In this document: piece after piece, positions 1 to 64,000 of the stretch | Layout of the letters: each line of letters starts with the position of its first letter | How positions within the stretch are numbered: position 1 is the stretch's first letter | NCBI GenBank assembly: GCA_965649765.1 | Contig: OZ287760.1 | Location: 25,978,001-26,042,000 of the forward strand | DNA from: Bispira polyomma | Taxonomy: Eukaryota | DNA length: 64,000 nt | Direction: 5' to 3' | Notes under the pieces: model-generated | Seen by the model: only the letters and a program-made list of their open reading frames with translations | Told to the model about the DNA's origin: nothing | The model's database searches: none | Translations under genes and position numbers: made by a program

Positions 1-474
1 CAGAAATTCAAGATGGCCACCAAAATTGAACATTTTTCAAAAGTTAACATGTAAGCAAAATCAACCCTGTGGGTCGAAAATGAGCTTGAAATCTTTCTAT
101 CTAGCATCGTTTCCGAGATAACAGACATTTTCGTAAAAGTCCCAAAAATTTAAGATGGCCGCCAAAATTGAACATTTTTTTAACAGTTAACATATAAGCA
201 AAATCAACCCCATGGTTCAAAAATGAGATCGAAATTGCTCTATCTAACACCGTTTGCGAGATAATGGACATTTTCAAAAAAGTCGCAGAAATTCAAGATG
301 GCCACAAAAATTGAAAATTTTTTGAAAGTTTACATATAAGCAAAATCAACCCTGTGGGTCGAAAATGAGCTTGAAATCGCTCTATCTAGCACCGTTTCCG
401 AGATAACAGGCATTTTCTTAAAAGTCCCAGAAATTCAAGATGGCCACCAAAATCGAACATTCTTTTAAAAGTTA
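1..474. repeat. Tandem repeat with ~142-143 bp unit (3.3 copies visible), probably the internal array of a Helentron/HINE-like element
   Basis: Unit CAGAAATTCAAGATGGCCACC...GCTCTATCTAGCACCGTTTCCGAGATAA starts at 1, ~143, 286 and 428. A further partial unit reappears at ~7490. Confidence 0.85.
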
Positions 475-1873
475 AAGGGTAATTCCAGCATGTCTCTTTT
501 TAACTGAGCTAACACCAGGATCTTATAGTACTATATATACAACTAGTATCCCTTGAGTTTTCAAGTTAAGAAACAGCTTAGATACTGTGTAAATAAGCAT
601 TTAGTTTCCCCCATAAAATTCGAATTCTCCACTTTCTCCTTCGGCTCTTTTTATCATTCACGTGGTACAAACTCATCAGAGATGTCTCAGGATGTAAACA
701 AACATACTGTACTGTATGTGTATGCATTCTTGTTTTATTTTGGCAGTGTGTGTGCAGGTTGATAATTAAAAATAAAATATATAGATAATAACAAGAAGAG
801 AATGGCTTGGCAGCCATATCATGATAATGCCACTACAAAGCAAGATATTGAAGAGTCTGGAAATAGTGAACCAGTCACTAGTCAGCGATCGAAATGGATT
901 TCGAGAACCATCAACTGTGGGTACCAAATTAGGTAAACCAAAGGCAAAATTCAAAGTAATATCTGAAACACATGTAAATACAACCGTATCGCCTTAAAAA
1001 TTGTTTTGATAATTTATTTTTCACATAAGTTTGCTTTAAAACCTGATAAAAACAATTTTATATATATTTTGGTAGCTCACAAAAGTTGGTTTGTTTACCT
1101 ACAAAATTATCGAGTTTTTTGACAGCTCTAGAAACGACGAAACCATAATTTATTTTCCAATTTTAATATTTTCATTTTTAGCTGTTATAGCTTGCAAAAC
1201 GTCCGAAATTAGTCCGAAGATAGTGAACTACTAGTTACTATCCCTATGGACAAAAGAAAGTACTAGTCATCAGTACAGAAGCCACTATAGCACTCCAAAC
1301 AAATCTATCACTTAAATTAATTCCTTGCTAATCAAAGCCTATGTTTAATCCAATTACAGATTTTTTTTACTAAACTGTCGCTGTTCTATGCACAAACATT
1401 TTACAAATCACAAGAGGTATACATAGAATAATTATTTTAGTCACACTTACTTGAATTCTTTAATAATCTAAGTCATAGAAGGTACATAAAATAACACTCA
1501 GCTAAAATGGCTTATAAGTTTTAAGCTTATAAATATAATACGCATATACAAATAGTCAGAGAATAAACTTATTTGTTTCCAGAGGATACATTATTTTGCA
1601 AGGGGATACAAAAATTTGGCAAGCCCCCCTGGCCATATTTTGTATCCCCACACACTTTTTTTAGCGCTACACTGGTACACTTAGTTCAATTATAATTTTT
1701 ACCAAACCAAAAAATATATTTCCTGCCATCAAAAACCATCCATTTCTGACCCCATATGGTTTATTCCTATTGTGACACATATAGCTTCTGTAATTTTTAT
1801 CCTTTAAAATGTTCCAGTTACCCTGTATGCAATATATTGGCTTCACCATATATTTTTTTCTCAGCTTGATACA

Positions 1874-2082
1874 GTAAGGAATCTAAAATTTGCTCCTGTA
1901 TCTAAAATTCACTACCCCTAAAATTTAAGCCAAATAAATAAAAACTGGCAAAAAATAACTGTAAGGAAGGCAAATTATTCATAAAAATATTAATTTAAGC
2001 AACTATTTAACACAATTCTACCCAAAACACAACATTTTCTAGGTTGCAAATTACAGATGGTAGCAAATGTTATATTCCTTAC
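1874..2082. mobile_element. ~210-bp MITE, family with GTAAGGAATCTAAAATT termini (copy 1)
   Basis: Imperfect TIR GTAAGGAAT...ATTCCTTAC; clearly homologous to 12638-12860 and 13441-13636. Confidence 0.75.
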
Positions 2083-2803
2083 AGACTCAACCACCCATTA
2101 ACCAAAGTATGTTTATATATGTTATATATCTTCCCAAACCTAATATTTGTCATGTGTAGTATATATTCCTTTTAAAACCATTTAAAAAGGGCTGTAATGG
2201 AACCTTCAATCAAATCTGAGAATCCCAATATTTAAAACTTGAATAACTTCTACTATACTGTATATAATACCACCAAATTAATTTTGGACCAACTAGAAAC
2301 CAAAAAGTGTGTATATACCAAATTTAAAAGCACAAGTCTCTACAGATTCAGAGATTACACTGTTGACACGTCGTAACTATGCGTAACCAAGGGCTTTTAT
2401 ACTATTTCCTTTCTCCAGGAAAGCATGATTATGCCAATAAGCATTGGCATAATCATGCAAAAATGGTTCTCTGTGTTGCATTTGGTTATAAAAATAGAAG
2501 TTATAACCAAAAACCTGGTCAAAAGCTGCATTTTTTTGCTAATGAGGATGCTTTACGAGTAATGCACAATACACTGCCACCCCTAACTGCAAATTATGTA
2601 CATTTGAACAAGGACTATCTTGTTACAAAACATCAATCAAGATTTACAAAGCAGTAGTTAACAAATTGTTTTATTTGCAAAATATATACATGTACGTATT
2701 AAATTACAAGGAATGTTCATGTTTAGGCATATTTATTGTTATATTAATTGCCATGGAGTAAAATTGATAAAGTATTGTCTTATTTTTCTTTTATATCTTC
2801 TAA

Positions 2804-3010
2804 ATTGATTGATTGGGGTTTAACGTTGCTTTCAGCACATTGTATAGGTAATATCAATATATACTGGTTCATTGGTAAGGATTCTGTATTGTAAATCACT
2901 TGGCATCGTCAAGTAACTGCCAACATTCCCACATAAAGTCACGGCCGAGATTTAAACCCATGACCTCAGAAGTTGGAGGTGAGTGTGTTAACCACGATGC
3001 CACCCAGCCC
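2804..3010 (-). mobile_element. tRNA-derived SINE
   Basis: Minus strand reads GGGCTGGGTGGCATCGTGGTTAA (A box)...GGGTTTAAATCTCG (B-box-like). The body resembles the SINEs at 24087 and 34165 and ends ...CGTTAAACCC(CAAT)n. Confidence 0.8.
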
Positions 3011-3949
3011 TTTCATAAAATAATGGTTCATAAATATGATTAAAGATGTTTATTAAATTCAGAAAAAAAGTACTGTGCCAAATACTGTTTGTATACCATC
3101 ATGCACTACAGCATAAAATTAGAAGAAAATAAATACAGTATTTCCACTACTAACTGCTTTATTGAAACTTTGGGTTGTTTTTGTTTTTTAAGAGATTTTT
3201 ATTGAATGAACAGCATTTATTGTTAAATAATTTGTCCACACACAAAATGAATTTTCTCACATGAAATGTTTTTTTCTGTGTCATGGGCCACAATTGTTAA
3301 ACTAACACCAATTATTGCAACAGTTTGTACAACTGTTTGTATCAAGCTTACAACATATTATTTTTAAAATAAGAGTTGTGAATATAGTTCTGAAGTATAT
3401 TTTAGCATAAGTAAGCACACATAGATCTATCTAATGAGGGGGGAAAAGCTATTTCACTACATTTTATAAGCAGCCATGAAAAGCTGGCACACATAGACAC
3501 ACATATTTCACAGACAGATAGCTAGATAGCTGATACAGATTTTATTACTGAACACAGCTAGACTTGTGTGGTTTGTGTTTAATATATTCCTCTTATAATA
3601 GAACACTCAAGCTGAAAATGTACACTTTAAGTATTTGTCTTATTTTCTGTGGTTAGTTACTGTAAACCAAATTTTTGCTAATGATCACATTTTTTTTTCT
3701 CTTATTATTTAAAAAAAATTGCAATGGAAATAGGGGCTTTTTCTCTTAATTTGATAATTATTTGGGCTTTCTTTGTTTCTGTTACTGGGAGATCTACTGT
3801 CATTTAATTTTTACTTTTGAGTTTGAACTCTGGGCCAGTGACTTATAATTTCTGTCTGGTATGTGTGACAATTATTATTGAGGGGACGGTGTAATGTCTT
3901 TGGTCGGGGGTTTATTTCTGGATTTGAACTATGGGCCAGTGACTTATAA

Positions 3950-4600
3950 GTCAATCAGGAGATTGCTGACTGGCTACTGCGAAGGTGGTGTTGACTGTGG
4001 AGGTGAAGTGGGCTGTGGCTGTGAAACGGGCAGGATGTTGGGTTGTTGCTGGTTGCTGGTCGGTCAGTTGCTGGATGTTTACTGTAACCAGTGATGATGG
4101 TTCTAGCTGCAGATCTGGCACTGCTGTTGAAAGAAGACTTGGGGTGTTGGGGCTACTGATCTGTTCGTATCCATAATCCTGGGGTATTTCTGGGTTATAC
4201 TTCCTCAGAAACTTGATGCTGTGCTGGATGGTGAGACTGCTGTGGAAGTAACTGTTGCGGAGCAGCCTGAGGCTGCTACAGTAGTAACTAAATTATCCGC
4301 TGGGAATGTAGGTTAAACTTGGCGCTCTCAACTGTGTGAAGCTGGTGACTGTCCTCACAAAGGCACTGCTGCAGACCTGGTTTCTCTCACACTGAATCCT
4401 ACTGAGGGTTGCAAAAGTGTCATTACAAAAGCTCTAAAAGTCCCCCTCGTCCAGCTTCTCAGCTTCTGTTGCCAGGTACTGGAAGAAAGCGGAGCGGATC
4501 GACTGGGGCTTGTCTGGCTTCTGGGGGAAAGCCAGCAGCTGCAGCTGGGGGCCCCAGGACTTCCTCACCATCCCCTCACAGCATAAGTGATGTGTCTTAT
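3950..4600 (-). pseudogene. Degenerate C-terminal part of a probable Harbinger accessory (Myb/SANT-type) protein
   Basis: GC-rich island next to the transposase, same strand. It encodes a helix SIRSAFFQYLATEAEKLDEGDF*SFCNDTFATLSRIQ, then a Q/P/S/T-rich tail (DYGYEQISSPNTPSLL...SQQSPD*). The N-terminal DNA-binding domain is not seen. Confidence 0.4.
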
Positions 4601-4689
4601 GTCTTACAAATACCAAAAAACCCATCAGAATAAAAGACTTACTGGCCCAACAAAGAAACTTACCTCACTCAAACACAAATATTACAAAA

Positions 4690-4925
4690 TAGTTGAACCC
4701 TAACCCCCTCCCCCCCCCTCCCACAACTTGTAAAGAATTGTTAAAGGGCTTGAACCCTAACCCACCACAACTTGTAAAGATTTGTTAAACGGTTTGAACC
4801 CTGGTCCCCACAAGTTTTAAAGAATAAAGAGTTTGAATCCGGGTCCCCCACAAGGTCTAAAAAATAACGGGTTTGAACCCGGGTACCCAAAAATTTTAAC
4901 AATATTTTAAAAGGGTTTGAACCCA
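4690..4925. repeat. Degenerate ~40-50 bp tandem repeat (GTTTGAACCC...CCCCACAA)
   Basis: About six spaced copies of the TTGAACCC motif. Confidence 0.65.
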
Positions 4926-5013
4926 AAGGTTATTTTTATTAATGTAGTGCCTTGTCTTTCATGGACCTTGGTTGATGTGTCTTACAGAGATTAGTTAAAT
5001 GTGGGGCCTGCAT

Positions 5014-5900
5014 CTATATGGATGGATGGATGGTGGTCAGGAGTACCCTCCATCTGTTGCTGAGGATCCTGAAGGCATCCTCCACCACCCTCCTGCCCCT
5101 GCTTATCCTGTAGTTATAGATCTTCTGCTCAGAGGTCATGTCTCGGTGGGAGAAAGGCTTCATCAGCCATGCTTTCAGTCCAGGATGAAGCATGGCACTG
5201 CAAGTCTGGTCGGGCTGATGTGTCACAGTGGGGGAAATCCAATTGAGCCCTCCTCGATCATGCCCCTTAGCTCACATTTGTTGAATATCTGGGAGTCCGA
5301 CCACGAGCCACTGCAGCCAACATCCACCCAGAGGAAGCGGTAGTTGGCATCTACAAGGGCCAGCAGTACAATGGAGTGGAAGCCCTTGTTAAAGTACTGG
5401 CTGTCACCTCCTCTGGGACATCTTATGGCCACATGCTTGCCATCAAGAGCACCCAAGGCATTTGGGCCCATTCCACCTGGTACAGACGATGCCTTCTACC
5501 TCATTCCAGTCATCTGGGGTGGTTGGACAGGTCAGCCACTCATCCTGGTATTCACCCAAAATGGCCTCACAGACTTCCAGCATCATCTTGTTGACACTAG
5601 ATCTGCCGACCTTGAAGTCAAAGACCAAGCTGATGGTTGAGTCCCCCGTGGCCAAAAATCGCAGCACAACGGCCAGCTTCAGTCCAGCAGGCAGGGGGGC
5701 ACGATAGCATGTCCTCCCTCTCTGCAGCCTGCCCTCCAGCCTGGTCGACATCTCATTAAACAGTTAGGGATCCATCTTGGTGTAGTTCCTGAATCCCTGG
5801 GGGGTTATTCGCGGCCAGGTCGGGCGGTAATGCTGTGTAATGGCCATGGGCCTCTATTTCACGGATCCATCTCCTCTCCTACACCTCTGGTCTCCGTCTT
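5014..5900 (-). pseudogene. PIF/Harbinger DDE transposase (HARBI1-like), frameshifted
   Basis: Motifs across three frames: FRNYTKMDP*LFNE, KLAVVLRFLATGDS, GALDGKHVAIRCP, YFNKGFHSIVLLALVDANYRFLWVDVG, WLMKPFS, YNYRISRGRRVVEDAFRILSNRWR. Confidence 0.93.
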
Positions 5901-7489
5901 TTTATGGGTCCCCGGTCCTGAGCCCAGGCTGACGGGCAGCCCTGGACCCCTCCCTTTTAGCTCTCCCCTGCAGCATCAGCAAACCCATCATCACGCCTAT
6001 AAAGGTCATGAATGTCCCAGCAATCATCCTCACTCTATCTGCTGGCATATCTACTCAATCCTTGACTCAATTCTCAACTCATCAATATGTCCTTTGAGAA
6101 AAAGAAATCTCGAGTATCTATATTTATGTCACAGAAGATCTTGGATATAACATATTTATAACAATTCTCTTAGATATTTATGTTATACATCACACAAACA
6201 CAACAAAATAGTATAACATTTACTTTAAAAAAGTTTAATCAAATAAAATCACAAAACCGAGTAGAAATCACTATTTTTCCTTTTTATTTTATAATTATGT
6301 TATAGATTGAGTTTTGGGTATAAAAGTATAATTGATGTTCCTTTAGATGTTCTTTATTTTAATAAAAAAAACTAACAAGATACAGTACATAACTTTAATC
6401 CTATTTCTGTTTTTCAGTTCACTTCAATAATGACCTGACTTGGAGAATCTATATTTATTCTCTTACACAAGCAAATGGAACAAATAATTCTGCTGAATAG
6501 AATGTGTTCTAATGTGTATGCATGTGTGTGTATGTATGTGCTTATTATATATATGTGATGGGGAATGTACTGAAAACTAAAACAATACTGGACATGTGGA
6601 GGCAATGTGGAGGAGAATCCTTCATCAGCTCTGTGTTATCTGTATAAACAATCCCACTGAGCAGACAAGGCGGGGGGGGGGGGGGGGGGGGAGATAAACA
6701 CTAGCCAAACTCTGGGGGGGAGAAGTGGGGGGGGGAAGTGGCGTTATCCTCTGGACTGTACAAGTCAGGGTTTTGTAAAAGTTATAACTTGTACAGTTCA
6801 GAGTCAAGTTGTGCAAGTTATAATTTGTAGATTGACAATAAATTAGTGTTTAATCATGTATTTAAATCAAATATTTGTAAATTTTATTTATAAGGGGTGT
6901 GATATATATGTATGTATACATAATATATATAATAATATAATTATTATATAATGGTCAATCAGAATTATTTTTTATATTTAATGTAAATCCATATTTCTTG
7001 AAGAAATTCCAGTCAACCAGTAAAATATATATCTTTTATATCTTGTATTTCAATATACTAAAGTAAAACATGTATACCATGATGTCAAGTCTTTAACAAT
7101 TTTTTTGAAAACATGTGATCAACACGTGCACAAACTAATGTAGGGTTCACACTATGACGGTATGGAGAGGTGATGAGACAAGTTATGAAAATTGCCTTTT
7201 GGAACGGGCAACCCTATTGGTAACTTTTACAGCTTCAGCTTTCTTCCCGAGTACATCACTAAGAAATCTTTCACTTAGAAAACTCAGTACTCAGAAATCT
7301 GAGTATTTCTCTATCCCTACTGCAACTTTAGTACCATTAATTGTCTGTGAAACTTATCTAACAAGTTTTACTCCATTTGAGAGTTATATTTCTTCTAGAG
7401 GGATCAGCTGGAATGGCACGCGTAATGACAAGTTATAAAAACTTCCGGTACCGCCTACCACACCACCAATGTGTGAACTGGGCATACAA

Positions 7490-8353
7490 TGCTCTATCTA
7501 GCCCCGTTTCCGAGATAATGGACGTTTAAAAAAAACCCTTAATTTTTTTAATTTTTGAAAATTGAAATCGTTTTATATCAGTAACGATCGCATATCTTTG
7601 GATGGGGTAAAAAATAAATAAAAATTCAGGCTATTCTTTAAAAGTTACGCACTGCATGTACTGGTCTAAAATTAAAAATCCTCACACGCTCAAAAAAGCA
7701 CCCATCAACACATTTTTTTCCCCATTTTGTATGATTGATCGACCCTGTCAATCAGTCAATTATCACCAGATTGATCTAAAAATTTATGGACATCTATGCT
7801 TTGGTATTTGCAATGAGCATGCTAAATTTCATTGAATTATGACAAGTACTTCAAAAGAAAAGTTGATAAAAGTGCAAGATAGAGCAAACTACTAATTTGA
7901 AGTACTGAGTACTCATTGAGTACTGGACTTAGAACTGTGAGAAATCCCAATAGTTTCCAAGATAGCAAAAAAGTACCAATTTTTCGCATTTCAATAAAAA
8001 TCAATCGGTTGGCAATCAGTCAATTATCATCCGATTAATCTCATCAGCGTCTCCTATCCTGAAAATTGCCTTACCAAGGTACATACCAAATTTCATTGAG
8101 CTATGATAAATGCTTTCTGAAAAACCCTAGTGACAAGCACTTTTACACCCCCTAGGTCACCTGACATTTAAGTAGGCCAAAGTTCAAATCCAAAAATATG
8201 AAAAATATTTCCCACTCCTGGTAAAGAGAACTGCCAAAAAGAATTTTGAAGCAGATAATATTGATGCAGATATTCAAGGAAGACCATGCGGCGGCGACAG
8301 CGAGGAAACCAGGGGTGAAACCAAATAAACGCCATTTTCAAGGGACGCTTAAT
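7490..8353 (+). mobile_element. Continuation of the Helentron/HINE-like element after a ~7-kb interruption
   Basis: GCTCTATCTAGCCCCGTTTCCGAGATAATGGAC at 7491 matches the 1-474 unit. It is followed by divergent internal repeats (AATCAGTCAATTATCA twice, AAATTTCATTGA twice). Confidence 0.5.
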
Positions 8354-11300
8354 TACAATATATTGACACAGAAACAATACATTGAAAAACAGCGAATCAT
8401 CCTTCCAGATATGTACTTCCCGAAGTGAATTAATTAATCGTTGTTTTGAAAGAAACCCACTGTATGTATACTTTTACTAAACTAAAGAATTAATTGTGCA
8501 CTTCACGATATGAACTTTTCGTAGTAAATAAGTTCCCGACGCCCAACATATTTGCTCCATCCTGGAAAATAATTTCCGAAAAACAACCACTTTGAATATT
8601 CTACCCATCATGACATTGCAAACAATCCCTCCCAAAGTCTAAGTGTACATCTCCACAAGTACCATTTTCGCCAAACCATGTACGATTTGCGATGGTGATT
8701 TGTTTCCTGCTTATAATTTATATAGAACTGTCTCCACACACACAAACCCACTGTACTATTTGCGATTGTGATAAAAGTTTTTGCTCCTGGAGGGAAAATT
8801 TTCGCATGGAGACAGACACTAACACATGCAATTTATGGATGTAGCGCAATTCTGGTCAATATTAACAAACATGTAGAAAATAGTTTTTTTTAAAGACTAT
8901 TACAAAAACAAAGTAGAAAGAAATATACAAGTGATCATTAATAATTAGTTAATACATCTTTACTAAATTTCATTTTTTGTATATAAATATTTAATTCTTG
9001 CAACATTTTTGTTTATAATGACCAGAATTGCCCTCACCTGTGTAATTGCTGTATTGTGGAGAAAAAAAACAGCCTGAGAAAGGTTACTGTGACAAAAGTG
9101 TTTCTGTTGAAATAGTGAAATTGTATAGAATACAACTGCCTGAGATTTTGTGTTTTTCTTATAGTCAAACTTTTGTTTTATAAAAATACAGTATAATGGT
9201 TGAACTCCTTATTTTCCTATAACTCAGTTTTGCAGATCTACTGCAATGAATTTTACACAGCTAATTATTGTGTGTGCTGTTTGTAATAATATACTGTTTG
9301 GGAAATGTGTACCTATTCATAAAAGTCAAAGAAAATTGCTCACCTTTGTGTAAAAGATTAAGTGACCATTCTTTAAAGACTGTGTATGTACTTATATTAT
9401 CCCCATTTTAGCACTTAAAATTGTAAACTTTTGTTGTGCTTTGTTTAATCTGCTGTACAACATTCATCCTGTGTGTACATAGTGTACTTTATCTAAAACT
9501 TGTAACCTAGATTTTCGTGATAAACAGTAAACCATGAATGTCTGGAACAAGAATAACCTTTACAAATACAGAAACTAAACAAATTTAAAAAAAAAAATTA
9601 TCTTGTTTACCATATTGTACATCACCCATTTGATTTTTATGGTTGTCCTGTTTTCGTGGAGAGGTGTTTCTAATACTGCTCAGCTAAGAAATGTATCACA
9701 TAACAAACACCTTAGAAAGCAGTAAAATTTGCACTTGAACAATTGAAAGTGTTGTTTGTGTCAGTATTCTATTAAAATCAGTACAGTCGAAAATTGTGAC
9801 CAAAAGCACTTCATTAATGGACAGTTTTAATTACCAACTATTAATAAAATTAAATACCTTTAAAGGGGTTTTATCATAAAAATGTTCGATCTTGAGCTGG
9901 TTATCATTAACAAATATCAGCCATGGTAAGGTACTTAATAATAAAATAATATTCATCTTGTTATAACTGCCAATAACAATCGAACGCCTTAGTTTGAGGC
10001 CATTCAAAAATCCAATTAATTGTAAATCAATTTAAAAAGGCAAAAGGGCTGAGATAATTTAATTTGGAGCCACAATTATTTGGAAATAAATAGACTATTA
10101 CGATGACTAGTCCAAGATCTTTTATTAAGTTTTGTACACTGAAAATTGTCATCCGTTGTCATGTTTAAGTAGATTACACTTAACATCACACAAGAATGTA
10201 AATAAGCACACATGTTTCTAATTTTATACAAGTACATGTATCACTATTTACAGTCATTAAACATAATGTGCTATCATAAGGAATCTTTATTTACATAACA
10301 TATGTAACTGTTCAGATTTACAGCAAGGGCAGTAAACAAGCAGATTTAGATTTGTCACTGTACATTGTGTGTATGTAGAAATCTGACCCAAAAAATAGCA
10401 GTCTACAAAAGTGCAACAAGGATGTGATTGGTCTGGCCATCATAATATGACGTAAACTGTTGACAGCAACATGAAATCTGACTAAATTCAACTGCCAGTG
10501 TAAAGTGCATCAACGAACATACAACTCTTGCAGGTGCAACCTTAACATGGATTTTAGGAAATGGGTAGAAGCTTTTCTGCACTATTTCAGTGTAAGAAAT
10601 ACATGATTTTGTCGTCAATAAAGTGTCAGTGATTATATTACTAATATAATTGGTTGGGTTATGATCTGCAGTAGTGTAGAAATTAGTTTCACAAAGTTGC
10701 TTGTAATAAGGAAAATGTAGGTGTGTCTGTGGTACAGTTAGTGGTTGCTTTTTAGTTGTAACTGTGTGCTTATGATAACTTTTAAACCCAGGCTGAAAAG
10801 AACCTTGTGTTGCATTTATTTATTAAAATAATGTAAGAGAGAGTGGTGTATACAAGATATGTCAGTGTTTTACATGAGTGATCAAAAGGAGAAAGCGGCA
10901 TTCTGTGTTGTTTTCCTTGGGCAACTCTTCACTTTTTGAGATGGCCCCCTGTCTCCAGTTTAATGATGATTTGGACACCAGCTTGTTTAAACAAAAGAAT
11001 TTTTAAGTGATTTCAAAATTTTATTAAAAAGATAATTTAGTAGGACTTACCTGTTGCAGTACTGCAATGTCTTCCAGTGACAATTAATTGATGTACAATT
11101 CACCAAAATTTCAAATAAATGTATAAGTAAATATTAAAACTTATTAATACCTATTGTATATACGATTTACATAAAAAAGCATTGAAAACTGCAATATATA
11201 ATTTATTGGAATTATTAAATCACTCCTATTTTAAGACATTGTTGAGACATACATACCATATTTAATCTATGAATATTTCTAGAATTTCTTAAAACTGTTC

Positions 11301-11385
11301 AAAACACAAACAACTTTCTCATTATATCGTAACAATATTTTAGTTGTAATATTTATGAAGACATAACAGTTCAACAGTTTATAAC

Positions 11386-11865
11386 AATACCTAGATGAGA
11401 CAACAGTTTTATCAATACCTCATTTTCGGGGCTAACATTTTTGTAAAATCACGCAGGCACGCACCCGACAAAAAATCCAATTGTCGGGGGGGGGGGGTGT
11501 TTGTTTTTTATTTTACTAAATCTTTTGAAAATAAATACAGTTTATTTTCTGCTTATTAAAACTTGTGCCCTATGGAAGGCTAACTTGTGTGTGTAATATC
11601 ACTGGTGAGACATGTATATAAAAAATTTGTGTCTGCATAAACACCAATATCTCAATAATTACTGAAGCTATCTACACCAAAAAAAATCTGTAACGACTTG
11701 AAGCCAAACAGAACATACTACCTAAATATAAGAAAACAACTCCCCACCACTTCTGAGATCTGCTTGTCGACACAAACAAAAGACAAACCCATACTATAAC
11801 ATCCGCATACGTCATACTATGTATGTATTATACGTTATACTATGTATGACGTATAACGGCTGTAA
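11386..11865 (+). mobile_element. Possible non-autonomous Helentron/HINE-like element
   Basis: An (ACAA/ACAG)-like tract is followed by a 3' stem-loop TATACGTTATACTATGTATGACGTATA near 11829-11855. Confidence 0.35.
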
Positions 11866-12637
11866 AAATCAAAGGTCGGACAATAGAGGTTTGAACTTTG
11901 GTCTATAAATAACAAAAGTAATGCCGTGGTCACACTGGCCTTACGTTTCGCTTACACACAAAAAATGGCTAACGTAAGCTAAAACATAGTGGACGTAAGT
12001 AAAACGTAGTAATTGTAAGAGACGTGAGTAAACGTAAGTGAAATATGGTACTTCAAGTTTTCTTATATCCGGTTTTTAAAAAAAAGTCTTAATTTTCAGA
12101 CTGCTCTAAATTTTTACGTTTTTAGCCGTTTGCTGAAAAATTTTCCATAAATGGGACGTGCGTTTGCGGCAAAGGTATGACACACATTCAATGCATATTT
12201 GACATAAAGGACGGGAGTAAAACAAACTATACCTACAAATAATATTAGGGACGAGGAGAATGGGATTGAAACAGGTTTAGAAGCGTGGCTAACGTATTTC
12301 TAGAAACATGGCTAATGTATCATTAAAACTTGGTTAACGAGTTACACATAATTGAAATCGCTATTAAAACGTATTAAATGCATGTACAAACATGAACAGA
12401 TGCATACTAAATGGACCCAAAAGTAAATGAATATTGTCAATCCTATTACAAGGTCAGCGTGAAGTGGTCTCAGGCATGAACTGGTACAGAACCACTGCAG
12501 GTATCTAAATTGTAAACCTGCCTGACTTCATATTGTAACCATCTTTCAAAAGGTTAATCTATGTATTACTTTAATGTAAGAACAAAAGTGATAAAAACTT
12601 GTGATATAATATTTATATAGAGAGAGAGAAAAAGATA

Positions 12638-12860
12638 GTAAGGAATCTCAAATTTGCCACTGAATTTAAAACTTGCCAACCCTAAAATTTAAGCCAAATC
12701 AATAAAAACGAATAAAAAATACCTGGAATTCAGGTAAGTAAGGGAAAAATAGTCACAAACATCTCAATTTCAGCAAATATTACCCACAATTCTCCCCAAA
12801 ACACAACATATATTTTTAAGTGGTGAATTTCTGATACAGTGGCGAATTTTAAATTCTTTA
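12638..12860. mobile_element. MITE, GTAAGGAATCT family (copy 2)
   Basis: Homology to 1874-2082; inverted termini ...AAATTTGCCACTG / CAGTGGCGAATTT...; preceded by an (AG)n tract. Confidence 0.75.
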
Positions 12861-12979
12861 TCATGACACTCAAAGACAATTTCATTAATTTACACAATTT
12901 TCGAGAAGTTTACAGCAATTCATTTGTTGTTTTTAATTGATTAAAATTTTAATTGTACAGTATCTTGGGCTTTCTTCAG

Positions 12980-13270
12980 TAAAAGGTCTTTAGAGTATTA
13001 ACTTAGTCTTAAGCCTAAGATTTTGGTCTTTGATTTGAGCCGAAAAGGGGTTAAGATTTTGATTTGAATCCCAGTAACAAAATATCTTTGTTTATTAATG
13101 TTAACTTTGCACCTAATTAACATTACAACGAACACTTAGTAGGCATTTTTAAATGTTTTAGTGTATGTACACATGTACGCGCCTCCGATATCAGACTTCC
13201 GATTTGCAAGGTGCGATACACTTAGACACACATACGAAGGACTAATATACCCTTTTGTGAATATGGCCCC
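12980..13270. mobile_element. Degenerate or chimeric copy of the GGCCCGTATTCACAAA Harbinger-type MITE
   Basis: 12980-13160 is homologous to 14800-14970; the copy ends TTTTGTGAATATGGCCCC. Confidence 0.6.
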
Positions 13271-13440
13271 CATAGGTGCTTGTAGACTCACCTGACTTCT
13301 TATTGCAGCCATATCTCTCTTTTTCTCTGCATGAGATTTTATTTACCCACAAAATATTATTATGTACACCCTTGGTCTTCACTTCTTGCCTTTTTTGTTT
13401 AAATCGACACTAAACATAAACTACTTATTTGAGTTAGAGG

Positions 13441-13636
13441 AAGGAATCTAAAATTCGCCACTGTATCTAAAACTCGCCACCTCCTAAAAAAATAACTGGA
13501 ATTTGGGGTAAGTGAGGCAGAATAGTCACAAAAATCTCAATTTCAGCAAAAGTAACCTCAATTCTGCCCAAAACACAACGTTTATCTGGGTGGCGAATTT
13601 CAGATGATGCAGTATAGCAAATTTTAGATTTTTTCA
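13441..13636. mobile_element. MITE, GTAAGGAATCT family (copy 3)
   Basis: AAGGAATCTAAAATTCGCCACTGTATCT...GCAAATTTTAGATT; homologous to copies 1 and 2. Confidence 0.75.
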
Positions 13637-14784
13637 CTCTATCTCTATAGTGTGACTATACAATTCTAAGACATATTTCTGTTATTAACTGTCTGCCCCT
13701 GTACCTAAAACGATTGACCACTAAAACATATATTAGAGTTAAATTGAAGGTACCCAGTCACAAATCTAATAAATGTCCTTTGAGTAGACAAGAATAAGCT
13801 ATATAATCGCAGAAGACACATGTAGATATAATCCATTATAGAGTTTGACCAGGGTTTACACACATACACAATACACGCTGTATATATCCATATAGTTTTA
13901 ATGTACTATAAAATATATAAGCTTAAATTTTGGTCCTTTTTAAAGACCAACTTTCTTCAATGATCTAAACACATGTACAAAACAAGTGTTATCAACCAAG
14001 CTGACACAATATGTATGTTATGTTATGTTTGTGTAGGCAGACGAAAACACTTCTTAATGTATGCAAATTTATGTCAGCTAATTTGAATTTCTCTTCTGTC
14101 ATACATCTATATTATCTCTGTAGCCTGTACTGTGGGCTTCTTTGACAGGAAGAAACACAATAATATTCAATACTAGAGTAAGAAAAATTATCTTTTTTTT
14201 TTTTTTTTTTTTTGGAGATCATTATTTATTCAACAGGTCGACATCTTGTCTCAAAACTGTCTGCAAATTCAATAAAAACACATTTTTTTTTTAAATTACA
14301 ATTTATTTACGTCCAAAAGAAGGCTACTTAGACAAACACACTGGACAAAAACCTCATGGTCCTATTATTAGTCAACACGATGGTGATATGAGCTTCCCCC
14401 CCCCCCCAACTCCCCATATATAGCCATCATGTGCTCTTCACATGTACAGATAAAACTGTATACGACAGTTAAAAGTCCGGTCAAAGTTTAGTAGTTTGTT
14501 GAACCAAACACCAGAAGGCCACGGTACACACATTTTTATCAGGCACAGTTGGATTGGGCTGGGCTAAACTGAGGGGGTGTCAGATTTATTGTGATATCAG
14601 GCCTGGGGCATAAGTAATATATTGACCATATAAACGTTAGTGTAATTCACACTGTGTGCCTGTGTCTTATTTTTAAAAAGACAGCTCTTGTTCATTATGG
14701 GATCTCAACATCATAAACGTACAAAGGAAGATTCTACACATTTATTATGACACTGTTTACTAGTGATTAGACTAAACAGCCAGA

Positions 14785-15032
14785 GGCCCGTATTCACAAA
14801 AGGTCTTAGTCTTAACTCAGTCTTTAGCTTCAGATTTTGGGCTTTGATTTTGGCCGTAAATGTTCAGATTTTGGTCTCTTAGTCCCACTGACCCAGTAAG
14901 AAAAGGTCTTTGGTTAGTGTTAATTTTTTGCACTTAACACTAAGATTTAACAGTAGGCAGTCTTAAATATTTGAGACATAAATGTTAAGCTCACGACTAA
15001 GTTGAGACAATGACCTATTGTGGATACGGCCC
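14785..15032. mobile_element. ~250-bp Harbinger-type MITE
   Basis: TIRs GGCCCGTATTCACAAAAGG / CCTATTGTGGATACGGCC with CAG near both ends. Related fragments at 12980, 37625-37745 and 50505-50720. Confidence 0.8.
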
Positions 15033-15113
15033 CAGGATGTTTTAGATAGGATCTAAATATTTATATAGTATTGTTGATTGTAATTAACCTATTATAAATG
15101 TAAATTTACTTAA

Positions 15114-15420
15114 AGTGGGGGTTCCACAGTCAAGTTCGATCGCCAAAACGTCCCTAAAAATTGTAAAAAATCCACTTTTTGGGCGGGAAAATGAAAATGT
15201 GCCCTGACCTTGCCGATCAAACTGATTGCGCCCCGTTACGACAGGCCCGCGATCCTGATCGTACGTAAAGGCTGTACGACTTTGAACTCCATTAACCCCA
15301 GACCTCGATAAGATCAAACTTATTGGCGATAGGATCTGACGTATTGGCTTAGGATCAAACATATTGACTGTAGGATGTGACGTATCTGTCATCCAGACCA
15401 ATAGGATCAAACTTTCCAAA
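15114..15420 (+). mobile_element. Left end (TIR plus subterminal GATC-rich repeats) of a PIF/Harbinger element
   Basis: TAA|AGTGGGGGTTCCACAGTCAAGTTCGATCG lies directly upstream of the transposase and is homologous to the reverse complement of the right end of the MITE at 51208-52061. Confidence 0.8.
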
Positions 15421-15594
15421 AAATAAATGCTTTCAGACCCTATAAGTACCCTTTTTGAGCCCTAAAACTCAGAAATTTTTGAGTAATAAGGTCATTAATG
15501 ATTGAGTACAATGCCAGGAAGAAGTGATGAAGATTTTTTGAGAAGACTAGGGATAATTTTAGTTGTTTTTTTTGAGATTGAAATATAACTTCTA

Positions 15595-16670
15595 ATGTTT
15601 ATATTACAACATGAGAAAGACAAGGCCCAGGCTCAGGCTCAGGAAGAATTGAACCCAACAGCACTATGTGCCCCTTGGGCTCCCCCGGAGAAGATTAGAC
15701 TTCCACGTATGTCACCCATCCACTGGGTCAAGCCTTGGATCAGTCAGAGAGAGGCCCAAGGCTACTACACAAACTTAATGCCGGAGCTAGAGGAAGGGGG
15801 TGCACCCGCATACAGGAATTTTTTCAGGCTACCACCTGATATATTTGAAGAAATCAAAGGGAGGATAACACCCCATGTGAAAAGATCAACAACTTGGTAT
15901 AGAAAGCCCTTGGATGTTGGACTGAAACTGGCTGTAACTTTGAGTCACCTGTCCACTAGGGAGAGCTACAGTTTCCTGTCGTACCTGTTCAGGGTGGGGA
16001 AATCAACTATTACCAAGTTTATACCACAAGCGTGCAAGGCCATCATCAAGGAGTACCAGGTTGAAACTCTAGCCTGCCCAACCACCCCCGCTGAGTGGCT
16101 GAAACCGAAGGAAGTTTTCACAACCAGATGGAATGTCCCTCATGCTGTGGGATCTATTGACGGGAAGCACGTGGCCATCAAGAAGCCTCCCAAGGCTGGG
16201 AGTGAATTTTACAACTACAAAGGCTTCCACTCCATTGTCCTGTTTGCCCTGGTTGATGCAGACTACAGATTTATTTGGGTGGACATTGGCTGCAGTGGTT
16301 CCTGTTCAGACACCCAAATTTTCAACCACTCAGAGCTCAAGCAGAAGATAGACGATGGATCCATTGGGCTGCCCATACCTGCACCACTGTTTGAGGGGAT
16401 TACTTTTCTGCTGGGGGATGACGCCTCTGCCCTGAAAACGTGGATGATGAAACCCTACTCAAGGAGGGCACCTATGAACAGAGAATTTGTAACTACAGGA
16501 TATCCAGGGGAAGGCGGGTGGTGGAGAACGGTTTTTTTGATTTTGACCAGTCGTTTCCACCTATTACTAACGACGATGCAACAACACCCCCTAGTGGCCT
16601 CAAATCTGACATTGACATGTGTCATATTACATAATATACTGAGGAGCCGGTGTGGAAATCCAGCACTAGA
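15595..16670 (+). pseudogene. PIF/Harbinger DDE transposase (HARBI1-like), nearly complete, frameshifted near 16470 and 16535
   Basis: WVKPWI, YRNFFRL, KLAVTL, GSIDGKHVAIKKP, YNYKGFHSIVLFALVDADYRFIWVDIG, FLLGDDASAL, WMMKPYS; NYRISRGRRVVENGF lies in another frame; CVILHNIL returns to the first frame. Confidence 0.95.
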
Positions 16671-17363
16671 GCACCCTAAAAAGTTGTGTGACCCCTTATT
16701 AGGAAGGTCACAATCTCAGGATTTTTTATTTTGTCTACAAAAAAAATTTTCATTTCACCACTGCAAAAATCTATCTTTAACAAAAGCTTCTCAATTGCTT
16801 TTCTACCAAATCATTTCTGGATTATTTGTTTCCAAAATTATTTCTCAAAAGACAACGCATGTGAGCATAGGGTGAATGTATCTCAATTTAGTTCTCACTG
16901 GGATATTTAGCACAGACTTTGTATTGTTTTTTCTTTTTTAAACAATTTTTTACCGTTATTGTCTGCCATTATTTAACAGAAAATTTACTATGGGGATGGG
17001 GAGTTGATATCTCAATTTAGTACTTGGTACTTGGGCAATTTTGGGAGGTTTTCTTTTCTATTTTTCCTATTCTCAGTCAAAATTTACCAAACAGGGACAT
17101 CTTTTACTTTACAAGTTGGACATTCACAAACAATTATTAGGAGGGGGGGGGGTGATAAGTAAGTTTTGTCTGTATGAGTGTTATTTGTTTTGTGTGGCTA
17201 AAATAATCTGTTCGCGCTAATGATTGGGGCTTTTTGTTTGGACAATAATAAATTTTTTTGTCTGTATGTGTGTATTTTTTTTTAATTTTTGTAATCTGTT
17301 TGTTTGGAATAATATTTAGGACTTTTCATTTTTTTTTATTATATTTTATTTTGTTAAAGATAA

Positions 17364-17428
17364 TACCTTAACTGGGCTGAGACCGGGATCTGGATGTCCA
17401 CAGATTGGGTCTCAGCCCAGTTAAGGTA
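17364..17428. other. 65-bp hairpin with a perfect 21-bp stem (mini-MITE with TA flanks?)
   Basis: TACCTTAACTGGGCTGAGACC (17364-17384) is the exact reverse complement of 17408-17428. Confidence 0.85.
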
Positions 17429-17469
17429 CAATATTTATTGGTGGGAGGATCCCTTGAATGTCATCGCTC

Positions 17470-18930
17470 CGACACTTGGGGGGACATCTAAACAATTTGA
17501 CCGTTAGTTGCAATAGTCAAGGCTAGAAAGAGGCTTACATATAAACCTTCTCTAGTGTTACTTGCACTGAAAGCTTTCCAAAACCAGGTTCAGAATCAAA
17601 GGCTTCTTATAGCCACAGACAATTCACCCGCTGTATCTTATCTCAACAAGCAGAGAGGCACACAATCCCTCGAGATGTGTCTCTTGGTTTGGCGGATGCT
17701 TGCCTGCTGCAATCCCAGCCAGATCCGGGTTTGGGCCTATTATGTACAGGGATCATGGAACGTGATAGCCATCAGTCTCTCTCACAGGAAAAAGACAGAC
17801 AGACTGAGTGATCTTTACATCCAGAGATGTTCAAGCTCCTATGTCAGAGTATAGATTATACAAACCTCAGATACAAACCTCAGATCGACCTATTTGCGAC
17901 CTATCAAAACCACAAGCTTCCTCTGTATGTGTCACCAATCCCAGATGTCCATGCGCTAGAAATAGATGCATTGAACATCTCTTGTTATGCTTATTGTTCA
18001 GTAACCCTCTTGCTCAAGCTAGTTAAAAAAAGTTTGACTTACCAGTGTTAAATGATGGTCTTAGCCCCAGGATGGCTGGGAATGACCTGGTTCTGGGATC
18101 TGGTAGACCTATCGCCCAGACCACCATTTCTCATACCTCAGTGGTCTCATCTTCTAAAGCAACTGTCCGGCCTCTAATACCACCAAAATATGCAATATCT
18201 GAAACTTCATGTCTGGATACTAAAGATTGGCAAACAGACTCCAGTGTTCAAGATCAGTGGAAGAACGAATTAAGGCACCTCAGAGACCATCCTTTAGACG
18301 AGTGCATGAATCAAGTTGGGTCTTATTTGAACAATGGGCCACAGAGAATACGGTGGTCGGCTCCTCAGCTGCTATAGTCCACATGGCAGATTTTTTCTTG
18401 CTGATTTTGTTTCAAAATCGAAATTTCAAACCTGCAACTATGGCTGGCTATCGCACAGCTATTGCAGATCACTTGGGCTCCAAAGGATAGTCAAAAATAG
18501 ATTTCTAGTCAGCTTTTATAGGGACAAACCTGTGAAGGGTAGGGACATACCTACTTGGGATCTGTCATTGGTACTGTTAGCTTTGACCAAGCCTTCTTTT
18601 AAACATATGAAAGAGGCTTCTTTGAAAATGGTTACCTTCAAACCCCTATTTCTTATGGCCCTGGTCTCAGGGAAGAGAAGAGGTGAAATTCATGCTTGGA
18701 CCTTTTTGTCACTCAAAGATAATCCACATTGGTCTGCGGTTACTGTATCTTTATCTCCAGTATTTTTGGCCAATTACCAGTTGGCTTCTCAAGGTCTAGA
18801 CAGTTAAGCGTGTGGTCATTTCAGCTTTAAAGCCATATTTGAATGACAGCTTAAATGAGGACATCACCTTATGCCCTGTGAGGTCTCTGAGATTTTATCT
18901 CTACTGTAGTCAGGATCTCAGAAAAGGCAA
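17470..18930 (+). mobile_element. DIRS1-like tyrosine-recombinase retrotransposon fragment (RNase H, methyltransferase-like domain, YR), degenerate
   Basis: RNase H: LLIATDNSPAVSYLNKQRGT...NVIAISLS. MT-like: PQIDLFATYQNHKLPLYVSPIPD. YR: TMAGYRTAI, PTWDLSLVL, FLMALVSGKRRGEIHA, LCPVRSL. Confidence 0.9.
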
Positions 18931-18944
18931 GATGTGAAGATGCT

Positions 18945-19065
18945 AATGATTTATGTGTGTTTTCTTTTCTTTATGGGCCTCCTAGTCGTTAGTTAAGATG
19001 CACAGGCAATGATTTATGTGTGTTTCTTTTCTTTACAGACCTCGACGTTAGTTCAGATGTACAGC
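18945..19065. repeat. Two-copy ~63-bp tandem duplication
   Basis: AATGATTTATGTGTGTTT...CTTTA...CGTTAGTT.AGATG occurs twice. Confidence 0.8.
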
Positions 19066-19669
19066 ATGGGGTGTGTGTGGCACAAATCATATTTCACTGA
19101 AGAGGGAAGTTTAATAACTTCTTTGAGGTTATTTTATTACAGAGTCATGGAATATTTTACACTAAACTAAAGAATAAATCTTGTATAACATACTGGAATA
19201 AACTTTTGAAGAATTATTAGCTGCATTTTTTGTAAAAGGGGAATAACAAAAAAGGTATTGAAAATACTGGACAATACTATAGTGAACGCATCTGACCTTA
19301 TAAGGAGTTTGGGCTTTTCAGGTAAAATGTAATTCTACTATTGCTGACAGTAGAGCGACAAGGTGTTTGTATTAATTATAGACTAAGTTGTGTCCTGATA
19401 TATGTGAATGCACTGTCAAGTAACAAATCGGAAATCAAATTAAGGATGTTTAATATAATCAAACAAGACAAATGTTTATTTCATGGTATATGTTCTTTGT
19501 TTATTAAAGGAAAAAAGGTGTCTTTAATCAAATTTGTTGATAAAGCAAAAATAATGTGTGTCAGTGAAGTGTCCTTGTTAATCATTGAGGACATAGAAAA
19601 CTGATTATTTTGTCAGTGGGCATGTATATACTTTTGTCTTTTCATTGAACCAAACAGTGCTAGTGATCA

Positions 19670-20679
19670 GTCTAAGAAGAGAAATCTGAGTGAACTGTCA
19701 GAAAGCCGTGTCAGTAGCCCAGTGTTGATACCTATAAAATTATAAAAAATGAATCCTGAAGAAACAAGTAACCAGGTGGAAGAAAGTGACTAGGTACTAC
19801 AAGACTCAGGAAAGACTTTAGGTGAAAAAATTGATGAGATACTTGTTATTTTGAAAAGACACTCGATTCAAACCAATCTGGATATTAACAGTTGTCATGA
19901 TGAGAACTGCTACTTGCATTTGCGTGTTAATGAATCAGACGGTATCTTTTGTCGTCTCCCTCCAAGGTCACACATTTATATAGCTCATAGCATGGGTCAG
20001 TAAAGCAATAAACCAAGAACCATTATGGCCAGATTTCTAACTCAACGTGGCCGTGATATGGTCATAAGGAAAGCAATCTTTTAAAACTACACCTTTTGCT
20101 ATGAGTGAACAGTTACCTGGTAATGTACGTGAATGAAAAAAAGCACAGATTCTAATTCTCTTATATCTAAGACGGGAGGCTCGAGATTCTAAAGCAAACA
20201 TTAAGTTGATGAGAGACAGGCTAGTCATAAACAACAAGATAAAGTCAGAAATTTTTGAGAAGAATCCCTTGGATCCCACCATCCCTACAGGGGAGTCCAC
20301 AAATTATGATGTTATCCACTATTCAAACCCAGTTGCCATCAAAGGGAGTACATTCCAGGGATATTACTATCCCATACACTGCATGGAAAAAGCGGTTCGA
20401 GCTTTGAGAGCATTACATCAAAACAAGTCGTTGTGTAAAAGCCACCACATCATCTATGCCTTTAATTACTGCGATACTGATGGTCAACAAGTGCCAGGAT
20501 ACTCAGATGATAGTGAATGGGAAGCAAGCAGTTTCTTAAAGGTAATGCTTGACGTTAGCAAATGTTCTGATGGAATATTGATAGTGACCTGCATACACTA
20601 CGGACCAAATCTTGGTAAGCAAAGATTTCAATTGCTAAAAAGAGTTGTCCAAGAAGTTTTACTAGCAAGACCACTTTAG
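19670..20679 (+). pseudogene. LINE ORF1p-like protein (RRM/CTD-like) fused to a C-terminal IMPACT/YigZ (UPF0029) domain; disrupted
   Basis: Upstream frames read IAHSMG*SNKPRTIMARFL...RDMVIRKA / FAMSEQLPGNVRE*KKAQ...KLMRDRLVINN (ORF1p-like pattern). This runs in frame into KGSTFQG...SHHIIYAF...GYSDDSEWEAS...ILIVTCIHYGPNLGKQRF (UPF0029 pattern). Confidence 0.8.
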
Positions 20680-20689
20680 GGGCTGCTTT

Positions 20690-23600
20690 ATTTTGTGAAC
20701 TTGTTTAAGCATTTTTACATTGTTTTAGTTGCACCAAGAGTACTAAAACGCCAGCTAGTGTTCGATCAAAGAACAGGACTCCCATCAAGAAGAGAGGTGC
20801 AGTATTAGCCCGTCCAAACCCGGTAGTTCATAAGGTACCATTATCCAAAACAAATCCTAGTAACAATCTGGAGATTGCCATGTTGGCCATTCTCCAGCAT
20901 TTGGAGACAGCTAATCTAGAGATCCACCGACGGCCTGACCAGGTAGAAGCCAGAGGTAATTCTACACCACTCGCATCACTGATTATCCCGCTAAACGAGT
21001 CCATTGTGGATCTGCATCGTCAGAACATACACACCCAAGCGGGTGCTGTTTCCACCAACCCGACGGCTCAGCCAACTTTACAGCTAGCTACCGGGAATGG
21101 TAGCCGGGCAAGAGTACCAGCTAGATGAATTCGTCCCACGTGTGCACGTACTGCAGAACCTGCCAGATGTGAATGTAGCTGTCAACCTGTGACTGGCAGC
21201 ATATGATGTGCGATATCAGGTAGATACAACGTCACACAACCCCAATTTAGGTGACCAACGAAGGCTAGATTGGAGGCACAGCACGTAAGAAAATTTAATG
21301 AGTTGTCTTTATCTCAGTAGGCTGCCGGCCAGTTTACCAACGTGCAGACAACTGACGTCACCATGATGAAAGGTATGTTGAAACAGATGATTTACACGTT
21401 GCGAGATTCACACGCTCTTCTTTGGCCAGCGGTTTACGCAGCTTGGGGACACAGCATGCAAGAGGTTGAAGAAGGTTGGCTGGACTGGTCTAACCAGACG
21501 CAATGGGTGTTGAATCGCCTCAGTATGTCGCAGATGGCACTTGTGAATGGCCACTCCACGCATACTCCTCAGTATTTTAACAATGGTTCCTGCAGTCACG
21601 ACGGTGACCACAGTCTGTATAAGCACCACTGTTCATATTGTTATAAAGTGTTGAATAAAGAAAATAACCACCCCAAATTTAAATGTTTGAAAGCCAACAG
21701 TGCTAACGCCAAACCTGGCAGCTAGGATGGAGGTCGTTGATCACATGCAACTGACAGTCAACTTAATGGTAACAGAGACATGAGAGACGTAGATATAGAA
21801 ATATGTCATGTAAATTGAGATAACAATGTTTCTCATATAGTTGAAGTACACATTTGTGAAGAGTCTAAAATGTCAGAGTGTAAGTATGACTGAACGTCCG
21901 CGAGCACGAAGGATGTCCTGGTTGAGTCAGAAGATTTGCCCTTAGTGTTTGGGTCTTTTCGAGAAATCACTCACACTAAGGACATTTCTGATTCCCATAA
22001 GACCATAGGATTTATAAAAATTTCAAATAAACCATTTCATTTCACTGGACCAGACAGGGATTCGGTCACAGTTGATTCAATTCCCACTATATGTTACTTA
22101 GCAGATATTATAAGGGAAACAGGGGTGCCACAGGCAAGCTAGAATCCCTAGCACTTGCGGTTTGAAGATAGAAGCATAGGAAAATATTAGAAGCGATCAC
22201 CCAGACCAACTTCTTTGTCAATATCTCAAATTTGGTTTTCCTTTATCTTTACATAACTCACACATGTTAAAACACACTGCTATAACAAATCATCACTCGG
22301 CCCTTCAGTATACAGAGGCATTTGAGAAATACTTACAAAAAGAGAAAGACAAAAGTCCAATGTTAGGGCCTGTTTCCAACATACCAAATGCACATTATCA
22401 TTGTTCACCTCTCCTTACCAGGCCTAAGGATGTGAATGACAGGTGAGTTATATTGAATTTATCACACCGACAGGGTGCATATGTTAACCACCATGAAGAA
22501 TTTGACAACATAAATTTTGCTTTAAAATTTCCCAACATAGATGATGTAACTAAAGCCATAAATAATATTGATGATCCATTACTATTGAAGGTTGACATCG
22601 CCAGGGCCTTTAGAAACTTGCGCGTCAACCCAGTGGATGCACTCAAATTTGGTATAAAATGGAAAGATAAATATTGGACGGTGCGGTGGCGTTTGGGTGG
22701 GTGCATGGCAGTGTGGCCTTCCAGCGCTGCTCTGACGCCATAGCTGACCATATGAAAACACTAGGCTACACACTATTTTGTTACATAGATGATTACCTAT
22801 CTACTTGCTCAGAGACAAAGCTGATGAAGGTTTTCAAAAATTGTGTGATCTCTTTAATAAACTAGATCTCCCCATGAATCCAAGTAAAATATCTTCTCCT
22901 TCCAAAGAGGTTTCATATCTAGGCATAGACAACAACATTGAAACAAACACAATAAGTAGACACTCTTCTCCTTCTGCCCCCTTTTTCACTTGTCCCACTT
23001 TACCACACCATCCAATAGTGAATTCACACGTCCGATCTGCACTTGGACAAATTCTCCAGCACCTTGGAATTAACCCTTCATTCCATGGTTTCCATACTTT
23101 CCGCAGATCGGGGGCTACAGCAGCTTTAACAAAAATGTCTTAGGTCTGCCGTGTGGACATATTTGCAATTTACATCCAAAGCTGCTGCTATAGTCCCCTC
23201 CACTGTAGTACCATCCACTCTATAGTTGGGTTTGGGCTCATTTTAAAATATCATTTTACAATATTTTAATATACTTTAACCTGTATATAACCACTAACGT
23301 ATATACAGAAAATAAAACGCAAATTAGAAGCTTTTTATTTCTCCTTCCTTTTTCACTTTCACTTCACATAGGGAACTGTTACTAGCAAGACCCCTACAGC
23401 GGGCTGCTGTCATTTCCAAAAACCTGCTTTATCAATCTATTCTTGTTATTACACTCTGTCTACACCCACTAAGGTGTCAAGCAATCACAACTTGACAAAC
23501 CTCTATCCAGTAGCTTGTGAAGCCCCCCCCCCCATATGTAGCTCTTCCATTTTAAACCCAGCAGACAAGGGTAAACACGTGTACAGCAAATCCAGCCACC

Positions 23601-24544
23601 CTCCCCTTCCACCTTGTGTTAGGCATATTTCAAGCTTTCGGTTGATTTGCGGAATAAACCTACATCAAGTTTGACAAAATTTATATTCTTGCACCCTATG
23701 CACTTGCAGGGGGATTTGGGTCTGGAGACGTGTGGTGGGGGGTACTTCCTTCTTACCCCCCCCCCCCCATAAGCATCACGCCTAGGGAGCCACTGCTAGG
23801 CGAATTGGTGTCCAAGGCCCCTTTCCTTTTAATTTCTCTTGACAGGTGTACATGGGCATATTCTTTCATAATATGTTATTATTTTACAACATTCAGCAGG
23901 TCAGACGGTGGGCATGTAAGAGACACTGACAGATACCACTCTGTGCTCTGTACTATTTCACTATACAACATGATATTAAGGTCATGTGGTGAATAATTAT
24001 AATATGGGCTAGTCCTGTGACAATGTTATGACTATAAACTTGTTTTAACGGTAACATCATTCATTTGTTTATTTTACGTGTACCCTGGGCCGCGGTGGCC
24101 TAGTGGTTAGCAAGCATTGCGCTTCACAATCACTGGTCTCTCACCTCTGGGCGGCATGAGTTCAAATCCCGTCAATGCCTATGTGGGGAAAGGTGGCAGT
24201 TCCTTACTGTGGGTTGCTGGTTTCAATGCAGAACCTTGATCAACTGTATGCAATGTTTCCTCCAGCGTTTTCAACTATCGTCCCAATATAACCTAAAAAA
24301 CAGGTACTAGATTGGACGTTAAATATCCAAATTCAAAAAAAAAAATGTACATGTACCCTATTATTGGTTATACGTTTTGTCAGCTTCCCATGGGCTTATT
24401 CCTGGATGCTGCGTGGGCTCATTTTAAAATATCATTTTACAATATTTCAATATACTTTAACCTGTATAAACCCACTAACATGTACAGAAAATAAAACTTT
24501 TTATTTATACTTTCTTTTTCACTTACACTTCACATAGGAAACTG
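20690..24544 (+). mobile_element. Ngaro-like tyrosine-recombinase retrotransposon, internally deleted (gag, RT, YR tail, split direct repeat)
   Basis: gag with a Cys/His finger (YFNNGSCSHDGDHSLYKHHCSYC, to 21725). RT: HCSPLLTRPK, LLKVDIARAFRNLRVNP, FGWVHGSVAFQ, YIDDYL. RT is joined directly to the YR tail FHTFRRSGAT at ~22957. Direct repeat 23233-23378 / 24414-24544. Confidence 0.88.
24087..24347 (+). mobile_element. tRNA-derived SINE with ~12-bp TSD
   Basis: A box TGGCCTAGTGG, B box GAGTTCAAATCC, A-rich tail. TSD TACGTGTACCCT (24075-24086) / TACATGTACCCT (24348-24359). Same family as 34165. Confidence 0.92.
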
Positions 24545-25689
24545 CCTAATAATGTCTCTGTATAAACGTCATTCTCAAGATGCTCTAGACCTTGGAAACC
24601 ATTATATAATAAGTTTAAACATTCCAAGAACAATAATAACTAATTTCTTTGATAAAAGGGCATTAAATACATTCATTACATATTTAAAAGCCTACCTTAC
24701 AGACTGATTTTTTTTCAAAATACCATGACATTTACATTTGTAAATATAATCAAGAGCGAAAACCAGTTTTGCTGTATTTTTTTATTATAATCAGGTTTGC
24801 TGTGATCATTTTGATTTGATGATTTAGCATACAACTTTTTTTTATAGTGTATACACAGCTACCAAAAAAATCCATGTATGTCAGATGATGTTGATTTTTG
24901 ATTCGGTATGCTAGCATAGACTATTATTTTCCCCAGTTGTACATGTACAGCAGATGATACATATACTTAAGGATCAATATTGCAGTTTGTATGTTTTAAA
25001 TTTTATTAACTTCTGAACCTTGTTAAATTTTGAGTAGGTTTGTTAACATACGACTGTTTTTGTTTGTTTTGTTTTTTCAAGCTGTACATGTAAATAGTTT
25101 GCAGGTTATATGTAATTGAGAATAAATATTGAATCATGAACAGCTAGTAAAACAGCACTAATTTGTGATACCTTACAAACTGAATTTTGTGTTAAAAATT
25201 TTTAGTATCACATATGGTGGATATCCCATGACATAAACTATTAAACATGTGAAATTTACACAAGTTAACTCTCCCAATATTGTTCACAGTGTCATTTATT
25301 TATTTTTATTTTGATAAAACATTGATTCTGTAAATAATGCCTTAATTAAGTTATGTTAGTTTTGGTATTTTTCTTCTTTAGTATCCTTAGGTTAAGAAAT
25401 GTGTGTTTGTTTTTTTTAAAAAATGCATTAAACAGGTGCTACCTTCTTGCAATTGGTATTAAAATGAAGTGTATAAAAAAAAAATTCCACAGATATGTAG
25501 TCTTTTTTTGTGAGTTGTAGCAAGTCAATAAATGTTAAATATAAGTTACTAAGGTGGTCTTTGAAGTCATCAATCATTGAAAAAAAAAAACGGTTGAAAT
25601 AATTAGTCGATTACTCCAGTCAAAACAAAATAATTTATTGCTGCTTATTCTAGAGAATGCCATGTGTTATTACTGCAACTTTTTCCGCA

Positions 25690-28618
25690 AATAATATTCA
25701 GGTTTTATCTGCAAACTGTCAATGATTGGGAAACAAACAGAAAAGGATGGACATTTTGGCATACTCCAAAGATAGAGAAGCTAACATAATTTGTCTCCCA
25801 GATACCCATTCGATCGAAAGTGACTTAAGTAATATTAAACAATTGTGGAATTACAATTGTTATATTCACGGGTCTAAAACCAATGCACATGGTGTAGCAA
25901 TTCTTTTAAAAAGTAATTCAGAATATACAGTATTGTCAAGTGAACAAGACACAGAAGGAAATTGCCTCTGTCTTACCATAAAACTTAGCTCTATGACAAT
26001 TGCCCTTATTACAATATATGCCCCAAATAAGGACACTCCACTTTTCTTTACAAAACTGCAGGATGTTGTGCAGAGTAGTAATTTTGATTACTGCATAATA
26101 TGTGGTGACTATAACTTAGTGATAAATCCTGCACTTGATACAGACGGATAGAAACATATAATAAATTCAAAAGCTAGGCTAACAGTGCTCAATATGATGG
26201 CTGATTTTGATCTTCTAGATATACTAGATTACTTTTTTGGTTTCCAAGAATATGTTAGATATGATTAATAAATGCGAAATTAAACCTGGTTGTAGGTCAG
26301 ACCAATCCATTATAGAATTAGAAATTGTGTTGAACCATTTTAAGGTGGGAAAGGGAATTTGGAAATTTAATAATAGTCTACTTAAAAACATTGATTATTT
26401 AAATTTAATAAACAAAGTAATAAAAGATATTTATAATAAAAATACCTGTATATGATTTTAAATTTTTAGAAAATAATTACAATGATATTAATTTCACGAT
26501 AGACAATGATCACTTTCTTTAAGGATAAGAGGGGAAACAATTAGGTTTGCAAGGCCTGTAAAAAAATAAATGTCTCTCAAAGAAAGAGATCTGATGAAAG
26601 ATTTATTATTTTGAAAGAAATATAGACTCCCAAAATTTCAATTTACAATTGCTATCAGATAAAAAAGCCGAATTGGAATATATTAGAGAAAATAAAATGA
26701 AAGAGGCACAGGTTAGAGCTAGAATACAGTGACTAAATGAGGGGAAAAAACCTCTAAGCCATTTTGTAATTTAGAATCGAGAAATTATGTCAAAAAAAAC
26801 AATAAAAAAATTACAATCGGATGATGGTCAAACAATTTATGAGCAGAAGGAATTGCTACACCACGTCAAAACTTATTATTCAAATTTATTTATCAACCGA
26901 GATGTGTACCTTAATGTAGAAAGCTTTGATTCTTTGAAAGAGGTTCAATTAGACAAAGTTGTTGATGAGAATTTGGGTGGTTCTATATCTGTAGATGGAT
27001 TGGAAACAGTTTAAAAAAAGATGAAACATAACAAAACACCAGGAATAGATGGTGTTACTGGGAAATTTTTATAAGTTTTCTGGGGAATGCTAAAATTTTT
27101 ATAGCTAGAGCAATCAACTGTGGTTTTGAAAAAGGTTCAATCTCAATAACTCTGCGCTAATGTATTATAGTCTGATTACCAAAGGGAAACAAGAACAGAA
27201 GTTTTATGAAGAACTGGCGACCTATTTCACTACTTTCTGTAATTTACAAGCTAGCTTCGGGTGTAATAGCTATAAGATTTATAATAGCTGTAACAGTTTT
27301 AGATCTTATTATACCAAAATCACAATCTGGCTTTGTACCAGGGGGACACATGATAGTGATTATGATATAATGCATTCAGCAAAAGTAAAAAATGTCCCTG
27401 GACTTTTAATGCTTATAGATTTTGAAAAGGCATTTGACTTCACTTCTTGAATATTTCTGTATAAAAATCTTCGAATGTTTGGTTTTAGCAAGGAATTTAT
27501 TAAGTGGGTAAAACTCTTTAACTCCAACATCAAAGCACATGTACTTCAATGTGGTACCTTAGCTGAATAAATTTCCATTGAAAGGGGTTCCAGACACGGG
27601 GACCCACTTTTGCCATATTTATTTTTAATAGGAACTGAAGTACTGTCTTCATTACTAAAACTAAATCCAAACATAAAATGTTTTAGGTTGAGAAATGAAG
27701 AAATCAAATTAACACAGTTTGCAGATGACACAACTCTTATACTTGATGGATCACAGCGCTCTCTAAAGACAGCACTTAATATACTAGAAATATTTGGAAA
27801 TTTTTCTGGCTTAAAAATGAACATAGAAAAACAAATGTGATCTGGATTGGTCGAAAACATTTCTTTTAGGAAAAATAAAAAATAAAACAACCTAGAATGG
27901 GGCAACATGGAATTTTCTATGTTAGGATTAAATTTTTCAACCAATTTGGGTGATATTCCAATCAGAAACTACTCTGATGCATTAGAAAAAAAATAAGAAG
28001 GACATGGCAAATTGGAGAAATAGATATCTCACACCTTTTGGAAGAATACTACCTATTAAAACCATATTTTTGTCAAAACTGATACACCTCTTCATTACCT
28101 TGCCTGCACCATTTGTATTTTGAAACAGATGAATAAAATGATGTTTGAATTTTTATGGAATCATAAACCTGATAAGGTCAAACAAAAAACCATATGTGGG
28201 GATTATTTAAAGGGGGTTTCAAAATAATTAATATATGGCATTTTGAAAGGCATTAAAAATAACTTGGATACAAAAGACAATCTATCAACTAGGAGTAGTA
28301 TATAACAAGGTATTACACGAATTAAATAGTAAGGTAAATAATTTATCTGGACTGGGTGGAGAATTACTGAAAAACTAATTTTGGACTACTATTTTTGGAT
28401 ACTGGAATAATTTCTGTTAAAAAACTCAACCCTAATCAAATAACGAAATTTCAGATTTATGTTTATGGTAGTCAAGTCAAGTAGTCAAGTATCAAAATGT
28501 ATTCTATGTTACCAGACTTGATACAAAAAGGGAATAAGCCTAGTCGGTGATATAAAATGTATATATAGAAGGAACTGTAATTTGTCATGCGAAATTGAAT
28601 AAAAAATATAACAGTTCC
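25690..28618 (+). mobile_element. L1/Tx1-type LINE ORF2 (APE endonuclease plus RT), degenerate, 5' part
   Basis: EN: IICLPDTH, GVAILL, TIYAPN, IICGDYN, SDQS, WKFNNSLL. RT: KTPGIDG, NWRPISLL, LIDFEKAFD, GDPLLPYLF, QFADDTTL, FSGLKMNIEK. Confidence 0.93.
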
Positions 28619-29169
28619 TCGGTGTGTGGGCAAATGATAGATATTTAACCAACAACACATAGTAAGAAAAGATTGTAGTTAAATACTTTTATTATATATA
28701 TATATGATTTCTACTACTAACATATTTTTTATATACAGTTTCTTTGTAGAATACGTAATACTGTTGTGGGCATAAGGTCCCCTTAACTCAAGTGAGTTTA
28801 AGGCCTTGAGCTTATACAAAGCTTACATTTAGGTGACCTTAGGTACAATGAGTTTAAGAGTATAAGTTTGCCAAAGTTGACTTTGAGTCCAAACTTAGAG
28901 GATTTGAGTTTAAGGTTAAGAGTTTAAGTTTGGTAGAAATTTTAATTTAAGGGCAAACTCAAGAGATTAAACTTTAAATTTATGCTAGTCTAAAGTTTGA
29001 CTTAGGGTTTTAAGTCGAACTTTAGATACTTGAGTACAATATGTACTAATATAATGAAGGGGGGGACCTTATGCCCAAAAAAGGTATAATATTTAGTGTT
29101 ATTTTGACATATCTTAAGCCTAAATATTTAAGTTAGACCACCAAGCCCCAAACTAGTAGGTGTTTTGTA

Positions 29170-30128
29170 GGACATCTTTAAAGGAATCTGCAACTTGAGT
29201 AGCAGCATCAGCAGAGTCTGAGATGTAACGCCACACGCAATCCGACGTCCAGGTGCCATGTTTTTGAATATCCTGAATCTTGACGTTATTGTTAAACGCA
29301 AAGGTGGCACCTGAACGTCAGAAGGCGTGAAAGATCAAGCCAGAGTATTGAGTACCAAGTAAGGATAGTACATTTTTGAGGTACCTTCGCACACGTGTGT
29401 CCGTTAGTGGAACCCACGAGCCTTGGAGTTTAAATTGAAATTTTTTCCTTTAGGTGAGATGGCTAACACAGCTTTCAAGGCCTGAACAGGACAAAGAATT
29501 GAATTTTGTATACTAGGGATGGTTAGCAACCGAACTGCATCATTTCTCTACAGCGTCTTGAACCATTTAACCATGATGACTCCATACCCTGACTTAAACA
29601 AAACATCAGCTCTAGCTAATTGCTTAAGAGGAGAGTATGACCCCATTGAATGAGGACACAGATTGGATAAACGCAAAAATGTAAAAAAACTTGTCAAATA
29701 AACAGCCTTGAAAATTTGGCCCATGTAAGTACTATCACATTTACTAATGAGAGCCCTAAGCAAATGCACATTAAAAATTCATTTCAATTTCGTTTGTAAA
29801 GATCTATGCATGGCCAAGGCTTTAGTGAAATAAGAAATTCTCTGATCAGAAAATACTTGAACATCTATATGAAACATAACACATTTTGCCTTCACAGCCG
29901 AGATGTGATTTACTACCTGAGAGGCCGAAACACCATTGAAATTTAGAAACTCTAAATATGCTAAAATTTGCAACACAGTCACCTTGTGGGGAGGCCACGA
30001 CACAAAGGCTCCAAAAGCTAGGAACTGTCGGAACATTCTGTCATATGCTTTATTAGTGGCAGGAGTAAGAGCTGAGTTCAGTCTATCACAAGCCCATCTC
30101 ATCAGAGCCAGACCCACAGGGTGAGGGC
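29170..30128 (-). pseudogene. Tyrosine recombinase of the Ngaro-like element, disrupted
   Basis: N-terminal SAM-like helices, FFTFLRLSNL (catalytic Arg), VKWFKTL, LCPVQAL, FHAF*RSGAT, HGTWTSDCVWRY. Confidence 0.92.
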
Positions 30129-30152
30129 CTGGAAAAGAAAAACTAGAACCTG

Positions 30153-32462
30153 CTATATAAGAGTATTCACATGAAGTAAATTTTCAGGGGCAGGAAGCCA
30201 TTGAATTGGTCCAGCCAGTTGATTTAATAATAGGTGGTTACTTTCTGTCTCTGCCCATCTGGAAAGTAAGTCAGCCACTTTATTTTCTCTACCTAGAATA
30301 TGGACTACAACAATTTCAATGTCAAACTTACTGGCTAACATGTATATGTTTCTGGTATAAGTGGCCAATATGGGGTCTCTAGTATGGCCTGTCTGTAAAA
30401 CATTGACTACTGCCTGATTGTCATATCTTACTAAAATTCTCTGACCCTTCCATTTTTGGACCCATAACTTCATTGCTACCAAAATGTTCAACATTTCGAG
30501 AGAAGCTATATTATACTCTGTCATACTTTTAGGAACTTTAATTTGGTATACTTGATTTCCATAAATCCCCCCATGCCTGTGAGGCAGGCATCCAGTTGTA
30601 TCTCGCCTGATATGGGTTTATGTAAGAAAAAGGAAACACCATTGAACTGCTCTGCAAAAGTTCTAAACCAATTTAAGTCACGTCTGAATGCATCACTTAT
30701 TACAATTTTATTTTTACTGTGATTAATAGTGATTATCTCGTAGCAGTTCCAACATTCTATTCAAGAAAACCCGAGCATATTTAACACATTTAGAGATATA
30801 TAGCAAAAGGCCCATTAAGGACTGTAGTTCTCTTTTGGTACAATAATTTTTTGAAGCCCAATCCCTGCACTTGCTCTGAATTTCTGCCATTTTTTTCAGA
30901 TGGGATAGAAGTTGTGCATTTGACTGTGTCAATTATTATGCCTAAGCAGACTACCTCAGTGCTAGGTGGAACCAATTTTTTCTGACTAACTGTAAGACCC
31001 AGTTCAGCAAATAATTCTAGCAGTCTTATTAACGTTTTCTGAATTTTGCTAGGAAGTGATACACATAAAAAATCGTCGATATAATTGTGGATGTTATGAT
31101 TTTCTGAGTGCATTATGAAACGCACTGCATCCGAAATTCGTTGAAAAATAGTGCTGCCATTTAAATAACCGAACGGCAGCGATTTATCGACATAGTAAGA
31201 TTTACACTTCAACCCTAAGAGGTCAATGTCACCAGGGTCGATGAGGACGTGGTGAAACGCCCTACTCACGTCTATTTTAAATATCTGACAACCCTTACCA
31301 AATTTAGACACTTCAGTAGTAAGATGATCAATGGAAGGGTAAGACAGTAAAAAATCGACACCCAGATACGAAGTCGACAAAGCACCTGCATTTACTGAAG
31401 CCCCTTGAGGCCAACTCAAATCCACAATCACACGTCTGTTAATCGAGTTGGGTTTATGTCTGGTCATTAAAGGGGAACAATGCAAATTCTGAATTGGTGG
31501 AGTGTCGAAAGGACCAAGCATTGCCCCAAAGCCACATTCTTCCTTCATATAGGAGTCTACATGTTGAGGAAATTCCTCTGCTGACTTATGGTTAGTTTCA
31601 TTCGACATCAAGAGGGAATCCGTATTTTATAAGGAGAGGCAGTTGCCAATCCCAGTAGGTTTGTAAATACTTTCCCCCACGTTTCAGCTTTTAATTGAGA
31701 ATGGACAGGAATCTGGAGGCCAGTATAATTATGCCTGCCATCAAGACGTAGTTTCTTATGCATTTGTAATATGGATAGTTCGTGCCCTCCCCCACCATGG
31801 TCGGCAATCTCACTGGCCAAAGCCGAGAGAGGAATAAATCCATAAGCATGACTACTCTGGTCCTGCCATTTTTTGTGTGTTTGATTCGAGGCCGCCTTCT
31901 GCAGCAACTCCCTTTTATTTTTCTTGTGCTTTAAAGCACACAAATACTTATCAGAGGTTTCAACATTTTCATTAACACGTTCTGCGCAAGTACTTGTCTC
32001 TTGGCGCTTTGCAAAGCCCCCACTGTTACCCGGGGTGTTACTAGAGCGAACGACCCTCACAATGACTGCATTGTCCTCCACAGGTATCTGTGCCAACGCC
32101 GAAAACCGGTTGTTAAGCTGAAGGCCACAGTTAGCTTCATTGACACGGCTCTTTTCGCCCCCCCTCTGAATCGATTTTCTAACACCTTTTGTCTCCACGC
32201 CCTGTTGCTTTGTGCATGGGGGTCGCTTCACAATAGGTGTCACTTTCTTAGCCGCTTGAATGGAGGTGCCAATTGCAGGTGTTAACTTTTCAAACCTTTG
32301 AATAGATGTGGCAGCAGAGGTGTCAACATTATTCTTGAGTTCATCTCTGCCAACCTTTTGTGGTTGGCAAAATCTGCCCTTTGTCACCTTTCCAGAGCTA
32401 AACCTGTCAACCCCACCCTTATGGCTCAGACTTTCTGTATGTCCAGTATTATATACCAACAT
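30153..32462 (-). pseudogene. pol (RT plus RNase H) of the Ngaro-like element, several frameshifts
   Basis: HCSPLMTRHKP, RRVIVDLSWP, FKIDVSRAF, LPFGYLNGSTIFQ, NYIDDFL, LQSLMGLL, DAC, EMLNILVA, YDNQAVV, NKVADLLSR. Confidence 0.93.
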
Positions 32463-32655
32463 TGGTTTTCTGGTACTAGCAGTACTTTTTAAAGCATCAC
32501 TATAACTAACTTTTGACCTTCATATATTTACACATTTTCTGATACACATTTTTTTCAAACAAATGAAAATCTTTGAAGCCTGTGCCATAGACAGTTCTAT
32601 TTACAACCTTAACATTTTTTTAACTTTTTATCCACTGCATCCAAGCAGTGGCCCC

Positions 32656-33618
32656 TTAGTTTTTTGCCTCTTTTTTGCTACACATACTGGTCTTATGACT
32701 ACCCCCACAAATTTCACAACTATGCCTATACATTTGCCCCCCTGTATTATGTGAGCTAGAGAACTTGCAAGTTCCTTCTTGGAAGAACCTGCAAGGTGTC
32801 GACTTTTTCTGACTAGTTTTACTACTGCCAGTGCTAACAGCACGGCCATTCGCCCCATGAATAGATCTTGACACACCTACATGACATTGGGCGTGTGCCC
32901 TGCGAATCCGGTCGACCTTCTCGACATCCAACCACCCGAGCTTGTCCATTTCCATATTGGTTAGGACTACCGCGTGGCAGGCCTTCGCCGCCTCCCACGA
33001 AAAGTCTTGGGCGTCCTCCATGAGGCCACTTATGTAATCTAGCATAGCGTTCTTAATTTCAGTCGACTTCTCCTCATGAGCGATCCGGGTGAAGCCACAA
33101 ACCCATTATACAAGGGTTAGGTCGTCGTAACTAGGGCGAGTCTTCGAACTGCCGGTCAGCACATAATTCTGGGGCCATTCGACTGCCTTTTTTACAATAA
33201 CCTCGTTTTCCCCAGAGACTTAATTTTACCTGAGGGATTTTCATTAAGAGACCAGAGTTCCTTTAATCTCTGTTCAACTTGCAACTGAATCTGAGCGTTC
33301 TGACTCAAAAATTCGACACTCGGAACGACAGTATCTGGGCCAGTAGGTGGGCTTTTACCTTCGTCAGCAGAGACTAGCTCTTTAGAAACACTAGGAGTAA
33401 TGCTAGAAGGAACGGTACTCGCCTTACTACTGGTGAGGTTGGCTGCTAACGCTGCCTCTGTCTGCTGGACTCGCTGATCCATCCTCTCGACTACCTGGCT
33501 AAGTGATTGCAACTGCTGTAGTATAGCGCTAGATACAGCCTCGTTCGGATGAACCAGCGAGTCCTCATGGGAGCCAGCGTCAACCTCCACTCCCTCACCC
33601 GAGATATCAGGCATATTA
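32656..33618 (-). pseudogene. gag-like ORF of the Ngaro-like element (one frameshift near 33200)
   Basis: Coiled-coil segment, then WPQNYVL, YDDLTL, MLDYISGLMEDAQDFSWEAAKACHAVVL and a finger PCRFFQEGTC...HSCEIC..H. Confidence 0.85.
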
Positions 33619-33907
33619 ACCGAACAGTTTCTTCCAACCGGTCTCTCATGTTTTTGCAAACAGCTTTTTACCTGGCATGACTTGAGTGTATATTGAATTA
33701 AAATACTAAAACCATATAACAGTATAAAACATAAAACACTCTCTTTGTCACCCAAACAGTATTTGAATTTTCCTAGTGCTCTGCTGACAAACGGTAAAAG
33801 GCGGGAGAATTTGAAAGGGGGATGGCTTATGTACTCGCCCATCCATCCCTTAGTAGTGAACAGCCAGGTACCCCACAACTGAGGCCGCCAACGCTGGGGG
33901 CGTTAGC

Positions 33908-34930
33908 TTTCACATTTCTACAAATATTTTAGACCATTACAGGTTAAAACTCTCGGTTTAGAAGTTCCTGAAGACATATGAAAAATGCAGGACATTTTCT
34001 TCCTTGAGATCTTGTCTACCATTCCATATAAAAATTTTGTCTAAATCCAGAAAAGGGAGTAATGGTTTCTATAAAATATACAGTGGAGATGACTTTGTGT
34101 GACCATTTTTTAACTCAATATGGGTAGTAAAACTAAATTTCTCAGTACATATCAATGTTTTGAAGGGGGCCGCGGTAGCCTAGTGGTTAGCAAGCATTGA
34201 GCTTCACAATCACTGGTCTCTCACCTCTGGGCGGCGTGAGTTCGACTCCTGTCAATGCCTATGTAGGAAAGGTGGTAATTCCTTACTGTTGGCCGCTGGT
34301 TTCAATGCAGAACCTTGATCAACTGTATGCAGTCCTTCAGCGTTTCCAACTACCCGTCCTAATATAACCTAAACAGGTACTAGAGTGGACATTAAATATC
34401 CAAATTCAAATCAATGTTTTGAAAAATATTTTTTAAGGCCAGTTTCAAGTCTATTTTAGATAACACATTAATATGGTTTCAATATAAAATACTTTTTAAC
34501 ATTTTGGATGCCAATCATTATTTGCATGAGATAAAAGTAGTTGATTCTAACCTTTGCAATTTTTCTGTTAGCAACATCCTGATTCTATTTACCACCTTTT
34601 TACCTGGTGCACTTACATTGACAAATTGTGGCAAAATATATTAGATTGTATCTGGAATAAGTTTGCTCTTAAAATAGAGCTATGCGATGCTAAAAATATT
34701 ATGGTATAAAAAAATGGACATAAATTTCTGGCCATTAAACTTTTTGCTACTAGTATCAAGGTATTACGTATTGTGGTGCTCAAAGAGGAAATTTCAATTG
34801 AACATATATTTCCTTCAGAAAAATATAAAGATATATTTTTAGAACAAAAAATTTTGTCGAAAGTAAATTAAACTGAACAAACATTTAACAAGAAATGGGA
34901 AGTATGGGAAAACTTCATAGTGTAAAACGT
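33908..34930 (+). mobile_element. 3' part of the L1/Tx1 LINE ORF2 (C-terminal Cys/His knuckle region)
   Basis: WFQYKIL and KVVDSNLCNF..QHPDSIYHLFTWC motifs at ~34475-34610; ends ...FNKKWEVW. Confidence 0.8.
34165..34409 (+). mobile_element. tRNA-derived SINE with perfect 14-bp TSD, inserted in the LINE
   Basis: A box TAGCCTAGTGG, B box GAGTTCGACTCC. TSD ATCAATGTTTTGAA at 34151-34164 and 34410-34423. Confidence 0.95.
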
Positions 34931-35289
34931 TTTGTTTTTTTTTGTTAAACTTCTGCATAAGATGTCCATTGAGAAAGTGAGCATTATAAAAAAAATATTA
35001 TTAAAAACATGTTTTCTTGTGATTTGGTAACCAGCATTGAGGTATAAATTGATTGCATTTATTAAAATGTGCCTACTGTATATTTGTAATATTTATTTTT
35101 ATACAACAAAAAGAAATAAAAAATTTTTAAAAAAAGGAAAGATGTACAGCATTGGCTAAAGGAATTTGTCCAGCAGTTCACTTTAGGGGCCTCTGTCTCA
35201 GTTACCCTCCTGTTCAAATAGACTTTTTTAAAACTATTCTTGTGCTGGAAATGCACTTTTCCCTACTTAGGTATGCAGCCAATCAATGA

Positions 35290-36354
35290 TTAGACCCCCT
35301 TGAATTAGCGTGGGTATCCGGGTATCCCCCCATCCACTCTGCATTTTTGGAAATGCAAAATTTTTGGGTATCCAAGGGTAAACAACTATTTTACTGAAAT
35401 TTTATATACTGTGATTAATTTAAGCGTTTATTTTTGATACAATAAGCTTTTATATACACATAGTTTATATACACCCTAGTAGACTATTTGAAGGATAAAA
35501 CAAGTAAAACCACCAGTAGTGTGCCCCTGAAGAAGAGGGGAGCTACGGAAACATGCAAAACAGTGATGAAAGTGACAGATCTGGTCGTACAAAACTTGAA
35601 TGCCCCGTTATCTGAAGTTGAATCTGCGAAGAGATCAGGTGATATGTTCGAGATCATGAATATTCTCCGAAAGTTACATTCCGCCAAGGCGTCCATTAAC
35701 AAATGGTTAGACATGGTCGAAACAAGGGGCTCTTGCAACTCCACACCGCTTAACTTACCCCATCATCGGTACGATACCATTCTGGACCTGGGTAGTCACG
35801 CTCTGCCATCCACGGTACAACAACCACTGCCAGTATATCAACCTCAACAGATTTCTGGCATCTAGCCTGTCGTCCAGCCAGCTGCAGTACAACTAACGCA
35901 GCAAGTATACCACCCACAACAGATGCCTAGTATCCAGCCGGTCGCAACTCACTTAGAGTATCAACAAGATGCCATGATTCCTCATCCTGATGTATTGAAA
36001 ACGCTGCCTTGTCCCAAGGTAAGCCATCCTCTTTCTGCCAGAAATCTGGCAGGTTCAATCAAACTGACATTTGTAGTGCAGACCCCCAGTCATGCTGGGC
36101 CAATGAAGATTGGCTGGGTGGCACTACTCGAAAGCGATCCCAGTATGATGAGCTGTCGCTTGCTCAATGGTCTGGTGGTGACCACCATGGGGCATATGCT
36201 TAACCAGATGATATACTCTCTTAAAGATGCAGCTTTCCTCCCCTGGCCGGTTAAAAAGGGACAAGTCAACCCAGTGGGCGTTGAATGGACTCAGCACATC
36301 CCAGTTAGTTCTCGCCAACTCACAGGTGTATGTTTTTACATTGGTAGTTCATAA
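35290..36354 (+). mobile_element. 5' fragment (leader plus gag) of an Ngaro-like element related to the one at 20690
   Basis: LDMVETRGSCNSTPL vs PDQVEARGNSTPL; YDELSLAQWS; MLNQMIYSLKDAAFLPWP vs MLKQMIYTLRDSHALLWP. Confidence 0.8.
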
Positions 36355-36526
36355 AACCATGTCGGCTATCATGCCATGAAACGGTTTTAGTGTATCTATT
36401 GAGCCTAAGTTCACCTAGAGCTTACACTTGTTGTCTTCTGTATGGAAGAGGTCTGCTGATACTAAAACATTTTAACCCTATAGTTATTACCTACTTATGC
36501 CAAGCTATATAAATGCCATAACACTC

Positions 36527-37051
36527 TCAACACTCAAATCCCTTAAATCCTTAATACCGCTAAAAGTCTAACAACAACATCCCTTAAATGGTTAATACTG
36601 CTAAAAGTCTAACACACCAACCTTGCTTAAAGCCTTAATACCGCTAAAAGTCTGACACACCCACATCCCTTAAATCTTTAATATTGCTAAAAGTATAAAA
36701 CACCTACATCCCGTAAACCCTAATAGTGCAGTAATTCCACACACCCACATCCCTTAAATCCTTAATAGCGCAGAAAGTATACACACCAACATCCCTTAAA
36801 TTATTAATAGCGTAAAAAATTTAATACACCCACATCCCTTAAATCCTTAATAATGCTAAAAGTCTAAAACACCAACTTTCCTTAAATCCTTAATACTGCT
36901 AAAAGTCTAACACACCCACATCCCCTAAATCCTTAATACTGCTGAAAGTATAAAACACCAACATCCCTTAAATCCTTGATGCCGCAGAAAGTCCAACATC
37001 CCTTAAATCCTTAATACAGCTAAAAGTCTAACACACCAACATTGCTTAAAC
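36527..37051. repeat. Minisatellite, ~43-bp unit, ~12 copies
   Basis: Consensus ACACACCAACATCCCTTAAATCCTTAATACTGCTAAAAGTCTA. Confidence 0.93.
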
Positions 37052-38936
37052 CCTGATCTAGGTATCCCTACCCCCATGTTTAGCATCAACCGGTTATCTC
37101 AAACATACAAGATACCTACAAGCATTTATGTGTTTGTGTCAACCAGTAAGCGAAATAGTTTGACATAACAGATCGTTACTTTTTTCAGATGGTTTCTTTA
37201 CTTGGTCATTAAGCATCCCCCACCCCCCACACACACCATCAGCCTTGTGGTGTAATCATAATATAGTTTTAGTGGCTGAAGTATGCGATCTATAATCGTC
37301 ACTTTTAGAATTGAATTAGAAAAGTTTTACCGGTAATCGAATTAAGAACATCACACTTGAACCGTTAAAAGTGTAGTTTTTAAGAGAAAATGTTGGGTGT
37401 ACAAGAAGGAACTACGGTAAGTTGTAAGCTTTTTCCTGAAACCAGTAAGTGTGTCTGTTTAAAATATTGACACGTAAAAGATGTAGCATGTTAGACTATG
37501 CCACCTCTCGTAACGGTCATGCAAATATATGTTCAACCACACTACATTCTTACATTTCTCAGCTTTTGCATCAAATATCTTACAGGGCAAAGTACATATC
37601 CTAATTTAAATCCTGTGGTGCCAGGACATTAGTGTTAACTTTGCTCTTAATACTAAGACTAACAGTAAGCAGTTTATAATATTTTAGACTTAAATGTCAA
37701 GTTTAAAACTAAGTTAAGACTAAGACCTTTTGTCAATACGGCGCTGAAGCTGGAGCTGAAGGCATTGTATATCAACAACATGCTACTTCCATACAGACTT
37801 GTTTGATCTTTTAGATTTACAGAATCCAGTCTGACATACTACTAAACTGCCCACAGTCGATGTATACCTAAAATGTTTGCTTCACACATATACAATATGC
37901 CTACCACACAGATCTGATGAACCCTAAACATAATAGTACAGTAAGTAACAAAAAAAACAAGTTTGACTGAATTCAACATTTTAGTTTTACATATTACTTC
38001 AGTAAAAGCATTAGACATAAAATAATCTCAAAATTAAAATAAATTAGTTTAACGATACTATTTCCTGTATTTATTAGATTTATGTTTTGATTTCAGCACA
38101 TAATCAGTTAAAACACCAATTGAATTGTTTGACAAAAAGGCAAGATAAAAAACAGATTTATTAGTCTCTCTCATTCCTATGAGGCTCACTTATTTTCAAG
38201 ATCCGAGATGATAATAAATGACATGGTTTTAGTCTGTCCTCATATAATACTCTCTGTACCTGCTACGACTATATTCTTCATAAAAAAAGTGTTATTAACA
38301 GTGTGATGTAACATCAAAGAACTGACACTTCAACAGTTAACAGCTGAGATGTGGCTAATACCACCAAATACCACCAATTAATTCATTATGGACATGAGTA
38401 TCAATATAATATCACAAAAGATCTCATAGTTTTGTGTTTTTAAAATCAATATATTTCTTGTATTTTCAGTGTAACTGGCATTACTTTTAACCCCTTTATT
38501 TCTTCTTTTTTGACAATTGTAAAGTTAAAATGCAATATAATCTATGTATTAACTTAAGATGAAACATAGTATACAAAAAAAGTTAATTTTATTGAGTGTT
38601 AATTTCTAAAATAATAAACTCCCCTTTAAAGTACAGATAATTATGATTTGATAAAAAACAATGACTAATTTATGCCTTATTAGAGTTCTGGGTAAAATGA
38701 AACCACAAAATAATAAGGCACATCACAAATGACAAAAAATAAGTTTCATAGTGTCCTCATATACATTTTAAGTGTAAACAGCTCATAGTTAATATATATA
38801 ACATAAAATATGCACGTCCTACAAGTTCTCACTTTGTATAAGTTACAACTTGTACCGGTTTCAAACTGCTTGTACAAATAGAAACTTGTATAAAATATGC
38901 CCTTGTACCCAACATAAAGGTAGCTGTTTAAAGGAA

Positions 38937-39329
38937 TCACAGTTCAATAAAGCCCATATAACTAAGAATCATGGCCACAACAGACAGGCTGTTAAAGACA
39001 ACTAATCCTTGATGACGATCTACTTCTATCACCATAGCGATCACTGCCATAGTGATGGCTCCGTAATACCTCTTACTGGAACATTCCTCAGACTTCATCA
39101 CAAAGTACATAAACAGCAGGGCGAACAGCAAGAAGTTTACAGCTTTTCCCGCCAGAATAAGAGTCATGACGACCACAAGCAAAGACGCCAAGAGTCGCTT
39201 TAGTCCAACGAGTAACAGAAAGTTGATTTGTTCTGAGTGGAAGTTGTGCTTCCATTTGGTGAGTTCAGATTGAAAGCGTCTGTGGTCTGCGTCAAGTTTG
39301 GTAATCTGCTGTCTGTAGTACTGTAAACC
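38937..39329 (-). CDS. Terminal exon of an uncharacterised host gene (coiled coil followed by about 4 hydrophobic segments)
   Basis: Acceptor TTTTTTCTGTTCACAG|, phase 0, 131 codons including the stop: GLQYYRQQITKLDADHRRFQSELTKWK...ILSYMGFIEL*. AATAAA on the minus strand near 38590. Confidence 0.8.
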   Translation of the reverse strand, partial: GLQYYRQQITKLDADHRRFQSELTKWKHNFHSEQINFLLLVGLKRLLASLLVVVMTLILAGKAVNFLLFALLFMYFVMKSEECSSKRYYGAITMAVIAMVIEVDRHQGLVVFNSLSVVAMILSYMGFIEL

Positions 39330-39505
39330 CTGTGAACAGAAAAAAGGAATTTTCTATCAATTCTATATCAGACATAATAGAACTATAAGACTATAATCTC
39401 TGTTGTAAAAAAAAAACATTTATATAATTATACCACATCTATTTTAAAAACACTTAATGGTAATAGTTGAGCAGATACTGTACTAAAGTAGAGTGTGGTG
39501 GATAC

Positions 39506-39598
39506 ATTCTTAAATCCCTGCAGTACATCTTTCTTTTTGCTAGAACACCACACCAAGCAGAGGATAGAATCTATATTAAATAACCAGATTATATACAC
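39506..39598 (-). CDS. Tentative internal exon of the same gene
   Basis: GACAG|...|GTATCC, 93 nt, phase 0-0, VYIIWLFNIDSILCLVWCSSKKKDVLQGFKN; splice sites are only moderate. Confidence 0.45.
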
Positions 39599-40048
39599 CT
39601 GTCTTGTTGAACAAACAGTTGTAGTACAATAAATATAATATAGTATACACAGAGCTGAATATATCTTGTTAATTTACCATAGGGCACCTCCCCCCCACCC
39701 CCTCATTGATATATAACTATTGTTTGCTGTAATAATAAGATGCATGTACAACAGATTTCAGAAAAATATATATATATTTTAGTGTAATGGTATAATAAAG
39801 TCTACGTTTTACATACTATATATTAGATCTCAATAAGGCTTTGCTATTTTTATAGAATACATTTCTACCATTTCACACAGAAAGGGGTTGGCCTGAGACT
39901 GAATTGATCACATCCTAGTAACAGAGATTAGTATATTGGGAAGGGGGCTTACCAAAACTTAAATATTGGGGACGATGCTTACTAAAACTTGGGCAGGGTG
40001 CTTACTAAAACTTAAGTATTGGGAAGAATGCTGATCAAAACCTCTAAC

Positions 40049-40125
40049 CTTTGCAGACTTCCGGGTGGCAGTGGCAGCCGTGATACAGGCGGCACCTAGC
40101 GGTAGTTGTCCTGAACTAGAAAACA
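40049..40125 (-). CDS. Internal exon of the same gene
   Basis: TGTTTCAG|...AAG|GTTAGA, 77 nt, phase 1 to 0, (V)FSSSGQLPLGAACITAATATRKSAK; an alternative in-frame acceptor exists at 40110. Confidence 0.65.
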
Positions 40126-40484
40126 CTGAAACAGACACACAGCATCAACCGGCCTTTACACACACACTTGCATAACTTACATTAATTTTGAAATAATCAT
40201 TACTGACTCGTATACAAAATTGTACAAGTGAATAATCAACACTGGGAATTCACTTTAGTCTAGCTACTCAGCTTCGACAGTGAAAAATTATTTGTAAATT
40301 AAAATTAATCCATTTGTATAAATATGTAATATTTGGAAATAATTCAAGCAAATTTCCTAAAAATGGAAAATTAGTGAAAATAAGTTTTCATTGATACACA
40401 AAAATCATTGTTTAAAGTTCAAACGCCTGTTTTTTAGAGTAACTGTAAGTAGAATCCTTAGTTTTCTGATGCAATATAGGTTAC

Positions 40485-40640
40485 ATACCTACACCACAGA
40501 GGAAGACAATATAAGCCATACCTATACATACTTATACCACATGATAAGCCTATAAAAGGCATACCTATACAGACCTATACCACAAAAGGAGCCTATAAAA
40601 GCAATACATACCTATACCACAAAAAAAGCCTATATAAGAC
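40485..40640. repeat. Degenerate 40-47 bp tandem copies of an exon 3' end plus splice donor
   Basis: On the minus strand the motif TATAGGC...TGTGGTATAG|GTATGT recurs about four times. Confidence 0.7.
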
Positions 40641-40748
40641 AAGAGAGTGGCCAGTAAGGTCTTGCCGGCCAAGTGACTGTCCAGCTCATCAATAAGTTGT
40701 CTGGCCTGCACTAACTGGACCTCACACACTTTAATCCGGGCATTGATC
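40612..40748 (-). CDS. Internal exon of the same gene
   Basis: CTTTTCCAG|...ATAG|GTATGT, 137 nt, phase 2 to 1, INARIKVCEVQLVQARQLIDELDSHLAGKTLLATLLSYIGFFCGI; phases match both neighbours. Confidence 0.7.
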
Positions 40749-41078
40749 CTGGAAAAGGTCAGCACTTTTGTACTGTGTACACGTCTTCAAAAATACAGCT
40801 GATATAGCAATTTTAAATTTAAATGATAGCTGGTGCTACTTTTCTGTCAGATGCGTAACAGTTTATGTTTAGATTTCTAAATTTTATACATTGAAATAGA
40901 AATGTACATCATTAAGATTTATCTTGTATATACATCATAGAATTCAATTAAATGTACCAATTTTACACTGTATCTCAAAAGGGTCAAACAGACCTTTTCT
41001 AAATATTCTGGAATTGCAGCACATAATCAGAATTCTATTTTGGCAATGACAGTTCTGTTCTGCCAATAATAAGGCCAA

Positions 41079-41129
41079 TGTAACTCCACGGGTAGTGTAA
41101 CTCCACGGGTAGTGTAACTCCACGGGTAG
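41079..41129. repeat. 17-bp unit, three copies
   Basis: (TGTAACTCCACGGGTAG)x3. Confidence 0.9.
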
Positions 41130-41302
41130 CTGTTCAAGAGAACAAATATTTGAGTGATTTTACACTTCATGTACGTGCTAAAAGGCCAAGGCCTGAATGC
41201 CCAGATAAACGCAGAAACTTATATCCTAGATGTATAAATTGTTCTCACTGATTTCATCAAGCACAGATTATTCTCTTCACATCTAAAATGTGAACATATG
41301 GT

Positions 41303-41450
41303 GGTCCCCCATGGCAAAGTGGTTAAAGAGTTGGTCTATTGGTCATAAAGTCCTGGGTTCTACTCCGGTACCGGCTAAATATCATTGGGGACCTTGATAA
41401 ATAGTCATCCTCAAGTCTCTCACTTCAGTTAGGGGAATGACAGTAACTGA
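41303..41450 (+). mobile_element. Degenerate tRNA-headed SINE, possibly CORE-like
   Basis: A box TGGCAAAGTGG, B box GGTTCTACTCC, then GGGGACCTTGATAAATAGTCATCC...CTCTCACTTCAGTT, loosely resembling the CORE domain. Confidence 0.55.
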
Positions 41451-41854
41451 TGCAGTTGATTGGAAAAGGAAAGGGTTAATTATGGCTCTAAATACTAGAT
41501 GAAGGTAGAGATTAGTGCGGAGTATAAATCGGAATATGACTGTATGATTGAATATTCCCTATATATTATAAATGGCATCCACTTTACCCCTCAGAAACAA
41601 TATGTAGTATCGCAGATAATATCTTCTGAAGAATACTTTATTCAAACAATGAATCACTTGATTTTAATTATTATTGGAATAAATCTGGTACAAGAGTTAA
41701 ATATTAATGCTTTTCTTAGATTAAGCATTTATATCCTACAAGGGAAGATGCTGCCACACACCATTGGTTTTAACAATTATTTTTGAGCAGGTAGCATATA
41801 GAAGTAAAACTCAAGATTTAGGTGAAGGTATTTTTTACAATACAAACCTATTAC

Positions 41855-42096
41855 CTGTTCATCTGAAAAGCCAGCTGTACAGTTTGTAGCAGACCCAAAT
41901 CTCCGCCCTGGAGGATCACAGCTTCCAGACATGAATCAAGACGTGCAGCAAAGCCTTCTACCTTGACCCGCAGCTGATCAATACTCTGCTTCACATTGAC
42001 CATGAAGCTATTAATTTCCTCTCTGGCTGCTTCGTCAACGAGGAAGTGTTCTGAGATGGAGGCTGTGACGTCATAAGTACTATGTATATTGGTAAC
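41855..42096 (-). CDS. Internal exon of the same gene
   Basis: CTGTACAG|...AACAG|GTAATA, 242 nt open, phase 0 to 2, VTNIHSTYDVTASISEHFLVDEAAREEINSF...LAFQMN. Confidence 0.8.
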
Positions 42097-42299
42097 CTGT
42101 ACAGTGGGGAAATGTGAAGGTCAATAGGAGGTATTCAATATATTATGACAATAAGTGTGCATGTGCTTACGAATACTTCATGATATCACGGCAAACAAGC
42201 ATTTCCACATCTGAAAATATACTGGGGTATATTGATGATATTAAACTGTTGTTACTCCTGTAAAGGCTGTAAACCTGTAAAATGTTCAGAAGGCCTCCG

Positions 42300-42497
42300 A
42301 ACCAATGGGATGACCCAAGTTAGTCACCTTTTCAGTGGAGGCCAGTGCTCTGTACACCAATGGGATAACATTTCACTTAATGTTTGTCACCTTTTCAGTA
42401 GAGGCAAGTGTTTTCTGCACCAATGGGATAACGTTTTACTTATTGTTAGTCACCTTTTCAGTAGAGGCCAGAGCTCTCTGCACCAATGGGATGACCC
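42300..42497. repeat. 63-bp tandem copies of an exon 3' end plus splice donor
   Basis: GTCACCTTTTCAGT(A/G)GAGGC at 42323, 42386 and 42449; the last copy is the real exon end. Confidence 0.9.
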
Positions 42498-42672
42498 TAT
42501 ACAAAGCCCTGGCTCCAGCTCTTAGGTCACCCCTCCTCAGTAGACGGCTCACATTGTTAAGGAAGTGTCTCAAAGAGTTCCACTCCTCCTGCTCAGGCAC
42601 CTTCTCTACTACTTGTTCTGCCATGGAGGCCAACTGACCTCCCCATTGGTAGAGCCAGGGAATGCTCTCCAT
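42454..42672 (-). CDS. First recognisable coding exon of the same gene
   Basis: TTGTTTACCACAG|ATG...GAAAAG|GTGACT, 219 nt, phase 0-0, MESIPWLYQWGGQLASMAEQ...RALASTEK. Confidence 0.8.
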
Positions 42673-42689
42673 CTGTGGTAAACAATGAA

Positions 42690-45365
42690 AAACAAGTAAG
42701 TCAGCTGACCTCCCCAATGGTAAAGCCAGCCATTACCCTACATCTATAGTACCAACAATAAATAAATATGAAGTAAGTAGAGCCAGCCCATACCCTACAT
42801 CTATAGTACCAACAAAAAACAAACAATAAGTAAGTAAAGCCAGCCCATACCCTACATCTATAGTAACAACAATAAACAATAAGTAAGTAGAGCCAGCCCA
42901 TACCCTACATCTATAGTAACAACATTAAACAAACAATAAGTACGTAGAGCCAGTATATGTCCTACATCTATAGTAACAACAATAAATAAACAATAAGTAA
43001 GTAGAGCCAGTCCATACCCTACATCTATAGTAACAACAGAAAACCACAAGTAAGTAGAGCCAGTCCATACCCTACATCTATAATAAGAAACAATAAACAA
43101 TAAGTAAGTAGAGCCAGCCCATACCCCACATCTATAGTAACAACAACAAACAATAAGTAAGTAGAGGCAGTACATACCCTACATCTATAGTAACAACAAT
43201 AAATAATAAGTAAGTAGAGCCAGTCCATACCCTACATCTATAGTAACAACAATAAATAATAAGTAAGTAGAGCCAGCCCGTACCCTACATCTATAGTAAC
43301 AATAATAAACAAACGATAAGTAATTAGAGCCAGTCCATACCCTACATCTACAGAAACAAGAAATTAACAATAAGTAAGTAAAGCCAGTACATACCCTACA
43401 TCTATAGTAACAACAGAAAACCACAAGTAAGTAGAGCCAGCCCATACCCTACATCTATAGTACCAACAATGAACACAACAAGTAAGTAGACCCAGTCCAT
43501 ACCCTACATCTATAGTAAGAAACAATAAACAATAAGTAAGTAGAGCCAGTACATACCCTACATCTATAGTAACAACAATAAACAATAAATAAGTAGAGCC
43601 AGCCCATACCCTACATCTATAGTAAGAAACAATAAACAAACGATAAGTAAGTAGAGCCAGTCCATACCCTACATCTATAGTAGGAAACAATAAACAATAA
43701 GTAAGTAGAGCCAGTACATACCCTACATCTATAGTAACAACAATAAACAGTAAGTAAGTAGAGCCAGTCCATACCCTACATCTATAGTAACAACAACAAA
43801 AAATAAGTAAGTAGAGCCAGTCCATACCCTACATCTATGGTACCAACAATAAATAAACAATAAGTAAGTAGAGCCAGTCCATACCCTACATCTATAGTAA
43901 CAACAATAAACACAATAAGTAAGTAGAGCCAGTCCATGCCCTACATCTATAGTACAAACAATAAACAATAAGTAAGTACAGCCAGTTCATACCCTACATC
44001 TATAGTAACAACAATAAACACAATAAGTAAGTAGAGCCAGTCCATGCCCTACATAACAACAGTAACAACAGAAAACCACAAGTAAGTAGAGCCAGCCCAT
44101 ACCCTACATCTATAGTAAGAAATAATAAACAATAAGCAAGTAGAGCCAGTCCATACCCTACATCTATAGTAAGAAACAATAAACAATAAGTAAGTAGAGC
44201 CAGTCCATACCCTACATCTATAGTAAGAAACAATAAACAATAAGTAAGTAGAGCCAGCCCATACCCTACATCTATAGTAACAACAATAAACACAACAAGT
44301 AAGTAGAGCCAGCCCATACCCCACATCTATAGTAACAACAACAAACAATAAGTAAGTAGAGCCAGTACCTACCCTAGATCTATAGTAACAACAATAAATA
44401 ATAAGTAAGTAGAGGCAGTCCATACCCTACATCTATAGTAACAACAATAAATAATAAGTAAGTAGAGCCAGCCCGTACCCTACATCTATAGTAACAATAA
44501 TAAACAAACGATAAGTAATTAGAGCCAGTCCATACCCTACATCTACAGAAACAAGAAATTAACAATAAGTAAGTAAAGCCAGTACATACCCTACATCTAT
44601 AGTAACAACAATAAATAATAAGTAAGTAGAGCCAGTCCATACCCTACATCTATAGTAACAACAGAAAACCACAAGTAAGTAGAGCCAGTCCATACCGTAC
44701 ATCTATAGTAAGAAACAATAAACAATAAGTAAGTAGAGCCAGTCCATGCCCTACATCTATAGTAACAACAATAAACAATAAGTAAGTAGAGCCAGCCCAT
44801 ACCCTACATCTATAGTAACAACAACAAAAAATAAGTAAGTAGAGCCAGTCCATACCCTACATCTATGGTACCAACAATAAATAAACAATAAGTAAGTAGA
44901 GCCAGTCCATACCCTACATCTATAGTAACAACAATAAAGACAATAAGTAAGTAGAGCCAGTCCATGCCCTACATAACAACAGTAACAACAGAAAACCACA
45001 AGTAAGTAGAGCCAGCCCATACCCTACATCTATAGTAAGAAACAATAAACAATAAGTAAGTAGAGCCAGTCCATACCCTACATCTATAGTAAGAAACAAT
45101 AAACAATAAGTAAGTAGAGCCAGCCCATATCCTACATCTATAGTAACAATAATAAACACAACAAGTAAGTAGAGCCAGTCCATGCCCTACATCTATAGTA
45201 AGAAACAATAAACAATAAGTAAGTAGAGCCAGTCCATGCCCTACATCTATAGTAACAACAATAAACACAACAAGTAAGTAGAGCCAGTCCATACCCTACA
45301 TCTATAGTACAAACAATAAATAAGTAATAAGTAAATTACTGACCCCTCCACTGGTAAAGCCAGAT
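42690..45365. repeat. Intronic minisatellite, ~53-57 bp unit, roughly 48 copies; outlying copies at 46560-46647
   Basis: Consensus AGTAAGTAGAGCCAGTCCATACCCTACATCTATAGTAACAACAATAAACAATA. Confidence 0.97.
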
Positions 45366-46649
45366 CCCACCAAGCAGATGACCTTGTATGAAGACTTGGA
45401 GGAAGTAATCAGACCTTTTTGCCAGTTATTCACTATACTTCTTATTCACGTATGTGTATATGATGAGGGTGTAAAGGGGTCTAATTTATAGATTGGTGTA
45501 CATTTTTTATTTTTAATGAGAAACACGTTCTAAGAGAAGAATTAAAAGAATCAAAATAGTTAATACACCGATAGTGATTAAAAATATGTTTAAACCAGCC
45601 AAAATTAAAGAAATATTGTAGTTTTTTTTATGTGGTAAATATTAATTAGTACATTCACTTTTAACTCCAACAAACACCTGTGCTGTTAATATCAAGTACA
45701 TTTACAATTCTAACTCGTAGAAATCATGTTACTCTGAAATTACATGAGTATGGTACCGCGACTGTGTTGGCCATTATTAATTAAACCACATACTGTTTAT
45801 TATAGTCAAAGTAAACAAACCTACTTACTGTTTAATACATAGTGACAAAAACTTCCTTTAGTTTTTTTAACGAAAGGCAGTAAGTCCACGTCAGCACTGA
45901 GAGGTGTACTGGATTAGTGGGGGATTGGTGAGTAGTAGCTCCAGACTGAGTAAAACACACAGAGTGATAGCACGTCAGCAACTGGAGAAGTAGCAGCAAG
46001 TATTAGGCAGTGTACTGAGTGTGATGTACTGAGTAAACACTGGATCATTGTATAGACATTCTAGGTAAGCAATGAGCTCTAACACACTGTTACACTTAGG
46101 ATCCTATGGTCATGTACTGGGCCATACTGTGTGACCAACACACAGGGATGCATGCAATGTGTTTATTGAGGACTGTAGTTTTCAGCCCAGTAAAATGTAG
46201 GTAGTAATACTAAAGTGGTTAGACATATGAAAGTTTTAACTTTAAGGAAGCACGTCGACCACAGGTTTTCATAATTTAAAAATGTATGTTGTCTTATGGC
46301 CTTTTTCTAGACTAATCCTAAAGATCATTATTAAGTTGGAAACAAACCCCTTTCCCCGTATTCAATAACAGACAAGTAATCTAGTATACATTTTGTGCTT
46401 CATTTAAGCCTAATTTTAATATGTGACCTGTCTTAGTGAATACTTTACAAAGGCAACATGTGTGACCACAAGGCCAGAGATAATGTTGCCCTTATTACTA
46501 TTGAACTCTAAACAGTTTTGAGTAGCTTTCATAATACCAGGGTCCTTATGAGTAGTATAGAGTGAGCCAAACGCCCATGCCCTAAATCTATAGTAACAAC
46601 AGAAAACAATAAGTAGGTAGAGCCAGTCCATACCCTACATCTATAGTGA

Positions 46650-47260
46650 AGGTGCTATGGCAACCACGGTTGCTAGGGTGGTTGCTATGGTGATGCAACA
46701 AATCGTCGCAAACTGTGCGATAAATCGTCGCAAACTGTGCGACTATTTGTCGCAAGCAAAATGCCACAAGGGGCATTAATTCTAAGTGTGTTAGAAAAGC
46801 TTGGGTTGTGATTTTTAATTTGGTGTAAATTATGTTCTTGTAGTGTACATAGTCACTGAGTTATAGCCGTTTAAATAAAATCTTATATTTTCATGAATTC
46901 TGATTTTTTATTAAAACAAGCCAAAAAAATAGCTATGTAACGTAGATGATATCTCACAGGATACTTAATGGATTTTGATGCAATAACAACTGTCAGAAAG
47001 CACATACTCTGGGCTTTAAAATGATATAATTTTTATATGTATAGGTAAGATACTCACTGAGATATAACCTTTAACAAAATATCTTGTATGTTCGCAAATT
47101 CTGATTTTTTGTTAAAACATGCAAAACATAGTTATGTAACGTAGATGATATCTCACACGCTACTGGATTGATGCTGTAAAACTATTGAAAAGCACAGACT
47201 ATGGGCTTTCAGATGATATAAACTATGTATTTATAGAGTATATAGTGACTAGAACAACTC
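46650..47260. mobile_element. Helitron/Helentron-like non-autonomous fragment with two ~200-bp internal repeats
   Basis: Repeat units start at ~46850 and ~47050 (CACTGAG...TATGTAACGTAGATGATATCTCACA...GGGCTTT); GTTGCTA(G/T)GG motifs at the left end. Confidence 0.5.
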
Positions 47261-47261
47261 G

Positions 47262-49356
47262 CTAGGGTTGATGTAAAGTTTATCCCTCCCAGGTCTACAA
47301 TTAATAGTAAAATGGTCCAAAACCCTGCAAAACAGAAATTCGATTAAAATTCTAAATGTTCCACGTATCAGCAATTCCATCCTATGCCCAGTAGTGGCCA
47401 TAAGAAATCTCCTGGCTATTTGTCAAGGCTCAAAGAACTCCCCTTTGTTTCAGTTCAAGACGCTAAATGACAGGGTTCCTCTCACAGATTCAAAATTAAG
47501 GTACAACCTTAAACAGATTTTAGCAAGATTAACTCTAAATGATTCTCTTATTTGATTTCACGACTTCAGGCAGTCAGGTACAACCTTGGCCTTTAACAAC
47601 CACGTCCCTCTGCAAGAAATTCAAAGCCATGGCACTTGGACTTCCGAGTGTGTATGGAAGTACATTAAAACGAATCACAATGCACCAGACCAAGTAGCCC
47701 TCGCTTTCCAAAACTTGCTTTCTAACCCTACTGTCTAAATTGCGTTTGGTGTTGCTAAATTAAAACACCATATTAAAGTTAAGATGGCCTCAAACTCAAA
47801 TCTTGGCATCTTAAATTATGATGACCTCAATCTCAAAAACTTCACTTCACTTTAGGGTAAACTTAACCTAAACCTTAAACTTAATCTCAGTTTAAGGAGT
47901 CATTTTTCACAACCTTAAACTTTGGTGGTCTTAGTCTTTAGATCTGTGCATAAAGTAGAATAGCATAGATTAAACTAATTATCCCAAGGGCTATACTTTT
48001 AGTTATTATCACCTTCAAGGTCAAATAGGGCACTGTGTAAGGTAGCCCGAAGGGGCTAGTAGGGTCAGTGCTAGTAAGACCTTTTTTGGAAGACAATCTT
48101 GTTCTGGTGACCTTAAAATCTGATTAGTGCTAATTAACCTAATTAGGGGAAGATCTCCCGCCAAATACCCTAAGGGGTTCAGTATTAAGTTAGAGTCAAC
48201 AATGCAGTACGCCATTTTAAATGTATATAAATTTGTTCCCACCCTCATACCCTACTTACTCCTGTTTTTCAGTTATAGCGTCATCTGGGAGCAAGCTGCA
48301 GAAGGTGGGGCTCCTTTTTCTCCACTTTACGCTCTCAGGCGCAGGGGGGCGAGGGAGTTCCGGAGTGGGGCTTTGACCTGTCAGCAGCATGGCTCGACTG
48401 CAGTCTTTCACTCTGGTTCCTCCTTTGGGACCCTCAGGGCTCCCACCTTCCTGTCTGCACCCCTTTGACTGGGTAACACCAGCCCCCTAAATGGGACCAA
48501 CTTTCTTTTTATAGTTGGAAGCAGGAGAAGATATAACCTCTTCAATAATTGTATATCACATAAATGTTGTCACAATTGTATTTCATGATCTAAATGTCAA
48601 GTAATGTTGTCAGTTATGTATGTATAAAGAGTTCAAGTTGGCACAAGGTGCTTCCACATGTTGGACATGTCTTAACCGATAGTGTGTAGTTTCAGATTGC
48701 TTGGAGCAAGTGGTGGACACACAAGGCTCAGCCTCTATCAGTAAGCAAGCTTCACTGGTGCACTCAAATCTCAGGATCAAGCTCACAAAATACCTTAATG
48801 TACAAATTCTAACTCGATTTGCCTCGATTTTGCAACCTCTGCGTATGTAACAAGGGTTTGCATTAGGCAAGCATGTAAGGCTGAGTAAGCTAGTGGTGTA
48901 TCTTTTAAGGTCTAATTCAGATGTGCTTTTAGTTAATTTTTTAGTTTTTTAGCTAGAACAGGGTTGCTTTTATTTTTATTTTAGTTTTACTTCTTCTACA
49001 CTGTTTTGTATCTTCTTTTATTTATGTTGTTGCTTTTACTCCAAATTATACCTAAATAATATACTCATGTTATTAAGACTAAACCCACCTCTATCAGAAA
49101 CTCAGAACTAAAATGAAATAAAAATCAATTTAAGGTTACCCTAAATTAAAACACCATATTTAATTTAAGATGGCCTTCTTAAACTTAATCTCAGTTTAAG
49201 AAGTCACTTTTTACAACCTTAAACTTAGTCTTTAGATCTGTGCATAAAGTACAATAACATAAATAACATAGAATAAACTAATTATCCCAAGGGCTATACT
49301 TTTACTTAGTTATTATCACCTTCAAGGTCAAATAGGGCACTGAGCGTAGCTGAAGG
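47262..49356 (+). mobile_element. 3' end of an Ngaro-like element: YR C-terminal half (47262-47738) plus split direct repeat
   Basis: IVKWSKTLQNR...LCPVVAI...FHDFRQSGTTLAF...HGTWTSECVWKYI...*. The post-stop segment 47755-48053 is repeated at 49141-49356. Confidence 0.88.
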
Positions 49357-49359
49357 AAG

Positions 49360-49930
49360 GAGGGACAATAGAGGCAAAGTGTTTTTGGATATGCTGTAGT
49401 TTTATATTATAATAAATGCCAAGAATGCACCAGATTGTCCAAAACAAAGGAAATGAATGACCTTCCAATGGTATGTTTAAGGTCATAAGTACTTTCTCAA
49501 GTGTGTCCCTAAGTTTTGTATCAGTCAAGCAGTTACTCTGTTTTTAACCACGGTTAGCTAAAAAAGGTGTTTTGGTAACATCTGATATTTTTGAAATAGA
49601 ACTGTTGCTTCCCTCACTGGACACAGCCAAGGGTTTTTAAGCTGAGGAAGTTGAATTATGTATATTTCTAGGTGTACTTTTAGACTGATTTGTTTAGACC
49701 ACCTTAAGATCAGACGAATGCCAGGGGCAAAGATGACATCTGATCTTGTATGTGCCGAGTTGGGTCAAAATTTTCCCAGAGGTAGTTATAAGGTTAGAGA
49801 TATATATAACAAGTGTATGTAATATATGGATGTCAGTTTGACAGAAAGTGAATGTAAGACAATTTTCACAAACTGTGGCAATGTCATGTATTAAGAGTCT
49901 CTGAACATACAGCTGAAATTGACTCATTCT
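49360..49930 (-). pseudogene. Highly degenerate tyrosine recombinase fragment (Ngaro-like)
   Basis: GIRLILRWSK, QLPQLKNPWLCPV, LTDTKLRDTLEKVL...GHSF, KLQHIQKH. Confidence 0.75.
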
Positions 49931-51207
49931 TAGAGCTTTGTCATAACCTCACATTGGGTATAACTCATATGTTTATGTTGATAATACTAATAATACTATA
50001 ACAAGAGAAGCTTTAATACCTATTACACACGCAAACGTTCCTGTTTTTAATTAAAACCGCTAAGCTTTTATATTTCACTTAAATTAATTTCTCCCTTGAA
50101 TATTATCCAGGGTAAGAACATAACAAGAGACGTCCCTGAGAGATTTATTAAAAATGTAAGTGTTTCACCTCAAGTTCAAAGGTAGCAGTCCAATAAGAGC
50201 AATTAAGGTCACATGTCATTGTGATGAGCCTCAGAACTTTCATGTAAAAGTTATAACATGACAATTTGAGGTCTTACGGCTTTAGTAACATGAACACAAA
50301 GCCAATGGATTATAATATTACTTTTTTGTGTTTAGTCTATATTTTCCACTAAAGTTCCCTTAAACTTAAGGTTAAGTAAGATATTTCTAATACTTTAGTT
50401 GGGAATAACTTCAAAAGTCAATAATTAATGTCATGTTAAACAGGATGCACAGCTTTAGTTGGAATTGCTAAAGAACAGAAAGTTGTAGTAGTAAAGTGTG
50501 CAGACCAAGAACCCTACTTACAAAAGGTCTCAGTCTTAACTTAGTCTGAAGTCTTTAAAGTGATGTCTAAAATATCTATGACTGCCTACTGTTAGTCTTA
50601 GTATTAAGAGTAAAGTTAACCCTGACAAAAAGACATTTCTTACAGGTCACAGGGACTAACACAAAAATCTTAACCATTTCAGCACAAACCAAAAACCTTG
50701 AGCTTAAGACAAAGTTGAGGTCTACATCACCATTCCAAAGTATTTGATTACTAGTCAAATGTCTGAGACCAAGACTGGAAAGCCACTATTTTCTGTACTT
50801 TGCCTAAAGATGACCTTAGCCAGTGTGAGAAAAATCAGCAAACCAGCGAACCTGAGCACACTGAATTGTCAACCTGAACCCAAGAAGTTTTTCTTTAGTC
50901 ACTAATCCCCGAGCCTGTCTCTGATCCTACTATTATAGATATAAAGAAAGTATTTCGTCCGATGCTTTAACTTTTAAACACAGAAAAGTGCTGATCAAAG
51001 AAGCTTTGATACAATGTTCGTTTTGGTGTTTTGTGTTTCTTTAGGTGTTTTTAAACAGTTTTTTTACTAGACAAAAAATAGAGTTAGATTTTAGCAATAC
51101 ATTTGTTGTGAATTGTCCTCAACCAGTATTTTTACTTTCCATTTTCAATCAGTTCTACGTTAGAAAGTCCTTACTTAAATTACAAATAAACTCCTGCATG
51201 TACCTAA

Positions 51208-52061
51208 AGTGGGGGGGTTCCACATTCAGGATTTGCTCCCCGATCTTCCCGATTTTGAGGTCGGGGACATGTACGGGGAGGTCGGAGAGCAAAAACGGGG
51301 TGGTCTGGAAGGTCGGGAAGAATATCAAAAAAATTAGATATTTTGAAAATGGTCCCGACTTTTGGTCCCGGACCTCAAAGTCTGACCATCAATATGTTTG
51401 ATCCTATTGGTGATACGTTCTGTCGGAGAAGTCGGGGCGCACTGCTGGCCTGTCCTAATGCTGGCCTGTCGAAACGTATAGGTCGGGGGGCGAAAACGGG
51501 GTGGTCTGGAAGGTCGGGAGGAATTTATGTATGGAGACACATACAAAAGCCCATTTTGTCAGTCCCGATAACGGAAATCAGTTTAAAAGTTTACCTTACC
51601 TTTGCGACATCGAACCCACTTCTGGTACAGTTCATGTATGCGAACGATGAATTTTTTTGCTGTTATTTACAACAAACGTCCATCAAAAATGAGGTTTAAA
51701 CGAGTATTTTTTCTTCTATTTTAGTTGCAATTAAACCCATTTTGTCAGTAATTTTTACCATAATCGTCCCGACTTTGACTTTTAATACATTCGATCATAA
51801 TGGTCTGGGTAGTGAATCCGTCAGATCTTACTGGCGATACATTCGATCCTAGGGCGTTTTGTCAGATACTATCACTAGTAAGTTCGATCCTATCCTGGTT
51901 CAAGTAAGATCGGGGTCAGCATCCCGTTCGATCGGGAAGGCCGCCCCACACATGAATTTTCCCACCCCAAAATGGATTTTATTGATTTTTTCGCCCCGAC
52001 CTTCCCGACTTTTAAATCGAGCCCATTGTGCCGATCGAACTTGGATGTGGAACCCCTCCCT
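51208..52061. mobile_element. ~850-bp non-autonomous Harbinger-type element related to the transposase-bearing element at 15114
   Basis: TIRs AGTGGGGGGGTTCCACAT / ATGTGGAACCCCTCCCT, flanked by TAA and TTA; many subterminal GTCGGG and GATC motifs. Confidence 0.88.
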
Positions 52062-52074
52062 TTAGAGGAGAGAT

Positions 52075-52262
52075 GGATGACTTCAGTGTTTTGGTGACCT
52101 TAGGGCAACAAGCGATTGATTACGATGACTTTAATAATTTGCTGACCTTAGGATGACATATGATTCATTAGGATGACTATTGTGATTTGCTTACCTAAGT
52201 GTGACAAGTGATAATTAGGATGACTTCAGTGATTTGTTGACCTCATGGCGACAAGTGATTCC
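52075..52262. repeat. Degenerate ~45-48 bp tandem repeat, about 4 copies
   Basis: GGATGACTTCAGTGATTTGCTGACCTTAGGGCGACAAGTGATT-like unit. Confidence 0.75.
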
Positions 52263-52474
52263 ACTGATGTTATCTGACTGTCGACTAACTCATTCTCTTT
52301 TTAAGCTTTGAAAGATACTTCTAAGAAGGTGATTTTGGAATTTGTGTTCAAACTGTGGTTTTGCTGGTCTTAAGTCTCTTCCCAATACAGAAGTTACATC
52401 AACTTTGATCATTCTACCAGAAGCCAAAAATTACTAAAAAAACCACAAAGAGTGATTGTTTACTCAAGTCATCA

Positions 52475-52594
52475 TTACAGGCTCTGTGCTTTATTAATCC
52501 TTGACAGCTTTAAACATGAGGCTAAATGACTTGGTTACAGGCACTGTGCGTTATTAATCCTTGAAAGCTCTAAACATGAGGCTTAATGACTTGG
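52475..52594. repeat. 60-bp tandem duplication
   Basis: TTACAGGC.CTGTGC.TTATTAATCCTTGA.AGCT.TAAACATGAGGCT.AATGACTTGG twice. Confidence 0.85.
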
Positions 52595-54239
52595 ACTGGT
52601 CTGAACTCTGTGTTGTTACCTAGGCAATATATGACACGGATACAATTCCAGTAAACCCACCAAACAAAGTGATACCGGTCAGTTTATACAATCTAATGAA
52701 GGCTGTCTCAAAATAAATTTGACCAGAGTTAGTGTTAGAAGGTTACCAAGGTTATAAGTGTCAGATAACTGCATTTGTCATTGTGTTCTCCGCAAGACAT
52801 TTCATCCATTTATAGAAACACTTGTATTTGTGGTGGCAATAGGTTGATATTTGAACCCTTATCACAAGTAGTAACTGTGAACTAACCCAGCCTGGGTAGC
52901 GAGTATTCTGCAGCCTGATACTATGAGAGCAGCAGTTAGTGGCCAGATTTATCACCCAGCTCAAAGGATCCTACTCTTTGTCTGCCATTTGGCAGATCAT
53001 TTTTTTCCATTTATTGTCTTTTTAAAGTAACTATTCATTTTGCCATTATCTCTATATCTTTAAAGAGGTTTTTTTAACAAAGACTAAAACACTAAACTTG
53101 CCGTTTATGCCAGTTGCATTTGTTTCAAATACAAAACTCCAATAACTCACTTAGTACATTTTTACAGGAGACCCTTTTTTGTCCGAAAAAGGTCAGTAAA
53201 ATGTCATTTCACAGCATAGAAACAGACTCAAGACACTTTGAAAACATCATAAATCATGGAAATTAATTAGTTTTACCTGTAAAACTAATGTTTTCACAAG
53301 CGGTTTCCTGTTGTTCAATGCTGTACACAAGTACACATGTACAGTGTGTTATGAGTTTATTTACAAAGCACATAAGAATAAAGGTATATTTAATATATAT
53401 AGACATACAGATTATGCTACTACTGTATGAAAGTTTTACTATAATAATAAATGAATAATTTTTATAAAACATTATACTTTATTATGACCTCAACTGAGTT
53501 TGAGGTGGGAGTTAAAATATTGGTTGAGGTTTCCTAAAGTAACTTTATGGTTACAATAAGTCTCAACTTAAAATGACAACCATAAATTAGGTCTAAGCTG
53601 ACCTTAAATCATTTAAGGTTACCTAAAGTTGTAACTTTAAGTGAAAACAATAAATTTTAAATTTAAGATTGACCTTAAATTTAATTTCTAGAGTTAACCT
53701 TGACTCCAGGTTAGAGCATCTAAATTTTTAATTAAGAGTTCGAGTGTTGCACTGCAACTTAGTGAAATGAGTGCTCAGGTCCTAATAGGATATCTGAGTA
53801 CATTATGGAAAAAAAGTTAATTACTGAGAACAGCTTGCAATTAATTGAGAAGTAGTGTATTAAGAACTTAAACATAGCACCTCACTTAAGGGTTCAGTGT
53901 TATCATACCAGACATTTATTGAGACGGGGGGTCATTATTTCTAATACTGAGGGACTCAGGTTGTTGTTATTTTTACATGGACAAAAACCTTTTACAAGAT
54001 GTTTATTATCTATGTTCTGTAACTCAAGCTACCCAGAACAAGCCCTACAATCGTTATATCTAGACGTCCTCATTTACCAGTTTGTTCAGTATTTATGGCT
54101 TGTTAGTTACAGATTCTTTAAGGTAGTAACAAAAATAATTGTTAGGGTTGTAACTAAAATTCACAAAAGTAGTAACTTCGGTTAATATTCGCATCATTTG
54201 TTTAAGTAGTAAGTTTGGTTAATATTCGCATTATTTGTT

Positions 54240-56500
54240 TAAGGGCCTTTTTGTATTGTTAGGTCATCCTGGATTTGACAGGAAATAATGTAGTTTTGAA
54301 TGGACTAGAGCGTTTTAATCTGTGACTTGTTTACTCCAAACAAAAGAGAGTTGCAGTAGTCAATGTTGCTACTCACAAGGGCATTAGCCACAGTTATAGT
54401 AGTGTCCGGTGACAGGTCGTTTCAGATGTCACAAATGTGGTAATAGCAGGAGGGACTTGTTGAAGTCTATAGTCACACCCAGGTTTTTGGCATTTTCGGA
54501 AGGTAGTTTATCTTTTTCCCAGACGGAATTCACTGTCTTTTTTGTTTCCAATGATAATAAATACAGTTTTGTCAGGATTTACTTTCAATTTGTAGTAGTT
54601 CATCTACGCCTAGACAGAAGACAGACAGTGTGTGAGTAAATCAATATTTTTATTTGCATTTTAAGGGTTGACAGAGATAAACTTAAGTGTGATCAGCACA
54701 CATGTGGGGTTTTATATTATGATTATTATTGACAGTGCTGAGAGTATGTCTGTAGAGGGTGAAAAGTAGAGGTTCAAGGACAGATCCCTGGGGAACTCTG
54801 TATGGTAGGTTTATTGAAGATGATAAGTGATCATCTAGTTTAATTCTTTGTGCTCTAAGAGTAAGGTAAGGATCCGATCCAATCAAGAACAGTATCATTA
54901 AGTCCGAGCTATCGCTTGAGATTGTTGCAGAGTAGGCCATGATCAATCGTGTTGAAATTTGGCCATGATCAATCGTGTTGAAGGCAGCTGAGAGATCTTA
55001 AAGGATGAGGGCCACTGTTTCATTGCAATCCAATGCAAGATTGATATCATTGCTGATAGAAAAAGGGCACTTTCTGTAGAGGGAAACTCTCTGGAAGCAG
55101 ATTAGTGATTTTCGATATTTTGTCTGTTGAGGTGGTCGGAAGTTTGTTGTGCCACAGCCTTTCTCCATGACTTTAGAGCTAAGATTAGACACTGGTCAAT
55201 AGCTTTTGAGTTGGTTCTTATCAAGCTCTTTTTTTTTAGCAAGAGAGTAACATTAGCAGTTATGAAACAGGTGGGGAAAAAACCATCAAGAAGAAAAAAA
55301 TTTAATATGTTGGTTATGGGTGTGACTAGAATGTCCAGGCATTGATTAAGAATAACGGCTGGGATCAAGTTCACAAGATTTAATAGTAGATGATTTCATG
55401 AGTTTAGAACATCCTTTTCAGAAAGTCTGGGGAAATGGAATAGGTTAGAAACCTTATACTCTGGGGTTAGAGGGCAGAAATGAGACATTGTTAAAAAACC
55501 GTCACGAATGTTGCTGATTTTATCAATAAAAAATTCCCCAAATTTAACCCTTAACAAGACAGCGATTTTTGGGGATTGTGTCGTAGTGTTCCTTTTGGCA
55601 CTAGCTATCAACCTGTTGAAGTTGTTTGTGTCGAACGGTAACAGCTTCTATCAAATGAGGATTTTCCACGCCATTGACGCTTGACTTGTCGTTTGGGCCT
55701 TTTAGCCTCTGTGATGGCCGCATTGGTTCATTCGGCTGGGTTTGTGGGGGGAAGAGTTGTAGAAACCGAAGGAGTGTGTTAATACCAAGGATAGTTGAAA
55801 GGCTATGATTGTATTGCTAGCTGAGGTTGTCAGCATTCTTGCACAGATGTTTCATCAGGTTTGATGCACGGATGTCGTCTCTGAATTTGTCAATTTTTGA
55901 TTTTTCTAATATTTTATCACACATGGTTTTTGTGAAGCAGGTACTAGCAAATTTAGATAGGCAAAGGTTACTAGGTGATCAGAAACTCCATCAGTAACCC
56001 AGGCTTCACTGATCAGATTAAAATATGGTCTGGCAATTACCAGATCAAGTATATGATTGTGGGGGTGGGTAGGCCTGGAGATCAATTGTGAGAAGCCAAA
56101 AGTGTTAATGAGGCTGTTGAAGTCTTTTGTAGCTGGGGTTTTTTATGTCGATCTTGAAATCTTAAAGGATAATATCTGCGAATGAGTGAAGGTTCAGGGT
56201 CTCAAGGAATTTGGAAAACTCATGAGTAAAGGTAGCTAGAGAATGGATGGGAGGTCGGTCAAAAAAAGAAACCAGGAATGACTGATAACCGTTCAGAATT
56301 TTTCATGTGATTTATTCAAAAGACGAATACGACTGGTTTTTGAAAATTTCACCTACTGTCCCTCTGCATTTTTGGAGCCTAAGAGTTATATTGGATAAAA
56401 ATATGCCATATCCTTACTACTGAGCCACACCTCGCAGATATCCAGGTCCTGGGCTATGATCAAAATTAATTACTGAAGGCGCCTTTATTTATACTAAATA
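54240..56500 (-). mobile_element. CR1/L2-type LINE ORF2 (endonuclease plus RT), degenerate
   Basis: EN remnants (LDLVIA, DGVSDHL); FGEFFIDKISNIR, LVTPITNILN, DLSAAFNTIDH, VPQGSVLEPLLFTLY, MCADHT (YADD-like), AKNLGVTID, ALVSSNIDYCNSL. Confidence 0.88.
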
Positions 56501-58021
56501 GTCAGGCTATGATTGATGTCACCAGACGTAACACAAAAGGCTATAGGATAACACATAAAAAGCCTGTCTGTGCCACTGTTTCTTTCTCACGTGGGTCTAT
56601 AGCCTCACGTGCATTTGATAACAATGTCGCCTCACAGAACCTAATGCCACACGGTCTGTAGAGGTCTTCAGCAGTAAAGTCAGACCTTCAAAAAACAGTC
56701 CAGGCTGCCAAAGTTTTTCCCTTCAATGCTTCAATTCCTCACAATCTTTAGGTATATATACATGTTTACCAACTCAAAAGTGAATACATACATACATCTT
56801 TCTTAATGGATAGCTAATTTTTGTTGTTGAGCTTCAAAGTGGAACTCAAATATGTAGTCAGCTTTTAGATATCGGTATTGCGGAAAGATTATTTTGTAAT
56901 TAATCTCTCATACAATTCCTAGAGTATATGTCCCAATGTACACATTTATACCTTTCAAAACAAGGAAGTGGTCGTCTTAATGATTGATTTCTTTTAACGA
57001 AAAGAGCCTCTGTTCTAACATATTTGACTTATTCTTCTTTTGAAAGGGTATACATCAGAACTACCTTGTTTATTCTGACATAAATTCTGAAGTCCACATT
57101 TAAAAACCGGACACACACCGAAAGAGAGAATAGTTTAACCTTAGTGCTATTCAAGAACTAACCTTAACCTTAGCTGAGAATTTTTTAAAGTTTAAATATA
57201 TTTTTACATCAAGAAATATAAGTTCTAATATCTTATTTTGTACTCTAAGTTCTAATATCCTCTTAACTGGTACCAAATACTTATAACTGCAAAATATGTC
57301 TTCATGCTTTCATGCGGAGATTGTTAAAAATCAATTACTTCGGCTTCTCAGTATTTTTCCTGATGCTTTGACATGATCTGTCCCAGTAGAAATTGAATTA
57401 ATACCAGACTGATGCATTGCCAAGTCGTTTTAAAAAAAGAATACCTGTTAGCCATACTAAGACTATATAAGACATGTAGGAAGCCAAAAGCAACTGGGTT
57501 TCATATTTTTTTCCAGTTAACCAAGCACACACAAATAGAAACATAAACTGTAATAAGTTTGGCAAAAAAAAACAAAAAAAAAAACAGTAAAAAGTCATGC
57601 ACAAACAAAAGTAAATAATCATTATGACAGAACATCCTCATTGATTTACCACAAAGAGATTATGTGTGACATTTTTGCAAGTCTTTATTGATAACCATTT
57701 TATTTGCGGACAAAAATGACTTAAGTTTATTTGATAAAGAGAAATGATATTAAAATTTAAGACAACACAACATTCTACTTGATTTGGCATTTAGGCCTTC
57801 ATTTCAAGGCCAGACTGTTCTTGAAAAATAACCCCATCTCATACCAGTTGATTGTCCGTTAACTGTCTATTTTCACTAAAGTCATTGCATAAACTGTTTG
57901 CCAGATATATACTGATAAGTACAGAGAATAATACAATGTCAAAAATATAAAGTTTAAGATTTCTTCTTACAATCTTTCTTCATGAAATGTCCCCGAGAAC
58001 TCTAAATACTGTTGTCCCAAG

Positions 58022-58138
58022 CGACAACTAAATGACTCCTGTACAGAAGACAGGGATTGTGTCCCGATAGTTCATGCTTCTTGTTCTCTAGACAACGTGA
58101 CAAGACCCCCTTCATGTGTTGATACTGATGGATACAAG
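58022..58138 (+). CDS. Candidate isolated exon encoding a Cys-rich EB-module-like repeat
   Basis: CCCAAG|...AAG|GTGATT, 117 nt, phase 0-0, RQLNDSCTEDRDCVPIVHASCSLDNVTRPPSCVDTDGYK. Confidence 0.45.
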
Positions 58139-60415
58139 GTGATTTATTTGTGATGGTTATTCAGCACTTATACAGGGCCCTATTGATATATCATGATCTA
58201 AGGCAATGATTCTCTGACAGGGATAGACCCACATAGCCAAGTAAATTTCCCTAACAGATTGTTCGTACAGAAAATATCTGTGAAATTAGTTGGACCCAGG
58301 TTTAGTACAACATCTAATAAATACTTTGAGCAACATACCCAGAATATTTACTATTAAAGATGCATCTAGTTCTACACGTAACATCAAGTGTTCCCTTTGA
58401 AAACCAGTAGTAACATTTATAGGACAATATTTCTATTTTGCAGAGTTTCAGAGTAGGTCAATGACGTCACTTCCTCTCATGTGGTATACATATCCCACTT
58501 GTGTAATAACTCATCAGTGCTCATAACTTGATGTTGTAAGACATTATAAAACATGTCTGGCAGTTTTAACGTCGGCAGACTTCGAAGCTTTTGCCACAAT
58601 GCTAACATATCTTAAACCAGTCCTAACACTCATAACAAGCTGTCAGTAACTGGATTAGGACACAGCAAAACATGTCAAAATGATTAATTGTTTATTTGTG
58701 ATAATATCTACCACTACATTGTAGAGTTATGCAATAAAAGTGTGGGTATATAAGAATATTAATAATTACAAATAATAACAAATATTTCTGCCATTGTCAA
58801 TAGAAGTAGTTTTGTTAATGTGACCTACTGTCACCTTAGCCAGTTCTACATATTCAGTATGCAGTAAGTTGTATACATTATCTTTCCTCAGTCTATTATG
58901 TAAAGTTGTTCATGATTTGCATCGAACAAAGATGGCGTACAAAACAAACTATTGCCTTATGGATCATAATAAATGTAGTTATAGCAGTTTAATACAAATT
59001 AATTGGGCGGCAAACAAAGTTTTAATGGGAAATCAGTTCCACAAAATAGTAGTTATTATTAATTATTATTAATGGTTTTGACTTCTGATTTTGCCATATT
59101 GGCATTTAAAATTTTTGTAACTTAAAACTTTTCTGCATAGATGGAAAAATTTTCCAAAGTGGAATTTGTAAATAAATTTCTCCTCTGTTTTTGCAGATAA
59201 CTTCACCCTTCTTCAGATGGTGGGATAAAAAAATATGCCATATCCTTACCTTCAATCCTTATCTTCAATCTCAGACTGAATTCGCTTAATAATTTAGAGA
59301 CTGATAGTCTGTCCCTTTAATAATGACCTAACACCTGAAGGTGTCCAGAGCTTTCCTTGTCACAAAGGCCTCATGACATGTTCTATTCCTATTCTTCTTA
59401 CAAGGTCATTTTGAACAGTTGAAGTATTCTGCAAAATAAGGACTTTTCTTCCAAAAGTATGGTCGTTTAGAGAGCAAACAATCCCAAATTGTATCCATTT
59501 TCTTATCAAAGCCTTACATTCCCAGTATTTGTCCTTCTTATATAATTTACTACAGCTATGTCCGTGTTACCTTTAAAGTCTGTCTTATACACTCTCCAGT
59601 TCCCACTAAGACTTTCAAGCATAAGCGAGGTAGTAATGACACTACCATTGGGTATATATTTCATTCACTGGAATTATTTATTATTTACAACACCTGCAAC
59701 TTAAATATATACACTCAGTAAAGGCACCCTAACTCAAAGTGAAGGTGATCTTAAAAGAGAACCAAGCTAACCTTATTTTAAGGCCAACCTTTACTCAAGG
59801 TTAAGGTTAGATTAATGCAATTAGATAATTTTGATAATATGTAGATAAGAGTTTAGATAAGATAGAGATAATATTAACGTAGAAAGTTGGCCTGATACCA
59901 CCTTTAGCTTATATATGTTACACTAAATATAAAGGGTAAAGGGGCACTAGGGTAAGGGTGCCAGGTAAGAGGGCCTCATCACACAAATACATTAATCCCA
60001 GTTGGGGTATAGGGTTGGTAAGGACCAAATATAGTACAGTTCTTGACATCTGCGTCTCTCTGTACTATTTGCCTCATTATCCAAGCCTAACCAATAAACA
60101 ATACTGAACGCGATATTTTTGGCAGAGTGTTGTCTCTGACTAAAGTGGCTGAAAACTGGGGTGGACTTTTGATGGGTTTGGGGGAGCCACAAGTTTTTTT
60201 GCAGCTTCTTCCAGTAGGCTCAGAGTATGATGACTCAATCTGTTGCCAGGTATACGTGTACCTGGCTCTGGAGTATTGAATGTTGAACTTTATCCCACTT
60301 ATAGGTGGTTAAGTGCTGGGATGGAGCGGTGTCACTTGCACTCATGGTTATATACCCAAGTGAATAATATAAAAGTTTGTTTGAACTTGGTGCAGGTGAC
60401 AGGAGTAATCTGACT

Positions 60416-60476
60416 GCCTTATATATTAATATTGGTTAATATATTTCGAACTCCTATGGGTATTCTCATCAGAGGC
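60416..60476 (-). ncRNA. Type I hammerhead ribozyme (copy 1)
   Basis: GCCT-CTGATGA-GAATACC(CATA)GGAGTTC-GAAA-TATATTAA(CCAATA)TTAATATA-TA-AGGC: complete core, three stems, AUA cleavage triplet. Confidence 0.9.
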
Positions 60477-61043
60477 TGTATTAAGATCACCTTTTTTTGC
60501 CTTAAGGTGGTGAAATGAACCCTGCCCAACTCCGCCTGATCCAGCGGAGCAATTGAGCTGAGTAGAGCTCTATATGGGCTCTAAGTCATTTCCAGGTGTT
60601 GTGGAGGCTCAAAACCATGATTACACCTAATTAAGGTGACCAGGTAGGGTCCACAGATAGTGTACAGTTAATAAAGGCAGATATACATAATATTTTATAA
60701 TATAATATAAATGATTATAATTATACCTGTGTGGAGTATAATTAATATTTTTATCTGAATAAAATATAGAATCCAAAAGATGTGCTTTTATTGGATTTCA
60801 TTTATCCATGGTTTTCAATAGACCAAGGAAAAGAACCATATGTGGTAGTAGGTAAAATTAACATGTAATATATACATAAACACAGGTTAGTTCAGTGTGA
60901 GAATGTGTGAATGCGTTAATGCACATTTGGTAAATATATGGCAAGTAAACCACATATAAATTTGGTAGTTATGATTATTACACAAATACTACTGACACTG
61001 TATTCAAATACAGCTTGAATGGAGTGGTCAGACTAAAAACCAG

Positions 61044-61734
61044 GGGCGGTATTCACAAAGATGGATCAAGCTGAGCGAAAAATCAGCTCAAGATCAGCCC
61101 AGGATCAAGATCAACTCAAAAAAAGGCTCAGCTGATCTTTGGATCAAATCAGTATTCACAAAGCAAAGATCAGCTGAGCCAAAAATTAGATCATTTTTAA
61201 ACAACAAAAACACAAGTTCAAGTTTTTATACATATTAAACAGCTGTTGTATGAATTAATTTCCATTTAAATTATATTTTGATGCATTAGGTTGATTATTG
61301 TAAGCAAAAGAATATTTTAAATATTTTTGGTTTAAATCCAAAACTTAAGCTCCGCCCACTTTTGATCCTGGGAAAAATACACAAAACATAGCCTCTTTTC
61401 ACAACAATTTAAACCAACATAGAACTGTACATAGCTACTCTTAAAATGACATATGTGAAGATAAAGTATCATAGATAATTTATCGATGATTTATTTTATG
61501 AAACCATTGTTAGTTTGTATATTACAAAGTTCCAAACTTTGATCCAAATCTTGATCCACCTAAATGGATGGATCAAAGTTAAGCCAAAAGATGAGCTTTT
61601 TAGTGAATACCAAACTTGATCTGATCCAAAAATTTGAGCTGATTTTTGGCTCAGCTAATTTTTGGCTCAACTTAAGCTGATTTTTGGCTCAGCTTGAGCT
61701 GATTTTTCGTTGATCCCTTTTGTGAATACCGCCC
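61044..61734. mobile_element. 691-bp Harbinger-type MITE with CAG TSD
   Basis: TIR GGGCGGTATTCACAAA / TTTGTGAATACCGCCC. TSD CAG at 61041-61043 and 61735-61737. The empty site AAAAACCAGGTAAG is visible at 62963-62976. Confidence 0.95.
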
Positions 61735-61783
61735 CAGGTAAGTAAGGTGAGTTGCCTGGTGACAGTGATGTCATAATGCCCTG

Positions 61784-62479
61784 GGCCCGTATTCACTAAC
61801 AGACTTAGCCAAGTCTTAGGCTTAAAGTTAAGACTTTTGTCTTAACTTTTGGGTAAAAAAGACTAAGACAAAAGTCTTAGTCTTAGCGGTATTCACAAAG
61901 CAGCTAAGCCTAAGTTTTAACTTAGCCAAGGGCTTAACTTTAAGACAGGTTGGGAGTGGGCTTAACTTTATGGTAAAAAGTCTTAGGGTTTTTACACAAC
62001 TTTTACAAATAAAACAGTGTAAATTTGCAATCCATAACAAACTATAAACATTTAACTTTGATATTATGATATTAAATAGCAAACAATTCTTACCGTAACT
62101 TGTGATGAGTCAAACAAAAAGTAGTATAATTCCTAACATATTTTGAATCATATATTTTTTGAAGAGGACTTAGCCAGTCTTAAGTCTAAGTCCAATGAAA
62201 GAAAACAATTTCTTATTTAATGATTTTTTTTTCACTCTGGGAAGTTCATATAGGCCTAAATAATTATATAGTATATGTGTGTGTGTAAAAATGTAAATAA
62301 TATTTTGAATAATTGTAAAAAGAACCATTTAAATTTAAGACTTTTGTCTTAACATAGTCTTAGCTAAGTCACCTTTTGTGAATACCATTTTAAGATAACT
62401 TAGCTAAGACTAAAGTCTTAGATTTAAGACTGGGCTTAGCCTAAGTTTTGGCTTAGTTTAAGACCGTTAGTGAATACGG
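61784..62479. mobile_element. ~700-bp Harbinger-type MITE inserted after CTG, right tip missing
   Basis: Left TIR GGCCCGTATTCACTAAC; the right GTTAGTGAATACGG lacks the last 3 bases and the TSD. The empty site ATGCCCTGGTCG is at ~63010-63021. Confidence 0.92.
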
Positions 62480-63606
62480 AATTGAGCTGAGTAGAGCTCT
62501 ATATGGGCTCTAAGTCATTTCCAGGTGTTGTGGAGGCTCAAAACCATGATTACACCTAATTAAGGTGACCAGGTAGGGTCCACAGATAGTGTACAGTTAA
62601 TAAAGGCAGATATACATAATATTTTATAATATAATATAAATGATTATAATTATACCTGTGTGGAGTATAATTAATATTTTTGTCTGAATAAAATATAGAA
62701 TCCAAAAGATGTGCTTTTATTGGATTTCATTTATCCATGGTTTTCAATAGGCCAAGGAAAAGAACCATATGTGGTAGTGGTAAAATTAACATGTAATATA
62801 TACATAAACACAGGTTAGTTCAGTGTGAGAATGTGTGAATGCGTTAATGCACATTTGGTAAATATATGGCAAGTAAACCACATATAAATTTGGTAGTTAT
62901 GATTATTACACAAATACCACTGACACTATATTCAAATACAGCTTGAATGGAGTGGTCAGACTAAAAACCAGGTAAGTAAGGTGAGTTGCCTGGTGACAGT
63001 GATGTCATAATGCCCTGGTCGTAATGTGACATCAGATGGGTGTATTACGTCAGGGGGACGTTGTGACGTCATAATGGCTTAGTTAAGCTTTTGAGCTCTG
63101 TCGTGTGAAGTGCCCAATATAAGAATATAAAGGGTAAAGGGGCACTAGGGTAAGGGTGCCAGGTAAGAGGGCCTCATCACACAAATACATTAATCCCAGT
63201 TGGGGTATAGGGTTGGTAAGGACCAAATATAGTACAGTTCTTGATATCTGCGTCTCTCTGTACTATTTGCCTCATTATCCAAGCCTAACCAATAAACAAT
63301 ACTGAACTCGATATTTTTGGCAGAGTGTTGTCTCTGACTAAAGTGGCTGAAAACTGGGGTGGACTTTTGATGGGTTTGGGGGAGCCACAAGTTTTTTTGC
63401 AGCTTCTTCCAGTAGGCTCAGAGTATGATGACTCAATCTGTTGCCAGGTATACGTGTACCTGGCTCTGGAGTATTGAATGTTGAACTTTATCCCACTTAT
63501 AGGTGGTTAAGTGCTGGGATGGAGCTGTGTCACTTGCACTCATTGTTATATACCCAAGTGAATAAGTTTGTTTGAACTTGGTGCAGGTGACAGGAGTAAT
63601 CTGACT

Positions 63607-63667
63607 GCCTTATATATTAATATTGGTTAATATATTTCGAACTCCTATGGGTATTCTCATCAGAGGC
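63607..63667 (-). ncRNA. Type I hammerhead ribozyme (copy 2, identical)
   Basis: Same sequence as 60416-60476. Confidence 0.9.
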
Positions 63668-64000
63668 TGTATTAGAATCACCTTTTTTGCCTTAAGGTGG
63701 TAAAATGAACTCCGCCCAACTCCGTCTGATCCGGCGGAGCAATTGAGCTGAGTAGAGCTCTATCTACACCTTTTTTTTTGCCTTATTTTCAGTAAATATG
63801 CATACTTACTGGTTTTTGGGTCTAGTAAGTTCACGCATTTACTAAACTGTCTAATTATTCTTTAAGTAATGATTAACTAGCCACATTAAGTTTTTTTCAT
63901 CCATATGATGTATCATTATGTGGTAGTGGTGATTTTACAAGTTTTCAAAGAGTCCATCTTTATTTAGGTAAATTTATTTAGGCATATTACATATACACAT

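Follow-up and report, generated by a model that had tools for sequence, protein, structure and literature searches.

The question raised by this locus is whether an open reading frame carrying an IMPACT/UPF0029 domain is the ORF1 of one LINE whose remaining parts are scattered downstream. The window is a 64,000-nucleotide stretch of contig OZ287760.1 from Bispira polyomma. An earlier note on it had proposed a single LINE split by two tyrosine recombinase (YR) retrotransposons and a SINE, with ORF1-IMPACT, a ~1.1-kb AT-rich spacer, EN-RT and a C-terminal knuckle in LINE order, all on the + strand. A single target site duplication (TSD) and uninterrupted genomic copies support this proposal, and every part was found in the order and orientation given. 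Positions 19068-35139 are a single dead L1-group LINE insertion on the + strand that was later split by three mobile elements.

The whole ~16-kb span is flanked by a perfect 13-bp TSD, AGATGTACAGCAT, at 19055-19067 on the left and 35140-35152 on the right (+ strand); among 4,974 random window pairs, 10 share a word of at least 13 letters. The TSD was detected by comparing the flanks, a repeat search with a minimum length of 20 having missed it, and it shows the previously proposed limits of 19670-34930 to be too short. The 5' UTR (19068-19643, +) is nearly full length and is 85-86% identical to the copies L031, L032, L033, L035, and L037 from ~19080, the first ~10 nt of the window copy differing from the 5' end of the family. 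The 3' UTR (34926-35139, +) contains AATAAA and an A-rich tail, and the copies terminate at the same point in A-runs. Without the three insertions the LINE is ~6.6 kb long, which corrects the reconstructed size of ~6 kb; the full-length genomic copy L035 measures 6,949 bp. Copy comparison delimits the AT-rich inter-ORF spacer (24566-25690, +; 1,124 bp, 27.7% GC), which reaches ~4.7 kb in related LINEs.

Ngaro elements have split direct repeats in the arrangement A1...B1-A2-B2. The first insertion (20659-24544, +) is an internally deleted YR retrotransposon, recognized by its repeats, its genomic relatives and its absence from the close copies, and it is classified as Ngaro-type by these split direct repeats: an A1 remnant at 20659-20687 that matches A2, B1 at 23233-23378, A2 from 23379, and B2 at 24414-24544. 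B1 and B2 are 83.6% identical over 146 nt, and A2 matches the 5' ends of the genomic relatives. The insert retains gag and RT remnants and only the last stretch of the recombinase (tblastx E 1e-19), and a SINE is nested within it at ~24087-24337. Its start is moved from ~20690 to 20659, and comparison with uninterrupted copies corrects the junction from 20679/24545 to 20658/24545; the final 21 bases of the IMPACT ORF as first drawn are sequence of the insert. The second insertion (28614-33911, - strand) was identified by Pfam, translation and full-length relatives that are 90-95% identical and share its ends, and it is missing from seven copies. It encodes a gag with zf-CCCH, RT, RNase H and a tyrosine recombinase, and has a 3-base duplication, ACA; the junction is corrected from 28618/33908 to 28613/33912. 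It had also been called Ngaro-like; the YR retrotransposon is confirmed and the Ngaro type is not established, since no split direct repeats were found within the window copy. The 160-nt 5' end is repeated beyond the 3' end in 8 of 28 scored candidates. The SINE at 34165-34409 (+) lies inside the LINE as had been proposed, with a 14-bp duplication (34151-34164 and 34410-34423), and is absent from uninterrupted copies. A search of Rfam at E<=0.1 over 19000-35300, SINE head included, returned no match.

Each LINE junction was examined against naturally occurring genomic copies. No insertion interrupts junction 1 in any of the 12 close copies, and seven copies are colinear past all three insertion sites with 78-93% identity by segment. 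In the copies, L035 has a 13-bp TSD, words of 9-12 letters are shared at the ends of L031, L032, L034, and L036, and 7 letters at L039; the same search found none at L041 and L050. It could be argued that the IMPACT frame is cargo or a leader of the Ngaro-type element, or that ORF1 and ORF2 are two elements adjacent by chance, as the open frame extends 21 bases into the Ngaro-type element and 3.9 kb separate the frame from the spacer. However, one TSD encloses the full span, ORF1 joins the spacer directly in the close copies, and a survey of 140 fetched IMPACT loci found YR similarity in only 10, at scattered positions, so that IMPACT is not tied to gag-RT-YR. These results refute that explanation, to which we assign a negligible probability. 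A LINE ORF2 lies downstream on the same strand in 133 of the 140 loci (the other seven have no ORF2 inside the 7.5 kb fetched) and in 20/20 loci that were hand-picked, mostly for long open frames. The earlier note had also asked whether this ORF2 follows a different ORF1 elsewhere: nine ORF2 copies of the family that lack an IMPACT match were retrieved, and none does so, all being 5'-truncated in the spacer or in the last codons of ORF1. The note had argued against IMPACT belonging to the Ngaro element from a related gag at 35290. Between that gag and the first YR element blastn found no match and tblastx only a weak one (E 5e-5), which weakens the argument; its conclusion stands on the other evidence.

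ORF1 is broken in the window (19644-20658, +), and its last codons and native stop lie beyond the Ngaro-type insert (24545-24565, +; stop at 24563-24565), as determined side by side with uninterrupted copies. The start codon is gone and there are stops, frameshifts and a 180-bp deletion at 19975; intact genomic copies encode 408 aa. The order is coiled coil-RRM-CTD followed by a C-terminal IMPACT/UPF0029 domain of ~120 aa, which occupies ~20300-20658 in the window (PF01205 E 1.3e-10) and matches its Pfam profile with 57.6 bits against a cut-off of 27. The AlphaFold model of ORF1 (mean pLDDT 80) predicts a helix at residues 59-124, an RRM at 125-218 and a CTD to ~265. It matches human ORF1p 2yko (Foldseek E 4.7e-7), and the core gives Z 10.9, 10.4, and 9.9 against 2yko, 2w7a, and 2ldy, while Pfam Transposase_22 gave no match to the core at E<=1 and was seen in the ESM Atlas only as a 0.79 feature lead. 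The model of the IMPACT domain matches 2cve/1vi7 with Z 15.9/15.3 and an rmsd of ~2, and fold matches include 6bqi. A YicC endoribonuclease fold match (Z 6.6) was within background and was not used. Neither an RWD domain, sought by Pfam and by fold, nor the YigZ C-terminal domain was found in ORF1. Profile scores (Yih1 89.6 bits; bacterial proteins 24 and 19.7 bits) place the LINE domain nearer to Yih1, with bacterial YigZ more distant, and we infer that it derives from a eukaryotic IMPACT gene minus its RWD.

ORF2 is in three parts, all on the + strand. The first (25690-28613), broken, holds the APE endonuclease and reverse transcriptase, identified through Pfam in the copies and human L1 ORF2p; the second (33912-34164) was placed by alignment to copies; and the third (34410-34925) contains a C-X2-C-X8-H-X4-C knuckle, recognized by zf-RVT in L035 (E 1.3e-8) and by the tail of L032. 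The knuckle lies at ~34555-34610 and is frameshifted in the window, and the stop is at 34923-34925. The window piece matches PF03372 below the cut-off (E 5e-4); ORF2 of intact copies matches PF03372 at E 6e-15 and PF00078 at E 1e-37. The RT is nearer to L1 (human L1 ORF2p E 9e-57 vs R2 1e-27, from few reference clades) and is separated from three CR1-like RTs by a branch with 100/100 support. The hallmarks of the L1 group are present: APE and RT in ORF2, C-terminal knuckle, A-tail, TSD, and 5'-truncated copies. Tx1 is the L1-group clade that PMC10294476, in its accessible part, names for bivalves.

Across the genome, ~20 RT families link ORF1-IMPACT to EN-RT, and there are young families in which both ORF1 and ORF2 are open, e.g. 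L169 and L221. A distant IMPACT-ORF1 (~34% identical in the IMPACT domain) is joined to a CR1-like ORF2 in four loci of a young family; these loci form a family of their own, and a single LINE at the present locus remains compatible with them. Sister L1 families in the genome carry NADAR at the ORF1 slot occupied elsewhere by IMPACT, and the IMPACT and NADAR ORF1 cores fall on opposite sides of one well-supported branch (with only three NADAR rows). Of the 150 best database clusters 122 show the fusion, and molluscs predominate among those with a known taxon (ESM Atlas labels only). No description of an IMPACT/UPF0029-LINE ORF1 fusion was found in the papers searched; Repbase, Dfam and subscription journals lay outside the search and may have it. 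Type II ORF1 is described in PMC4120745, in the accessible portion of which 'impact' and 'UPF0029' are absent. For PMC5203782 the main text as accessible lacks 'UPF' and two of three supplementary files lack UPF0029, NADAR, DUF1768, and impact; the third may list ORF1 domains.

Is the domain maintained by selection? Between families dS is saturated and dN/dS is not computable, so pN and pS were used. Over 120 pairs IMPACT averages 41.5% identity and RRM 41.2%, with a pS of ~0.80 for both; silent sites are thus saturated while IMPACT is as conserved as RRM. Eight residues (S299, F301, H332, Y337, D353, V378, G384, and G388) are invariant in 24/24 family representatives, and D352, E355, and R380 are conserved in 23/24. 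These substitution patterns indicate purifying selection on the IMPACT domain between LINE families. Within families dN/dS is mixed (e.g. L031/L035, IMPACT dN 0.041, dS 0.021) with no clear selection, as expected because copies decay after insertion. This weak signal and the hundreds of genomic candidates (502 in one search, 427 in another) could suggest a neutral passenger, or loci that are expanded host IMPACT paralogues. However, the in-frame fusion and the motif are kept across 24 families despite the saturated silent sites, the copies carry A-tails, duplications, 5' truncations, and ORF2, and an RWD domain is missing, making this explanation very improbable. The listed PF01205 matches number 150, of which 20 were fetched at 8 kb and 30 at 3.3 kb, and no cellular IMPACT gene was recognized among them. 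We hold with high confidence the anatomy given above together with a selected accessory role for the IMPACT domain, a confidence that does not extend to its exact activity.

In L1, the coiled coil mediates ORF1p oligomerization and RRM-CTD lets the protein coat the RNA that encodes it, and new copies are inserted by ORF2p through target-primed reverse transcription, which leaves A-tails, duplications and 5' truncations. By analogy, the ORF1p of this LINE would oligomerize through the coiled coil while RRM-CTD coats the element RNA, and its ORF2p would place the new copy by target-primed reverse transcription, giving the A-tail, TSDs, and 5' truncations seen. A piece of a eukaryotic IMPACT gene without RWD may have been captured onto ORF1, and within the LINE RNP the domain is likely an accessory component, either an enzyme or a binding module. 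The accessible parts of PMC4503747 and PMC7140605 state the function of the ancient domain as unknown, and these and PMC6550387 give it no known activity; the function of the LINE version thus rests on analogy. It is tentatively suggested, at slightly less than an even chance, that, in the cytoplasmic RNP, the conserved S/H/DDxE/R patch has as its substrate a nucleic acid or something associated with the ribosome. NADAR, proposed likewise for the same ORF1 slot in sister families, would parallel this role. The charge of the domain is near neutral (mean -0.9 vs +6.6 for RRM), which argues against plain RNA binding and would suit a domain that docks the RNP for transport on some host protein, be it actin or another. 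In the accessible text of PMC6550387 the ancient domain is needed, though not sufficient, for actin binding by Yih1, and that of PMC3905857 proposes membrane targeting as the role of the esterase in CR1/L2 ORF1p. The invariant residues, however, are polar (S, H, D, D, E, R) and common to bacterial proteins, which would be easier to reconcile with a catalytic or ligand site than with a docking surface peculiar to eukaryotes, and docking is considered unlikely. A decoy that damps the GCN2 stress response so that the element RNA stays translated would agree with the LINE domain being nearest to eukaryotic IMPACT and with the inhibition of GCN2 by cellular IMPACT/Yih1 (PMC6550387, PMC7140605, as far as accessible). 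That inhibition, according to the same portions, runs through the RWD competing for GCN1, and direct inhibition is unlikely because ORF1 has no RWD; we regard a decoy as quite improbable. Returning to the conserved patch, a broader and doubtful extension is that the C-terminus of molluscan LINE ORF1 is an effector slot for IMPACT or NADAR, with whole ORF1s swapped from one L1 lineage to another and transferred to a CR1-like element, and IMPACT an RNA- or nucleotide-acting enzyme that shields the RNP against a stress mark or a defence of the host.

The nested insertions are ordinary, and the IMPACT cargo is the main interest. The ancient domain is present in every kingdom; ~20 LINE families have retained it under selection without RWD, which suggests that it is useful by itself. 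LINE classification gains a new ORF1 subtype, and 'hypothetical IMPACT-like proteins' of molluscs are explained as likely transposon products. The open young families could be placed in a standard retrotransposition reporter to read out the IMPACT domain directly. If the effector-slot and enzyme reading is true, LINEs would bring to light an activity that has long been unknown for a domain ranging from bacteria to human.

The LINE can be compared with several known systems. It resembles human LINE-1 (ORF1p 2yko, ORF2p 8sxt) in its two ORFs, its coiled coil-RRM-CTD ORF1, its APE-RT-knuckle ORF2, and its A-tail, TSD, and 5' truncation, and differs in the ~120-aa C-terminal IMPACT domain added to ORF1, the 1.1-kb inter-ORF spacer and the C-X2-C-X8-H-X4-C knuckle spacing. 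The Tx1 LINEs of Crassostrea gigas, which according to the accessible part of PMC12477816 carry a NADAR domain in ORF1, are likewise L1-group LINEs with an accessory ORF1 domain, theirs being NADAR and the one here IMPACT/UPF0029, an unrelated family; NADAR-ORF1 families are present in the Bispira polyomma genome beside the IMPACT-ORF1 families. Esterase (type IV) and PHD forms of CR1/L2 ORF1p (PMC3905857; PMC4120745, accessible parts) are similar in that different LINE clades, in the present case L1-group and CR1-like, have the captured ORF1 domain, whereas IMPACT is appended to a full RRM-CTD ORF1. IMPACT/Yih1 (6bqi) and YigZ/TTHA1053 (1vi7, 2cve) have the ancient-domain fold in common with the LINE domain as well as the motifs S-x-F, H-x-x-x-x-Y, DDxE, and V-x-R-x-x-x-G-x-x-x-G; the LINE version differs from IMPACT/Yih1 in having no RWD, from YigZ in having no C-terminal domain, and from both in being fused to a retrotransposon RNA-binding protein.

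In the window, contig positions 25978001-26042000, six-frame reading revealed on the plus strand a broken ORF1-like stretch from 19644 and an AT-rich stretch between an IMPACT frame and an endonuclease. The IMPACT frame is open (20137-20679, PF01205 E 1.3e-10), and the same strand carries, both in broken form, an APE endonuclease-RT region from about 25690 onward and a knuckle around 34555-34610. Three elements lie between these parts: a YR element whose direct repeats are split, another YR element, in minus orientation, that retains remnants of RT, RNase H and recombinase, and a SINE. An earlier note had tentatively read the parts as a single LINE, with the IMPACT-fusion frame as its ORF1, split by the two YR elements and the SINE. 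The observation is real, and this interpretation is supported by uninterrupted copies, a 13-bp duplication and linkage counts.

Against the uninterrupted copies, the first junction is 20658/24545; the second is 28613/33912 (3-base duplication) and that of the SINE is 34164/34410 (14-bp duplication). The first insertion struck about 7 codons 5' of the ORF1 stop, so the frame end at 20679 proposed earlier lies inside the inserted element and is not that of ORF1. The LINE is flanked by a perfect 13-bp duplication (19055-19067 and 35140-35152); shared words at least 13 letters long occurred in only 10 of 4,974 random equal-sized pairs. Without the insertions it measures about 6.6 kb; the full-length relative L035 measures 6,949 bp and likewise lies between 13-bp duplications. 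In window numbering, family copies begin near 19080 and finish in A-runs at about 35135. The window copy is a dead and older member of the family: in the RT region it shares 88.7% identity with L035, against 95-98% for five other copies.

The nearest relatives found for the 20659-24544 insert are about 79-84% identical, below the 85-89% of the host LINE to its own family, and closer ones may be missing or unscored; its B1 and B2 differ by 12-16%. Among 28 scored candidates related to the 28614-33911 element, 8 repeat the 160-nt 5' end immediately past the 3' end; the window copy has this end once. The same SINE occurs twice in the window (24087-24337 and 34165-34409), the two being about 90% alike; copies at 93-94% are numerous elsewhere, and Rfam gave no match for the window copies. 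An open 428-aa frame at 15589-16875 (+; DDE_Tnp_4 E 2.9e-18) is a PIF/Harbinger-like transposase. Directly left of the LINE is a decayed DIRS-like recombinase stretch (18016-18932), about 65% like pieces in locus L033; one of its motifs recurs in the long frame of locus L180. About 140 bp past the right target-site duplication lies a gag-like fragment, then a 43-bp tandem array (35290-36354, 36528-37062); a strongly skewed, A/C-rich stretch at 42500-45500 is probably a tandem array.

When the 1.04-Gb genome was searched with the IMPACT frame, all 150 scored candidates (of 502) matched. Dropping the window, merging one split match and omitting one inside another fetched stretch left 147 places, of which 140 were fetched at 10 kb each. 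ORF1 runs directly into the spacer, across the first junction, in all 12 close copies (L031-L039, L041, L049, L050; segment identity 77-93%, mostly 85-89%), and seven (L031, L032, L035, L036, L039, L041, L049) are colinear beyond all three insertion sites, the uninterrupted copies that the earlier note had called for. An ORF1 core precedes IMPACT in 130 of the 140 loci; downstream on the same strand there is an endonuclease in 126, RT in 127, either in 133, both in 120 and neither in 7. YR similarity was found at scattered positions in 10/140, and IMPACT is thus not consistently linked to gag-RT-YR. A PF01205 search added further, more distant loci (150 scored of 427 candidates); 20 of these, hand-picked mostly for long frames, all have an L1-type ORF2 downstream. 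In reverse, nine same-family endonuclease matches without a nearby IMPACT match were fetched (another such match turned out to be part of L033, on the far side of an insertion, and one partial match was left out); none has another ORF1, all nine being 5'-truncated, and an intact ORF2 behind a different ORF1 was not found among them. Inter-ORF spacers in L031-L170 span about 0.5-4.7 kb from ORF1 stop to endonuclease (longest in L094, L097, L101, L158), and several copies of the window family carry a spacer tandem duplication of about 395 bp.

The ORF2 matches human L1 ORF2p (E 9e-57, vs 1e-27 for R2) and ends in a zf-RVT, so by its sequence the element is assigned to the L1 group, and to that level only. 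Clustering of 79 intact RT domains gave 25 clusters, 22 L1-type and 3 outside; of the former, 20 have an IMPACT-ORF1 (two nearly identical) and 2 a NADAR-ORF1. NADAR takes the place of IMPACT in the ORF1 of L181-L183 (L181, oriented, 2745-4070: PF08719 E 2.6e-43), a NADAR-like frame lies 2.7 kb upstream of ORF2 in L189, and NADAR candidates number 2,147 genome-wide. These NADAR-ORF1 families (L181, L182, L183, L189) are young L1 families with an intact ORF2 of 1,272 aa. By RT, the L187/L189 family is placed with L111 and L151, both IMPACT families (support 96/92), while the three NADAR ORF1 cores branch separately from the full set of 24 IMPACT cores (support 100/99, with long branches flagged), which fits an exchange of whole ORF1s.

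Four of the 133 loci with ORF2 (L152, L166, L169, L170; A-tailed, and 98-99% alike across some 6.6 kb) join an IMPACT-ORF1 to an ORF2 of 1,121-1,139 aa, distantly like L1 (E 3e-18), which we take to be CR1-like on its motifs. Nested among L1-linked ORF1s, their ORF1 is grouped, with modest support (86/86, 83/88), with that of L132/L137, themselves L1-linked, suggesting that it was transferred from an L1 family. This young family carries near its ORF2 start a 2A-like peptide, GDVQPNPGP.

The intact ORF1 is 408 aa, and its AlphaFold model (39 sequences; mean pLDDT 80.2) is disordered at residues 1-54. Foldseek ranked the human L1 ORF1p trimer first (E 4.7e-7), then Yih1, TTHA1053 and YigZ; VIA-align gave Z 10.9 against 2yko (human ORF1p) and, for residues 287-408, 15.9 against 2cve (TTHA1053) and 15.3 against 1vi7 (YigZ). 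In sequence the IMPACT domain is nearer to yeast Yih1 (89.6 bits) than to its bacterial counterparts (24 and 19.7 bits), and it is 24-43% identical to the RWD-IMPACT protein P0205. Beyond this genome, among 1.84 billion 50%-identity protein representatives, an ORF1 core followed by IMPACT was present in 122 of the best 150, with D[DN]xE kept in 109 of the 122; three ESM Atlas clusters with Impact_N (57, 242 and 102 members) are mostly molluscan where the phylum is known. One 569-aa protein, P0148, has several tandem IMPACT domains without the ORF1 core.

Clustering 39 intact ORF1s at 75% gave 16 families, among which IMPACT averages 41.5% identity, RRM 41.2%, CTD 40.2%, the coiled coil 32.9% and the N-terminus 26.6%; silent sites are saturated between families (pS about 0.8). 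In a set of 24 family representatives, eight IMPACT positions never vary, and DDxE and R are kept in 23 or 24; that the domain is a neutral passenger is highly improbable. The within-family signal on ORF1 is mixed, as expected since copies decay. The invariant residues are those common to Yih1 and TTHA1053, and according to PMC4503747 the features invariant in Yih1 and YigZ gather on a single face.

RNP formation and insertion likely proceed by the scheme established for L1 elements. The conserved polar patch, a charge close to neutral and the use of the same slot by NADAR lead us to favor, tentatively, a role for the IMPACT domain as an accessory module, putatively an enzyme or ligand binder, that would act on RNP nucleic acid or at the ribosome. 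Docking on actin or a host protein ranks next and is unlikely. Direct inhibition of GCN2 is doubtful to a greater degree: IMPACT/Yih1 do inhibit it, through RWD according to two papers (PMC6550387, PMC7140605), but the LINE domain has no RWD partner. The remaining probability falls to other roles.

A literature search covering openly accessible papers found no published description of IMPACT in a LINE. Type II ORF1 and ORF1 exchange between clades (PMC4120745), an esterase ORF1 (PMC3905857) and NADAR in oyster Tx1 ORF1 (PMC12477816) are already known.

Follow-up and report, generated by a model that had tools for sequence, protein, structure and literature searches.

A stretch of 64,000 nt from the Bispira polyomma genome (contig OZ287760.1; hereafter the window) contains a damaged copy of a small Penelope-like element, which we call mini-Penelope. 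We consider it probable that mini-Penelope is a protein-less Penelope derivative, spread as its own family, that is likely copied in trans by the enzyme of its autonomous parent from two internal starts, and whose RNA template was likely cut by a hammerhead ribozyme in a minority of cases.

The window copy of mini-Penelope

The window insertion comprises the following parts:

59926..63763, minus strand: whole insertion, a single arm, originally a 2.5-unit tandem of mini-Penelope, young mini-A group
62503..63763, minus strand: unit 1, a complete 1261-nt period; full-length units elsewhere are 88-98% identical
63607..63667, minus strand: type I hammerhead 1; predicted cut after 63611, between unit positions 153 and 154
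63364..63543, minus strand: ORF1 remnant of unit 1, frameshifted, the parent's first 60 codons; 82% to the autonomous 5′ region
63177..63363, minus strand: GIY-YIG remnant of unit 1, frameshifted, the parent's last codons of the domain
63124..63134, minus strand: site B motif of unit 1, a fixed 3′ end of insertions, ~50 nt past the stop codon
62503..63123, minus strand: 3′ non-coding region of unit 1 in shortened form; compared with the parent, 82-87% to the proximal 3′ region and ~60% to the distal one
62480..62502, minus strand: start of unit 2 (23 nt), up to a deletion that removed unit positions 24-745
61784..62479, unstranded: MITE 1, inserted later; its terminal inverted repeat is truncated towards the deletion, and its intact end has CAG
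61735..61783, minus strand: fragment of unit 2 separating the two MITEs; unit positions ~747-796
61044..61734, unstranded: MITE 2, inserted later; has terminal inverted repeats and a duplicated CTG (3 bp)
60574..61043, minus strand: remainder of unit 2, 3′ non-coding part; 98.9% to unit 1
59926..60573, minus strand: unit 3, incomplete, running from the start of the unit as far as site B; 97% to unit 1
60416..60476, minus strand: type I hammerhead 2, identical to hammerhead 1; predicted cut after 60420
60366..60375, minus strand: site A motif of unit 3, the other fixed 3′ end; ~50 nt past the cut, 22 nt ahead of the ATG
59979..60345, minus strand: ORF1 and GIY-YIG remnants of unit 3, junction 60166/60165
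59926..59936, minus strand: site B, 3′ end of the whole insertion, presumed start of cDNA synthesis

The initial annotation had described a tandem with a 1261-nt period and two identical type I hammerheads on the minus strand, each followed by an ATG (63543, 60345) and broken coding remnants. The period is indeed real (63763 to 62502), both 61-nt hammerheads are present with all core nucleotides, and the ATGs and remnants are as described; three-frame translation gave frameshifts in both remnants, and the unit has no coding capacity. What went unstated is that this insertion was damaged later, by one deletion, which took the hammerhead of unit 2 together with the initial bases of MITE 1, and by two MITEs. 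As a result, the hammerheads are now 3191 nt apart and the window locus cannot yield the doubly cleaved 1.26-kb RNA that had been proposed for it. The 3.0-kb deletion that distinguishes the unit from its parent has its junction in unit 1 at 63364/63363. Unit 3 differs from unit 1 by 11 mismatches and 8 gap positions over 648, and the alignment places a deletion over the site A motif of unit 1. The ends of MITE 1 recur in an insertion in another locus (L154). A target-site duplication was sought at 59926..63763 and none was found.

The parent, the family and its fixed 3′ ends

The unit had been regarded as a non-autonomous derivative of a Penelope-like element (PLE), and this is supported by the genome search for an autonomous partner, which returned an element with RT and GIY-YIG that has both ends in common with it. 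This 5.5-kb element of the same genome is Neptune-like by its motifs. It has an 839-codon open RT/GIY-YIG frame (RVT_1, E 1.1e-6; GIY-YIG, E 8.7e-5) with a motif at residue 694 and the GIY-YIG motif at 740, as in the Neptune/Nematis clades, a C2H2 zinc-finger frame within a 2.2-kb 3′ region and a separate 261-aa ORF1, for which there was only a sub-threshold match in Pfam and no usable match in the Atlas. It carries the same hammerhead and is colinear with the mini unit on either side of a 3.0-kb gap. Judged by sequence, the mini unit is a 3.0-kb internal-deletion derivative of this parent. Splicing as the origin of the deletion was rejected, the junction lacking GT-AG ends in the five parent copies inspected, and so was long-range pairing from breakpoint to breakpoint, as 54-85% of random control windows were equally stable.

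Mini-Penelope has spread as its own family. It has 86 and 39 exact junction matches, a single junction being common to more than 100 matches, and both mini subfamilies form one clade separate from the autonomous copies (support 100/100). An independent derivative, with breakpoints within 5 nt of those of mini-Penelope, has 14 matches. The dispersed copies lie on 14 contigs and have variable 5′ truncation and fixed 3′ ends; partial tandems, inverted arms and target duplications, which together with 5′ truncation are the traits of PLE-type insertions, are all found in the family. Seven other insertions (L116, L127, L142, L150, L151, L153, L193) and one 12-unit array (C7) have the ~1.27-kb hammerhead spacing from which such a monomer could arise, and it is there, not at the window locus, that consecutive units each have an intact hammerhead, as in retrozymes; the unit length of 1261-1273 nt exceeds the retrozyme monomer of under ~1 kb in the cited papers. 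The array is not the master locus: a private change at the ATG is common to its 12 units, and 6 of its 11 periods carry a 347-nt deletion that is absent from the dispersed copies.

Parent and mini-Penelope use the identical two 3′ ends, site A 22 nt ahead of the ORF1 ATG and site B 50 nt past the last stop codon, which bracket the coding region. Among 157 segments at 80 loci, a sample of the genome, 45 anchored arms end at A and 71 at B (116 arms); arms reach up to 2.5 units. Wherever a locus has anchored arms on both strands (37 loci), A and B are both present; a further 26 loci added 13 two-armed insertions, each pairing A with B, which gives 50 of 50. Target duplications of at least 9 nt flank 33 of 34 two-armed and 9 of 37 one-armed insertions, against 0 of 73 shifted controls. 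Opposite arms of an insertion have 39 non-majority variants in common, where 5.9 are expected (27 comparisons). Such common variants could reflect later gene conversion.

The hammerhead and the RNA template

The motif has the core nucleotides and three stems of a hammerhead around the NUH triplet, here AUA, and the cut position is a prediction by the hammerhead rule. The isolated 61 nt fold as a type I hammerhead (−9.8 kcal/mol; z −1.33 against shuffled sequences, so that the fold energy by itself is unremarkable), and with 100-130 nt of context the lowest-energy fold is a different one. In the suggested Rfam check, a search of the window gave nothing at gathering score, and RAGATH-1-hammerhead matched one copy with 34.2 bits (E 0.0055), below the cut-off of 56.3. 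Five lineages retain the core and the stems, and stem III has undergone one compensatory change. Among copies, the hammerhead decays no less than the rest (2.2% vs 1.9-2.8%), as expected once inserted.

The 5′ ends of 11 of the 116 arms (9 loci) fall at positions 152-158, against 0.96 expected and 4 in the next best window; the 7-nt window was chosen after data inspection and arms of one insertion are not independent. Five of these ends are exactly at 154 and one is a jump scar resuming there. Three autonomous loci likewise have 5′ ends at 153, 154 and 157. This cluster likely reflects hammerhead cutting of the RNA template in the living cell. Within mini-A, 9 of 28 passes stop in the older subgroup and 2 of 71 in the younger (Fisher P 1.4e-4, for a split also chosen after inspection), with similar background stop rates. 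The trace of cutting is weak in the subgroup of the window copy itself and in mini-B, where none of 38 anchored arms (26 new loci) ends at 152-158, with 0.29 expected; one mini-B arm ending exactly at 154 was dropped by the 3′-end filter. The 13 loci of a third family have no end at 152-158, and two arms there end at ~161. Predicted accessibility of the hammerhead matches the stop rate only partly, as this third family is predicted to be fairly open (2.0 kcal/mol) and yet has no stop.

How these copies were made can be read in other ways. A dead, locally duplicated fragment or satellite, spread by DNA-level events rather than retrotransposition, is most improbable; the array with its private mutation in all units does look like local DNA amplification, and a few insertions were duplicated together with their flanks, but for the dispersed copies this explanation is refuted by their end structure. 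It is also unlikely that the hammerhead is a passenger, with uncut read-through transcripts of tandem copies as templates and a reverse transcriptase that stalls at the foot of stem III. About 90% of passes indeed read through the cut site, stem III ends at position 152, one or two bases from the cut, cleavage was dispensable in the anole element (PMC11167929), and Naiad elements are described as thriving without canonical hammerheads (PMC8557442). However, stem III is weak (−4.2 kcal/mol), whereas no comparable peak accompanies a −16.3 kcal/mol hairpin of the same unit. Ends are most frequent at 154, the base with which the cut RNA is predicted to begin, and the core is conserved in every lineage. 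Moreover, stops differ about tenfold between the mini-A subgroups with no fixed difference inside the hammerhead, and the single base by which the two are told apart is located downstream of stem III, a position that speaks against simple stalling at this stem.

A stronger candidate, to which we would still give somewhat less than even chances, is a 1.27-kb circle, covalently closed by ligation after self-cleavage at two sites and copied by rolling-circle reverse transcription from A and B, the stops at 154 being unligated or reopened circles. Of the 116 arms, 18 are longer than one period; none of 78 read-through passes has a scar at 148-160. No second 5′-end peak marks a transcription start (a fixed start near unit position 1 was rejected, as the five 5′ ends there are at about background rate), and the array, the sole long one found, is ruled out as master. 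Tandem repeats inside an insertion share variants (28 vs 3.1 expected, duplicated locus excluded). Shorter animal retrozymes were demonstrated to form circles (PMC7229834), and for PLEs circles were proposed (PMC4209133), according to these accounts. On the other hand, long arms fall slightly short of the numbers that an endless template would give (12, 3 and 1 of 92 exceed 1270, 1915 and 2540 nt, vs 15.8, 6.5 and 2.7 expected), and predicted masking of the hammerhead is greatest in the subfamilies with the fewest stops, which uncut RNA fits equally.

Our preferred reading is copying in trans of a template that is cut in a minority of cases. The common 3′ ends suggest that the RT/GIY-YIG protein of the parent mobilises mini RNA. 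It would make staggered nicks ~13-16 bp apart in AT-rich DNA, and these would prime cDNA synthesis on RNA of a single source, one nick at A and the other at B; every cDNA would extend until it falls off or reaches a ribozyme-made 5′ end, and both arms would be joined head to head. Since the majority of passes run through the cut site and leave no scar, the usual template would be uncut multimeric RNA or cut-and-rejoined RNA, the two being about equally plausible. The window copy would be a single B-primed arm of 2.5 units, damaged since. In vitro, the anole Penelope has two internal start sites and primes on both strands; its hammerhead mutants had no effect on insertion, and no RNA reads end at the cut (PMC11167929).

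It is tempting to speculate, though we hold it for rather doubtful in its entirety, that a retrozyme is being born here. The coding region would have been lost twice, with nearly the same breakpoints, and a 1.27-kb RNA would be cut, circularised and copied by a dimer of the parent enzyme from two sites into both strands of one break; the genome would keep a fossil record of the cut, and one base closing a competing helix would tune the openness of the template.

Insertion ends piled on a predicted cut are a probable in vivo trace, for which natural one-base variants are a ready control. One genome supplies the parent, two independent miniatures and an array, and thereby a worked route from an autonomous PLE to a retrozyme-like RNA, for which a preprint (bioRxiv 10.64898/2026.07.22.740005) offers co-occurrence and terminal-repeat trees only. 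That A is strictly paired with B, across 440 nt or 3.4 kb, limits the ways in which the enzyme can hold its RNA and would show which portions of the RNA are sufficient for transport in trans.

Relation to known Penelope-like elements and retrozymes

As described in PMC8557442 and PMC4209133, Neptune/Nematis-type EN+ PLEs share with the elements reported here the C-terminal GIY-YIG, the DKG motif, a Cys linker ahead of the endonuclease, a terminal repeat that bears a type I hammerhead, partial tandems accompanied by an inverted arm and AT-rich targets. They differ in that the mini unit encodes nothing and that its parent has the separate ORF1 and the zinc-finger frame. The hammerhead has a full stem III of 8-9 bp, in contrast to the minimal forms of most animal PLEs in these descriptions.

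The Poseidon element PAc of Anolis carolinensis (Frangieh et al. 2024, PMC11167929) also has two internal starts that set the genomic 3′ ends, priming of both DNA strands and an AT-rich target. Its sites lie one 30-40 nt tail apart inside the ORF, whereas A and B are 3.4 kb apart in the parent and 440 nt in mini-Penelope; it has no ends at the hammerhead cut, where genomic 5′ ends accumulate here.

Chlamys non-autonomous elements such as MRC1 (PMC8557442) are similar in pseudo-LTRs, head-to-tail copies and end similarity to autonomous families, but belong to another clade, occur in a green alga and are, by that account, mostly without canonical hammerheads.

Animal non-LTR retrozymes, as portrayed in PMC7229834 and bioRxiv 10.64898/2026.07.22.740005, are likewise non-coding, with one type I hammerhead per unit and tandem copies, and mobilisation by PLEs was proposed for them. 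The seven insertions and the array have the consecutive units with intact hammerheads by which the preprint recognises retrozymes; the latter measure 51-972 bp there, in a period search limited to 1000. Unlike them, mini-Penelope keeps recognisable ORF1 and endonuclease remnants and has an identifiable parent, from which it arose by internal deletion and not by amplification of the terminal repeat alone. Circles are demonstrated for the shorter retrozymes of PMC7229834, whereas for mini-Penelope a circular RNA is a possibility.

The window locus and its autonomous parent

Positions in the ~1.26-kb unit are counted on the minus strand (q1 = window position 63763), the predicted hammerhead cut lies between q153 and q154, and the genome searched was the 1.035-Gb assembly in 75 contigs. 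The window locus is composed as follows.

63763-62503, minus strand: unit 1, the first piece of the locus
after unit 1, minus strand: the first 23 nt of unit 2, then a deletion of q24-745
after the deletion, in minus-strand reading order: MITE 1, a 49-nt piece, MITE 2, then the remainder of unit 2
last piece, minus strand: unit 3, running to q640

The two hammerheads, described in the initial annotation as identical and of type I, are indeed identical over their 61 nt, and each folds as a type I motif when isolated; Rfam gave one weak hammerhead match (34.2 bits, E 0.0055) and none at gathering level. They are 3191 nt apart and q24-745 of unit 2 is deleted; therefore, the self-cleaved ~1.26-kb RNA that had been proposed is impossible from this locus today. 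A spacing of 1266-1273 nt persists in seven other insertions examined and in an array of 12 hammerheads on contig C7. Just beyond the 5′ end, 19 nt (window 63767-63785) resemble q70-87 with a longer A run; they may be what a template jump left behind at this junction. The MITEs (window 61044-61734 and 61784-62479), which we take to be PIF/Harbinger-like, represent two families whose terminal repeats are related and whose duplications are 3 bp long (CAG/CTG); one of these families is also present inside another mini copy (L154). Tandem arrays occupy window 42720-45333 (~48 copies of a 53-nt unit, strong strand skew), 1-475 (142-nt unit) and 36530-37054 (43-nt unit).

A search with the endonuclease remnant, in which 150 of 1508 candidates were scored, revealed open frames as long as 839 codons, and the suspected autonomous partner does exist: copies with the same hammerhead as the unit and a frame for RT and GIY-YIG. 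The 839-codon frame matches GIY-YIG above the cut-off (E 8.7e-5) and RVT_1 with 29.0 bits (E 1.1e-6), slightly below the cut-off of 29.6. A 261-aa ORF1 begins at the unit's ATG; it is separate, has no family match and is followed by an AT-rich gap and the RT frame (L063:1990-2950, L071:6437-7219), and one copy (L062) lacks 263 nt of this ORF1/gap part. The parent has a period of ~5.5 kb and a 3′ region of 2.2 kb with a C2H2 zinc-finger frame. This third gene of the Neptune-like element comprises 260 codons with two C2H2 fingers (Pfam zf-C2H2, E 3.7e-10; L061, L064, L067, L068, e.g. L067:6018-6803); one lineage keeps the frame open, and L061 has it frameshifted. The label Neptune-like rests on the DKG motif and the Cys linker found here, which are typical of Neptune and Nematis according to PMC8557442. 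Two long open frames flanking one parent copy (L069:4913-5905 and L069:3-1424) look like parts of a tyrosine-recombinase retrotransposon, an impression gained from the ends of their translations. Unit and parent are 82% identical over q2-397, 82-90% over q401-900 and 60% over q897-1260, and a single junction in the unit marks the 3.0 kb that are absent relative to the parent.

Miniature families

The unit belongs to a real, well-defined non-autonomous Penelope-like family, whose interest lies in a fossil cut-site signal, a strict two-site pairing and repeated miniaturisation. Exact junction matches number at least 86 for mini-A, the subfamily of the window, and at least 39 for mini-B, next to at least 88 for the corresponding position in the parent without the deletion; hammerhead matches total at least 321. 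Each of these minimum figures refers to matches rather than to insertions. Mini-A and mini-B have a common junction, are 83-91% alike depending on the region and form one clade separate from both autonomous lineages (tree of 12 rows, midpoint root). Mini-C (at least 14 junction matches) has its own junction, with breakpoints 5 nt and 3 nt away from those of mini-A, and on either side of it matches autonomous lineage B, its source, at ~90-98% identity, from which it follows that the same 3-kb loss occurred twice. Besides this independent main deletion, the mini-C loci (L176, L213-L225) have lost a further segment of the 3′ region. Neither a splice signal nor a long-range helix that would account for the 3-kb deletion was found at the breakpoints. 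Both independent miniatures retain ~180 nt of ORF1; by analogy, we would guess at selection for a binding site.

The array on contig C7 (G000:C7:61483654-61496404; L118, L075, L119) comprises 12 units, each with a hammerhead, whose two periods, 1269 and 922 nt, recur in a higher-order pattern; it is a nascent satellite derived from the mini element. It was considered as a master locus and rejected, being a later local amplification. Some insertions were copied along with their flanks (L094/L128/L146; L121/L122; L143/L144; L155/L156), in one case across three contigs, and were thus carried by a larger mobile element or a segmental duplication.

Insertion ends and the predicted cut site

Ends were mapped in 80 loci. 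The junction or the first DNA search supplied 73, including four mini-B loci; a motif immediately 3′ of the cut supplied six, and the window locus was added, whereas six loci that were duplicated or part of an array were excluded. Of the 157 segments, 45 end at site A, 22 nt before the ORF1 ATG (q198-212), and 71 at site B, ~50 nt after the last stop codon (q632-652), 116 in total; the remaining 41 end elsewhere, chiefly at later insertions, deletions or fold-backs. Where anchored arms are present on both strands, one ends at A and the other at B in 37 of 37 loci, with no A-A and no B-B pair, the absence of B-B being the better tested half since picking by junction enriches B arms. The same pairing is seen in 13/13 two-strand loci among 26 further mini-B loci, and the autonomous loci examined have the same two ends. 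Flanking direct repeats 9 nt or longer are present at 33/34 two-armed and 9/37 one-armed insertions (seven loci with later insertions excluded), against 0/73 shifted controls; scored lengths are mostly 14-17 nt including mismatch or overlap, so the true length is ~13-16 bp. Non-majority variants are common to opposite arms (39 observed, 5.9 expected), to tandem parts (28 against 3.1, two rows of a duplicated locus dropped) and to the window units (4 and 2 against 0.4 and 0.3). This sharing suggests that each insertion came from a single RNA, although gene conversion could also produce it.

The 5′ ends of 11/116 anchored arms, from nine loci, fall at q152-158, where the mean stop rate predicts 0.96 (Poisson P 7e-9, arms taken as independent); the next best window holds 4. 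Five of the 11 end at q154, and one of the 11 is an internal jump, with a short stutter before the sequence picks up again at q154; two insertions have both of their arms ending at the cut. Ends in autonomous loci lie at 154 (L070), 153 (L161) and 157 (L076). Among 86 exact matches on contigs C1-C4 to the motif just 3′ of the cut, which were not picked by junction, 3 end at q153-155, with 4 loci in q108-152 (hand count). Against this signal, the 26 new mini-B loci gave 0/38 arms at the cut by script and one extra arm exactly at 154 that the filter had dropped; no mini-C arm ends at the cut, and two end near 161. Next to arms stopping at the cut there is often a palindromic copy, 4-5 nt long, of the arm's own end (L124, L129, L132, L202); in L124 and L129 the opposite arm goes no further than site A, as though the first had blocked it.

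A natural control is provided by one base, q172, which splits mini-A into an older A group (3.0% from its own majority; mini-B state at 7/10 diagnostic sites) and a T group (1.2%). Stops at the cut were seen in 9/28 passes of the A group vs 2/71 of the T group (P 1.4e-4, stop lists made by hand), and by locus in 7/23 vs 2/45 (P 0.005), the split having been chosen after seeing the data in both comparisons; stop rates away from the cut are similar. A stall of the enzyme at stem III fails to explain this contrast because none of the ten differences between the groups is inside the hammerhead, and a change of the enzyme over time could be the cause. Predicted folds place q172 and loop II in a helix that competes with stem II; the pairing is matched in mini-B and, through a two-sided change, in the T group, and unmatched in the A group. 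Adopting the active fold is predicted to cost a median of 1.5 kcal/mol in the A group, 2.0 in mini-C, 2.1 in the parent, 2.3 in the T group and 3.8 in mini-B; these values follow the trend in stop rate except in mini-C, and the folds vary with the context chosen. The hammerheads of the window copy, a member of the T group, may therefore be inefficient at cleavage.

To the observed structure, descent, ends, duplications and 5′-end peak we would add a mechanism in which staggered nicks are made in the target DNA, cDNA is primed at A and B on opposite strands, the two arms are joined head to head and some templates are cut by the hammerhead. The cut site was read through in 91/102 passes, whose templates may be uncut multimers or circles; 18/116 arms are longer than one period, long arms are slightly rarer than an endless template predicts, and a search for scars at the cut site in read-through passes found none.

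Comparison with known Penelope-like elements

Our literature search, which did not reach most subscription papers, supplements, Repbase or Dfam, found no published Penelope-like insertions ending at a hammerhead cut and no start sites bracketing the ORF; the supplements of PMC8557442, PMC11167929 and bioRxiv 10.64898/2026.07.22.740005 may list similar non-autonomous families. An optional tail of 30-40 nt at one end is known (PMC8557442) and linked to two start sites (PMC11167929), whereas the two sites described here bracket the whole coding region. The ~180 nt of ORF1 kept in both miniatures come close to the 172 nt of ORF required by the anole element (PMC11167929). The parent is much like the rotifer elements of PMC3846280, which have pseudo-LTRs in inverted orientation, long 3′ spacers of variable length and a copy with an internal deletion.
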